Assembly: GCA_030704615.1 (NCBI GenBank)
Contig: CM060731.1
Coordinates: 1,612,001-1,676,000 of the forward strand
Direction: 5' to 3'
DNA length: 64,000 nucleotides
From: Takakia lepidozioides
Lineage: Eukaryota; Plantae; Bryophyta
The notes beneath the pieces were generated by a model. It was not told where the DNA came from and ran no database searches. It was given only the letters and a program-made list of their open reading frames with translations. Positions 1 to 64,000 of the stretch are shown piece after piece. Each line of letters starts with the position of its first letter. The first letter of the stretch is position 1. A program made the translations under genes and the position numbers.

Positions 1-649
1 CTCCGTAGCTTAATCAACTGTTTTGTCTTGGCAGCTCCCTTGCCATGAGTGCCTTGTCTCACTGCATCTCCCTTGGCTGCCCACCATCCGTGGAGTCTTT
101 CTTGCACCATTTTGACCCTCGTTGGCATGCACTTTGCTATGATGCCCCACATGTATTTGCTGCTCCCTTTAATCATCAACATAGTGCTCCAGAGCGAGTT
201 CCTCATTGTTGACTAGTTGACCTTCTCAGCCCTTGGACCCCATTTTCCCTTCTCCCATGTTGCCTCGTCTTTCTGCTTCATCATTTGCTTTACTTGCACG
301 ATGTTGCTTCTTCCCTATAGCTCATCATGTGTTGTGGCTCTTTCCCATGTTGCACTCACTCCCATCACACGTTGTGCAGTTGATAAGACTGAGATGAATT
401 GATGCAGGATAGGGGGAGGGCTTGCTGGTGTATGTTGTCTGATAGGCCCCACGCACAGAGTCAAAGCTGGAAGTCAGCCTTGCAAGGACCCAAGTGAGAT
501 AAGTCTGGTGGGGGTAGCATCTTGGGGGATGGCAGTTAGGGCAATGTGTATCTAGGGCAATATATGTCATAGCAGCGGGTGATGTGCTGCCAATTTTGAG
601 GATAGAGACAGCCTGTAAGCTGTAGATTTGTATCAGTGGTTTCTTCTGA

Positions 650-1915
650 CACATATTGCTCCCAGTTTGCCACAACCAGTTTTGTTTGCGTTTGTAGTGC
701 ATGTGCGAGCCTGCTGGGGAAGGGCAAAGAGGTCCATGGTTGCATCGTCAAAGCTGGAATTGTGGCAGATGTCATTCTGAACAATACCCTTGTGGACAGG
801 GAGTGTTCAACAATATGGCTGAGCGAAGGATAGAGTGTAATGACTGCTAATGAAGGTACCTTTTTCAATTTCACCTTGTTGTCCCCTGTTATCAGAATCG
901 CCCCTAATTATTCATGTCTGAATTCTGCAAGTTAGCTGGTTGAGTGAAGTTTTGATAGTTTGGAGTGACTTTGACATGATTCTGCCAATGTGACAACAGG
1001 AAAGTATCAGAAATAGGTAACACAGACGAGGAGAAGTTGTGGAATGAATACTTTTCTGACCCCAGTCAATGGTGGGACAATCGAGGCAAGAAGGTGAATG
1101 TTTGTTGGATTATAGAGAGTAGCAGATGCAATTGAGCGTAGGAACTAGTGTGATAAGTCGAGTTGGGTGCTTCCTAGAACAAGTCTAGGCTGTCATCGTC
1201 AACTGCTAGCAACAAGGCAAGGTTGTATGCTTGATTCGTGCGAGGCATGGATAGCTGAAGGAGCAAGGATAGAGTGTGGGTGCAGATTCACCCAAGAGGG
1301 CCGGACTTCAAGCTCCAGATTAACTATGAAGCTACAAGAAACCTGCATCGGTAGATGGTCAACTGGCAGCATCGGCACAATTGGTAAAATCAGACATTGT
1401 TAATGAAGGCATCTTCTTCAGCACATTTCAGCCTATTTTTCCCTCTTATCAGAATCGGCCCAAAATTTCCATGTTGAATTCTGCAAGTTAGCTGGTTGAG
1501 TGAATCTAGTTTGGAGTGACTTTGACATGATACTGCTATGTGACAACAGGAAAGTATCAAAAAACAAGTAACAGACATGAGGAGAAGCTGTGGAGTGAAT
1601 ACTTTTCTGCCCCCAGTCAATGATGGGACAACCGAGGGCAAAAGGTGAATGCCTGCTAGCAGACGCAATTGAGCATAAGAACTAGTGTGATAAGCTGAGT
1701 TGGATGTTTCCTAGAACAAATGTAGGTTGTCATTGTCAGCTACTAGCAGCAAGGCAAGGATGAATGCATGATTTGTGCAGGGGCATGGATAGCTGAAGGA
1801 GCAGGGATAGAGTGTGGTCCAGATTCATCCTAGAGGGCCAAATTTCAAGCACAAGATTTATCTATGATTCCCTGTGGATCAATAACTACAAGAAACCTCC
1901 ATGGGTAGATGGTCT
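650..1915 (+). pseudogene. Degenerate PLS-PPR motif followed by two intron-split OSB-type PDF motifs
   Basis: 636..833 reads CSACASLLGKGKEVHGCIVKAGIVADVILNNTLVD (PPR L-type). Exon ~1000-1092 reads EEKLWNEYFSDPSQWWDNRGKK, then GT..AG intron, then IHPRGPDFK...VDGQL, the PDF motif of organellar ssDNA-binding (OSB) proteins. The unit repeats at ~1550-1915. Indels and stops are present. Confidence 0.65.
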
Positions 1916-3458
1916 ATTCCGTGGAACTCACTGAAGTCTTGCATTATGAGGATCAGAACTGCTTGACAGCTTACTTGCACGAGGCCTTGACCCTTAGGCA
2001 ATCCCCAGAGCAGCAGTAGCTTTTGGGCTGCTTTTTTACTTTGTGTTTTTCATTTTGTCCCATAAGCTCTTTGAGCTTTCCGCAGATGTAATAAAGTACC
2101 ATTTTGTTTCATTTCATTCATTTTCATTTCATTTTGTTTCATGGCATGTCTTTCATCGTTTGTGCATTTCTAACGCATGATTAGTTCTCTTGTATGGCAT
2201 TACTAGTCGACTCACTACAAACACCAAAACTCCAAAGCATGAATCACTATGAATGATTGTTCAAGTAATTTTGAGCACTTCATGTAAAGTAGTAAAGCAG
2301 TGGTTGCGCCAACTTCCGCAGTCGCAATTGCCACTTGGGCATGTAGCACTGCAAGTTATGTGGTCTACTACCACGTGGCGCCCCAGGCCCGTGGCCACGT
2401 GGCAGCAGTGCTACTCGTTGTGGCGCCGCCACATCGGCGTCCACATCGTCGTCCGCGTCCGCGTCCATGTGTCACCGCGCTTCGGTGAGTTGGTCCACTC
2501 ATCCGAAGGGAAAAGTCAAAGTCAGCCCAAAAGGTCAGACACACGGGCGGCCCGCCTGGTTACGCCACGTGGTTCTTCAGCATTAATCGCATTAATCGCT
2601 AAGCAGTTGTTCGCGCGTCTGCGTCCTTTACCACTCCAATCATTGGATGTCCAACCCAACTACCACGTCTGTTGTAACTAGTCTGTTGTAACTTCCAGTC
2701 GATCCCAATTTTTTGACTTTTACGACTCAAAATGAGTCGTTACCCCAGTGGTAAATGACACGAATGCTTCTAGTGGGGGTTGTATTCCAAAATAATCTTT
2801 TTTTTTCCGTTTGAATTCGGTTCAGGATGTGCAGAAAGAAAGAGACAGAATTCCATTGCCAACCGTCAGCGAGAAGGTTATTGAACTCACTCATTCGCCG
2901 ACTGAGGTCAGCACACCGACAAGACCGGCAAATATTTCTGCACATCCCCAACCCCCAAGAGTTTCGGATGGTCCTGTGTCAAGAAAACGTCACAGATCAC
3001 AGCAGTCAGCGGCGGTCGTGTCCGAAGATGAAAAAACAACATCTGGCGTTCTGTTATCCCTTCAACATTCACCTGCCTCCAGTGGTAACACGCCTCAAAA
3101 TCGAAGGGTAAATCTAGCAAAGGTAATAAGTATCTCCTTCACTTGGTCCTCTGTCTTATTGGTTCTGGCTTCCTAGTAATCATTTCATATATCATTTACA
3201 TTGTCGACACAACTTTACACAAAGTAACCTCGCGCGATCGCGCGTGGTTGCTGGAAACTCAGAGACTCCCGATTGTGATTTTTGTCTCAAGTCTCAATTG
3301 GGTGTCGTAATGCTGAAAATATTACCTTCGCAAAATATTCCATTTGAAAATCAGGGTATAGAAACTAGGTAAACCACAAAATGCAAGTATGTCGTGGCAT
3401 TTTTTGAGTTGCAAAATGTATTGAAATGCCTAATTTTTGGGTCAGATAACAGAAACTA

Positions 3459-4190
3459 ATGGGCTCTTTTGGATGGTTCGGAACGTTCATTACTCAAGAA
3501 ATGTGTGGTGTCCGGAAACACAAACGCATGTTGCTGGTACTGAGTGTCAATGGACTTTTTTGCTACAAGCCACCTCCTACCGGAGGTGAATTGTTTAAAC
3601 AGAGGTTTCACTTGAGGAAAGTAACAATTCGGGTGCCTGCAAGACCATTTGTGGTTCCAAGACCTGGAGTGCTGGAGTTTTTTCGACTTGCATTTACTCA
3701 TTTTCATGTAGCGATTTGGTCTTGCTCTGAGAGGGATATTGTATTCAAGATGTTAGAGTGTTTCGTTCCTCCGGAAATTATGAAACAATTTCGTTTCATA
3801 TGGTCTGCCGAGCATTGCACAGATATAGCTGGACATATTAAGCCTGGAATGAAATATCTTATTAAAGATATTAAGAGTATTCTCGTAAAATTTAGTGGGA
3901 AAGAATTTGCTAGGTAGGGGAAAATTCTACTGGTCGACAATGACCCATCCAAGGCACTCCGAAACCCAGTGAATATTGGAGTCTTCCCCATCACATTCAA
4001 GAAATCAAGCAATTTGGAGGATTTGGTTGACCTTACCAAAGCTTTATGGCCTTTTCTCTCTGGCTTGATTGGAGCCCAGTCCGTTGTTGATTACGTCGGC
4101 AAGAACTCCTGCAAATCTTCCGGCCCTCCGATAGATCAAAATCACGTCTATTGGTCATGGTTTGGAAGATTTATTGATGCTTCTGTTTGA
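3459..4190 (+). pseudogene. NIF/FCP1-like HAD phosphatase domain with one in-frame stop and a degenerate catalytic motif
   Basis: ORFs 3459..3917 and 3969..4190 share a frame across a TAG. Motifs LLVLSVNG, RPGVLEFF..AF..F.VAIWS, FIWSAEHC and ILLVDNDPSKALRNP fit the FCP1/SCP family. DxDxT is replaced by SVNGL. Confidence 0.7.
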
Positions 4191-6084
4191 CACCCCCCTC
4201 AAAAAGATCCCGATTATCTGGGTACATAGTTTATCATTGCCCTATTTTGTGTGTAGTCCATCAGCTTTACTTCAACCTCCATTTGTACTTATACGTATGT
4301 TGTACTTCACATTTGTACTTCACATGACTTTTGTGAGATCAATGATATTTCAATGATCTTTGTATTTTCTTTAACAATTCCCTTCTGTGCTGCCTCCACA
4401 CAGTTAAATTCCAGTGTCAAGTTCAGAATCAAATTCGACAGGAGAAGAAAGAGGAACGGCAACGTAGAGGCTGAGCGGAGGGACCGCGAGGCTTTATGTT
4501 TGTCAAGGTCATCAAGTACAGCTACCAGTGAGGTGTCTGGTCATATCTTACATCAATCTCCCACTATATCCATCTCCTCGAGTGCACATAATTCCGCCAT
4601 CAGTGGTAACCGACGGCGATCTCGAACATATGCGTTGAGTTTGAGCCGTTTGGGAAGCAACTATGTGTTATTGATGAATTAAACTATGGCCGGCCTGTTC
4701 ATTACACACATACGTTATTTAACTCTGTCAATGTTATGCCAGATCCTTTCGGCTGTAATGTTAGTCATCAAAGTTTGAGAGAAATCACGCGCGATCGCGC
4801 GTGGTTCTTTCATATATCCTCTTGTGGAGCTAGCATGGATAAGCAGTGCCATCAGATGTTATCAAAACAAGTTGACTTCATTGTCAGTTTAAGCAATAAC
4901 TGATCAGGCTGGAGGCTGGAGGAGGTTGGAGGAGAAGAAATTTTCTGATGTTTTCATATTACGATGGGGAACAAGTGACACGATCATCGTCTATGACTGA
5001 ATTCGGGTTCCTATCTCATAATTCAAGCTCCTACGATGGTTATCTCATTTGTTCCTGAGCGGATTGTGAAGCTCTGTTAAAATCTCTCTTCAAATGGATT
5101 GAAGTAATTTTGGCGGATTCGAAATTCCTTCCCTGACAAACTGATGGCACCATTGTGGTTGATTGAAATCTGGATGCACTCGGCTCTTTGGGGTTCTCAA
5201 TGGTGGTAGAGGCAGAGATCTGTCGCGCGATCACTCGTGGTTCGAAAAGCGGAATTCAGCATCGTCCTGGTTCTCCAGCCGACTGCCAAAGTGTTATATT
5301 ACCTCAACAGTGCCACATGTGATTGGTTGGAGTGATGTTTTTTCTATGCTCACGCATTCAACAACAAAAATGTTGTCATTTGAAGATGTGATGATTCTGC
5401 AAGCATAGTGAATTGCTTCAGGTCAGTTACAGCGAGGGAACTCAAGGTATTCAGATAATCCGTCCCGGAATATTTCACACCAACATCCTGGATGATTCAT
5501 TGATGTGTTTCAGAACACGCACTCAAATCATCCAGGCTGATGGTGTCACTTGTTCCTTGGCGGATTGTTCAAGTATCTTATAATCATAGTCTTTAAGTTG
5601 TTTGAAGTCATTCTCCCTGCTTGCATAATCCGATCTTCAACAATTGACAACATCCTCGTGGTGTTTTATTTGGTTCCTATATCCTTCGTTTGGAGATCCA
5701 TTATTCTTTTGAGGAACACCAACGATTAACATCGCGCGATCACGCGTGCTTTTCTAAGAGCTGACCTGTTCTGATGTCCATCATTGCACACCAAAATGGT
5801 GTTACGAGGAGGCAAAATGTCAGCAATTGAACGTCAATCTCCAGCGACATTCTCGTCGTTTTCATGTGGACTGGACGCCAAAGGAGAAACACCGTCGCTA
5901 ACAATCTGTGCAAACAATCTCAACAATCATATGTACTTCAAGGTGCTTGATACTGCGTATGTTCATGTAGCTGATTTCTATAGGAGTCTTTTTGCTATTC
6001 CCATTCCAACAACATCAGGTCCACTGAGACTGCCATATTCCGAAATCAGAATCAGCACTAGAAGGAAAACGCGGAATAACCAAT

Positions 6085-6950
6085 AGCCCCCTTAACCACT
6101 CTTGTCTTTTACCACTCTATAAATCACTCCAAGTAATGGTAACCACTGGCCAGTGGTTAATTCCAATGAAATGCCACAGTGGCATCATATGGAGTGGTTG
6201 GAAGTGGTTTCAACCACTGAGTAATCCACGTGTAATATTTAATTTTATATTTATTATTTGATATTTGGTCAAATATTTGTATTAATAATGATAATATCCG
6301 ACATGGATGGGTACAGTGATAAATTATGAGTGGTTAAAGACACCTCAATGATGGGAAGTGGTTGAAACCATTTTCTACTCCATGTATAATAATTCTTTGT
6401 TTTTAGATTTGTATCATTTCAAAATATAATATTCCACGTGGACGAGGATAGTATACGTAGATCTTGAGTGGTTAAAGACCCCCCAGTGATTGGTACCACT
6501 TGCACAGTGGTGGAATATGAGTGGTTTAAGACCCTTTTGTAACTGGAACCACTCTTCAAGTGGGCACTTGTGAGTAATTACATACACGTGAGTGATTGGT
6601 ACCACTTCTGTGGTGGGTTGTGAGTGGTTGAAGACACCTGAGTGATGGGAGGTGATTGAAACCACTTGCTACTCCACGTGTAATAATTCAATTTTTCGTT
6701 TAAGATTTATCATTTCGAAATATATTTTAAATATGAACTATATTATTCCACGTGGACGGGGACAGTATATGTAGATCTGGAGTGGTTAAAGACCCCCATT
6801 GATTGGTACCACTTTAAGAGTGGTGTAGAGTGAGTGGTTACAGACCATTTACTAACTGGAACCACTCGGCCAGTGGTTACGCGTGAGTGATTACATACAC
6901 ACCAGTGATTGGTATTACTTCTGTGGTGATACATGAAAAACTTTAGTGGT
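6085..6950. repeat. Degenerate tandem repeat rich in GAGTGGTT/AACCACT motifs, probably a transposon subterminal region
   Basis: Many AGTGGTT/AACCACT copies in both orientations. Blocks such as TTCCACGTGGACG..GTAGATCT.GAGTGGTTAAAGACCCCC recur at ~6430 and ~6745. Confidence 0.55.
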
Positions 6951-7286
6951 TTGTGTGTTGATGGAAGACCCAAAATCCATCCATCTATCGATACATTCAT
7001 CCATCCAGTCATGAGTAGAGGGGACTTAGCGTTTTTTTGGTCTTCCCTGCCACTGTGGCATCTGTTTGTTTTCTTTGTGTCGAGTTTGATCGTGAGAGAC
7101 AAACAAGACAGAGATGTGTTTGTTTTCTTATAGTGTCGAGTCTGATCATGAGAGACGATGAGCGGAGCTGGTGGGATAGGGGGCAGACAGGGACTCAAGA
7201 CCTAGAATCGGGGTATGAAGACGTGCACGATGGTGGGACAACCGCGATCGCAAGGTGTGGCTTTTTCTCAATGTACAATGACGAGC

Positions 7287-7785
7287 CACTAGAAGAGAAA
7301 CCGGCTTTTTCCACGGCTTTTTCCACACTTTTTGCAATGGAATCAGCTGCAGTTCACACCTGCCGTGGGTGTAAGAAACAACTAGTGCTGTCGGACACCC
7401 CGTGGACGGCCTGGCTCTCGGGTGGCCATGTGGAAAAGTCCACGGGTGGATTTTTCCACGGGAGGCTTTTTCCATGGGTGGCTTTTTTCACGGGGTGCAT
7501 GGTGACATGGCCACTGACATGGCCGATGGCATAGCTGACATGGCAAAGTGTGAAAAAGGCTAGTGTGGCATGTTTCACGGCGGATTTCACACCTTGAATA
7601 AGCCACTATGCGACACGTGCCATATTTCACACCTTCGACAAATCACTATGCAACACGTGATGTGGGTTTTCCTACAATGGTCCAGATCACACCTTGCCTC
7701 CTCTCATATGGGTGTAAGAGGAGCTGTTCAAAGTGCCAGGTGTGAACTATGGGTGGTGTTGGAAAAACCGGTTTCTGTAGTAGTG
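7287..7785. mobile_element. Short non-autonomous CACTA-like element
   Basis: Left end CACTAGAAGAGAAACCGGCTTTTTCCA. Right end reverse complement CACTACTACAGAAACCGGTTTTTCCA. Repeated TTTTTCCACGG subterminal motifs. No matching 3-bp TSD. Confidence 0.6.
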
Positions 7786-7792
7786 CGGGCGG

Positions 7793-8302
7793 TGTAAAGC
7801 TGTGTCTGACTGTGTCTGGCTGTGATAGACTGTGACAAGCTGTCTACCCCCCTTAAAGCCTGCGCCTGCCACCCCTAAGGCTCTTGTTGGTCTCAGTCTA
7901 CCATTCATAAGTCTGCGCAGAAATTAAAGGTACCCCACAGAACCCATAAAAGCGTCTAAGTCCCAAGCAGCCCTCTAACAATACCTGATTAATCTTAATT
8001 TGATACTTAATCGATACAATCATATTGTGTAGAGAGACATGAGAGAAGCTGTGGAATGAATGATTGATTGATTGGAACTTGGTAGATACTGAAGCAATCT
8101 GATGCTTCAGTATACACAATAAGGTAAATTGATAACATGAAGGCAGGAAGGAATACAAATAGGAAGCACAACCATGATTCACTAGTTGTAGGTCATGACT
8201 GATTGTTCTGAGCGGGCTGAGTGCTTAGAGATATCCAACTCTTCTATCTTGGTGTTTCCACCTCGGATAGCGAAGGGACGGGTGAGTAAAAGCCGCTCGA
8301 CA
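7793..8302. mobile_element. Rearranged LTR fragment of the same family as 41625-42591
   Basis: 7793-7980 resembles the reverse complement of the LTR start (ends CCCTCTAACA). 7981-8302 resembles the forward 3' third (ends GAGTAAAAGCCGCTCGACA). Confidence 0.7.
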
Positions 8303-9290
8303 CACTGCCCTGGTGGACTGCATGTATGCCAAATGTGGGTGCATCGGGGATGCAAATGAAGTGTTTGATAGTATGGCTAAACAAGATGTGGTGTCGTGGA
8401 GTGCGATGATTGTAGGATATGCACAACAAGGGCACGGATGGAGGCTTTGGAGACCTATGAGCAATGATGCGGGAAGGGGTGATTCCCTTTGGAAAAATAG
8501 CTCCAAGAAACCTGCATGGGTAGATGGTCAACTGGAAGCCGCAGCAGCAGCGGCACAATTGATAAAATCAGGCAATGCTAATCAAGGCACCTTCTTCAAC
8601 ACATTTCACTATGTTTTCCCCTCTTATCAGGATCATCCTAAATTTTCATGTTTTAAGAATTCTGCAAGTTAGCTGGTTGAGTGAACCTTTGATAGTTTGG
8701 AGTGACTTTGACATGATACTGCCAAAGTGACAATAGGAAAGTATCCAGAAATAGGTAACAGAGAGGAAAAGCTGTGGAATGAATATTTTTCTGACCCCAG
8801 TCAATGGTGGGACAACCGTCTTGGAAGGTAAATGCCTTTGGATTACAGAGTGGTAGATGCAATTGAGAATAAGAACTGGTGTGATAAGTTGAGTTGGATG
8901 TTTGCTGGAACAAATCTAGGTTGCCATTGTCAGCTGCTAACAACAATGCAAGGATGTATGCATGATCTGTGTAGAGGCATGGATAGTTGAAGGAGCAGGG
9001 ATAGAGTGTCATCCAAGAGGGCCAGATTTCAAGCTCTAGATTACTTATGATTCCCTGTGGAAGGATAGCTACAAGAAACTTGCATGGGTAGATGGTATAT
9101 AGTTTAGAGTGATTTTGACATGATACTGCCAAAGTGACAATAGGAAAGTATCCAGAAACATGTAACAGAGATGAGGAAAAGTTGTGGAATGAATGCTCTT
9201 CTGACCCCAGTCAAGGGTGGGACAACCGAGGGAAAAAAGTGAATGTCTATTAGATTACAGAGAGTAGGAGACGCAACTCAGCATAGACAC
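8303..9290 (+). pseudogene. Degenerate PLS-PPR plus OSB-PDF motif gene fragment
   Basis: 8313..8672 reads [39 protein letters not shown] joined to [18 protein letters not shown]. Further LWNE.FSDPSQWWDN exons lie at ~8770 and ~9180. Confidence 0.7.
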
Positions 9291-10789
9291 TAAGGCAAAC
9301 TCTTCTTCCCTGCAAATGGTGTGTTTTGGTATCTGAGCGAATAAATATAATTTCTAAAAACATAATTTCAATATTTTGTTGTTTAATAATGTTCTCATCA
9401 AGGCCACTGTCCATTTTTCCTATAATAATAATAATAATAATCATCATAATAATAACAATAAATTAAATCCATTAATATTCAAACTTAATATTGGAAATCA
9501 ATTAATAATTAATTAATGTGTATCACCACACATGAACGAAGGTGTTACAAATTTCACACTCGAATGACACCCATACGGTCAACGGGTGTTGACCAAGATA
9601 ATGCATATGGGGCATTTGACATGAGTGTGAAATGAGTCATGGAGTGTGAGGTTAGTGTGAGATGTCCTACAGGAATTTGGGGCAACTATATGGCGTGGCA
9701 CATTGACCATCCAGGTGGAAGATAGATGGATGAAATGACTTCCACCTCTATTCAACATGCCTTGGACGACATAACACATAGACTTTTGTTTAGAGAATTT
9801 AAAAGTTCAAAAAGGTTATTAGGGTTATGGGGTCTGCATGTAGAGGGCTGTGGGACTTGTAGTTTTTCTTTGCTAGCTCGTTTAGAATCTGAATGCCCAC
9901 CAGTGCAGGCCATCCATTTAAGTTGATGCCAAAATGCATTTTCATCCAAACATCAAAGCTCTCAAAATAGACAACCTCAAGTAAAATGAGAAGGAGATCG
10001 GCAGAACTGAAAGGGCATAGAATTCTCTTCAATATTGAACACTGCCTGCAACTATTGGCTATAACTTGCCCTCTGTCATGTCACATATAATCCCTTCGGA
10101 AACCAGCAATCCAAAAAGATGCACTGCTCATGCAGCTGACGACAATATCGTTATGAGAATGTCACACTATAATCAACAATGTACAACAATTGCTTTGAGA
10201 AGCTATAGATAAAACTACCACATGTCGTCTCAGAGATTTGTGAGCACCAAAAATGTCAACAAATGTCTGTCCAGTCAACCTTGACACGCAGTTCGGGACA
10301 CGCAGCAGAGAGGCGTAGGCGCATGTGCACAACAACCCTAGGCCCCTCACAATGAGACAGTCTGAAGCTGAGTTGAGCACGAATTTCAATCTCTACTAGT
10401 CCAACCGTACTAGAGAAATATCTAGTGATCCTCAAACAAGGCTTTCTTCACCACCTTACAAAAATTGTTCCCAATGACTACCTCCCTGTCCACATTGTTG
10501 CTTGATGTCAAGAAGCTTGGACAAAGTGCCTTGCTCTTTGTGACTGGCTCCCTTTTTGAGACAGCAGGGTGTTTTTTTTACGGGTGTACTTCACTCACAA
10601 CCGTCTTTTTTACACTGCGTCCGGGATATCAATGATCGCCCCAGCCTGAATTTTGCCCCACCCTATCAAGCGCCAGTGTTTTTTAACTAGTGCTTTTCAA
10701 CTCGTCTGCTGAGGGCCCCACTTTCTCCCCTCTACTAGTACATGTCAAAATCACTCCAAGAGCCATAGTGTTGGAAAACTGCCTTCGCA

Positions 10790-12540
10790 TCCTTGATGCT
10801 CCCACATTTGGCATACATGTCCACGAGGGCACTGTCCAGAATCACAATCAGGTACAATTCCAGCTTTGACAATGAAATTATGGACCTCTTCCCTTTTCCA
10901 GAGCTGCCAGGCTTGCCCTTCATGCTGACACATTTGGCATACATGTCCACGAGGGCATTGTCCAGAATCACATCAGGTATAATTCCAGCTTTGACAATGA
11001 AACCATGGACCTCTTCCCTTTTCCAGAGCTGCCAGGCTTGCCCTTGATGCTCCCACATTTGGCATACATGTCCACGATTGGCATACATGTCCACGAGGGC
11101 ATTGTCCAGAATCACAATCAGGTACAATTCCAGCTTTGACAATGAAACCATGGACCTGATCGGAACCTTTTCCAGAGCTGGCACGCTTGCCATTGATGCT
11201 CCCACGTTTGGCATACATGTCCACGAGGGCATTGTCCAGAATCACAATCAGGTACAATGCAAGCTTTGACAATGAAACCATAGACTTGATCTTCCATTTT
11301 CCAGAGCTGGCAGGCTTGCCCTTGATGCTCCCACATTTGGCATACATGTCCACGAGGGCATTGTTCAGAATCACATCAGGTACAATTCCAGCTTTGACAA
11401 TGAAACCATGGACCTCTTCCCTTTTCCAGAGCTGCCAGGCTTGCCCTTCATGCTGACACATTTGGCATACATGTCCACGAGGGCATTGTCCAGAATCACA
11501 TCAGGTATAATTCCAGCTTTGACAATGAAACCATGGACCTCTTCCTTTTTCCAGAGCTGCCAGGCTTGCCCTTGATGCTCCCACATTTGGCATACATGTC
11601 CACGAGGGCATTGTCCAGAATCACAATCAGGTACAATTCCAGCTTTGACAATGAAACCATGGACCTGATCTTCCCTTTTCCAGAGCTGGCAGGCTTACCA
11701 TTGATGCTCCCACGTTTGGCATACATGTCCACAAGGGCATTGTCCAGAATCACAATCAGGTACAATGCAAGCTTTGACAATGAAACCATAGACCTGATCT
11801 TCCCTTTCCCAGAGCTGGCAGGCTTGCCCTTGATGCTCCCACATTTGGCATACATGTCCACGAGGGCATTGTCCAGAATCACAATCAGGTACAATTCCAG
11901 CTTAGACAATGAAACCACGGACCTGATCTTCCCTTTTCCAGAGCTGGCAGGCTTGCCCTTGATGCTCCCACATTTGGTATCCCTAAAGCATGGACCTAAT
12001 CTTCCCTTTTCCAGAGCTGCCAGGCTTGCCCTTCATGCTAACACATTTGGCATACATGTCCACGAGGGCATTGTCCAGAATCACATCAGGTACAATTCCA
12101 GCTTTGACAATGAAACCATGGACCCGATCTTCCCTTTTCCAGAGCTGCCAGGCTTGCCCTTCATGCTGAAACATTTGGCATACATGTCCACGAGGGCATT
12201 GTCTCGAATCACATCAGGTATAATTCCAGCTTTGACAATGAAACCATGGACCTCTTCCCTTTTCCAGAGCTGCCAGGCTTGCCCTTGATGCTCCCACATT
12301 TGGCATACTTGTCCACGAGGGCATTGTCCACAATCACAATCAGGTACAATTCCAGCTTTGACAATGAAACCATGGACCTGATCTTCCCTTTTCCAGAGCT
12401 GCCAGGCTTGCCCTTGATGCTCCCACATTTGGCATACATATCCACGAGGGCATTGTTCAGAATCACATCAGGTACAATTCCAGCTTAGACAATGAAACCA
12501 TGGACCTGATCTTCCCTCCTCCAGAGCTGCCAGGCTTGCA
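10790..12540 (-). repeat. Tandem array of about 14-15 copies of a 125-129 bp unit derived from one PPR motif
   Basis: CACATTTGGCATACATGTCCACGAGGGCATTGTCCAGAATCAC recurs at ~125-129 bp spacing. The minus strand reads EVHGFIVKAGIVPDVILDNALVDMYAKCGSI with a frameshift in the unit. Confidence 0.9.
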
Positions 12541-13890
12541 CACGCACTGCAAACGCACACAAATGTGTTGTGGTCGGGCTTCATCCCTTCCCCCATCATT
12601 TGGTCATGATAGGTCTCCAAAGGCTCCATCCCACTTCACTGCTGTGCACATCCTGCAAGCATCGCGATCCACGACACCACATCTTGTTCAGCCATAGTGT
12701 TGAACACTCCCTCCGCATCCTCAATGCTCTCACATATATTTGGCATACATGTCCACGAGGGCATTGTTCAGAATCGCATCTGTTACAATTCCAGCTTTGG
12801 TGATGCAACCATGCACCACTTTGCCCTTTTGCAGGGCTGCCAGACTTGCACACGCACTACAAACGCACAATCTTGTTCAGCCATAGTGTTGAACACTCCT
12901 TTCGCATCCTCAATGCTCCCACATTTGGCATACATGTGTCCACCAGAGCAGTCATGTTCAGGATGACATCTGGTACAATTACAAATTGTCACGATGGATC
13001 TCTTTGCCCTTTTCCAGGGCTGCCAGGCTCCCACACTCACTGCCAACACACACAAATGTTATGTGGTCGGGCTTCACCCTTCCCCCATCATTTGCTCATA
13101 GGTCTCCAAAGCCTCCATCCCATGCCCCTGCAAGCATCGCACTCCACGACACCACATCTCGTTTAGCCATAGTGTTGAACACTCCCTTGGCATCCTCGAT
13201 GCACCCACATTTGGCATATATTTCCACCAGGGCAGTGTTCAAAATGACATCTGGTAATCTGCCAGGCATTCACCTTTTTGCCTCGGTTGTCCCACCATTG
13301 ACTGGATCAGAAAAGTATTCATTCCACACATTCTCCTCATCTCTTGTACCTGTTTTTGGATACTTTCTTGTTGTCACATTGGCAGTATCATGTCAAAGTC
13401 ACTCCAATCTATCAAAGATTCACTCAACCAGCTAACTTGCATAATTCAACATGGAAATTTAGGGCCGATTCTGATAAGGGGGAAAAATAGGGTGAAATGT
13501 GTTGAAGAAGGTGCCCTCATCGCTTGATTTTACCAATTCCGCCGCTGCTGCTGCGGCTTCCAGTTGACCATCTACCCATGCAGGTTTCTTGTAGCTATCC
13601 TTCCACAAGGAATCATAGGCAATGTTGTGCTTGAAATGTGGCCCTCTTGGATGAATCTGGACCCACACTCTATCCCTACTCCTTCAGCTATCCATGCCTC
13701 TCACAAATCATGCATACATCTTTGCCTTGCTGGTAGCAACTGACAATAACAGCCTACATTTGTTCTAGGAAACACCCAACTCAACTTCTCACACTAGTTC
13801 CTATGCTCAATTGCATCTGCTACTCTCTATAATCCAACATGCATTCACCTTTTTGCCACAATTGGGCCACCATTGACTAGGGTCAGAAAA
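12540..13890 (-). pseudogene. Degenerate PLS-PPR plus OSB-PDF motif fragments, inverted relative to 8303-9290
   Basis: MYAKCGSIEDAKGVFNTMAEQD in 12783..13055. [32 protein letters not shown] in 13459..13668. WNEYFSDPVNGG-type exon at ~13270-13340. Confidence 0.7.
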
Positions 13891-14058
13891 GTATGCAGGC
13901 CACAACTCCATGACTGTTTAGGGTTCACTGTCACAAATGAAAGTGTGTTTGTCAGAATTTTGCCCACCCCAACAGCTCAGTCACTCCCACCCATGCAAGG
14001 TACCATGCTGTATCAAGTCTAAACCCTGGAAAAATACATGCAATAGCAGAAACCAACT

Positions 14059-16611
14059 CTAGACCATAGCACAACTGGCCTGGTACCTCCCATATGGAGC
14101 TTGCCTCCGCCTTCTACCATTTTGCCTCTGCCTTGCAAGTGCATTCAAGTTGGCAATGGCCAATTCATCTGCCTCACTCAAAGGAACACAAACAGCAAGC
14201 TCAGTCATGATGTTATGAGGAATTTCAGGAGGCACCATGCCTACATAAGTGTCTCCCTCACCAAGTGCCACTTCTGTAATATCGTGAACCACTCGTCGGG
14301 ATCGAGGGTCCTTGTGAAGGACCACCTTCCAGTTCCCTCGTGAACTTTTTTCATCCGAGAAAAAAACTTGCTCCACCTGACTAGGGAATGTCCAGGGCTG
14401 CTCCATCCGAGGTAACGACTGAAGTCAACCAAGAGAAAGCCATAATCATCTCGTTTCATGGTGGCATTCCGGCCCACCATGTGTGACCTCACCCATCTAC
14501 ACAAGAACAAAATTGGGTGAAGAATTCCGTAATCCAGTTGAATTATTTCTCTTACAACACCCACATATTCCAATTGGGATAACACTCGTTTGGACATACC
14601 TGCTCTATTTTCGCTTTCCTGATGGAATACTTGAGCAACTCCAGAATCAAATGTCACCCTGTCTGTGGCGCCAGTCCCATCACGTATTGCTCGAAAGTGA
14701 TTGCCGTAAGCATACATGGACTTGAAGCCCAAGGACTGTACTGCTGGTGGTATACATAAATGGCATATGTCCAAATCATAGGACTCACCTGAACTCACCT
14801 TGCGTTGGACAGCACCTTCAATCCATTCATGGAATGGAGCCAGTAAGTGCATATCTGTTGGGTATGGAATTTCTCCATTGTGGTGGTCTTGGTCTTGTCC
14901 ACAAAGGAATGTTGTTCTGAACTCAGTGCGGGATGCTTCTATGAGTGCCATCTCCTCTTCATAGGCCCTGTCCAAATGAGAATTGCAAATTAGGATTACA
15001 GCTTATACCATTGGCAGAAATGAAACACACAGGATATGATAAGCAACATACTTACTCAAGGAATGGTTTCATGCAATCTGTGTTGTGCAACATATACTCG
15101 TGTGCACTGTCTCGTTCTTGAATGGTGAGGACTCGTACACTTCCCAATCCTTGAACCACCTCCCCACTAACTGAGTCTTCTTCATTGGAGTCCCACACCC
15201 TTCGGCTTGTAGCATGAAATTCAGCCATATACTCAGTTAGAAACCCTAGGGCCTCATCCAAAGCATACCCTTCCGCCATGCTCCCTTCAGGTCGGCTCAT
15301 ATTCCTTACATAGCCTTTTAATTTCTTCATATACCGTTCCATAGGATACATCCAACGGCTAGACACGGGACCACACACCTCCAATTCGTCCACAAGGTGT
15401 ACAAGCAAGTGAGTCATGATATCAAAAAATGACGGAGGGAATTCTTTCTCCAGTAGACACATAGTGATTGCAACATCTTCTTTTAAAGCCGGTAGCTCAG
15501 CTGGATTAATGATCTTTGCACACACTTTTCGGAAGACTCGAGAAAGCCTCATAATTGCCATCCGTGGACCCTTTCCCAATACCCCTCGAATGCAAAGAGG
15601 TAAAATCTGCTGCATCATTACATGGTAGTCATGGGTTTTCATTGTAGACAGTTTATTGTCAACCACATGTTTCTGGAATGTGGCAACATAACCTGTGGGG
15701 GCCTTTACTGCAGCCAATGTTTCCAAAAACAACACCTTCTCATCTTCAGTAAGAACATATGGGGCCAAAGGCTTCACCAACTTGTTCGGGTGAGAGGGAT
15801 GGGGTCTCAACCACAAGTGTTCACGAATGACATTGAGTTCCATATCCTTCCTAGATGTGGCTGTGTCCTTCTCCCCAAGAATGGTTCTCAGCACATTCTC
15901 ACACAAATTTTTTTCACAATGCATCACATCCAGTGTGTATCGGATGAGTAAGTCTTTCTAGTATGGCAATTGGTTCAAAACAGTGACCCGTTTCATGCCA
16001 TGTTCCTTTGAAGGGTCATGTTTTCCCCCCTCAGCCCCTCCCATTGCGAGATACAACTCTCTGGTTGTAGCCCGGTCAAATTGCTCACTTGCAGTGACCA
16101 CCATAGGAGCTGCTCTATGTTCCACATGTCCATTAAAGTGGGACGAGTTATTCCTATAGGGATGAACAGTAGGCAAGTATCTCCTATGACCAAGATACAA
16201 AACTTTTTTGCATGCCTTGGAGTACCTGGAATCAACATTAGGGCTGCAAGCTGGGCAGGCCTTGTATCCCCTGTGTGCGCATCCTGCTAGCAACCCATAA
16301 GCTGGAAAGTCGTGGATTGACCACATCAAGATGGCCCTCATGCGAAATGACTGTTGCCCCACTAGGCTACTTCCATCCAATGCCTCCACACCAACTTCCC
16401 ACAACAATTTCAGCTCATCAACAAGGGGCTGCAGATAAACATCTGCATTGTCATTTCCCACAGATTGTGGTCCAGGAATCAATAAAGCCAACATCGTGAA
16501 AAATGGCTTAGTACACAGCCAGGGTGGAAGATTATAGTTTACCAACACGACAGGCCAAGTTGACCATTTGTTGGATATATCACTGTAAGGATTGACACCA
16601 TCCCATGCGAG
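14059..16611 (-). pseudogene. CACTA/En-Spm TnpD-like transposase, C-terminal part (Transposase_21, DUF4218, DUF4216)
   Basis: WDGVNPY..WSTWPVVLVNYNLPPWLC, WSIHDFPAYG, MHCEKN, KTHDYH, PPSFFDIMTHLLVHL, WMYPMERYM and RPEGSMAEGY are diagnostic CACTA motifs. Stops and frameshifts are present. Confidence 0.92.
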
Positions 16612-16832
16612 GGGGGCTGCTATTTCATGAGCGGCATGAGCATGAGCGGAAAAAAAAAAAGCATGAGCAGACCATTGTGAGTCCACGGAAATAGGGTTAG
16701 GAGGCACGGAAATAGGGTCATGTGAAGTTGGAATGTGGCACCAGTGGACTTGAAATGCAACATTTTATTGCAAATTTTGTGGCAAGCCACGTCTATACAA
16801 GTGTGTTCTAACTGTCATAGCCGGAATGGGCA

Positions 16833-19800
16833 CTACTCTCCTACACCCTCCGAGGAACTTGCCCCACCTTCTTCCTCATCCCCCTCATCCCCCTCATCCT
16901 CCGAGCTCTGTGATGCATCAGTTCCACTATGCCTCTCAAAAATCCCGTCCTCTCCTTGGGGGACTGTCCACCTCACCTCCTGGGAATCTTCTGCGTCTTC
17001 TCCCCCACTTTCCTCAGCAGAATCCAAGACAAATCTACGAGCCCGACGGGCTCTAATAGCTGATGCCTCCTCCCTCATCTTCATTTTCTTGAGGCTTGCC
17101 TCGTCTAAAATCTGCTGTACACGACTACGTTCGGAACACCTCCTAATGGACACCGAAGCAAGCCGGGCAGCATAAGTAGGAAGGATGTACTCCCTTTCTG
17201 GACTAGGCATGAAATCCCCCCTGGCAAAAAAAGGCACGTTCCTCCTGCCCATGAACTCCGGTGTAGACGTCCCTCCGGCAGTACTTGGCATCCTACAGTA
17301 AGAACAAATCCACTTCAAGAATGTCAATACCAGCACAACCAGAAAGGGTTTTCAATGAAATAAGAGAGCAGAGGGAGGTGCCTCACGAAATCTGGAGGCA
17401 ACTTACAATGCCACCACTCACTCGTAAACCGGGGGCTCCTCGGCCTCGATCCCAACTTCCTCCCCCTGCTCCTTCTCGGATTTTTCCTCATCCTCCGAGG
17501 ATGCCTCTTCCTCTTTCGGCAGACGTTCAGCCGCTGCAAGTTCCGAGTTGTGGAGGGCAGTATCTGGCTCGAAGGCGAACACATGCCTGTCGGACAACGT
17601 CCCTGCCCACATTGAAGCACCTGAGGAACAAAGCGGGCGGTTAATAGCTTGCGGCATGCAATTGCAGTCGGGCCAGGGGACAAACTGAGCACGTGAAGGC
17701 TTACCCGTGCCGCATGTGAGGTCCAGAATCCGCCCTTGGACATCCGAGCACGTCTCCATGAGGGTTTGGATGAAAGCAGGGCTCCAGGTCCGGCTGTACT
17801 GCCACGGTTTGCCTGTCTTTGTGTCCTTCGGCATACTGGAGTGGGGCACATAGTTGTAGAGGACATCGTAGGTTACAGGGTCCACAGCGGCATCAACAAG
17901 ACGACCGTCGTTGCGGAATTTGAACGTAGACCCTCTCTTCACAAAGCAATATGCCTCAAACACCAATGTCTGCACATCCAACAAAGAAGGGATCAACTCC
18001 AGGGTCTACTTAACATACACCACAATATGAAGTGAATGCAAAAGATTGATAACTTACACTTTGGCCCTCTGTTCGCAACCCCTGCGTACTGATGCAGAAC
18101 CATTTTCTGAGGAGGACCGGGGTGACACTTTTTGGTGTCCACCTTGCCATCGCATTCTCTGTGGTCTTCCCTCTCGTGGCAATGACAACCACACATCCAC
18201 CGTCATCCAGAAGCATCCGCGCCAGCCCAAACCCAGCTTTCTAGTACTCCTCAGTAAACCTGTTCCAGGTGGGCACACCATCCAGGCCCTCCAGCAGCTC
18301 CCCATCTGGAATGTCGAGGAGAATCATGTCGCAAGCTCTCTCCACCTCAACCCCACCCCGAGTGCTCTTGCAATTCGTGCTCACAGCCGTGAAGAATTCC
18401 ATCATGGCTTCAAAACCAGGGGTGTCTTTAGGCTCTGTACCGCCAGCCCTCTTCTTGGCTTTCCCTTTCTGCTCCGCCAGAGACTTGTTGTGTGCCACCT
18501 TCTTCGCCCTGGCAGCGAGAGCGTCAAGGAAGCTCTCATTGACGCATTGGATGATGGTTGGAGGTTCTAGCTTTGGCCTGTGCGTAAACGTCACTGCCGA
18601 ATACCGGCGTGTAGGCTCGCCCTCAAATGCCAACTTCTTGGCAGAGCCAGTCCCACTCCGAACTGACTTGGGAACCCGGACGGCCGGTGACTGGGTAGGA
18701 GCAACAGCAGTCGAAGGACCTTGAACGAAGTCGTCGTCCGAGTCACTCTCTTGGGTCCCCTCCTGCGCCTCCTCCGATGCCCCGATGGTTTTCTTCTTTT
18801 TGGGTGTTACTGCAGTCACCTGTTTCCTTGTCCTTTTCCTTTGACCTTTACTCTTCTCATGCAATTTCTCCTGAATTCCTGCCTGAGCAAGCTCTGCCGC
18901 TTTCCTGGAGTTCGCAAGCGCTTTTGCCTCTTTTGCACCCAATGGAGGCAGCGGAGCCCGGTTTCGTCGGAATTCAGCATCCAGCTTCAATTGAAACTCG
19001 GATGGGTCGAGCGAGCCGGGCGGAAGGTCCACATACCAAGGGCAATCACGCAAATGTTCCAGATGCCACTCCTTCACAATATCGTCAGTGTACATGGAGT
19101 CAGCCCCAGGGTTCCTCCATGCCAGGAAGAATGGTGGCTCGAAAGACAGATGACCTTTCTCCAAAAGGGAGAACTTACAGTACCTGCATTCATGAAAAAC
19201 ACAATGAGGTCCGAAAATGGCTAAGTCCCTGAACGGCAATAGGGCCTACAACTGGAAAATGGCGCCGAATTTCCACTTCAGGGCCAGCCAGTCTAGGGAC
19301 TTAGCCCGAAAATGTCTAAGTCCCTGAACGGCAATAGGGCCTGGAACTGGAAAATGGCGCCGAATTTCCAGTTCAGGGCCAACCAGTCTAGGGACTTAGC
19401 CCGAAAATGGCTAAGTCCCTGGACGGCAATAGGGCCTAGAACTGGAAAACGGCGCCGAATTTCCAGTTCCGGGCCAGCCACCCTAGGGACTTAGCCCGAA
19501 AATGGCTAAGTCCCTGGACGGCAATAGGGCCTAGAACTGGAAAACGGCGCCGAATTTCCAGTTCCGGGCCAGCCACCCTAGGGACTTAGCCCGAAAATGG
19601 CTAAGTCCCTGAACGGCAATAGGGCCTACAACTGGAAAATGGCGCCGAATTTCCACTTCAGGGCCAGCCAGTCTAGGGACTTAGCCCGAAAATGGCTGAG
19701 TCCCTGAACGGCAATAGGGCCTGGAACTGGAAAATGGCGCCGAATTTCCAGTTCAGGGCCAGCCAGTCTAGGGACTTAGCCCGAAAATGGCTAAGTCCCT

Positions 19801-22709
19801 GGACGACAATAGGGCCTAGAACTGGAAAACGGCGCCGAATTTCCAGTTCCGGGCCAGCCACCCTAGGGACTTAGACCGAAAATGGCTAAGTCCCAGGACG
19901 GCAATAGGGCCTGGAACTGGAAAATGGCGCCGAATTTCCAGTTCCGGGCTAGCAAGTCTAGGGACTTAGCCATTTTCGGAGCCCTGACTGGAAATTCGGC
20001 GCCATTTTCCCTAACACCACTTGAGGCCTCTAACATCCTGAAATGCCAGGACTTGAAAGAAAGGCAGCGCGTATGTACCTGTACAGAAGGCGCATGGCTA
20101 CTTTGTCCGCGTTCGGCTGGTCGGTGAACTCGTGGCTCCGGCAAGCATCTGCTATCTCCCGAAAAAATAGGTTGGTTTTGTAGAGAAGAAAGTACCTCGT
20201 CACATAGTCACGTAGGCTCTCTGCTGCAGGGGATATCTCCATCTTGAACTGATGTGCTTGTGTGTCCAGCTGCTCTTGCGCATTCGTCGTCACCTGTGGA
20301 GATTGTCCATCAGATCGCTTTCCTCAAAAAATACAATGAATCCACCCCCTACTAGAGTAGAAGCCCCAAACGAAGCGTGGGGAAGTACCTGAAACCACCA
20401 TGTCATGCGGTTCATCCACATGTCGAATGTGGGGTCAGAGAGTTTGTCCGGTTTGGGGAAGCTCCACATGTCCCTGGTACTTTGGGAACCATTCCAGATT
20501 TGGAGCCACCGGGTCTCTCCAACCACCCAGCATATTCGTAAGCGCCAAACACCACAAAAAGGAGTTGTTGCCACCACAATTTTGTTAAGAATGTATCACC
20601 TTTTCTGTTGCATCCACACAGGATGTGGCTAGACGATGGAGCTTCTCAATGTCATCGAGGGCTTCAGAGCGCGAGAGTAGTGCTTCCCCACCTCCACCAG
20701 AAAGTCGGCACCAAGGGCGGGATCAGCTATGGCCACGTACTTTACCACCCGCGACTTGTACTTTATGCGGGCCCTCACCTCCGCAGCTTTGACATACGAT
20801 TCGAGTTCCGGGAGGGTTGGATTCTTCTCCTCTGACTCCATGTAGAACCTCCGCGCATGTGCCAAATCCTGCTGTATTTTCGTCTGTCAAGAATGCGCAC
20901 ATAAGATTAGAGATCCTGCTCAACACAATTTCTTCTATTGGGGGAGGAGAGACAGATTAGCTCAACAAAACTGTCAGGAGCTTTACCCGAAATATATAGT
21001 CCACCATGGCGTCGACGCTCAGCCTATACCAGGTTCTGTCTGCCTTTGCCTCCGACTTGCACAGGAGGTCGGCACTGAGGGAATTGGCAAACTCTTGCAC
21101 CCCCTGCTTCCCGACATCCTTCACTCGGAAGAGCATATGGGACAAGTTGGTGGCAATGAAGGCATTCTCAGTCACCCTGCAGTGCCACATTTCCATCAAA
21201 CAATACTGAAATGGGAATTTTCATCATATATGAGGATTCGCAATGAAATGACTTCCAAATTCAAAGTCCAAAAGCGAGAGGGGTTGTAGCTTACAAGTTG
21301 ATGTCGGCCATTGCAGCTTTGAGAAGACTGCATCTTTGGGCCCCGCAACCTTCAGCACAACACAATCCACGGCGAAATGCCAATTGAGGTCGTTGGGGTG
21401 GGCTTGGGCAATGTGCTCCATCCATACCAGGAGGCGATGATTGCCGTCCCACACGTAGAACATCTTACCGGACAAGTGTTGGAAAAGAGGATCACTAGCA
21501 ATCGATCTCTCGAACTCCTCATTTCGCGTTTGCCAATGGGGACCCCATTTGTCCACCTCATCGGAAGTGTGGGCACGGGAAGCTCCGTGGTCATTCTCAA
21601 TGGAAACGTAAAAGCGGCAGACCCCATTCGATATCCATCCCGGAAAGAGAATTTCAGCTTGTCGATATCACCTGGGAGGGCAGGTCTCACCACCTGCAAT
21701 GACACCAAGCGGCAAAGGGGAATTCGAAGCTTGGCCGGGTACACCATGCCCCCCAGCACCCTGCCAATGTTGCTGTGGGTTGCCTCCAACATCTTGCAGC
21801 GGCCAACTTCATATCCGCCTCAGACATGACGTCTGCTGCAGAGGGGTTTTCCGGCAGCCCACCAGGACCGCCAAATCCAGCCTGTATGCTCCGGGTTTGG
21901 GGCCTGGGGATGTCCGGGAGGATGTCATCCTGGTCAGAAAGCTCCCTGTCGTCCTCCTCAACAGGGTCAGCCACCTGCGAAACCACCTCCAGCACTCTCC
22001 CCGTCTCTACTGCCCTCTCCCTGGCTTCACCTGGAACTTGCACAATCCGTGCTCTTTCAGGTGTTCTTTCCTCTCCTCCACTCTCCACCGTATGGGTAAT
22101 TGCGGGGGCTGCTCTTGCCCGCAATGGTCTAACCGGTGTGTTACTGCCTTTCTGTGGTGTCTTGGATGGATCCACCGTCTCTGTGCGTCCCTCGCTTACA
22201 TTGGCATCTGTCATTTGGGCACCCCTGGCCTCTTCAGCTGCCTTTTCTCTTTCCTCCTGGCTAGCATTCTGTCTCGTCTGCTCTTTTGCCCTCTCTTTTG
22301 CCCTCTCACGGGCTTTCTGTTTCTTACTAGGGCTAGCAGCAGGGGAGCCCTCCAGGACGACCACCTTTGCTTGAGGCGAACTGACACCCTCGCGCGCACT
22401 GCTCACTCCCCCCTCCGCAGCCCGTGACTGCTCTCTCGCCGGGGAATGCATGTGCTTAGCTTTCTTCTTTTTCTTTGCGTGGGCGGGCCCTACTGCATGT
22501 GCATAATCAACCTCCATTGCCGGATCTGCTGTCCTCATGTCCTCACGCCCTTCACCTGCCATGCCGCCTGCACCAACCTCCCCAATGCCTACTCTGTCGT
22601 ACTGTCGTTGCAAGTCCTCCCGTCCACCAACAAAAGGCTTAAGTTTGCCCTCTCGCCCCAAGTTGGGCGATTCAAACATGCGATGAGTTGGAGCTGTCGA
22701 TGATACCAC
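16833..22709 (-). pseudogene. Spliced MULE accessory gene: ParB/Srx-like domain plus beta-class DNA amino-methyltransferase (N6_N4_Mtase-like)
   Basis: ParB-like: LRIPLCRL...VRP...DIDKL and FYVWDGNHRL (~21433-21460). MTase: CDMILLDIPDG (motif IV-like, ~18304-18330), then LLDDGG, then SPAFIQTLMETCSDVQGRILDLTCGTG/intron/ASMWAGTLSDRHVFAFEPD (motifs X, I, II). GT-AG introns are visible. There are frameshifts and a TAG at 18241. It may start upstream, in ORF 22990..23445. Confidence 0.72.
19211..20010. repeat. About 8 copies of a 95-bp tandem repeat with 380-bp higher-order period, probably intronic
   Basis: CCGAAAATGGCTAAGTCCC at 19211, 19306, 19401, 19496, 19591, 19686, 19781 and 19876. Near-identical ORFs are 380 bp apart (19293/19673). 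Confidence 0.9.
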
Positions 22710-23499
22710 CAGCGTGCCGGGCTCGTCGTCACTCTGTCATTGACAAAAATCGTGAAAACCAACATCGGTGCAAAAAGCAGCATCGCAACGAGCACCGCAA
22801 CCACCATAGCAACAATCGTGTAGCAAAAATGAAAACATAACAAGTTAGGAAGTATGGAGAGCCATGCAACAACAATGAAAACAAATGCAACCGTTGCCTG
22901 AGAATGACATGCACAAGCAGCCTTCTCCAGAGCTGCTGGATTTGCACATGCATTGCAAACAATCTAAGGTTCACTCAACTATCTAATGTTCACTCATACA
23001 GCGAAACCAGGATGAAGATGCAAAAACAAAGCGAGGTAACAAAGCGAAAGCAAAAAATAAATCGAACAAACCGAAAGCAGAAGTGGCTTGCCTGAGAGTA
23101 CTCGGCTTCAGTTGGCGCAGGTTGTGAGCAAGACACTGGAATCTCCTGCTGGAGCTTCAGTTTGGCCATGCGAGAGATTGGCCGTCGTCCGTAGTACAGA
23201 GCTTTCAACTTCCGCCGCGGTCTGGATGTGAGGTCTCTCTCAGGAGAGCCACGCCCTTCAGGCGGCATAAGTCCCAGCCAAAAAGATCTCCTTTTTTGGG
23301 GTACATGCCTCGAATAGCATGTTAAGCCAAGATTAGCATGAGATTTAGGGTACGTGTCCAGGAAGCCATGCGTCGCAAGCCCGAATGACGGCGGTCGACA
23401 TTTATTGCCCAACTGCGCAAATAAATGTCGGATGAAGCCCTCCATGTCCGATGAAAATCAACGTAAACAGTCCCGGAATTTCCAACGTAGAGGTAATTC

Positions 23500-25030
23500 G
23501 GAGCGCTGCACGATGGAATTCCGGCGCCGGATTTCCATCCTGCAGGTAATTCAGAGCGCCGAATTTCCACAGCAAGGTAGGCGGCGCTGGAAATTTCCCT
23601 CACGCAGGTAATTCGGAATCGCGCGGATGGAAATCCGGCGCCGAATTTCCATCCGCGCAGGTAGGGCGTCGCGCCAAATTTCCCTCACGCAGGTAATTCG
23701 GAAGCGCGCGGATGGAAATCCGGCGCCGAATTTCCATCCGCGCAGGTAGGGCGTCGCGCCAAATTTCCCTCACGCAGGTAATTCAGAAGTGCGCGGATGG
23801 AAATCCGGCGCCGAATTTCCATCCTGCAAGTAAGTCGGATCGCTGGCGTATGGATATTCGCGCCGAATTTCCATTCGCCATGTATTTTCATCGCTAAGAA
23901 TAACCTTCCTGCAGGTAATTCCCCGTTCAGAATTACCTTCCTGAAGGTAATTCTTCGCTCAGAATTACCTTCGTGTAGGTAATTCTGAACGAGGAATTAC
24001 CTTCTTACCGGCATCGATAGGAATTACCTGCAGGAAGGTAATTTTCATCTGCGAATTACCTGCAGGAAGGTAATTCTCATCTGGGAATTACCTGCAGGAA
24101 GGTAATTCTGAGCGATGAAATTCATGGCGAATGGAAAATTCGGCGCCGAATATCCATACGCCAGCGATCCGACTTACCTGCTGGATGGAAATTCGGCGCC
24201 GAATTTCCATCCATCCGGGATTCCACTTACCTGCTGGATGGATATTCGACGCCGAATTTCCATTCATCCAGGATTCGAGTTACCTGCAGGATGGAAATTC
24301 GGCGCCGAATTTCCATCCATCCGGGATTCCACTTACCTGTAGGATGGAAATTCGGCGCCGAATTTCCATCCGGGGATGGTCTCTGTCGGAGAGGTGCCGC
24401 CTCTCCGCCGCTCTGTTGGATATTCGGTGCCGAATTTCCGTCCGGGGGTTGAAATATGACGGCCAGGTGCCGACCTCTCCTCCTCCCCGACTGCATTGGA
24501 ACGGCCCCGGATTGAAATTCGGCGCCGTTTTCCCATGTGGGGAGGTTTTTATGTCGGCCAGTTTACGGTCTGACCCCCCAAAAAGACTTCCTTTGGGGGG
24601 GACCGGATGGAAATTCGGCGCCGAATCTCCATCCAGGGAATTCAGGGGATGCTCTCTGTCGAACACGTGCCGACCTCTACGCCTGAGGCGACTTCATCCG
24701 GGCGTCCCCTGTTCGATATTCGGTGCCGAATTTCCGTCCGGGGGTGAAATGTGACGGCCAAGTGCCGGCGACTCCCCCCTCCCCGACTGCATCCGAACCG
24801 CCCCGGATGGAAATTCGGCGCCGTTTTTCCATCTGGGGATGTTTTTATGCCGTCCAGTTTTCGGCCTGACCCCCGACACGACTCCCTTTGGGGGGCCCGG
24901 ATGGAAATTCGGCGCCGAATCTCCATCCAGGGGATGTTCTCTTTCGCACACGCGCCGGCCTCTGAGCCCGAGGCGACTTCATCCGGGCTTCCTCTGTTGG
25001 ATATTGGGTGCCGAATTTCCATTCGGGGGT
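23500..25030. repeat. Palindrome-rich intergenic region between the two divergent MULE genes
   Basis: Many GGAAATTCGGCGCCGAATTTCC variants, 85-bp and ~295-bp tandem units, and a long inverted repeat centred near 24000. Confidence 0.85.
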
Positions 25031-25324
25031 AGTAATGTGACGGCACGGTGCCGGCTTCTCCCCTTCAGCCGTCATCATCCGGACGGCCCCCCACTTTCTG
25101 ACTGCATACCGTTGGCAGTTATTGCGCAAAGACCAGGGCCGCATTCCGGAGACAAGGTTCATTAACACTCTGACTGTGTATTTTTGAGATAGTTGGCTCC
25201 TTGGATTTGGATCAGGCTTCGTCGCTCGGACAAATCGGCATCGCATTCATTCCCATCGCTGCACCCCCTTCTACCAGGGAGCTTCCCAGCACGCCATCCT
25301 GGCAGTCTTGTGTGCACATCTCCC

Positions 25325-28300
25325 ATGGCGGAAAACCCGAGCGCTACAGTGTACTGCCCTCCTCACGAGCATAGAGCTTCATTTCCGTGCAGAGGGGACA
25401 CCTGCCGGGTGATGGAGAAATATCTGTGCGTTCGATACCACCTGAAACGGGGTCGGTTTTTTTGGAGGAGGAAAGGAAGGACTCTAACGGCCTTGTTGTT
25501 GAGAGTATTGTTGTGCTCCACGATGATTTCGGCGATGGCAGGGAATGGCGAGTTCCCCCATCGGACAGCGTCATATACAGGGCTGTTGGGGACTTCATTT
25601 GCCCGCCAAATGCACCTTCTATCCTGGCGCCTTCCACGAAACAATCCACAAATCAGAGAGTGGCTACCTCAAAGATAGAAGTCCGCAACGAAGTAAATCC
25701 AGAGCCGAACCCATCCATGAAGACGAGCGAGAACCGGGTTGTTCACAACCTGTCCGACTCAGACGAGGTCATGGAAGTTCCGAGGTCGTCCTAGAGATCA
25801 GGCAAGTCCTCAATGGACGTCAGTGGAGGAGGGAGTCATATTCCCAGCACGAGCACCGCAGTTCGATCTATTCTTGAAATTCTGCGAGGGCTTCACCTGG
25901 AAGGACACCGGTCGGAGCTGGCCGGGCTGGACTACAGCAAGTTTGCAATTAAATCGGTTACATGCCTTCCCGCCGACGTCGACGGTAATATCTTCTTTGA
26001 GTTCCCTCCTCGGGCGGACTACTCGAGGGCGTCCGGAATGTTGACAGATATGGATAGAAACATGACGGTCATCCTTGGTGCGTTACCAAAACCACCAGCA
26101 TGAAGATGCTCGATGGTGTGCGGGTGCGCTACGTTGTTTGTGCGGGCGCGTTGCGGTGTTTCTCCCCAACCTGCTCCACTTTAAATCCAGAGGTCACAGG
26201 AACGAGACCGATTGGACAGGCACAGCTCACCAACCATTTCGAGCTCAGGAGAAGGTTCCAAACTCCACATTTAAGTGTACGCATTGCAAAGAACCACCAC
26301 ACTGCATGTCTGTTTGTAATGCCAAGCAGTTCTATGTGTTGCACCGTTTCCCTGACCTCACCCGAGCTTGCATACACGTTGGTTCCCATTGTCACAAATT
26401 GGCGAGGGGGGACTCGCGGGAGGCTGCCCACGAAGCAGAGCAACTCGTTCAGGAGGAGATTAAGTTGAGACGGGTGCCAAACCCAAACAGATACAGCTCC
26501 AAGCCGCCCATAAGATGGCATTGGCCAGAATTATGTCGGAAGACGGCTCCGATAGAGTTCCTCTCGACGAGAAGGAAATGGAGGCATTGCTGGAGTCGGT
26601 GTCCCATGTATGTTCACCGAATGTCCGAAACCACATTGTTCTCATGCAAACAGAAAATTGGGCGTGGCTCGGATATGCACTCCATTTTGGAGGTGAAGCG
26701 ACGATGTGGATATGACTACATTCATGGAAGTAGGTTTCCAGGACAAGGGACTGAGGCAGATCGTTGTTTCGTATTCAAAATATCCACGTGTGGACCTGGC
26801 AGCGGCGTCGAACTGGTCAACAGGATGACGAGTGGGAACTTGTCAAACAGTTGGGTCATGTTCGACCATATCAAGCGAATTACAAATCACCAGTGGGTGA
26901 CAATGGGTGCACATGTCTACGACACCCCACTGCAGGATGCTAATGACAATTGCTATTTGTGAGATGAAAGGAGAGGACACACAATCGGAGATGCTTCTTT
27001 GGCAGGGAATAAACGAACAGATGGCCAAGGCGGGATCGCCCCCTCCCAATTTCCGTGGTTTCATGGCGGACAACGCACAAGCAAATTGGGCTGCCATCCG
27101 AAGGGTGTACGGGCAAGACCCCAATGTTCCCATGGAAGGCAAGGAGAGATCTTGTGGGGTTCCATTTTCTGCAGAGCCTTTCCAGTACACAACCAGGCTC
27201 GTGGCGCCAGATTTCAGGAGGAGAACCGTTCCATGTGCCTTGCGTGGAAGCGCGCTCCCCTTGGATGATGCAGAGACACAGTTTGCATGCATACGGGCTT
27301 GGTGGACATCGTCAGGTGCTGTAAGGAAATCAGACGAGGGAGCAATGGTCAGTTGGCTAGCATGGTGGCATTATTGTTCCTCCAGTTCGGCGACTATATG
27401 CGGGAGGTGAGTTGCACGAATTCGCGTCCCGTTGAATATTATTCTTGGCCATATTTGTAACTTGCTTGTAACCTGAACATGTGCTTGTGCAGGAAATGTG
27501 TCTCGACTCCGACACCGACATGCCCACGACAAACATGGCCGAATCAGTGCACTCTTCCTGGCGTGCTCCTCTGCGGCGCATCTGGTGGACATCCTCACTG
27601 CCACAACGGAGGACATTGTGAGGTCAATTATGCAGCAATGCAGGTACAACGAGTTCTTGAAAGGGAAACAGTGGGGCTTGGGGCCGGACAGGCAGGAAAT
27701 GCTGATGCGGACTGCCTCTAGATCGAAGAATCATCGGAAGTGGGCGGCGCCTTGCGAGAGGGCCTTCGGGACACGCCATTGCTGCGAAGAGGCCAACATT
27801 TGGAAGGAGATGTTCATACCCGTCCAGTGAGACGAAGACTTGACGAGGCACCTGGCGGAGAAGAGGATTCATGGCGAGCTGACAAGAATATTCGGCACGC
27901 TCCCTCGTGGTCCCGTGATGTTGCCCGAGGAGGTCTCGTCGGCCACCGCAAGTCCTGCACGTCAAGATCGTCCATCTCCTTTGAGCACGGGCGCGTGCCC
28001 CGGCAACATACGAGCCATCTTAGTAAAAGCAGTACAACATTCCCATTGTGGAGACAAGAGTGTCGGAGTCACAGTGGAGAATTGCGAGGACATTGCCGGC
28101 CTTTCGAGGGAAGTGCTGCCGCATCCGGTGGATACTAGAGCACGCTGTGGTGAGATGATTCGGAGAACACACGGTGCCTGTACCTGCAACCTTGTTTCAG
28201 CGGCAGATTTTTGACTCCCACATTTGCTCACGCCACAACGCAGACATTTTGGTTCTGTAGGCACGACATAATGACCTGTGTATTTGGCAAGCCAAGTACG

Positions 28301-28905
28301 GGATTCAGGGAATGCCGGAGCCTCCGGGCTCTGGCCTGTTGCACCGGGTTGCAGCCTCTCTCAGAATGAGGCGGATGCTCTATCTGCAGCAGGATTTCGA
28401 ATGGTGCAACGCACAGACATCCCGCCCACGCATTTCCGGTTCCTCAGACCCAGCCATTGCAGACTGCTCGGTCCAGTTAGAGACGGATTGGACAATTCTG
28501 CACATCCCATCAATGCGATTCGGAAGAGTGAAGAGACGACACCCTCCCAACAAGTTGAATGAGACTCGGATTGCCAATGCTCTTGGGATGGCTTGCACTA
28601 TTCAGAGCTCCGTGGACGTACCCCCACCCGGCCTTGGGCGTGTGTATCGGATGGCAACGGCCGGCTCGGCTGTACGCGACGATGTATACACAATTACGAT
28701 TGGAGTGGAGCCGACTTGCAATTGTACGGACTTCTCGTTGATGGAAGCAAAGAAGGGTTCGAAGTATTATCCGTGCAAGCATCTGTATTACATCTACCTG
28801 AAGAGGTTGAGGATGAACGTGACTATTGATGACTTTATTCATGCACCGGCGTTGAGCGTGAACGAGCTGCACAAACTCCTCCTTAGGGATTCCAGAAATC
28901 ATTGA
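25325..28905 (+). pseudogene. MULE transposase: GCM/WRKY-like Zn domain, DDE core, SWIM zinc finger (frameshifted)
   Basis: N-terminal CAGALRC..PTC...CTHC...C...RACIHVGSHCH. Core WVMFDH, FMADNAQANWAAIRRVYG..ERSC.FH and TNMAESVHSSW. SWIM PTCNCTDF...YPCKHLYY in 28312..28905. Confidence 0.85.
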
Positions 28906-29059
28906 TGGGGCAAACGGAATCATCCATATGGATATTTTCAAATGCATTTTGTTGTATCAGACTTTTTTTTGCAGTGTAATGAAATGCACCCCAAAACTCC
29001 TGGAATGAGGCAATATTCCATTCAAACTGAGATCCAACAGAAGCAGTTGTGGGGCCATT

Positions 29060-29360
29060 TCTGGAAAAATGGCGCCGAATTTCTCTTTTTGGGGCCGAAA
29101 ACTGGCTAAGTCCCAACATGCACTGTACCTGTTTCTGGGAAATGGCGCCGATTTCTCTTTTTGGGGCCGAAAACTGGCTAAGTCCCAACATGCACTGGTA
29201 CCGTGTCTGGAAAAATGGCGCCGAATTTCTCTTTTTGGGCCGAAAACTGGCTAAGTCCCAACATGCACTGGTACAGTGTCTGGAAAAATGGCGCCGAATT
29301 TTCCTATTTTGCGCCGAAAACTGGCTAAGTTCGAACATGCACTGGAAAATGGCGCCGAAT
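29060..29360. repeat. About 4 copies of a ~73-bp subterminal repeat related to the 95-bp repeat
   Basis: CTGGAAAAATGGCGCCGAATTTC...GGCCGAAAACTGGCTAAGTCCCAACATGCACTG at ~29061, 29135, 29207 and 29280. Confidence 0.8.
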
Positions 29361-29735
29361 TACCTGTCATGAGGGGACCTATAGCCGCGGAATTCGGCAC
29401 CATTTTTCGCCAGAGAGACCTATTACCGTGAAATACGTCGCATTTTTTTCAGGTTACGGACCCTATTACCGCGAAATTCGGCGCCATATTTGCACATGTC
29501 GCTGGGAATTGGCATGAGCGGAAGACGAAATATCATGAGCACAACTGTCAAAACTGCAATTTTCCCTTCAAGGGGCCGAATAATATATTTGTTTTTCCTG
29601 ACACATTGCATTAAATTATTGTTTTTTTATTGTTTTTTATTTTCGAAATTTGTACTTCTGCTCATGAAAACTGATTGTGTTTACTACTCTGCTCATGCCG
29701 CTCATGCCGCTCATGCTCATGAAATAGCAAACCTC

Positions 29736-30890
29736 CCATGCGAGACCCAATCGCAGATTTCTGGGGTCGGTTGCAAACTCAGGCCATTTTTTGTCAATGT
29801 GGGCCCAAGCCTTGCTGTCTGCTGGGTGCCTAACCAAGCCATCCATACTTTGATTCTTAAAGTGCCATGACATTAACTCTGAGATGGATTTGGCTTTATA
29901 CATTCGAAGCAGCCTTGGAATCATAGGGAAATGTCGAAGGACCTTACGAGGTACTGGTGTCTTCGTACCCACCACATAACGACGTGCCTGACATTTTTGG
30001 ACAAACCTCCAAATTCTGAACTCCCTTCTGACAACACACAGCCTTTCGGACATGCATGTATACTCTCGTAATGAAGCCCGAGTTCCATTATGAGTTGTTT
30101 TTTGCCTCATAGTGGGACTTTGGCAGGCAATGTCTGCTGGCAACAGTTGTCTTCCTAACAATGTAAGAGTTCATCGACAAAGGTGTTTTTGACACACCAT
30201 GGGTTTGACAAGCATTTAATAACATCAGTAAGGTAGCAGACAATCGAGAGAACTCCCTACCATAAAGCCCTGGATGCTCGTGCTCCAAAACGTAAGGCAC
30301 TCGCTGCACCACGATCACCCTCGCTCTTTCAGTCCACCATCAGTCTGCTCTGGCACTCCATCTGTGTCCCATTGGCCCTGTGTTCCATCTCCCGGTTCCT
30401 CATGTGCATCACCAGTTTGCAACCCCATTATCTATAGTTGCGAATGTCTCCCGGAGCATTCTAAGCATGTCAAGATTACGATCCAAGGTATTAGGACCAC
30501 CTGCAGGGCTGGTTTCCGTTCTAACCCCTCATGTTCTCTCCGAGTTTTCCTGCTTAATACATATCAGAACGCCACATGTCAATCCACTATAAGATGTGAG
30601 TTGTTTTCATATGGCAAACAGAACGTTCAAGATTTGGCCAACCTCCCTAAGCCCTGGGTACTCGGCTTTGGTACAAGCAAAACCACTTGAGTTTTAAGGA
30701 ACCTCCCTTCTTTGAACAAATTCCCTATCTCGCAATCTTGCCCTGTGCTCATCCACCTCCACATGTCCTGATGGCAATCAAACAGTTGCCTGCAGGTACT
30801 GGGAGTAATTTCTATATCTACACTAACTCCCTCCCTGATAACTCCTGTCCGAGGCTCAAAGTTTGGAGAAATTGATTGTATCCATGAACT
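29736..30890 (-). pseudogene. CACTA TnpD-like transposase, N-terminal part
   Basis: VPRKVLRHFPMIPRLLRMY...MSWH...VRHPADSKAWAHIDKKWPEFATDPRNLRLGLA in 29637..30161, and LYG...FSRLSATLLMLLN upstream. The start is approximate. Confidence 0.85.
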
Positions 30891-31811
30891 GCCGATGATG
30901 CAAGGACCAGTCTTTGCGTAGCAATCCCTCCAATCGTTGCTCCTTCAGTAGCTGCACGCCTGTGGGGCAGCGATCATTTGCTTCTGTAAGATTGTGGTGC
31001 TTTTCACCCTGATATCTTCCATTCCTCTCACTCTCTCATTCTGACAAACAGACAGGTTTTTGGTTGCAACAACTGAAGAAACGCTGCAGGGCACAAAGCA
31101 TAAAAGTATGGTTGGCGCAGCATGAAATGTGTAAGTGCTTGTAAGCCTGTGGGGCTTGCAAGTAACGATTTAAGAGAATGTACTCTCCGTTCGTCTGTCC
31201 CTTGGCCACTACGTAAGTAGTAAGGCGAGCGTGTAGTCTGTTATTTCCTTTCGCCATAGCTTCAAGAGTTATAGCTTTGATGGGTCTCTCCTGACGAGAC
31301 GCCCGTTACTTGGAAACGACGCCGACTCTTGCGCTCTGAATCCCTCCAATTTCTTGATTTCGCTTATTGGAAAATACCTTATGCAGGTAATTCTGGCTCA
31401 TGATTGGCTGTTTGCTGTGTGATTTGTTTTGTAATTTAATTTCCTTCCATGGATTTTCCACTCTGGACTGTCCACTAGATAGCACATGTGACATGGATTT
31501 CGCTTTTCGGTACTTTTAAAGGGTTCCTTACCCTTTCCCTGTATGCATTAATGGGCCATAAGAAAAGTTAATGTGCCGGTAGGTACTTTGACGGCCAATT
31601 TTTGTCTCTTCCTTGATGATAGTCGCTCTTGCAATCCAATGTCCGTCTGTTTTCTCGCCCTGGCATCCACGTGTCCATTTCTAAACGTGCCTCCGTCCAC
31701 TTTTCCGCCGGCCACTCTCCGGATGTAAACCCACGTCCACCTGTCACTGATCCTATGGATTGTGTAACCCTAGTAGGCTGTGTTGAGCTGTGACAGGCTG
31801 TGTCATATTGT

Positions 31812-32553
31812 CACAACTTCACTCAGATCTCTCTCACAGTGTGATTGTATCGTATAAGTATCAGATTATGATTTTCAGGTATCAGGCCGAAGCCATTGTG
31901 TCTCTAATCTGCTCTACAATATCACTACAACTTTGCATATAACAAGCATCTACTAATCATCTTTCCTCCTTCACACGTGCTCTCCATCTTTACTCTCCGT
32001 CCGATCCCCTCTCCTCCATGACGTCCTCCCCCTGAAGTGCTTCCAAGAATATATATCTGTCCCCTTCTCAGTCCTTGCTTCTCCCTTTATCTTCCTACCC
32101 GTGGCTCTAACCGTTTCCCTCACTAACCGTTGTCCGTGAACTAACATGTTCCATTTGCAGGTGTTGTTCCCCACAGTCGTTCCCTGTCCTGTCTCGTGCC
32201 CTCTGGTCGTGACAGCTGTGTCAAGCTGTGACTGGCTGTGTGAAACTGTGACGGGCTGTGATTGGCTGTGCGACTGTGTTGGCTGGTCGGGCTATGACTG
32301 GCTGTGTGGCTGTGTCGGCTGTGACTGGCTGTGTGGCTGTGTCAACTGTGACGGGCTGTGTTGGCTGTGATGGCTGTGTCGGCTGTGACTGGCTGTGTGG
32401 CTGTGTCGGCTGTGACGACTGTGACGGACTGTGTAACCCCCTCTACAGTGCGCTGTGTCACCCCTAAGGCTCCTGTTGGTCTCAGTCTGTGCAAACATTA
32501 AGGGTCCCTACAGATCCCGTATAAGTGTCTAAGTCCCAGACAGTCCTCTAACA
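31812..32553 (-). mobile_element. Partial LTR, same family as 41625-42591, with CTGTGA/CTGTGT minisatellite
   Basis: Reverse complement of about 41625-42345. Ends CAGTCCTCTAACA, the TGTTAGAGG terminus. Confidence 0.8.
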
Positions 32554-32739
32554 GTGAGTTCTTCCTTCCTAATATTCAGGTATTTATCATAGGGTCGCTG
32601 GTATGAGGCATGCGATTCAATTGACTGTACCATCTGACCTTGAACTCATCATGTTGAGAGCTCAAGCTGGTACTCCAAACTCGCCCTGAGCAGCCACGTC
32701 AGTTGTTCTAATAGCTTCTGGGGTCAGAAAGATATGGAG

Positions 32740-33060
32740 GATGGTTTCACAACCTGCATGCGAACACCAAAGCTTGTGTTGTGGTCAATAGCGAGAAGTC
32801 TAATTTCTTTGACACTAACCAAGGTGTAGCTCAAGGTTGTACCCTCTCCCCGCTGCTCTTCAATGTTTTCGTTTATCAGCCCCTTAAAAATTAGGAAGCA
32901 AGAGATTTGGGTTACAGGTGGGTGATGCCGCCATACCAGCACTTATGAAGAGATCAAGCCTTATCAGGCCTTGGAGTACACATCTGCCGTGTGGGTTGCC
33001 CAACTCCAATCATGCTAAACTTTAGAATCCATTCAGCTTTTGTGCTCAAAGAAGCATGTC
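32740..33060 (+). pseudogene. Short non-LTR (LINE) reverse transcriptase remnant
   Basis: QGVAQGCTLSPLLFNVF at ~32820-32870, and ALEYTSAVW downstream. Confidence 0.6.
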
Positions 33061-33304
33061 AGCGCGTGCACCATAAGATGTCAAGAAGGAAACCTTTGTA
33101 GAAGGAAGGTGTCGTTCTAGGACAAAGGTTTCCTTAGAGGTTTCTTTCTTTTTTCCTTCCTTGAATAGGCCAGCTCAGGGACAAGGTTGACACAGCCCCC
33201 AGGAAGCCTGCCTCACCTTCATGGAAAACACTTCCAGACTCCAAATCAACCTCAAGATGGGTGCTTATTATCCTACAGAACAACTTGCAAACTGTGGTAA
33301 GAAG

Positions 33305-36300
33305 TGTAATGTGTCGCGCACCTCAATTCGGTAAGCCCCCCTTCAAGTCATAGTTACTCACATTGATGCGCGCGCCTGACTCCCAACCTGGCCGCCCGGG
33401 CCAACTTGGAGCTTCGGCTGCTCACCGGGACATAACGGTCCCCCTTCGCTTCCCCCTCTAACCCTCCACCTATTTGGGACTAGGAGAATTCCCTTTGGTA
33501 GATGGCAGTCCGGAACAGCTCCCCACTCTTTGGTCGCTTTCCGGCTCGCTCGCTTACTCATTAGTTTTTTGTCACCAACGGGCTTGCACCGTTCTCGGGG
33601 TTACTACTCCCTATATATACTTCTGTAGCTGTCCGCGGGGGTTTCATAACCAGCCATGCCATTTTATGGCGAACCACCACGAAAACCCTCGACTCCCCGT
33701 GATGAGTCGCGGTGAGTCTTGGCCCACTCACCACGGCCCCTATGGACCGTGCTGAGTCCCCCACGACTCCCACCACGAGGTCTCCGCCCCCATGGTGAGT
33801 CCTATGCCACCCCCTAAGTCCCGCTAAGCTACCACCACCCCTTGTGGAGCCACCCCCACCGCAACCCGGTGTGCGGGGCTCCACCTAGTAAGCGCCTCCG
33901 CCTCCTTCAGTGCCTTGGGCACTCAAGGGTGCTTCAGCCCCCCATACCTATCGCTGCCGCTGCCCCCCCCACAGGGGCAGCCCCTCATGTGTCTCCCGAC
34001 CCCCTGCCCTCAAGGCAAAGGGCCGCGACACACACCCCTACCAACAGGGAGTCGATGTCCTCATCGACTTGTCGTTTTGTAGAAACGAACATCCAAGTTG
34101 TGGCGTCCCACATCAAGGAGTTTGTTTCCGTACCATGGCGTCCCATGGCAAAGAACCAACCCCACACTTGACTCTACTCTCCACTAGCTAGTTCAGCCAA
34201 CTTCCTCCAAGTCCCGGCCAAGGGTGGAGCCTCTCAAGCTCCTCCCAGTGCACTCTTCTTGGCCTACTTCAAAGGCCAAGGAACGATCCTCCTTGAGATC
34301 GAATCGCCTTACTGCAACAACATTGCTTGCGACTGCTCATGATGCCGCTTTTGGCATCACCTTGAGCAAGGGTTCACCTGGAACCCTCTTTGACTAGGAA
34401 GATAACCTTGAACCAACGTGCGCCCCAATCACTACAATTGGGTCCGCCTTGGAATGCTGGCCTGAGGTACGGGACACGCCGAAGCCGCACTACGACTTCG
34501 TCCCGAGGCTACACGATCAGTACGTGAAAGGAAGCACGTAGCTTCCGCGTTAGCCCGCACTACAAGGCAACCCCCTCGGTAGCGCAGTTATAGTACGCGC
34601 ACGCGCCAGGTGCGCACTAGCACGTGAACTCCCAAGAAGTCTCAAGTTTCCTTGCCCCTTGGATGGGGTCACCCGATTTCGGCACTACGCAAACACACGA
34701 TTAACCCAATTTACCTCTCCCACTTTTATAAGCTAGCATGCATTCTACACACTAGCCAACCATACCATGCATCACCATTCCAAACAAAATAGGACGCACA
34801 ACATTTGGAACCCATTTCCTTTATAACAAATGTTTGTACAATACAAGTTTTTGTAATCGGATTCCTAAGCTAGCTACGCCGGGCTAAGCATGCATTTCCT
34901 CCCCCACGCTCCAAGGTTGATGTCCCCATCAACGTTTCTTCCGCTTTTGAGGTCGCCCTTCGAAAGCTGCAACCGCCTCGGATGCGTTTCCCATTTCTGA
35001 GGCACGCACCCAAGATGCCTCCACATGATGATAGCCCTTCCATTTGACGAGATACTCCGTTTCTCGGTTCTTGAACCTCCTTGACTTAAGTATTGCCTCC
35101 ACCTCCTACTCAGGTTCATTTTCATGATCACCAGCATAGGTGGCGGACGCACAACTTGATGTCGATTCGGACGCGCTTCATCTTTGAAGTAAGGCTTCAA
35201 AGGGAGACATGGAATACTGGGTGCACCTTGCTGTTTGCCGGCAGCTCCAATTCATACACATCCTCATTCATAACCTTCCGAATGCGAAGGGTCCCGCATA
35301 CGGAGATACGAACTTCGGACTCACTTCCGGAGGTAGTCGGAAATTCTTGATGTTCAACCAGACCTCTGTGCCTGCCTCAAACTTCACTTCCCTCCGCTTC
35401 CGATTCGCCTGCCTTTCATACCGTTTCCTAGCTTTGGCAATGTTGTACTTTGTGAGCTTCAACAAACGCTCGCGTTCTTCCAGTACCGCGCTACTGCCGG
35501 TTCCTCAACGTCCTGGGCGGCCCAACTTGTCGGCACCAGAGGTGCTTTTCCATAGACCAATACGAAAGGGGAAACTCCCGTTGCGGAGTGTTCTGTGTTA
35601 TTATAGCAGAACTATGTTGCGTCTAAGTGTTCCATCCAGTCTGATTGGTCTGCCGACACGTAATTCCGCAAGAATTGCTTCACTACGGAATTCACTCTTT
35701 CCGTTTGGCCGTCCGTCGTAGGTCGGAAGGCGGTGCTCATCTTCAGCCTCGTCCCCATTTTCTTCCAAAGTGTCCTCCAAAATTTACTCGTAAACTTTGG
35801 ATCGCGATCCGAGACAATATCCTTCGGGATTCCATGATGCTTTAAGACGTGGGCGAAGTAAAGTCGCCCTGTCTCATGCGCCGTTGCCGTCTCCTTGGTG
35901 GGATGAAATGGCCCATTTTACAGAACTATCCACCACCACCATGATTGCATCGAATCCTTTTGACAGCGGCATAGCAGTCATGAAATCCATCGAGACGCTT
36001 TCCCAAGTCCCCTCTGGAATCGGCAAGGGTTGTAACAACCCCGCTTGTTTTTTGTACTCGCTCGCGGTTTTGTTGGCATGTGGTGCATGTCTGACATACT
36101 CCTCTGCCTCCTCCCTCAGTTTGGGCCAGAAATACTCTTTCTTCAAGAGTGCCGCAATGCGCTTGGCTCCGCCGTGGCCCGCAAGCGGGCTATCATGGCA
36201 TTCTCTCAGAGGCTATCTCTGATCCCTCCCTTTGGCACGTAGAGACGTTTTTGCTTATACCGGAGCAGTCCATTTTGCAAGTGGAACTGCGATTTAACCC

Positions 36301-38030
36301 CCATCCTCAAGTCCTGCATCACGGACTTCGCCAGCTCATCCTTCCGGTAAGCCTTCCGGATCTCCTTTGGAGCGCCGTCTCGCCCTTGTACACCACAAGA
36401 GCTGCTGCTTTCTACTTAAAGCATCGGCCACCACGTTGTCTCGTCCCGGTTTGTACTGGATATCCACGTCGAACACCGCCAAAGTATCTTGCCACCTAAG
36501 TTGTTCTGGGGACAACTTGGGCTGCGTGGCAAAATACTTCACCGTGACATTGTCCGTGAACACCTTCACTGGGTTGGAACCAACATAGTGGCGCCAAAGC
36601 TCAAGACAGTGCACCACCGCCTTCATCTCTTTTTTCGTGCGTCGGCCATCGTCGCTCCACTTCATTCAGTTTCTTACTTTTGTAAGCCACTGGACGTTCA
36701 TCTTGCATAAGTACACCCCCAATCGCGAAGTCCAACGCATCTGTATGAATCTCAAATGGACGATCGAACTCCGGGATTTTCAAGACTGGAGCTTCCGCCA
36801 TCCGCTGCTTCAATTCAGCAAAAGTTTGGCCACAAAATGTGTTCCATACCCAGACTTTGGATTTACACAGAAGGTCCGACAGCGGCCCCGCGATCTTGGC
36901 GAAATTTCTCACATACTTCCGGTAATAGGAGGCGAGTCCTAGGAAGGATCGCACTCCCGGGACCAAAGTCGGAGGCTCCCAGTCCAAGATCGCCCTCACC
37001 TTTCTGTCATCCATTTCAATCCCATCCTGTGTAATCACATGCCCCAAGAACTCCACTTTCGTGACCCCGAATTTGCATTTTGAAGCTTTGGCGTACAGCT
37101 TCCCTTCCGCAACTTTTGGAACACCCTTTTGAGGTGCTCCAGGTGTTCCTCCTTTGTTTTCGAGTACACCAAGATGTCGTCGATGTACACGATCACAAAG
37201 TCATCCAACCACTCCTGAAAAAGGCTGTTCATCAGCGTGCTAAAGGTCGCCGGTGCATTAGTGAGCCCAAAAGGCATCACCAAGAACTCATATGAACCAT
37301 ACCTTGTCCTGCACGCGGTCTTCTCATCATCTCCTTCCGCCACCCGAATTTGATGATAGCCGGAGCGCAAGTCGATCCGGCTGAAATACTTCGCTCCTGC
37401 CAACCGGTCGAAAAGGTCGTCGATCCTTGGCAAGGGTACCGTTTTTAATAGTCACCTTATTCAAAGCCCTGTAATCGACACACATCCGCAGCGTCCCATC
37501 CTCTTGTCTGCGAATAGCACCGGGCTCCGTAAGGTGACTTACTCGGCCGGATGTACCCCTTTGACATTAGATCCTTGAGCTGAGTCTTCAGCTCGACCAA
37601 CTCTCTGTGGCTCAACCGGTAGGGCGCCTTGGCAGGCGGTTCCGATCCCGGTATCACCTCAATCTTGTGGTCAACTCCTCTTCGCGGTGGCAAGCCGCTT
37701 GGTAAATCCTCCGGCATCACATCCTGGTATTTCTCCAAAATCCCCTTGATCCAATCTGGGCTCGGCTCCCCATCGCCTTCTCCTTTCACTTCTCTAATGT
37801 AAAGCAAAAACTGGGACTCGTGTGCCTCCTCCACGGCCCCTCCTTTGCTGACAGAAGGTTTATTTGCCCTCCCACGGATTTGGGCGTTTTCCGACACTCG
37901 TAAAACCTCGCCACCATTCCCACATGGCAGCGTGACTACTCTCTTGCGGCCCTCTATGACCGCTCCGGATTTGCTCAAAAAGGTCATCCCCAGACAAGTT
38001 CTTTCATGCTCGTTGGGTATAACCCGGTGA
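33305..38030 (-). mobile_element. 5'-truncated chromovirus (Ty3/gypsy with chromodomain): degenerate pol and probable ~1.6-kb 3' LTR
   Basis: [26 protein letters not shown] and YIDDIL. RNase H EIHTDA. Integrase WESVSMDF and GPF. Chromodomain EVEAILKSR...EYLVKWKGY..EASW at ~34970-35110. Purine tract GGGGGAGGAAA at ~34895-34905. The LTR limits (33305-34894) are inferred from TG..CA. Confidence 0.85.
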
Positions 38031-38102
38031 ACCCGACTGTTTCTGTGTTTTCAATATGCAAATCGTGCTGGCAATGGTTTGTCAGGATACCACTGTATCC
38101 CT

Positions 38103-40166
38103 TCAACTTATTGACTTGGACTCTTCCCCTGCATCTCTTGTTAATGGTTTGGCTGACATGGCGGTGTTGTTATCATATTCTTCTGTTATGACATAAGGTC
38201 CTTTCCATGGTGATTTAAGCTTAGAAGCCTTAATCTTCCCCTTCTTCTGCAACCACAGAACCAAATCACCCATCTTAAAAGTTTTCAGTTTACCTTCATC
38301 AAATTGATCCTTCCTCTTCATCTGAATTCTGGTCATGTTATCTGCTGCATCAGCACGTACTTCTTCCACATGATATAATTCATTCCTGACCTTAATTGAA
38401 TCTTCCAATTCCATTCTCCTTCCTCAATCAGTTCTCATGGTAGGTAACAAGAACTCCACTGGAAGTAAAGCTTCCATACCATAAACTAATTGGAATGGTG
38501 TATACTTAGTGGTGACTTTATATGAAGTCATGTATGACCACAAAACTGTCAACAACTTTGTATCCCAATCTGTTCTGTTTGCATTGATTATCTTAGCCAA
38601 GATAGTACATAGTATTTTGTTGGTAGCCTCTGCCTGCCCATTACCCTGTGGGTAATAAGTTGTACTCTTCCTATGCACAATCATGAACTCTTTAGTCAAT
38701 AGTTCAATGGTCTCATTAATGAAGTGACTTCCCTGGTCACTGATAAATTCCAGAGGACAGCCAAATCTTGTAAGTATGTTCTTATACATGAACCTTGCTG
38801 TGGACTTAGCTGAGTTGTCCCTCAGAGCTTTAGCTTCCACCCACTTTGTAGTATAATCAGTGGCTGTGATTATATACTTGTTCTGTGTATTTCTGGCTGG
38901 TGGGTTAATTGGTCCAACAAAGTCTAGTCCCCATTTCTGAAATGGTTCAGTAGGCATCGTAGGATGCAAAACCATCTTTCTAGATCTCTGCAATGGTCCT
39001 AGCCTCTGACACTCATCATAACTCTTGCAATACTTGTGTACATCCTTGAACAATGTAGGCCACCAGTAACCTGCAAGTAGTATCTTTCTACTGGTAGTCT
39101 CTTCTCCAAAATGACCTCCAGCCACTCCTTTATGAGTTTCCTCCAAAACTTTATTTACTTCATGGCGGTACAAGCATCGTTTAAGTACTCCATCAGGTCT
39201 TAGCTTATACATTCTGCCCCCTATCATAGTATAGGATAAAGCCTTTATAGCTATTCTCTTCCTCTGCTCCTTCCCATAACTAGGTGGGCACTGACCATGA
39301 GTAAGGTAGTATCTGATTGGCCACTACCAATCTAACCAATCATCTGCACTTCCCTGCACCTCCACTGCAAATAAACTCGCATCAGGTAGTTGGTCGTCTA
39401 CTCCTGTAGCGGGCTCTCCTGTTGATAGGCGTGACAAGTGATCTGCCACAAGATGTAAACGGCCAAGCTTGTAAACAACATCAAACTCAAACTCGTGCAA
39501 GATTATTAACCACCTTGCTATCCTTCCACTTATCAAAGGCTTGTTCACCAGATAAATCAGAGCCTGATGATCCACATAAAACATAAACTTCCTTCCCAAT
39601 AGGTAATGTCTGAATTTCTTGACTGCATAAATCATTGCCAATGCTTCTCTTTCAGTTGTGCTATAGTTCTTCTCAGCACTGTTCATCAACCTGCTAGCAT
39701 AATACACAGGTGAATCTATGTTTCCTGTAACATTTTGGGCTAATACTGCTCCCAATGCTTCTCCTGAGGCATCACTGTGAACATGAAACACTACATGCCA
39801 GTGGGGGTTTATCAGCACAGGTGTAGTTGTTACTGACAATGTAAGTTCCTCAAAAGCCTGTTGACATTCCGGTGTCCATGCAAACACTGCATCTTTCTTC
39901 AAAAGCTTGCTCAATGGTGCTGTTATCTGTGCATACCGTCTGACAAATCTTCTGTAATAACTGGTTTGTCCAAGGAATCTCCTTAGACTCTTAACATTTA
40001 CTGGTGGTGGAGAGGCTTTAATGGCCTCTGTCTTCCTGGGATCCACAAGAAGTCCCCTCTTACACACAATGTGTCCCGAAAATACCCCTGAATTCACACA
40101 GAAAGTACACTTCTCTGGATTCAGGCCCAGACCTCTCATCCTGCATCTGGCCAAACATAACTCCAA
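38103..40166 (-). pseudogene. Fragment of a second, non-chromovirus Ty3/gypsy pol (RT end, RNase H, integrase)
   Basis: VHSDAS, NYSTTEREALAM, LEETH.G..GGH, PFQKWGLDFVGP, SDQGSHF, YYPQGNGQAE and WKGPY. Confidence 0.9.
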
Positions 40167-40168
40167 TT

Positions 40169-41624
40169 GAGGTTTACTATTTCATGAGCAGAAACCATGA
40201 GCCATGAGCCATGAGCCGCATGAGCGGTGAGCCGAAGTCTAAAACACGCGGATTTCATGAGCGGACTCCTCCAAATTTGGAGATGCGGCAGATTAAACAA
40301 GTATTAAAATAATAATTTTATATTTGACCTTGCCGTTTTTGGAAGTTACGGATCCTGTAATGCGGCAAAGATATGTTGTCAGTAACAACTCCGCTCATGG
40401 GTTTTTAGATCCGCTCATGGAAATGAGTGACCGTGCAACGACAAATCCAGTATACCACGGCAAAAGGACGTCGCATACTGGCCTGTATAGAGTATTCCGC
40501 GGTTTTACATGCCTTAACATTGGAATGAAGCTGACCCTTTTGCCGCGACTGAACCAATAGAGTCTGCACAATTCTATCATCTTCCAGTATTCGGCGGGAA
40601 AGTTTTGCAAGTGAACTAGGAAATGCGGTGCCGCATTAGGGTTCGCACGTGCGAAATTTCTGGGCGGTTTGGTGTTGCTGACTGCCGCATCTACCAGTAC
40701 CTACGACGTTACTTGGAAATGCGGCGCCGCATTTCCTTGCCGGGGGTCGAATGAGGAAAGCAAAGTTTGGGAGAGCTGAAAAACAGGAACCCTCCAACAC
40801 ACAAAAATACATGCACTTGGAAACACGAGTGAATGACACCCGGGTTCCTCTTCAATCCTCCGCCTCAAAGGGCGAGTACGGACGTCCCCCTCTAGGTGTT
40901 CACCTCTGCGGTGCAAAGGCGTCCCTTTGATCTTCTCTCGCAATGCTGTCGCCCATTTCAGTGGATTCTTCGACCTCGAAGCTGTTCGCACCAACAATTC
41001 CTCCCTGTCCGGCCCAAAGCCCCATTGTTTCCCGCTCAGGAACTTGTAGTACGTGGCTTGCTGCATGATTGCTCTGTCGATGTCCTCTGTTGTGGCCGTC
41101 ACTACGTCCACCAGATGTGCGGCAGAAGACGCTCGCCAGGAGGAGTGCACTGATTCTGCCATATTCGTGTTCGGCATGTCTGTGTCGGAATCCAAGCACC
41201 GCTCCTACAAGGACACAGACAATGGTGAGGAACCAATGGAAAGGTCCGTAATAGAAAGACAATTGCACGAAAATGACAGGATCATACCTCCCGCATGTAC
41301 TGTCCGAACTGTCGATACCGGAAATGCCACCACCCCAACCAGCTGTGCATGGCTCCCAGATTGGTTGTCTCCACTGCACCTGACGTGTTCCACCAAGCCT
41401 CGATGATAGCAAACTTAACCTCTGCGTCATCAAATGTGGGTGCATCCTTCCACGCCGTACAAAGGACACGGTGTTCAGCCTGGAATGAGCTAGCAACAAA
41501 TTTGGTAGTGTAGTGGGATAGACTCTGTATCCAATGGAATCCACATGATCTCTCTTTCCCCTCCATTGGCACATTGGGGTCCTCACCGTACACACGCCGC
41601 ACCGCTGCCCAGTTGGCCTGAGCG
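40169..41624 (-). mobile_element. Truncated, internally deleted second copy of the MULE family
   Basis: TIR GAGGTTTACTATTTCATGAGC with CATGAGC repeats at 40169. Transposase RRVYGEDPNVPMEGKERSCGFHW and NTNMAESVHSSW are homologous to ~27000-27850. Cut by the LTR at 41625. Confidence 0.88.
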
Positions 41625-42591
41625 TGTTAGAGGACTGTCGGGGACTTAGACACTTATACGGGATCTGTAGGGTACCCTTAATTTTTGCACAGACTGAGAC
41701 CAACAAGAGCCTTAGGGGTGACAGCAGCGCACTGTAGAGGGGGGTTACACAGCCCGTCACAGTCGTCACAGCCAACACAGCCCGTCACAATCGTCACAGC
41801 AGACACAGCCGACACAGCCAACACAGCCCGTCACAGTCGTCACAGCCGACATAGCCCGGCACAGCCACACAGCCAGTCACAGCCCGACACAGCCAAACAC
41901 AGTCGCACAGCCAGTCACAGCCCGTCACAGTTTCACACAGCCAGTCACAGCTTGACACAGCTGTCACGATCATAGGGAACGAAGAGTAGGACAGGGAAAC
42001 GACTGTGGGGAACAACACCTGCGAAGGGAACATGTTAGTTCAGAGACGACGGTTAGTGAGGGAAACGGTTAGAACCACGGATAGGAAGATAAAGGGAGAA
42101 ACGGGGAATTGAGGGATATCATTCGGAGGAGGACTTCTTGGTCATGGAGGAGAGGGGATCGGGCAGAGATGAAGAACAGAAGTGAAGATAGAGAGATGAT
42201 GAGTAGATGCTTGATATATGCAAGGTTGTAATGATATTGTAGAGCAGATTAGAGACACAAAGGCTTCGGCCTGATACCTGATAAACCATAATCGGATACT
42301 TTTACGATACAATCACACTGTGTAGAGAGATCTGAGTGAAGCTGTGGAATGAATGGATGAGTTGATGGAATCCAATAGATTGATAAAGCAAACTGATACT
42401 TAATTATCAATGGTAAGATAGCTAACATAAATACAAAAGGGAAACAAATAGGAAACACCCCCATGATACACTAGCTGTAGGTCATGACTGATTGTTCTGC
42501 GCGGGCTGAGTACTTAGAGATTTCCAACTCTTCTATCTTGGAGTTTCCGCCTCGAATAGCGAAGGGATGGGTGAGTAAAAGCCGCGCGACA
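41625..42591 (+). mobile_element. 967-bp LTR (TGTTAG...CGACA)
   Basis: TG...CA ends. Interrupts the MULE transposase precisely at TG. Homologous copies at 7793-8302 and 31812-32553. Confidence 0.75.
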
Positions 42592-42660
42592 TTTGGTGAC
42601 CATACTGGGGAACTGAGTCATGAACAACTAGATGTGACAGGCATCTGGTGGGATCATGGT

Positions 42661-43189
42661 TGTCGTGCGCATACATATCGCTACACAACTACATCGCTGT
42701 CCAAACCACACCACACATATATGCACAATAAAGTAGTCTAGCACAATGATAACCAAACTAGATAAGGACACACACTCTCAACACAAGAAATATGAATCCC
42801 TCAACATCACTCTTTAAATAATAGTCGAGCCAGGGGCACCCCAAGCTATGGGGACTCCACCCCACAACAACCTACACTCCCATCATAAGCACACTCAGAT
42901 CTAAACGAATGCAGGAGCTCGGTCGCGCAGGCTCAACTCGAGAGAGATGAGCCGCGCGACTGCCGCTCTCGTGAAGATAAGACGGACCAGGTGTCAAACT
43001 AAACTTGACACCTGATTTAACACTTGACCTAAATCCAAGTGTTAAATACAAATAACTAGTTTTATTCTAGCTGTTTTCACACTGTGCTTATTTAACTTGA
43101 CAGCTGTCGTGCGCATACATATCGCTACACAACTACATCGCTGTCCAAACCACACCACACATATATGCACAATAAAGTAGTCTGCCACA
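42661..43189 (-). repeat. 3' terminal repeat block A-B-A
   Basis: 85-bp A (42661-42745), 356-bp B (42747-43102) and 85-bp A (43105-43189), each TG...CA. The B/A junction is the palindrome GACAGCTGTC. Confidence 0.92.
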
Positions 43190-43200
43190 ATCGCCCCCCT
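43190..43200 (-). promoter_or_regulatory. Polypurine tract
   Basis: Minus strand AGGGGGGCGAT lies immediately before TGTGGCAG, the start of repeat A. Confidence 0.7.
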
Positions 43201-43449
43201 AGCTGGTGGATAGGTCCCTCTACCTCCAGATAGCTACAAGATGTAATAGCCACAGCCGTACTAAGTCCTCTATCACTGTCCCTATTATACTCAAACTCTA
43301 TAGACCAAGAGGCCGGGTACAAGAGTAGCCCCATCGTTAGTCGCCGTCTTGCAATCTGTGAACTTGAGCCAAGATCTCGTGTGTTCAAGGTCTCCTAGTA
43401 GCTGGGCCTTGCGTTTCTTGTTAGCCTCCCATGGTTGTATCCACTCCCA

Positions 43450-46400
43450 CTATCCAATGCAATGTGGACATAACCAATCCCCATCCGGAACCATCTCAAG
43501 AGGTGGAGTCAAGCATCCCATATGCCAACCTCTAGAGCATCGATCACACACCAGCATGGTGGCTGCCCCTTTAGCAGACCCACACAACATGCACCTCAAA
43601 CCTGCAGATACCACTGCCAGGTTTGGGTCAATCCTGCCATCGACATTCGGAAGGTGACATGGCGCACAATTACGCACATGGTCCTTCCAAGTTATGCCAT
43701 CCCGACCCTCCAAGACCAAGACGCCTGAGGGCAAGACCTCTCGAACCCTCAAAATAACACGTCCTGCAGTCACATCCAGGGTCGTAGGAGCAGTCTGCTG
43801 CAGATAGACATAGTCACCAGGGTTGAATCTCCGAACCCCAGGACGATAGCCCCCACCACGTATGGTAGCATACCTCAACGTATCACGGTGTTGTGCAATG
43901 GCAAGGTTCTCGAAAGCCATGGGCATGACTCTCTTGAACAACTCTGCACGCTGCTCACATGCACGTGCCCACACGTCCGGATCGTCAAGGTTAAGAACTG
44001 TAGCAGCTTCTCTGCGAATGGATGTAGGCAAATCCGGCTCTCGGCCAAAGAGAAGAAAGTATGGTGAGAAGGAGGCAAGTGATGCTTGCTTGCTGAACCT
44101 GTAGCCCATGGCTAACCAGGGTAACTGAAGGTCCCAATCTCCTAGGTGTCCCTTCTGCAAGCCATACTTGCGCAAACCCCTCTTTACTGTCTGAACAACT
44201 CTCTCTGCCAAGCCATCGGCTCAGGATGATCCCGAGAAGTGGTGCGGTGGTCTATCAAGGCCTTGTCACACAAAGCCTGAAACTCCCCCAAGAACTCTCT
44301 CCCTTGGTCCGTGAGTACCTCAGCTGGAGCACCGAATCGGCTAAGCACACAATCCAGAATGCATACGCAGCTCCCTCACTAGCCTTATCAGGCAATGGAA
44401 CCAATTCAATCCACTTGGAGAAGTGCTCCACCATCACCAACACGTACTTGTTGTGGCGCATGGTCAGTGGCAACGGCCCTGCGAAGTCAAGACTCCACCT
44501 GTAGCCCAATCCCATGATCGGAAGAGGGTGCAATTGTGGAGTAGGGGCGTTGAATGAAGCACGCACCCTGTCACACACCATGCACCTAGCCACAAATTGT
44601 TGCACCTCTGTGTGCATACCACGCCACCAATACTGCCCCTGCAGTAGACTATGAGTGCGTCGCACCCCAAAATGCCCCAACTCCTCATGGGCATGCCGCA
44701 CTAACCGTGCCCGCTGTGTTGGGTGAGGCACAATCCTCACTCGACCATCCTCCCACACTCGGAGCAGGTGTGTCCCCTCCCACCTGAACCTCTTGGCTCG
44801 TTGTAGGATCCGATCCCTCTCCTTGGCAGTCATAGTGGCTGCCGTGTCTCCACTGCGGAGGTAGTCCAACACAACTGAATCCTCATGTATATCTTTGGCG
44901 CCACCCTGCTCATTGCTGGCCTCAGGGTCCTCAGACACTTGATCTACAGTCATCCCTGTTGTAGGTCCAACCTGGCCTTCCGCTGCCAAGATACACAGAA
45001 ATGCAGATGCATGCCATCCGGGCACCATCTCCTCGTCCGTCTCACCATGCCACCGAGCTCCAGTGTCATCCTGCTGGCTCGTGCATGGATTGCGACTCAA
45101 CCCATCTGCATTTCGATTGACCAAACCCGGTCGATGCACCACCTGAAAGTCATACTCTTGAAGGATGAGTGCCCACCGTGCAAGCTTCCCCGTAAGCTTG
45201 TCTGACTCCATCAACCACTTGAGTGGTTGGTGATCCGTGACAAGGGTGAAGAGATTGCCGTATAGATAGCACCTGAAGTGTGCCACGGCCCACACTGCAG
45301 CTAAGCATTCTCCCTCATATGAGCTATACTTAGACTCTGCAGCATTGTTCGAGCGGCTAGCATAAGCCACTACGAACTCTCTTCCCTCATCATCCACCTG
45401 TGTGAGCACCGCTCCAAGCCCCAGCATGCTCCAATCTGTATGCAGCTGAAAAGGACGCCCCCTGATAGGTCGTCTCAAGATGGGCGCCGAGGTCAACCTC
45501 GCCTTGAGCTCTTGAAAAGCTTGTTCTTGCTCATCTTCCCACTGCCACTCCTGGTCCACCTTGGTCAGCTTGGTTAGAGCCTTTGCAATGGCACTAAATC
45601 CCTTAACAAACCGTCTGTAATAGTTTGCTAACCCCATGAAAGCTCGAACTCGGCTCACATCCGTGGGGCGTGGAACCTGTGCAATGGACTCTACCTTAGT
45701 CTGCTGTACCCCCAATCCTCCAGGATATATCATGTGACCCAGATACTCAATCTGGTTGTGGAAAAACTTGCACTTGCCCGGATGTAACTTCAATCCGTGC
45801 GTCCTCAAGCGCTCAAATACCCCCTGAAGGTGTCTCTCATGCTCCTCCACCGTAGCACTAAAGATGATGATGTCATCTATGTAGCACCGAGCAAACTCCA
45901 CCCCTGCTAGAATCCTGTCCATGACTCTTTGAAACTCAGCGGGAGCGTTTTTAAGCCCAAATGGTAAGAACCGCCACTGGTATAGGCAATCCTTCCCGTG
46001 CTCATTGATCCCCCAGAATGCCGTCTTTTGCTTATCCGCCTCCTTGATCGGCAACTGGTGATATCCGGATCGTAAATCCAACGTGCTAAAGACCTTGGAA
46101 TGCCCAATGGCATCAAAGATCTCCTCTGGTGTTGGCATGGCATACCTATCGGACTTGGTCTGACGATTTACAGGCCGGTAATCACCGCACATACGTCTCT
46201 CCGTCCAATTGCCATAGACATCCTTCTTAGCTGGCATCACTGTGGCTGAAGCATACTCTCCACCAGAGAGCTCCACCAAACCTGCCTCCCAGAGATCTTG
46301 AGTCCTCATCTGAATCAAAGACCTCTCCATGTCACTGTATCTATAGGGTCTCCGAAAGATTGGCGTGTCAGTGGCCAACTCAATACGGATCTCTTGACCC

Positions 46401-46582
46401 TTCAGTGCTCCCAAGTCCTTCAAACTGAAGGCAAAGCAATTCCTGTAAGCCCTCAGGAACCGCCGTATACGTCGTCTCTCTCCTCCGGTGACAATGGGTC
46501 CAATGTCAGGCTCCCAATTGTCCTCCGTAACTGCAACCTTAAGTCCAGTGGGCTTAGAGGTAGAGGACGCGTCCCGTGGTTG
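43450..46582 (-). CDS. Pol: reverse transcriptase, RNase H, integrase and C-terminal PHD finger (frameshifted near 44220-44360)
   Basis: [47 protein letters not shown] and WSLDFAGP. 43450..44211 has AERVVQTVK and PHD CMLC...MLVCDRCSRGWHMGCLTPPL..VPDGDWLCPHC. Confidence 0.93.
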
Positions 46583-48208
46583 CTATGCTGCAACCTCTTG
46601 AGCAGTACCCCCTTCCTGCTCAGTCAATGACAAGGCCTCATCCTGCCCCATCATCTCATCATTGAGAACCTCCTCATCCATCACAGCTGCCTTCGCTGCC
46701 AACTCCCTCTGAACCTCGAGCACCTCCCACATGTGCCATGGATGTCTACACCTCGTGGTCCTCACCGGCTCGCCCCCACTCGCTGCCTGTACCGTCTCGG
46801 TAGGCAGAGAGACCATCAAGGGAAGTGCACTCCGCACTCTACGTTGCTCAGCCATAGCCAAGCTGACAATCCAGGTCAAGCAATTGAGATCCATTGCTTG
46901 CCCCAACACCTGACGACGTGATGCCTCAGAAAGAGAAGGCACCGCCGTGGTCCCAGTGGAAAACCCCATAGCCCGCTCTCGCTCGTCGGCATTAGGCTCC
47001 ACTAACTGCTGCAACTGAGCATCCCACAGGAGGCCAGGTCCACCATCCCGAAAAGCATGGGATCCTGGGAAGCTGAGCAGTGTAGGTAATGCTGCTCGTG
47101 GTTGACCCACCCTGTTGACCACTGCCAAAGGCGAACGGTCATCGTGTCTCACACGTTGAGACTGCCTTCCTGTGTCCAAAATGCCATCCACGGTGAGGTG
47201 TGCTGGCCGCTGCACCCCATCAAATGCACGCTTGAGCAGTGCGGGTGGCATCAAGTTAGTCCACCATAGTCGTGGACGATGAGCCCGTGACCCCACTGCA
47301 GCTGCATCCAGCAATACTGCTGACCCAAGCCACGACCGGACTTGATGCACACTGGCCATCACCCTGGCCCGAGAATCACCCATCAGTGGCACATTCTCCA
47401 AGATGTATGCCGGAGATACAGCCTGATGAAGCTGCAAGTGGCGCAAAATCCGCACCATCTCCCAAAACAGACCCGTCCTCGAGTCTCGCAATCCATTGCC
47501 ATGCCCGGCTGATGAATGCCCTTGGCAGGGCCAACCTGCCACTACCAGATCAATGGAGCCAACCCGCTCCAAATCCTGCGCCCCCAGCAACGCAATGTCT
47601 GCTGGCAAGGCCTGCTGATATCCACGAACTGCAGACACCGGCAACAACTCAGGGTGCTGCTGCACCATCTGAGCAACATGGCGCAGTGAGACGCGTCGTG
47701 CAGTCTCATCCCTCTCCACATACAGGTAACGTCGAACTCGTACACCTGCCTGCAGCACTGCAGCCAATCCAGTGCTGATCCCGCCAAATAAGTCCAGAAG
47801 GCATATGCCTTCATCCGGTCGCTGCCACACAAGAGGTGTGGTGTCCAATGGCGACAACTGAGGTGGCCCTGGTGCAATCACCGCACTCTCCTCCTCTCCT
47901 GACGGTACAAAAGCTTCTACCCAAGCTTGTTGCACCCGTCCATCAGCAGCGTGCTGCAAATCCTTGCTCGTACCCCACAACGGAGTGTGAGCAACCATGG
48001 CAGGCAACTCCGCCGTACCATGCATGTCATCCTGCTCTGCTGGAGGTGGCACATCCTCTGCATGGGCATTGCCTTCCAGCAACTCTCCAGGCCAACTAAC
48101 TGCAGCTGTGAAGGCGGCTAGTGTTGGCATCTTGCCCCGCTGGCAGCTGCAATACCCCCAATGAATGTCACAGGGAGCTGTGCACGGCGACCATCCCCTG
48201 ACTGCCAT
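46583..48208 (-). CDS. C5-cytosine DNA methyltransferase domain (DNMT3-like) inside the pol polyprotein
   Basis: Motif I LLDLFGGISTGL, II YVERD, IV DLVVAGWPCQG, VI ILENVP, VIII AHRPRLWWTN, IX ERERAMGF and X RRQVLGQAM. The terminal TAG is in frame with RT, 53 codons before ORF 44255..46423. Confidence 0.92.
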   Translation of the reverse strand: MAVRGWSPCTAPCDIHWGYCSCQRGKMPTLAAFTAAVSWPGELLEGNAHAEDVPPPAEQDDMHGTAELPAMVAHTPLWGTSKDLQHAADGRVQQAWVEAFVPSGEEESAVIAPGPPQLSPLDTTPLVWQRPDEGICLLDLFGGISTGLAAVLQAGVRVRRYLYVERDETARRVSLRHVAQMVQQHPELLPVSAVRGYQQALPADIALLGAQDLERVGSIDLVVAGWPCQGHSSAGHGNGLRDSRTGLFWEMVRILRHLQLHQAVSPAYILENVPLMGDSRARVMASVHQVRSWLGSAVLLDAAAVGSRAHRPRLWWTNLMPPALLKRAFDGVQRPAHLTVDGILDTGRQSQRVRHDDRSPLAVVNRVGQPRAALPTLLSFPGSHAFRDGGPGLLWDAQLQQLVEPNADERERAMGFSTGTTAVPSLSEASRRQVLGQAMDLNCLTWIVSLAMAEQRRVRSALPLMVSLPTETVQAASGGEPVRTTRCRHPWHMWEVLEVQRELAAKAAVMDEEVLNDEMMGQDEALSLTEQEGGTAQEVAA

Positions 48209-48867
48209 CCAGGCCTGTAGGATGCTGACTCCTCCCAGAAATCCAGGGTGAAGCCCATGGGGTATAACACTGCCCCACCAACGAGGACATCGTAAGAGAC
48301 CGCGTCTGTCACAATGGCCTTGGCTCGCATCACTGAGCCATCTACAGGATGATCCGGCTGCAGTCTAATAGCCAACTGATGCCGTGTCATGCCGCGAGCC
48401 TGCTCTGATCCTCCCAGAGATGTCTGTATCTGGAAAGGACAAGGCTCCATATCCGCCTCCATGAGGCCCAAACCTGCAATAGCAGCTCTGCCCAACATCA
48501 GTGGCTGAGCTCCTGAGTCCAACAAGACCCGCAGTGGCCGGTACTTCTTGCCTGCCGGTCCACTCAAAGTGAAAATGCCTCCCTGGTTGTCTAACAAGAC
48601 AACTCCAGGTGTCACCATGGCGCGCTCAAAGGCTGGCCTAGCTGGCAGCTCCGTCAATCTGGCAGCTGCAGCTTGCCAGGGCGCTGCCGTGGCAGTCTTG
48701 ACCCTCAAATCCGAGGATCCCTCTGCCACTACACCTTCCACTAACTCCGCAGAAGATGAAGTGACCTCTCCACTCTCGCAGAGTGTTGCTGCTAGTCTGA
48801 ACACTGCAGCTGGTCTCACTCCCGGCGTCGCAATCATGGTTGCCGAGAACAGTGGGGCTTGACACAC
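48118..48867 (-). CDS. Retroviral-type aspartic protease
   Basis: RVLLDSGAQPLMLG and YDVLVGG, between gag and the DNMT, offset by frameshifts. Confidence 0.85.
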   Translation of the reverse strand: MCQAPLFSATMIATPGVRPAAVFRLAATLCESGEVTSSSAELVEGVVAEGSSDLRVKTATAAPWQAAAARLTELPARPAFERAMVTPGVVLLDNQGGIFTLSGPAGKKYRPLRVLLDSGAQPLMLGRAAIAGLGLMEADMEPCPFQIQTSLGGSEQARGMTRHQLAIRLQPDHPVDGSVMRAKAIVTDAVSYDVLVGGAVLYPMGFTLDFWEESASYRPGWQSGDGRRAQLPVTFIGGIAAASGARCQH

Positions 48868-50756
48868 AGAGGTGGCTGCCCCAATAACACACCGGCTGCA
48901 CTAGCCTTGGTAGCAGGTGTCAGTGCTGCACGTGTAGCTCTCCCCAATGGCATAGTAACCTCCGCCTCGGTAACAGTCGGGCGAGAACTAGGTGCCATGG
49001 ATGGCGTTGACACTGTCTCCGCCAAGGTGAATGACTGAGGCAGCCTTGCCTGACGGCTTGCCTCCCCACGTTGTGGATCCAACTCCACCTCTGCACCTCG
49101 TGGCTCAGGAACTCGTGTTGCTCCTCGAGTCACGGCTGCAGCAGACTCCACCTGCTCTAGTGGTAGTGCTGCTCCGCACATGAATCCCATGCCTCCCATA
49201 TCTCCTCCCTCAGGAGCAGGAGGTGGGCCATCCCGCCTGGGAGCCGGTACCGCCTGAGCTATAGCCATGGCAGCGAGCCTCTGCTCTAGCTGCTGAAGCC
49301 GATTGGCCATGCCTTGGTCAACACCCTGACCTCCGCGTCCTTGGCCATGTGGAGCTTGCCCTTGGCCTGCACCTCGTGCCCGACCACCTCGTCCTCTTTG
49401 GGCTGGTCCACCTCGCCCCCGGCCACCATTGTTCCCTTGGAACTGGCCTGGGCGCAACTCAGGATGCAAGTCATAACACTGGGCATCTCCATGCCCATAC
49501 TTGCCACAATGCCCACACTGCAACTGTGCAGGCTGTGCTTGTGCCGGCCTTCTGCCACTCTCTGGGCAATCTCTCTTGACATGGGGTCCTCCACATGTCC
49601 AACATATCACCCCTGGTTGCTGTTGGCCTGCAAAAGATGCCACGGGCCTCTGCACCTGAGGTCCCCTGTAAGCTCCATGGAACTTGGGCTGGGCAACCTT
49701 GCCCCCCTGACCACGCTGTTGGGCAGTCCCTTGTGCTTGTGGGCTGACAGCTGTGCCCCGTACAGGCATGTCCTTGCCAAATCCAATTGTAACAACTCGC
49801 TCCTCCACCATGTTGAGCTCAATCCGCTCAGCCAGCAGAAACACATCTGCTAATGTGGGTTGGGCTGCTTGTAACAGGGTTGCATCTCGCACCCTTCTCT
49901 TGAGCTCCTTGTCCAGAATTCCATACCAAAACTGGATTGCCTGAGCTTCAGTAACCCCTTGGGTCACACTTATCAAGCGCCTCATACGAGTGTACGCCTC
50001 TCGCAGGCTCTCACTGGGTTTGCGCTGGAAGTCTTGCAAACTTCGCAGCTTCTCTGTCCGTACACCTTGGTAGTTCCTCCGCAACTCCTGGAAGAACTCC
50101 ACCACCGGGTTGAATCTAGGCACATGTGTTGTAGTCGTGGCAGGAGTAGTAGCACCTTTTGAACTGGTACCACCTGCAGAAGTACCAGCACTACTTGCTC
50201 CACTACTAGTGCTGGCAGTGGGAGCTATTGGTACTGATGCAGCTACTGGTCGCGTCGTGCCTCGAGTAATGGAGACGTAGTCAGGTGACCAATACATCCT
50301 CCACTCCTCAATCTCTGCTTCATGTCCTCGCCTGAACTCGTGGTAATCGTCCATAGGCGGGCCTTCCAAATGCTGGAACAGTCCCTTCCACGCCATGAAT
50401 GGGGTGAATAGCTGTGGATTGCGCATCTGCTGCAAATCACACCAGCTGTCGAACTCCTGGATAAAGTCATCCAACTCGATTGTGCCCACAGCTCCAGAGT
50501 ACCTACGAGGCCCCTTGGTAGCTCCATACATCTCCTCCATGTCGTCCCACAACAATGGCGAATGAAAGTGCACACCTGTTGATGAAGCCTCCGAGTCTGT
50601 GTCTGACTCTACAGTAGTTGAGGGTGGCGGTGAAGGTGGTCTGAACCGAATACCTCGTCTTGTGAACCCACTCTCACTGTCACTGCTTGTAGCCGTACTC
50701 CCCTCAAAACCCTTGGGTAACTCCGTAATGACACTCACAATGTGCACCTCCTCCAC
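48834..50756 (-). CDS. Gag with two zinc knuckles
   Basis: FQRKPSESLREAYTRM (gag major-homology-like), CWTCGGPHVKRDC and CGHCGKYGHGDAQC. Confidence 0.88.
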   Translation of the reverse strand: MEEVHIVSVITELPKGFEGSTATSSDSESGFTRRGIRFRPPSPPPSTTVESDTDSEASSTGVHFHSPLLWDDMEEMYGATKGPRRYSGAVGTIELDDFIQEFDSWCDLQQMRNPQLFTPFMAWKGLFQHLEGPPMDDYHEFRRGHEAEIEEWRMYWSPDYVSITRGTTRPVAASVPIAPTASTSSGASSAGTSAGGTSSKGATTPATTTTHVPRFNPVVEFFQELRRNYQGVRTEKLRSLQDFQRKPSESLREAYTRMRRLISVTQGVTEAQAIQFWYGILDKELKRRVRDATLLQAAQPTLADVFLLAERIELNMVEERVVTIGFGKDMPVRGTAVSPQAQGTAQQRGQGGKVAQPKFHGAYRGPQVQRPVASFAGQQQPGVICWTCGGPHVKRDCPESGRRPAQAQPAQLQCGHCGKYGHGDAQCYDLHPELRPGQFQGNNGGRGRGGPAQRGRGGRARGAGQGQAPHGQGRGGQGVDQGMANRLQQLEQRLAAMAIAQAVPAPRRDGPPPAPEGGDMGGMGFMCGAALPLEQVESAAAVTRGATRVPEPRGAEVELDPQRGEASRQARLPQSFTLAETVSTPSMAPSSRPTVTEAEVTMPLGRATRAALTPATKASAAGVLLGQPPLCVKPHCSRQP

Positions 50757-51275
50757 GTGACACTATAAGGCTCTAGTACTAATCTAATAGTGACACGGGT
50801 GGGCACCTGTTGCAGTCTAAGGGTCATATCCCAATGGCTCAGGGCACCTGCACCTGCATCCACCGCAAGAACTCCTATGGTTGGCTGGTCATCAACCCAG
50901 CCTCACCATAGAAGAAACACTGGTGGTCTTGCTGGTCATCACTCCAGCCTCACCACCGACAGCATACTCTAGGATTGACCGGTGATCAAATCCGGCCTAA
51001 TCCCTATGAAAGCAAGCGCCCACACAAAACCAACATGGCGCACAGTCAAGCATGCAGGTGTTGGGGGGGATCCAAACACAAGAAATCAAAACATCAACAC
51101 CCCCACACCAAAATCCAGCAGCAACGCTGATCCTGCAGAATATCCCAGCCCAAAACCCCGGACTGACTGGCCTCCACCAAGAGAGGCTTTGGCAACTACA
51201 AGTACAAGGTAATGAAAATAGTACAGAGATGGAGGGGAAGAATAGAAGCCCGCCCAAGCAAGATCTAATCCTGAT

Positions 51276-52025
51276 CTATGCTATCAACTTCCAGACTTCT
51301 CTCAAAGTGCCTCGCTCTGCTTGATGGTAAGGTGTAGGAGGTATATCTATGTCCAGAAACCTGCCACTAACCTTGTCCCAAGCTACAGTAGCTCGCTCTA
51401 ACCAACCCTCCTCCTCTTTCTGCCAGGTAGAGACAAAGCAACACTCTGCTATCTCCCGCTCACTGAACACTAAAGAAAACAAAGGTAGGGTCTGATAGTC
51501 TCTCAACTCGAAAGCTTTGAGACGGTTGCGGGTGTCTTCATTGCGAATGACTGCATCGCCTTCAAACAGAACAAACTTGTCCTCGCTAATGAACCCCCGC
51601 TCGTGGTTGCCTTGTGCAGAGCGTGTCCGACTGCAACACTGTCTAATTGCACAAACTTGTGCAGCTCCTGCTCCTCTGCTCCAGTACACCACGGCCTTGT
51701 GGCTGAACACCTTGGTCCCCGGGGCTGTCTTTGGCTGTGTTCCAAGCCTAGCTTTCACCCACTTTGGTATTTCACCTACAGCTGCAGAACTGCTGGCTCC
51801 AACAGAGTTCTGACTGTCCAAGGCGATATTGAGGCCCTCAATGCCAACTACAGCAGTCTGTTGTCTACTGCTAATGCCTGACTCCCAGTATGCAATCAAC
51901 TCGTCCAACTGTTCTCCACTCAAATCAGTCTGAGTTCCTTGGGAAACATAAATCGTGTCCCCTTGTGTGCACAGACTAAGAGAAGAGACCTGCCCTTCAA
52001 TTACGTCCTCATTTCCCCCAGCCAT
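51276..52025 (-). CDS. Element-borne accessory ORF of unknown function (249 aa) upstream of gag
   Basis: Open 249-codon ATG ORF in element sense orientation, with a globular-looking C-terminal half. No family recognised. Confidence 0.45.
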   Translation of the reverse strand: MAGGNEDVIEGQVSSLSLCTQGDTIYVSQGTQTDLSGEQLDELIAYWESGISSRQQTAVVGIEGLNIALDSQNSVGASSSAAVGEIPKWVKARLGTQPKTAPGTKVFSHKAVVYWSRGAGAAQVCAIRQCCSRTRSAQGNHERGFISEDKFVLFEGDAVIRNEDTRNRLKAFELRDYQTLPLFSLVFSEREIAECCFVSTWQKEEEGWLERATVAWDKVSGRFLDIDIPPTPYHQAERGTLREVWKLIA

Positions 52026-52727
52026 GCATGGAGTACATCCACCAATTTGTCTCTCATATAGACCAGCACAGGTTCTAGAGACAGGATTGTGGATCTTTCA
52101 TGGCACACTCACACTCTAAAAATTCCATAGATTTTTAGCAGAGTCCCCAAAACAGAAACCAGGTTTAGATAGGTAGATTTCCCCTTTCTGCAGCTATCCC
52201 CCCAAAAACTGGGTCAAACAGAGTCCATTTGACAAAGATATGATGAATTTGGCTCCAAATCATTCAAATTAGATTAAAAAGGGGTTTTTTTTTTTTTTTT
52301 TTTAAAGGTTTTCAAGTTTTAAAAATTCAAAGTTACACCCAAAATATCTGGTAACTGGTTCCCGGTTCCCTAAGTTCTATATGGCATCCTAGGTTCCCTG
52401 GCCACGTGCCTGCTGTTCCCCTCCATTTCATTTGAGTTCAACAGCTCACCATGCTTTGGAATCCCAACCGTCTTCTACCACAAACCGTGGTGACGATGGA
52501 GTTCGTGAAGCGATCCTTCCCAGTGAACCCTCGAGAGACGAGTCCCCTGTGCACTTGATATACACTCTCTTAATAGAGATCAAAATCAGCAAGGAGACAC
52601 CATTGACGACACCCAGAGATCAGAGACAAGTACTTGCGCAGTTCGGAGGCCACAGCATCCCCTCTGGACACTGAGCGGGGAATAGCTGCTACACAGCAGC
52701 TCAGTCTATCGTCAGCTCCTATACCTA

Positions 52728-53144
52728 CTAGCTTCCTGCCCCTGCCATAATCAAAGAGACAAGTGACACAACACCAGCTGGAAACACCTTTCCTGAATTT
52801 TTGTATCGAGAGCCCATCACAAACAAGAGAAGCCCTGAAACAGCAACACCGATAGAGGACGCAAGGACAGGGTTCGAGGGCAGGTTCAGATAGACATAAT
52901 AGAGGATCAGAGCTGACCCTCCCCCTGACAGCAATGACTTGCTGCTCCCAGATTTTGCAAATCCGATCACTCCTCCCAGACCAACAAGGACTGCATACGC
53001 CAAGGTCAGCCTCTGCGACATAGACAGCTTCATCTTTCCGTCACCACTTCCCTCTTCCTGTCCTCCCTCACCACCGTTCCTGTTGCCTCCATTGCCCGAC
53101 ACTTGGGTTACATGCTCAGCCAGACCTTCAAAAACCTGGCCCAA
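52728..53144 (-). pseudogene. FAX4: Intronless copy of plastid fatty acid export protein (TMEM14 family, FAX4-like)
   Basis: Gly-rich linker then LSMSQRLTLAYAVLVGLGGVIGFAKSGSSKSLLSGG..LPSNPVLASSIG..MGSRYKNSGKVFPAGVVSLVSLIM. No introns. The N-terminus has decayed and the C-terminus appears truncated. Confidence 0.85.
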
Positions 53145-53984
53145 AATTCACTGGCTGCTCGGACACTGACATGACCAAACCTCTTTAACTCCAATCAGCC
53201 TGCTGCTGAGTTACGATCTCATCACCAAGCAAAATCTATCCCAATGCCCAGTTGAGCTGCCAGTCTCGCATTCACTTTCCCCACCAAGGCAGCTGCAATA
53301 CACTGACTGTCTTAGCTCCCTCCATGACAACCTCCCGCATTTGGGCAAGTTCAGCTTCACGGACCTCCCAGCGACTTAGCAGCTGCTTCAGGTCATGGTC
53401 CTAGCTAGCGCATGCTGGGCTGCAACCAGTTGCAGATCCTTATCGTGTAGAAACCCCTTCACTGCTCTCTTTCCATCTCCTGATGCCATGCTCCATCCTC
53501 CAGCCACTTCACTTGTTTCAGGCACCCAGGTCCCTATGGGCAGGTCACATGCTCCTGTGCCAGCCAGAACAGTGACATTCGACCCCTTCGTCTTCAGGAA
53601 CAAGCTGGTAGCTTCCTTGATGTCATCAGTTTCCTGGACACTTAAACGGCAGTATGGTCGCCACCTCTGATTGAGGCAGTAGTGGTGACGAAAGGAGAAG
53701 AGAACACAGGGAAAGAGCGAGGAAAAATAAGGGCGGAGAACTGCTCATGTCAAAAGGTCAAAGCCAGAGAGGTCGAAACATTGTGCGAAGGGGGACCGTG
53801 TTTCTGCTGCCCTCTCCCACTTCAGCGCAACATTCAGCGTCCAGAGAGTGAAGTCCCTCAAAATTTAGAGAGTGAACCCACCGGCAACAGGAGTGCTCTC
53901 AAGCGGACATTGAGCGCCCTCCACTGACTCAGTTGAGTGTGCAAACCTTTCTGCTCATGCAGTTCCAGCAGTCAATACTCACTC

Positions 53985-54476
53985 CTAGTGATGATGATGC
54001 TCATGCCCTAGAAGACCACCCTCTCCTATCACCTTCAACTGAAAGACTTGGCTGCAGACTGAGCATTCATACTATTTGTCCTTCTCCAGCTTGAACCATG
54101 TCACATCATGCTCATCCTCACCAACACCTCCTGAGCACCCAACTATCCGCTCATCATAGTGTGACTCCACAATTGCAGGGGCATCCTTGGTTCCAAAGGG
54201 ACCACGAGGCGGATCCAGATCAAAGCGCTTCCCACCCGAGCGCTCCGCTTCCAACTCCTCCAGCTCAACTCCTGTTCCAATTCCAAAATCGCCCGAGCTG
54301 CCTCCTGCACTTGCCAAATCACGACTACGATGCAACCACCGCGCATATGAGAGACCCCGATGTTCTGATTACTCCGCTTGCAGTTGCGGGTTACACAGCA
54401 ATGTCGGTGGAGGCACACATGGTACACGCCTGGATGCAACCAACCGTGAGAGCCTGCATCCAGCCGTCCTCAACAT
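53985..54476 (-). pseudogene. COX5B: Intronless full-length copy of cytochrome c oxidase subunit 5b with two premature stops
   Basis: 164-codon frame: MLRTAGCRLSRL (presequence-like)...GPFGTKDAPAIVESHYDERIVGCSGG.GEDEHDVTWFKL..*YECSVCSQVFQL..HHHH. Stops at 54369 and 54072. Confidence 0.88.
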
Positions 54477-54777
54477 AGCGCCCCACTCCCTCTGGGCCTT
54501 GCCATCACACCACCAGCTGCCATCGACATATCCTCCGCAGCCGGCGACGCCCTTACAGTGGAAGCACACCTCGCCAATGCCAACAGAAATATGGGCAGAC
54601 CACCATTACTCTCTCTTCTACCACACCATTGCGACTGGAGATGTGAGGTGAACTCAAGCTAGAGCCGTTCTATGCTCCTTGCTTGAGCTGCGTACAAGAC
54701 CATGACCATCTATATTATAATAGTGCTTAAAAAAACAAAAACATCATATCTAGCTTAGCACTGGAAAACTAGATAGT

Positions 54778-54793
54778 GCTCATCTCTCTCGAG
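54778..54793 (-). promoter_or_regulatory. Probable self-priming primer-binding site
   Basis: Abuts the 5' repeat. 54778-54794 is the perfect reverse complement of 54984-55000 inside the repeat. There is no TGG tRNA-type PBS. Confidence 0.7.
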
Positions 54794-55150
54794 TGATAAC
54801 CAAACTAGATAAGGACACACACTCTCAACACAAGAAATATGCAATCCCTCAACATCACTCTTTAAGATAATAGTCGAGCCAGGGGCACCCCAAGCTATGG
54901 GGACTCCACCCCACAACAACCTACACTCCCATCATAAGCACACTCAGATCTGAAGAATGCAGGAGCTCGGTCGCGCAGGCTCAACTCGAGAGAGATGAGC
55001 TGCGCGACTGCCGCTCTCGTGAAGATAAGACGGACCAGGTGTCAAACTAAACTTGACACCTGATTTAACACTTGACCTAAATCCAAGTGTTAAATACAAA
55101 TAACTAGTTTTATGCTAGCTGTTTTCACACTGTGCTTATTTAACTTGACA
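54794..55150 (-). repeat. 5' terminal repeat B
   Basis: TGATAACC...AACTTGACA, a near-identical copy of 42747-43102. Confidence 0.93.
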
Positions 55151-56379
55151 TGATTCTGGTTTCAAATCCTGCTACCTTGTCAAGTGTGGTATGATCTTCC
55201 CCTCCTTCCCTTGGGTTGTGTCCCATGAGCCTTGTGCTTTGAAGCCTCATGACGAGGTTACTTGGAAAGAGGTTATTTTCTCTTCTCATTATACTTAAGG
55301 GGCCTGATTTGTGAGAGGTAGCTCCCCGGTAAAATAAAATACAACCAAAAATGTTGAGAACATGCGAATACATGATATTCCACTTCTTATAATAGAATAA
55401 GAATCTTGGACTCTAAAGAGTCTAATTTAGCAATGAACTCATATTTTTTGTGGCTTTGTCTTGGTTTGAGTCAGAATCTAGCTACATCCATGACAAACTC
55501 TGTGAAAAAAAAACTAAAAGGTGGACGCGTTGCCGAAGCATGTGTAACTTATGGTGTCACTTGACCCAGAAGGGCTATTGCCTTCCGGTAGGAAGGTGGA
55601 TACCTTTGTAACAACCATCATGGTATACTCTGTAATTGGTGTAGTGGCTTTAAAAATTTACGATCATGTGTGGGAAAATAAAATAAAATGTGGAGGCGCT
55701 ACTGAAACAAGTGTAATTATGGTGTCACTACTGCCTTCTAGTGGGAAGGTGGACACCTTTATGACATCCAACATGTGGTTTGAACCTGTAGGACTTGAGT
55801 CTTGGTGTAGGTAGTGCCCACATACTACCATCAACCCATTGCAACTTTAATTATGAGAGTAAACAACATACATGGGAGGGCCGTGGTCTCGCCCACCCTC
55901 CCTCCAGACTCCTCGCCCACGAAGCTCTTCAATAGGCCGAATTTGCTGCGCATTCATCTCCTTGCGCTTCAACTATCCTCATCCTCACACAACAGAGAAC
56001 ACCTACCACCTCCCACCCACTTCTACACCTCCCTACTGGGGTCAAGCTATTAGCCACAATTGACCCAAACCAGCTTAAGTATACTCATACCCCTCCTTTT
56101 CCCAAATACCTCTAGCAGAAGGAACCTACCCTAACCCTCATCCTGCATGTCCAAAACCCCTATCATGTTGACATACCTACACATTTCTTTCGCGAAGTAA
56201 AACATCTACTAACCATAACACAAAATAAATGCCATCATCCACCATCCATCTACCCCTCATTGCACAAGCACATCTACCCCCCTCCCTCGAATTAAAACAA
56301 ATAAAGCCTGGATTGGGGCACTGCCGCGCCCCCCCCAGGCCACATTAGCAAAACCCCCCCCCCAATCCCCTCGTTATAT

Positions 56380-57006
56380 ATGCAAACCCACACCCTCAAG
56401 TACCCTCCTGCGAACTCTCACTACACTGATGGATCCCTTACTAAATCTAATGCAGGCTACGGTATCTACCATGCAGGAACAGGGAGAGGGGTTGCCCTCA
56501 GTCTCCCTGGCCCTGCAACCATTCACAGGGCCGAGCTTATGGTCATCTGCGACGCTCTCCTCCTACTTGACACCTTCCCCCCTCCATACTTCATCTTCAC
56601 CAACAACCTTATCTCCTTATTCCTCATCCGCAACCACATCGCTCACCCCTCCTCTCACCACCATCATCCTAACCGTAACCTTATTTCAGCCATTGTAAAT
56701 GCTGCCGTCTCTAAAAAGCACCCAACCCACCTTCTCAAAATATGCTCGCACACTGACATTCAAGGGAATGAGGAGGCCGACCTCCTTGCTCAACGTGGTG
56801 CCACCAAACCCAAAGCTAACCCCACGGACGACCCTATTCACATCGCCCACACCCACCCTTTCTGGTTTATACACCCAATTCCGGACCCTACGGCACCACA
56901 ACCCATACGCAATCTCTTGGTTTTGGGGGCAAATATGCCTTTTTTGAGGCAAATTAGGAAGCAGAATATCTTCGCTCCACGGTGCTGGCACATTCTGCAT
57001 TCCTAA
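56380..57006 (+). pseudogene. RNase H domain remnant of a non-LTR retrotransposon
   Basis: YTDGS, IHRAEL..I..AL, IFTN and KICSH.DIQGNEEADLLA. Confidence 0.75.
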
Positions 57007-57087
57007 TCGATTGTTTGACTTTTAGCTGCACATTATGGCCTGCAGCCAATCACAAGCCTCATAATCTGCCCCCAAAATTCCTTTACA

Positions 57088-57330
57088 CCAGGGAATGCGC
57101 CCCCTAGTGCGCATTATGGCTCCTAGTACCCCTAGTGACTCACTAAGAGCCATAATGCACCCTAGGGGCATGTTCTCTAGTACGTTGAATTGCTGGAGAA
57201 AAAATGATTAATTTTACTCGCAATACCGGCCTCGCCCTAGTGACTTACTAGGAGCCATAATGCGCCCTAGGGGGCGCGTTCTCTAGTACGTTGAATTGCT
57301 GGAGAAAAGTGATTATTTTTACTCGCAATA
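57088..57330. repeat. Small foldback/MITE-like element with ~105-bp internal duplication
   Basis: 57088-57128 is inverted against 57247-57286 (TACTAGGAGCCATAATGCGC.CTAGGGGGCGC). CCCTAGTGACT...TTTTACTCGCAATAC is duplicated. Confidence 0.5.
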
Positions 57331-57778
57331 CTTATCTTGTTTCTTGTTTTCTTTAAAAGAAAAAGATAAAAACACATATGATTAATGCTCAATCATTTGA
57401 TTATCTCTATTTTTTTAAAAACCCTAAATAATCAAGAAAATAAAAATAAAATTGACTCAGGCATAAAAAAAACCTCATTGTTAATTATAGTGTCAGTAAA
57501 ATTTAATAGGCCATGGCCTTGAATGAATGAAGGAAAAAACAAAGCAGCCTTGTTTTTCTTTTCTTTTTTGGGAAAAGGGGACTGAAGCCCTTTAAGAATT
57601 TTATTTCAGCAAAGGCGAGGAAAAAATAACCTGGCAACGGCCTCTCATTGAGGAGCAGGTCATTAACAAGACTTACCCAGGGTTGACAGTAAAACTTCAG
57701 TATAACACTCTTCTTCTGGTTCCTGCTCAACAACCTCTCTGTATCAATACCATTTATGGCCATAATCTATAGCAGCTT

Positions 57779-57852
57779 GCTCCCGTAGCTCAGTTGGTTA
57801 GAGCATCGGTCTTATGAGCCGAAGGTCGCGGGTTCGAACCCCGCCGGGAGCA
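57779..57852 (+). tRNA. tRNA-Ile (anticodon UAU), intronless
   Basis: Acceptor stem GCTCCCG/CGGGAGC, D arm TAGCTCAGTTGGTTAGAGC, anticodon loop CT-TAT-GA and T loop GGTTCGAACC. T-run about 35 bp downstream. Confidence 0.95.
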
Positions 57853-57969
57853 TATCTCCCGTATTCAAGTGAAACGGCGCTGATTCTTTTATTGTATACT
57901 ACTTTACAAGTTCTAATAGTCCAAGTTTCCCTTTTTTATTTTCTTAATTCTATCTAGAAAAACGGAAAC

Positions 57970-58110
57970 CTCGCCGTGAAGAAGGACACTGCCCAAGGGA
58001 AGGGGGAGGAGAACATGAACACACTTACCACACCAAACAACGTAGCAGGATTTGACCCAGAATCATCTAGATGGCACTCAGTGGACTATCCAACTGAGCT
58101 ACTGACTGGT
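57970..58110 (-). repeat. tRNA-derived SINE-like repeat; a 3' part recurs at ~55151-55225 (+)
   Basis: The minus strand has A-box TAGCTCAGTTGG and B-box-like GGTCAAATCC. TGATTCTGG.TCAAATCCTGCTAC.TTG...CCTTCCCTTGGG is shared with 55151 onward. Confidence 0.45.
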
Positions 58111-58508
58111 GTAAGTCTGCTCTGCACTGACACATGAGTCAGTTGCTGGTCAACAGTGTATTCGACCAATGATTTTAATTTTTCCGAATTATATTTTCGA
58201 GGGGAAGGAATCAGGATGTGTTTGATGGCAAATCGCGGAGGGACAGTCAGACAAACGCGCAGACGTCCCGTTTAATCCCTCTCACAAGTTGTGCTCATTT
58301 CGAGGCCGTTTCCATGCTCAGATTGGGCTCAAGGGTTGGGAGAGTGAGAGAGAGGGGGGAGAGGGGGAGAGGGGAAGAGAGAGTGTGCCAAGCAGGCATG
58401 GTAGCTAGGTCATCAGAACGGACAGACGTTGGGGAGGTTTGAAGGAAACAAGAAGCAGGGAGCGGGCAGAAAGCAGGAGCAAGAACGATAGCGCTGGTGA
58501 CAGGAAGC

Positions 58509-61500
58509 ATGGGGGACGACAAAGCTGCTCCATCATCGTCGGTGCGGGGGACTGGAGACCGGGAGCACTTAATGGAGGTGCATACTGAGGATGTGGAAGA
58601 TCCTCCTAAAGCTGGCCCTGCCACACCTTCAGCATATCACTCTGGTCGTGAGGTCAGGTACCCCCTTGCTGTCGGTCCAAACACCTAGAAGTGTATTGTA
58701 TTGTGTAATTTTGGTCTTTAGTGCACTTACCGCATTGGCTTCAGTCCTTTTTCAAATTGGAGCACAGTTGGATCGTCTCTTGGTTGCCAGCTTCTGCCAA
58801 GCAGATCCAGCAATCTTTTTACAGTGTCCATACGGAAGAGGGCCGATCATGCACAAATATTGTTCAGTCTTAGTGTCTCAATACTAGGTTTATCCCTGAG
58901 GTGGAAAGTCTCGTATGCAACTCCTTTCATTATCAGTCTTGATGGATTCCTATGGTTCCCTATCACTTTACAAAAAGTCATTGATAATTTTGTTCAAACA
59001 GAAAAGTAATGCTCATGGAATCCTAGTGCTATGCTTAATCTCTTGACTCGTTTGCATACCTTTCTTGCCACTTCCATGCAAATTCCTTCAGGTTACTTAT
59101 AGATTGGGCATGTTTTGAGCAACTGATAAAGTCACGCTTTGAGTTCAGCAACACTTAACTAAGAAAGTGAGAGTGAAAAGAGAAAAAAAATCTTGAACTC
59201 CATGGCAGAGCACCAGTGGTGGCACAAAGTAGAGAGAGAGATGGCTGTCAAGAGGTAAGTTGTAGCATAGGCCGCATGTATTTGTTTCTGGGATTCTAGT
59301 TGAAGTATGGAGTGTGAACCTGGACTCTTTGGTGCTTTTCTTGTACTGGGCTTGCTTCTGATTTCGTTTTATATTTTTGTCAATTCTGGTCCAGACCTCA
59401 GTTTACCTCTTTTTTGCTTCCCCCTACACCCTTTTTCCTCCCTCTTTTACCTATATCTATACACCAATGATGTTATGAGATAATTTCCTTTTTCAGGTGT
59501 GACAGGATGACTAGAAAGAGCAATTTCTTGTCTTGATGATTCTGATTACTGCAATGCCTCAAGGTGCTGACGGGGGGCTATGTGATGTGTGCAGGCTTTT
59601 TATGGGTTTCTGCAGAGTTGGGCATCAAAAAAGTTTATGAGTGGCTGGTGATGTCTCTCCCCTTTTATCGTCTTTGTGGGTTCTTTCTTCATTCTTTCCC
59701 AATGCAATATATGTTTAATGTGTGATGTGGCTATGGTATTGGTTGTAGTTGAACCAGGAACCCATACACAAGCCATGGTGCATAGCTATGGTCCATGTCT
59801 GTGCTTAGTTGGTCCATAGCCTTCAAACCATATGCTGTGAGCAGTGTGAAGAAGGCTGAAAGTCCATAGTGCTCACTGCACTGAGGGTGGCATGACCTTC
59901 CCCCCTCCCTTCAGGGTAAGGTGATGCAGCAACTGCTGTGCCAGCTCCATCCTCTCCAGTGTCCATTTCTACCCTTCTTGTGTTCTCTCACCTTCCGTGT
60001 CCTTCTCCAATCTTCTGGTTTCTTGTCTAATTTTTTTCAGTCTTCTAACACCTTTCCTGTCTTTTTTCCATCTCCTGGGTTCATCTGTCATTGTCCTATT
60101 CCTCAATGGTGTCCTTACTAATCCACGCGGTTCTTCTGTGATCTTTAATGTCCCGCTGCACTAAATATCGTGGGAAAGCAAACCCATCCTATCTATTTCA
60201 GCCCACCACAGGAGCAAGGCCGTGAGGTGCAAGTGCAGCTCCCATTCAGGGCCTAAGCGCCATATCTGTTACACACAGGGCTGCACTCTACTCTTTTCTT
60301 AGCCCAGCGCCATGTGGGCATGAGCTCAGTCACAGTGATATACTAGAGAGATGATTAAGGTGCACACAGTCTGGAGTTTTGTTGATTATGTCAGGGTGTG
60401 AGAGGTGCCTTTAGGAAGTCAAGTAACAACAGCTTATTAGATTCATGTTTCACTTCTTTAATGTGGGTACTCTGGTGTGTGCATGCAGTGTGATCCTGTT
60501 GCCAATCGCTGTTACATTTTATGTCACATGGTGGTTCATCCAATTTTTTGATGGCTTTTTCTCACCTATATATGACTCTCTTGGAATCCATGTCTTCGGT
60601 ACGTCACATGGTTTTCTTGTGAATGCTCCATACAAAATCTGTAGGATCTCGGATGTTAGGTTATCACTGTCCTGGTTGTTTGATGCACTTCCTGAATCAA
60701 GGATCTTGAGTCAGGTTTGGTACTTGCCATGAGGACCCAGTTTACTTCCATTTTGTGATTACCTGTATTGGAGTTGTGAGGTCTTAATCAGCATGCCTTA
60801 TCTCTCTTGAACAGATGTTCTCCTAGCCAAAAGTTTATACCCAGTGCTTCTGTCGTTTTGTCTCGATTCTAAGTTGCTCATCAAGCACGGGTGTTCGTGG
60901 TGTGGGTGCTGTTGCAGGGCTGGGGTTTGTGACTTCATTTGTGTTTATCTTCTTGGTGGGAGTGTTTGTGTCGTCATGGATCGGAGCCTCAGTGCTACTT
61001 GTTGGGGAGTGGTTTATCAAGCGGATGCCTCTTGTGAAACACATCTACTCTGCCTCTAAGCAGATCAGTGCTGCCATTTCCCCAGGTGATTATCCTCAAC
61101 AATCTTTGTTTTTATTACTGGCCTCCTTCTCCTTCTCTTCTGTTTGGCCTTTTACCACCTTCCTGCTCGGGACAATTGCTATGTGCAACATGTCTCTTCT
61201 CCCTTATTTTCTCCCTACCTACCCTTCTCTTTCAGTTCACTGCCAGTCCCCACAATTGGCACATCTGTCAGCATGGCAGAATCATTTGCCATGATGCCTG
61301 GACTTTGCCACTCAAATGTCATACTTGCGCATAGTGAAAGGCCAATCTGCAGTGCGGAGGTAGCTATAGCACATGTTGGGGGGGGCCTGCTGGTGTGTGT
61401 ATTGCCGAAAGGCAAACAGGCATCTGTAAAGTGGGAATATGTTATCCCAAACTACATTCTCTTAAGCAAGTGCTTGGAATACCTGCAAGTCTGACTGTTC

Positions 61501-62928
61501 TGTGTCATGTAATGTTGGCAGATCAAAACACTCAAGCATTCAAGGAGGTAGCCATTATCAGACACCCAAGAGTTGGAGAATATGCCTTCGGATTTATTAC
61601 ATCGAGCCTCATTCTTCAGGTGACATTCTGGTGAAGTTCAGATATGTTGAATGAGTAGTCCCTTGTCCGTCAATAACCAACATTGTGAAGGAAAAGAATG
61701 CTCAATGTCTACAGCACTTCATTTACATTGCTAGTGTGAAAAGAAGGTGAGCAGCCAACTGCTCTGGATCTGACTTCTGTGCCACGAAGGATGGGTCTTT
61801 AAGTTGTGTACAGGGTCATGTATGCTAGTTGATATTTGCAATAAGGTGGGTTGGTGCATCCATGCTGTGTAAGTGCTGCTGTGCTCAAGCAACCAGTTCA
61901 CAGTCTGTTGAAATGATATGAAATGAAACAATAGCAAACAGAAGACTAAAGCATCAGAAGAAAATTCGGAGGTGGAAAAAACACCTACTTCAAGGAGAAT
62001 CTGGGACGAAAACTTTGAAGTGCAATGTCATCCTGTGAAGTCATATTCATGATTTATGGACTGAGACTTCTCTAATTCACACAGAATGATCTAGGGGAGG
62101 AGGAGCTGTGCAGCATATACGTTCCCACCAATCACCTCTACATTGGTGACATCTTTCTCATCAACACTCGGGATGTCATTCGTCCAAATTTATCAGTTCG
62201 GGAAGGCATTGGTATGCACATTCTCTGTCCCTTGTCCCATAGGATTTTGGTTCTAGTGGCTGAAAACTCTGGAGAAGGTGAGTGTTGGGAATGGCTGTGT
62301 ACTAAGGTTTATGCATGCCAACTTTTTGAAGGGATTCTGATGTGAATAATTGATTTCTCTGTCTCTGTCAACTTTCTCTCTCATTTGAAGGGCCACGGTT
62401 AAACTATATGTAAGGTAAGCCCCACTATGGGATTCCATCCTGCTTCCCTCTATCCTTCTCCAAATTGGGGACCATGTCTTTAGCCACAAGGTGCACAGTC
62501 CAATAAATACATCACTCCCTTTTCTCTTTCTCTCGCAGACCCCACATGATGGGATGAGGGCAAACATGTTGGATTGATTTGATCCAGACAGATTGTACTC
62601 AGAAGACGTTGTTTGCCGTAGCCTTGTGGCCATTGATCTAGACAGAGATACTTCCTGAGGTCATCTTGAGATAGCATTGTGAGAAGTCTAATCATGTTTT
62701 AAGCCCGTGTGTGTGAAGAAGGTTTGCCGTGATGACGCTTCCCTCAATGCTTGTTACACTCTCTTATTAAGGGAAGGAAATTTTTGTAGTCATCATTCAA
62801 TTAAAAGGGGATCTGGTGGGGTGGATGCAGAGATAGTGGTGTCAGGAGGAATGTCCATGCCACAGGTGATCTCTCCAAGAGTTACAGTGGCTCCTGTTGA
62901 GAGAAATCGAGCCCTTCCTCCCAGATAG
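58509..62928 (+). CDS. COV1: COV1/LIKE-COV family membrane protein (DUF502), 7 exons
   Basis: Exons 58509-58652, 59595-59647, 60489-60598, 60918-61085, 61522-61619, 62085-62211 and 62831-62928, all GT-AG and in phase. Peptides SWASKKFMSGCVILLPIAVTFYVTWWFI, HIYSASKQISAAISPDQNTQAFKEVAIIRHPRVGEY and YVPTNHLYIGDIFL. The exact paralogue (COV1 vs LCV) is not resolved. Confidence 0.93.
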
Positions 62929-64000
62929 GATAGCCCTTATTCACCAGGCAACTAGGTGGGTCTAGATGGCATGGTTATCAAGCACAGCTATCATTGATGG
63001 TTAAGAGTCTACCTTTATGAAGTGCTGAAAGCTATTTCCACCACTTTGAGTGTTACAAGCAGAGTACCCAAAGATGGGGTCAACATAGTTCTTATTAGCC
63101 TTACATAGAAGACTTTTAAAGAGTCCGGGAATGGAATTAGGGGGGCCTGAACACGGTTTTGGTAAGACAAGGGGGGGTCTTTTGTGTGGTGTAAGCATCA
63201 CAAGGGTGTAGATTCCCCCTCATAGATTGCCCCTCACATAGATAAGTGACATCCTTAGAAGTCTCTATTGTTTGTGCCTATAGAATTTCTAATCTGTCTT
63301 TTGGGAGTTTTTTCCCTTATAGGAATGGCATAAAGGAAAAGTAGTGAGGTGTCCTTCGACTAAAACCCAGCGATGGACTGGACCCCACTGTACCTGCAGT
63401 CTGAGAATCACTGCATGGGTTGTGTCCAGACAGTCTGTCTTTTTCTCATAGGCACGAATTCAGGAGACTGATGGTGACTTTATTGTGCATGGATCACCTA
63501 CCCTGAGGTGAAGTCATTGTGGAAGCTTCTGCAATTACATTGGGATTTGTCATCACGGACGGAGCTTGCCTTGTGTGCAGAGCCAACAAATTCTGTGGAG
63601 TGTGCTCTATAAATGTCTAAACGGTAAAGCTTTCCTTATTGAAACCAGGTTTTAGAGAAAATTTGTCTGAGGAGGGCATTCTCCTACGGAGGCAAAGAGA
63701 TAGGTTTAAAGTTTCTTTGTTCCCCTTAACTATTCCTGTGAACAAGAGCTAATTCCTTCCTTTGCTGTTTCCAAGTTGTTTTCCAAGTACGACAGGAAGG
63801 GTCAATATCCATGGGACTCGCTACTATACACCCTCTTCTCAACAGGGAGAGGGCCTTTTGGGCAATCACTGGCGAGAGCTGCACTTTGGGCCCCTTATGA
63901 TTTGCACCGTTTGTGGATCCTTCAGGCAAAGGGACCTGGTGTGTCCAACTTTGAGTATGGGGTGGTAACCTCTTCCAAATCTTAGTCTGAATTGATATTG

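What the first reader, a model, noticed from the sequence alone, without database searches (positions are those of the whole stretch)
46583..48208. C5-cytosine methyltransferase embedded between protease and RT of a land-plant Ty3/gypsy element
Seen: a DNMT catalytic domain with intact PCQ, ENV, RxR and motif I/X in unpermuted order, unlike DRM. It is in frame with RT apart from one TAG, plausibly from CAG. Motifs LDLFGGI, AHRPRLWWTN and RQVLG resemble DNMT3. Established: retrotransposon-encoded DNMTs have been reported in dinoflagellates and charophyte algae. Inference: the system also exists in a land plant, and the enzyme would be packaged in the particle with RT/IN and could methylate new cDNA or the insertion site.
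Basis: partly seen in the sequence, partly recalled or inferred. Interest (0 to 1): 0.88.

Follow-up and report, generated by a model that had tools for sequence, protein, structure and literature searches.

The report
Bryophyte retrotransposon with leaky-stop DNA methyltransferase
This is a broken copy of a jumping gene shared by liverworts and peat mosses that carries its own DNMT3-like DNA methyltransferase; a stop codon kept across the family in a plant-virus 'leaky' context likely makes that enzyme as abundant as the capsid protein and far more abundant than the copying enzymes, so new copies would probably be methylated before they insert.

Summary
Confirmed: a DNMT3-like C5-methyltransferase (PF00145, all catalytic motifs, unpermuted, DNMT3A/B fold) lies between protease and RT of a Ty3/gypsy element (42661-55150, minus strand). 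It is family-wide and under purifying selection (dN/dS about 0.09), with named relatives in Marchantia, Calypogeia and Sphagnum. The element has the A-B-A-B split repeats reported for Klebsormidium KnitGypsy-Dnmt3 and a PHD finger after integrase. This copy is dead (four frame breaks).

It is not a decayed CAG: 31 of 32 moss-type junctions have TAG/TAA there (none CAG), and three diverged clades keep stop-CAR-YY while the flanks are randomised; the window has the exact TMV readthrough motif UAG-CAA-CCA. Intact relatives encode Gag-PR-DNMT, one stop, then RT-RH-IN-PHD. So the methyltransferase is likely made at Gag level and RT/IN by readthrough, unlike the published Pol-fused form. Readthrough, activity and cDNA methylation are inferred, not measured; no Klebsormidium sequence could be compared. 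The scan had already noted such elements in two other (moss) genomes; their notes as shown do not mention readthrough. New variant of a known kind.

The parts
54794..55150 (-). Repeat A1 (5' end of the element, begins TGTCA)
   Evidence: 98.3% identical to A2 over 358 nt; 5' TGTCA end shared by relatives
55151..55154 (-). 5' flank, probable 4-bp target-site duplication (3 of 4 match to the 3' flank)
   Evidence: ATCA vs ACCA; perfect 4-bp duplications in L032, L041, L048
52443..54647 (-). Copy-specific captured host cDNA pieces (TMEM14/FAX, COX5B) in the 5' leader
   Evidence: Pfam Tmemb_14 8e-18, COX5B 5e-13; depth 12-30 vs 10,000-39,000 in the element body in run X1
48834..50540 (-). gag (starts at the Met where Marchantia relatives start; two zinc-knuckle-like Cys/His motifs)
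   Evidence: Retrotrans_gag E 0.002; 57% to P0003 from its residue 1
48118..48900 (-). Aspartic protease (DSG at 48519-48511); frame breaks near 48.88 kb and 48.14 kb in this copy
   Evidence: Pfam 0.009; frames differ; relatives run gag-PR-DNMT in one ORF
46820..47842 (-). DNMT3-like C5 cytosine methyltransferase domain, motifs I-X intact
46586..46819 (-). Acidic, poorly conserved linker ending ORF1
   Evidence: 78 codons here, 72 in moss-type copies, 85-109 in L020/L021/L029/L059
46577..46585 (-). Conserved stop plus readthrough-type context TAG CAA CCA (UAG-CAR-YYA)
   Evidence: motif defined in PMC2754532 and PMC2194720
44255..46582 (-). RT (YIDD 45883-45872), RNase H, integrase zinc finger and start of core
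   Evidence: Pfam; nearest structure Ty3 RT E 3e-72
43450..44220 (-). Integrase C-terminal part and PHD finger; frame breaks near 44.36 and 44.22 kb
   Evidence: PF00628 E 5e-11; intact IN-PHD in L020, L029
43192..43200 (-). Polypurine tract
   Evidence: AGGGGGGCG directly before B1, same in relatives
43105..43191 (-). Repeat B1
   Evidence: 97.7% to B2 over 87 nt
43096..43111 (-). Internal B1/A2 junction CACGACA-GC-TGTCA = element 3' end, 2 nt, element 5' end
   Evidence: pattern CAYGACA-nn-TRTCA found at 16 places in 14 of 81 sequences incl. window, both clades; 4 of the 16 are a CATGACA-TG form that may be unrelated
42747..43102 (-). Repeat A2
42661..42747 (-). Repeat B2 (3' end of the element, ends CACGACA)

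Best explanation
This is a dead copy of an abundant bryophyte Ty3/gypsy family with split A-B-A-B terminal repeats whose first ORF encodes Gag-protease-DNMT3-like methyltransferase and ends in a conserved stop that is likely read through (UAG-CAR-YYA) to make RT-RNaseH-integrase-PHD, so that the methyltransferase would be packaged at capsid stoichiometry and would likely methylate the new cDNA inside the particle. Shown: domain, motifs, fold, family-wide presence, selection, conserved stop and context, two-ORF layout in intact relatives, repeats and 4-bp TSDs. Inferred: readthrough (about 0.85; TMV-type context gave 6-10% in stable Arabidopsis lines, PMC2754532), protease release of the DNMT, catalytic activity (about 0.8), cDNA as substrate (about 0.55), CG preference (by analogy to SymbioDIRS-Dnmt3 only), and a PHD that is predicted to read unmethylated H3K4 to steer integration.
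For: Stop conserved: 31 of 32 moss-type junctions have TAG (22) or TAA (9), 1 TAC, none CAG; of 33 close-clade loci (window included) with DNMT then RT, 29 have TAR-CAR-YY as first RT-frame stop at offset -6..+1, L036 has the stop with a decayed context, 3 are broken. Context conserved at nucleotide level: TAG CAA CCA (window), TAR CAA CCC (moss type), TAG CAG TTA (L020, L021), TAG CAA TCA (L029, L059): second codon Pro/Leu/Ser; 30-nt flanks agree at only 7-18 of 30 between clades. Controls: CARYYA follows 0 of 644 decay stops and 6 of 2526 TAR sites in the window. L020 is two ORFs, 1369 aa Gag-PR-DNMT and 1047 aa RT-RH-IN-PHD, joined by that one stop; first Met of ORF2 is codon 117 (85 in the window), behind the start of RT homology at codon 79-80. 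Marchantia and Calypogeia Gag-PR-DNMT proteins end 124-126 aa after ERERAMG (window 133). No variant listed at 46577-46606 among the 40 best-supported rows in four runs (38 rows hidden). dN/dS window vs 9 moss-type copies 0.08-0.10; L020 vs L029 0.12; catalytic Cys kept in 57 of 57 loci. RT and DNMT trees agree for this clade.
Against: Nothing measured: no readthrough, activity or methylation data; the isolated K. nitens domain gave no methylation in yeast (inconclusive per authors). The moss-type context is CAACCC, one base off the consensus. A sister clade keeps DNMT in frame with RT (14 of 28 loci open, none with CAR context) and single-ORF relatives exist (P0082/P0260), so Gag-level DNMT is not needed in all lineages. 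The 32 moss-type loci are close copies and some are the same insertion in several samples, so independent support is three clades, not 30. dS is near saturation (2.2-2.7); among moss-type copies dN/dS is 0.36-0.73 and 50 of 57 domains carry stops (dead copies). CpG o/e of the element (0.46-0.58) is not lower than another gypsy piece in the window (0.38). Stop context in Marchantia/Calypogeia DNA not seen (protein ends only).
Confidence: 0.65

Rival explanations
1. Pol is made not by readthrough but by splicing out the stop, an internal promoter or reinitiation (as debated for Candida Tca2); DNMT is still on the Gag side.
For: Tca2's in-frame stop region acted as a promoter in reporters (PMC2194720 passages). 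Several Marchantia and Sphagnum gene models join DNMT to RT (P0006, P0008, P0011, P0014, P0016, P0040). Moss-type copies have an ATG at codon 3 after the stop.
Against: Those gene models re-enter RT at six different places (residues 55, 22, 8, 444, 109, 17), as expected of predictor artefacts. No early ATG in the window, L020 or L059. Splicing or reinitiation would not require frame continuity or CAR-YY conservation.
Confidence: 0.12
2. Readthrough is real, but the abundant DNMT acts in trans on host chromatin or on element copies already in the genome (self-restraint or camouflage), or on the insertion site, rather than on cDNA.
For: Gag-level synthesis gives far more enzyme than one 10-kb cDNA needs (inference); moss DNMT3 is the host de novo/CHH enzyme (PMC10952607 passage); PHD resembles unmodified-H3 readers (their specificity recalled).
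Against: No targeting domain on the DNMT itself; PHD is on the integrase side of the stop; packaging with Gag favours the particle interior (established retroelement biology).
Confidence: 0.17
3. The domain is kept for a non-catalytic role (nucleic-acid binding or particle structure) or methylates the RNA genome.
For: KnitGypsy domain inactive in yeast; RNA methylation proposed for SymbioLINE-Dnmt.
Against: Catalytic Cys, ENV Glu and RxR arginines are kept across all architecture groups (Cys 27/27, 30/30, 79/79); DNMT3-type fold.
Confidence: 0.05
4. One reading: one Pol polyprotein PR-DNMT-RT-IN, with the TAG a decay mutation from CAG.
For: CAG/TGG/CGA-to-stop decay is common in these copies (644 stops inside domains); true for the sister clade and for KnitGypsy-Dnmt3 as published.
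Against: No CAG at the site in 32 moss-type junctions; stop present in otherwise stop-free L020; same context in three clades with saturated synonymous sites.
Confidence: 0.01

Closest known systems
KnitGypsy-Dnmt3 of Klebsormidium nitens (de Mendoza et al. 2018, PMC5890265; main text parts 1-5 of 7 and passages of the peer-review file read; figures and supplementary-figure PDF not readable)
   Same: Unpermuted DNMT3-like domain inside a Gypsy polyprotein, DIRS-like A-coding-B-A-B repeats, purifying selection.
   Different: Published form has DNMT in the same ORF as RT and RNase H; here a conserved stop separates Gag-PR-DNMT from RT. Host is a land plant. No PHD or readthrough is mentioned in the text read ('PHD' 0 hits; 'frameshift' 0 in the review file). 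Shared ancestry not tested.
TMV-type (type I) stop-codon readthrough, UAG-CAR-YYA (PMC2754532, PMC2194720, passages); SIRE1 pol/env and MuLV gag/pol in-frame stops (PMC2194720 passage)
   Same: In-frame stop between two ORFs with the six-base 3' context; would set a high ratio of ORF1 to ORF2 product.
   Different: Here it separates Gag-PR-DNMT from RT in a Ty3/gypsy element; no conserved 3' structure (z -0.6 to -1.3 in five of six junctions, -3.3 in L059), unlike MuLV.
SymbioDIRS-Dnmt3 (PMC5890265) and EpiLTR/DAM-LTR elements (bioRxiv 10.64898/2026.05.21.726589, passages)
   Same: Retrotransposon-borne DNA methyltransferases; EpiLTRs also pair them with a chromatin reader.
   Different: DIRS use a tyrosine recombinase; EpiLTR DNMTs are DNMT4-related with chromodomains; this element has DDE integrase, DNMT3-like domain and PHD.
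Host DNMT3 (animal DNMT3A/B; moss DNMT3, PMC6453930 passages)
   Same: Fold and motif order; best structural and sequence matches.
   Different: About 21% identity to DNMT3A, no PWWP/ADD or plant accessory domain, intronless inside a polyprotein.

Membership tests
DNMT3-type C5 methyltransferase | PF00145 domain with motifs I-X in unpermuted order | tested here: met
DNMT3-type C5 methyltransferase | Catalytic Cys (IV), Glu (VI), RxR (VIII) | tested here: met
   intact in window; census
DNMT3-type C5 methyltransferase | Closer to DNMT3 than to DRM, DNMT1/2 or Dcm by sequence and fold | tested here: met
   PDB ranking, Foldseek; phage C5-MTases form a separate clade
DNMT3-type C5 methyltransferase | Nests with host DNMT3 in a phylogeny | not tested
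   no host DNMT3/DRM sequence was in the trees
DNMT3-type C5 methyltransferase | De novo 5mC activity | not testable with these tools
   needs an assay
Ty3/gypsy LTR retrotransposon | Order Gag-PR-RT-RH-IN; RT related to Ty3 | tested here: met
Ty3/gypsy LTR retrotransposon | TG...CA ends, polypurine tract, short TSD | tested here: met
   4-bp TSD in L032, L041, L048; 3 of 4 in window; L046, L053, L060 not resolved
Ty3/gypsy LTR retrotransposon | Two identical LTRs forming both ends | tested here: not met
   split A...B-A-B repeats instead; filed by protein domains only
Ty3/gypsy LTR retrotransposon | tRNA primer-binding site after the 5' repeat | tested here: inconclusive
   no TGG-type site by eye after A1 in 7 sequences; no tRNA set searched
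KnitGypsy-Dnmt3 | DNMT3-like domain within Gypsy coding region | tested here: met
KnitGypsy-Dnmt3 | DIRS-like A-coding-B-A-B repeats | tested here: met
   window, L032, L041, L046, L048, L053
KnitGypsy-Dnmt3 | DNMT in the same ORF as RT and RNase H | tested here: not met
   conserved stop in this clade; met in sister clade L042-L080 and P0082/P0260
KnitGypsy-Dnmt3 | Purifying selection on DNMT | tested here: met
KnitGypsy-Dnmt3 | Common ancestry with the K. nitens elements | tested here: inconclusive
   no protein named K. nitens (one search carries no names)
Type I (TMV-like) readthrough signal | Single in-frame stop between ORFs followed by CAR-YYA | tested here: met
   exact in window, L020, L021, L029, L059; CAACCC in moss type
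Type I (TMV-like) readthrough signal | Measured readthrough | not testable with these tools
   needs reporter, ribosome profiling or proteomics
DIRS/YR retrotransposon | Tyrosine recombinase instead of DDE integrase, no TSD | tested here: not met
   rve and H2C2 integrase, 4-bp TSD

The most novel reading that the evidence does not exclude
An ancient green-lineage gypsy clade builds its capsid from a Gag-PR-DNMT3 polyprotein, using a plant-virus leaky stop to load hundreds of methyltransferases per particle, delivers pre-methylated cDNA (or a pulse of DNMT) to nucleosomes chosen by an H3K4me0-type PHD, thereby rebuilding the DNMT3-plus-ADD logic inside a transposon, and regenerates its ends from an internal end-to-end junction although it integrates by a DDE integrase; in Marchantia and Sphagnum these enzymes would contribute to the host methylome.
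Probability: 0.25. Interest if true: 0.88.

Novelty: new variant of a known kind. Interest (0 to 1): 0.68.

Why it matters
Why retrotransposons keep the enzyme that normally silences them has been open since 2018, and the one streptophyte case sat in an alga without genetics. Marchantia polymorpha holds many Gag-PR-DNMT gene models (e.g. Mp4g09160, Mp5g06330, MpVg00370), so activity, context and substrate become testable in a model plant, and studies of bryophyte de novo methylation may be missing dozens of unannotated DNMT3-like genes. The conserved leaky stop changes the expected stoichiometry from Pol level to Gag level and gives a natural comparison with the sister clade where the enzyme is Pol-fused. 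The split ends may explain why LTR-finder-based plant surveys missed the family (inference; PMC6317226 passages have no 'methyltransferase' or 'PHD').

Tried and rejected
No whole genome is held for this window, so copy number and full-length copies were not counted; contig depth is not a copy number. No RNA holder listed: no evidence on expression either way. Klebsormidium sequences not retrieved. ESM Atlas gave no answer. IMG/VR gave only phage C5-MTases at 27-50% over partial length, used as outgroup. A first regex suggested the sister clade lacked motifs I and IV; the alignment showed ELFGG and WECQ with Cys kept, so 'catalytically dead sister clade' was rejected. The idea that repeat A is an unrelated solo element was rejected because relatives share the A...B-A-B layout with TSDs outside A1 and B2. 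A conserved 3' RNA structure after the stop was not found. CpG depletion as a self-methylation signature was uninformative. The careful tree did not finish; the quick IQ-TREE and FastTree trees are reported, which left out most near-identical loci (11 of 57 domains used, 5). Literature: ten searches found no paper placing Gypsy-DNMT3 in land plants or describing readthrough in it; two later papers say only 'streptophytes', their supplementary trees were not seen, and subscription papers are not searched.

Full report
Observation. The stop-to-stop frame 48364-46583 on the minus strand holds a C5 cytosine methyltransferase (PF00145, E 6.8e-13). Motifs I, IV (PCQ), VI (ENV), VIII (RPR), IX and X are intact and unpermuted. 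By sequence the best solved structures are DNMT3A, then DNMT3B/C, then DRM2 and HhaI; an AlphaFold2 model from a 20-sequence alignment (pLDDT 84, pTM 0.87) matches DNMT3A/B first (E 1e-17, TM 0.65). Upstream lie gag and an aspartic protease, downstream RT, RNase H, integrase and a PHD finger; RT is nearest to Ty3 (E 3e-72). DNMT and RT share a frame across one TAG (46585-46583). Gag, protease and DNMT are in three different frames and integrase is broken twice, so this copy is dead; other copies in runs of the same organism differ by single-base indels at these four places, and relatives run through them.

Element boundaries. Self-comparison gave two repeat pairs: A (55150-54794 and 43102-42747, 98.3%) and B (43191-43105 and 42747-42661, 97.7%), in the order A-coding-PPT-B-A-B. 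This is the DIRS-like layout that de Mendoza et al. state for KnitGypsy-Dnmt3 (Fig. 4 legend). Five metagenome loci show the same layout (L032, L041, L046, L048, L053), with TGTCA and CACGACA ends and perfect 4-bp target duplications in L032, L041 and L048 (3 of 4 in the window), so integration is by the DDE integrase. The internal B/A junction reads 3' end, two bases, 5' end; I infer it is the template from which both ends and their 2-nt overhangs are rebuilt.

Family and host. A search of longer proteins gave 74 hits among 7,988 candidates scored, led by Calypogeia fissa (75%), many Marchantia polymorpha gene models (60-74% over most of the domain), Sphagnum fallax, Closterium and unnamed metagenome proteins; the 50%-representative library has 265 hits at 1e-30. 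Eighty metagenome loci were kept of 311 confirmed; nearly all long enough show gag-DNMT-RT-RH-IN in the same order. The window's domain falls in a 100%-supported clade with Marchantia, Calypogeia and Sphagnum proteins, and the RT tree agrees. In run X1 the DNMT is covered like the rest of the element (13,000-26,000 against 12-30 in the captured insert; not a copy number). A captured TMEM14 piece is nearest to Sphagnum compactum among named hits (75%). The host is therefore likely a bryophyte; no genome was held. Selection: window against nine moss-type copies dN/dS 0.08-0.10 with dS near saturation; L020/L029 0.12; L043/L048 0.10; among moss-type copies 0.36-0.73, like their RT, and 50 of 57 domains carry decay stops. 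The catalytic Cys is kept in 57 of 57 loci.

The stop. The closest complete proteins are single Gag-PR-DNMT ORFs of 1250-1450 aa that end where the window's TAG lies. At DNA level, 31 of 32 moss-type junctions have TAG or TAA (one TAC, no CAG). Of 33 close-clade loci with DNMT followed by RT, 29 have TAR-CAR-YY as the first stop upstream of RT, one has the stop with a decayed context and three are broken. The context is TAG CAA CCA in the window, TAR CAA CCC in the moss type, TAG CAG TTA in L020/L021 and TAG CAA TCA in L029/L059 (L033, TAG CAA CCA, is tentative because its contig ends before RT). The second codon changes amino acid (Pro, Leu, Ser) while keeping YY, and the 30 bases on either side agree at only 7-18 positions between clades. 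CAR-YYA is the TMV readthrough signal, sufficient alone, working with UAG and UAA and giving 6-10% in stable Arabidopsis lines (passages of PMC2754532, and PMC2194720). It follows none of 644 decay stops and 6 of 2,526 TAR triplets in the window. L020 shows the intact layout: 1369 aa Gag-PR-DNMT, that single stop, 1047 aa RT-RH-IN-PHD whose first Met lies inside RT. Independent support is three clades, since the moss-type loci are close copies. A sister clade (L042-L080) is open between DNMT and RT in 14 of 28 loci and never shows the CAR context, and P0082/P0260 are single ORFs; these resemble the published Klebsormidium form.

Mechanism. Most ribosomes would stop after DNMT, making Gag-PR-DNMT; a few percent would read through to RT-RH-IN-PHD, giving the roughly 20:1 Gag:Pol ratio that retroelements need. 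The methyltransferase would thus enter the particle on every Gag subunit, be released by the protease and meet the new double-stranded cDNA before integration. Methylated cDNA could pass as host chromatin or insert pre-silenced. The PHD resembles readers recalled as binding unmodified H3 tails and is predicted to steer integration away from H3K4me3 promoters. Readthrough is strongly inferred (about 0.85), activity likely (0.8), the cDNA target a best guess (0.55). Rivals are spliced or internally initiated pol, action in trans, and a non-catalytic role; the decay-mutation reading is refuted.

Comparison and novelty. It works like KnitGypsy-Dnmt3 and shares its repeat layout, but fails one stated feature (DNMT in the RT ORF) and could not be compared by sequence, so it is filed as a variant, not a member. 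Ten literature searches found only the 2018 paper and a 2026 preprint naming Gypsy-DNMT3; that preprint and PMC12344493 say 'streptophytes' without naming land plants in the passages read. The 2018 supplementary figures could not be read and may bear on domain order and range. Papers seen: PMC5890265 (main text parts 1-5 of 7, review-file passages); passages only of PMC12344493, 10.1101/2021.11.30.470311, 10.64898/2026.05.21.726589, PMC11982613, PMC6453930, PMC2754532, PMC6317226, PMC8557442, PMC6673714, 10.64898/2026.09.17.752431, PMC10952607, PMC2194720. Two earlier scan notes report such elements in moss genomes; they agree on the land-plant range, were read after my reading was formed, and as shown do not mention the conserved leaky stop.

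Verdict. Real feature; new variant of a known kind; interest 0.68. The land-plant range makes the function testable in Marchantia; the conserved leaky stop that places a DNMT on the capsid side is the part a specialist would not expect.

Noticed in passing
window 52443-54647 (-): Low-copy insert in the 5' leader made of intronless host gene pieces: TMEM14/FAX (52728-53147) and COX5B (54072-54368, with a stop); contigs of run X8 (RNA by guess) match them at about 98-99% and run on into other sequence. Looks like mRNA capture by this copy.
   Followed up: partly
P0043-P0066, P0083-P0216, P0312: A second, larger group has the same DNMT between RNase H and integrase (RT-RH-DNMT-IN-PHD; 39 of 216 proteins show the full order); named members point to chlorophytes (P0056 labelled Chrzof1; P0312 Monoraphidium neglectum, domain order not checked). 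Implies relocation or second capture, and a range beyond streptophytes.
   Followed up: partly
L042-L080: Sister clade (36-43% identity) in the same metagenome set with WECQ instead of WPCQ, DNMT in frame with RT, PHD after integrase and the same A-B-A-B ends with 4-bp TSD (L048).
   Followed up: partly
P0069, P0096, P0097, P0284, P0286, P0287: Closterium (Zygnematophyceae) proteins with DNMT fused to gag or RT: the element is also in the algal sister group of land plants.
   Followed up: partly
window 51276-52097 (-): 273-codon ORF in the high-depth part of the leader with no Pfam match and no match in L001-L080; may be a family-specific extra ORF.
   Followed up: partly
window 43453-43600 (-): PHD finger's nearest structures are CHD4, KDM5A/B PHD1, PHF21A, ATXR5, UHRF1, AIRE, recalled as readers of unmodified H3 tails; no ING/BPTF type among the 60 shown.
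   Followed up: partly
window 10790-13300: Tandem array of 125-129-nt units derived from a PPR-like gene (PPR Pfam only E 0.037).
   Followed up: no
window 14241-16764 (-), 36601-40181 (-), 56305-57006 (+), 57778-57853 (+): CACTA transposase (Transposase_21, DUF4218), fragments of other gypsy elements without DNMT, an RNase H fragment, and a tRNA-Ile(TAT) call.
   Followed up: no
window 19116-20080 and 23580-25066: 95-nt tandem repeat and GC-rich satellites with inverted arrangement.
   Followed up: no
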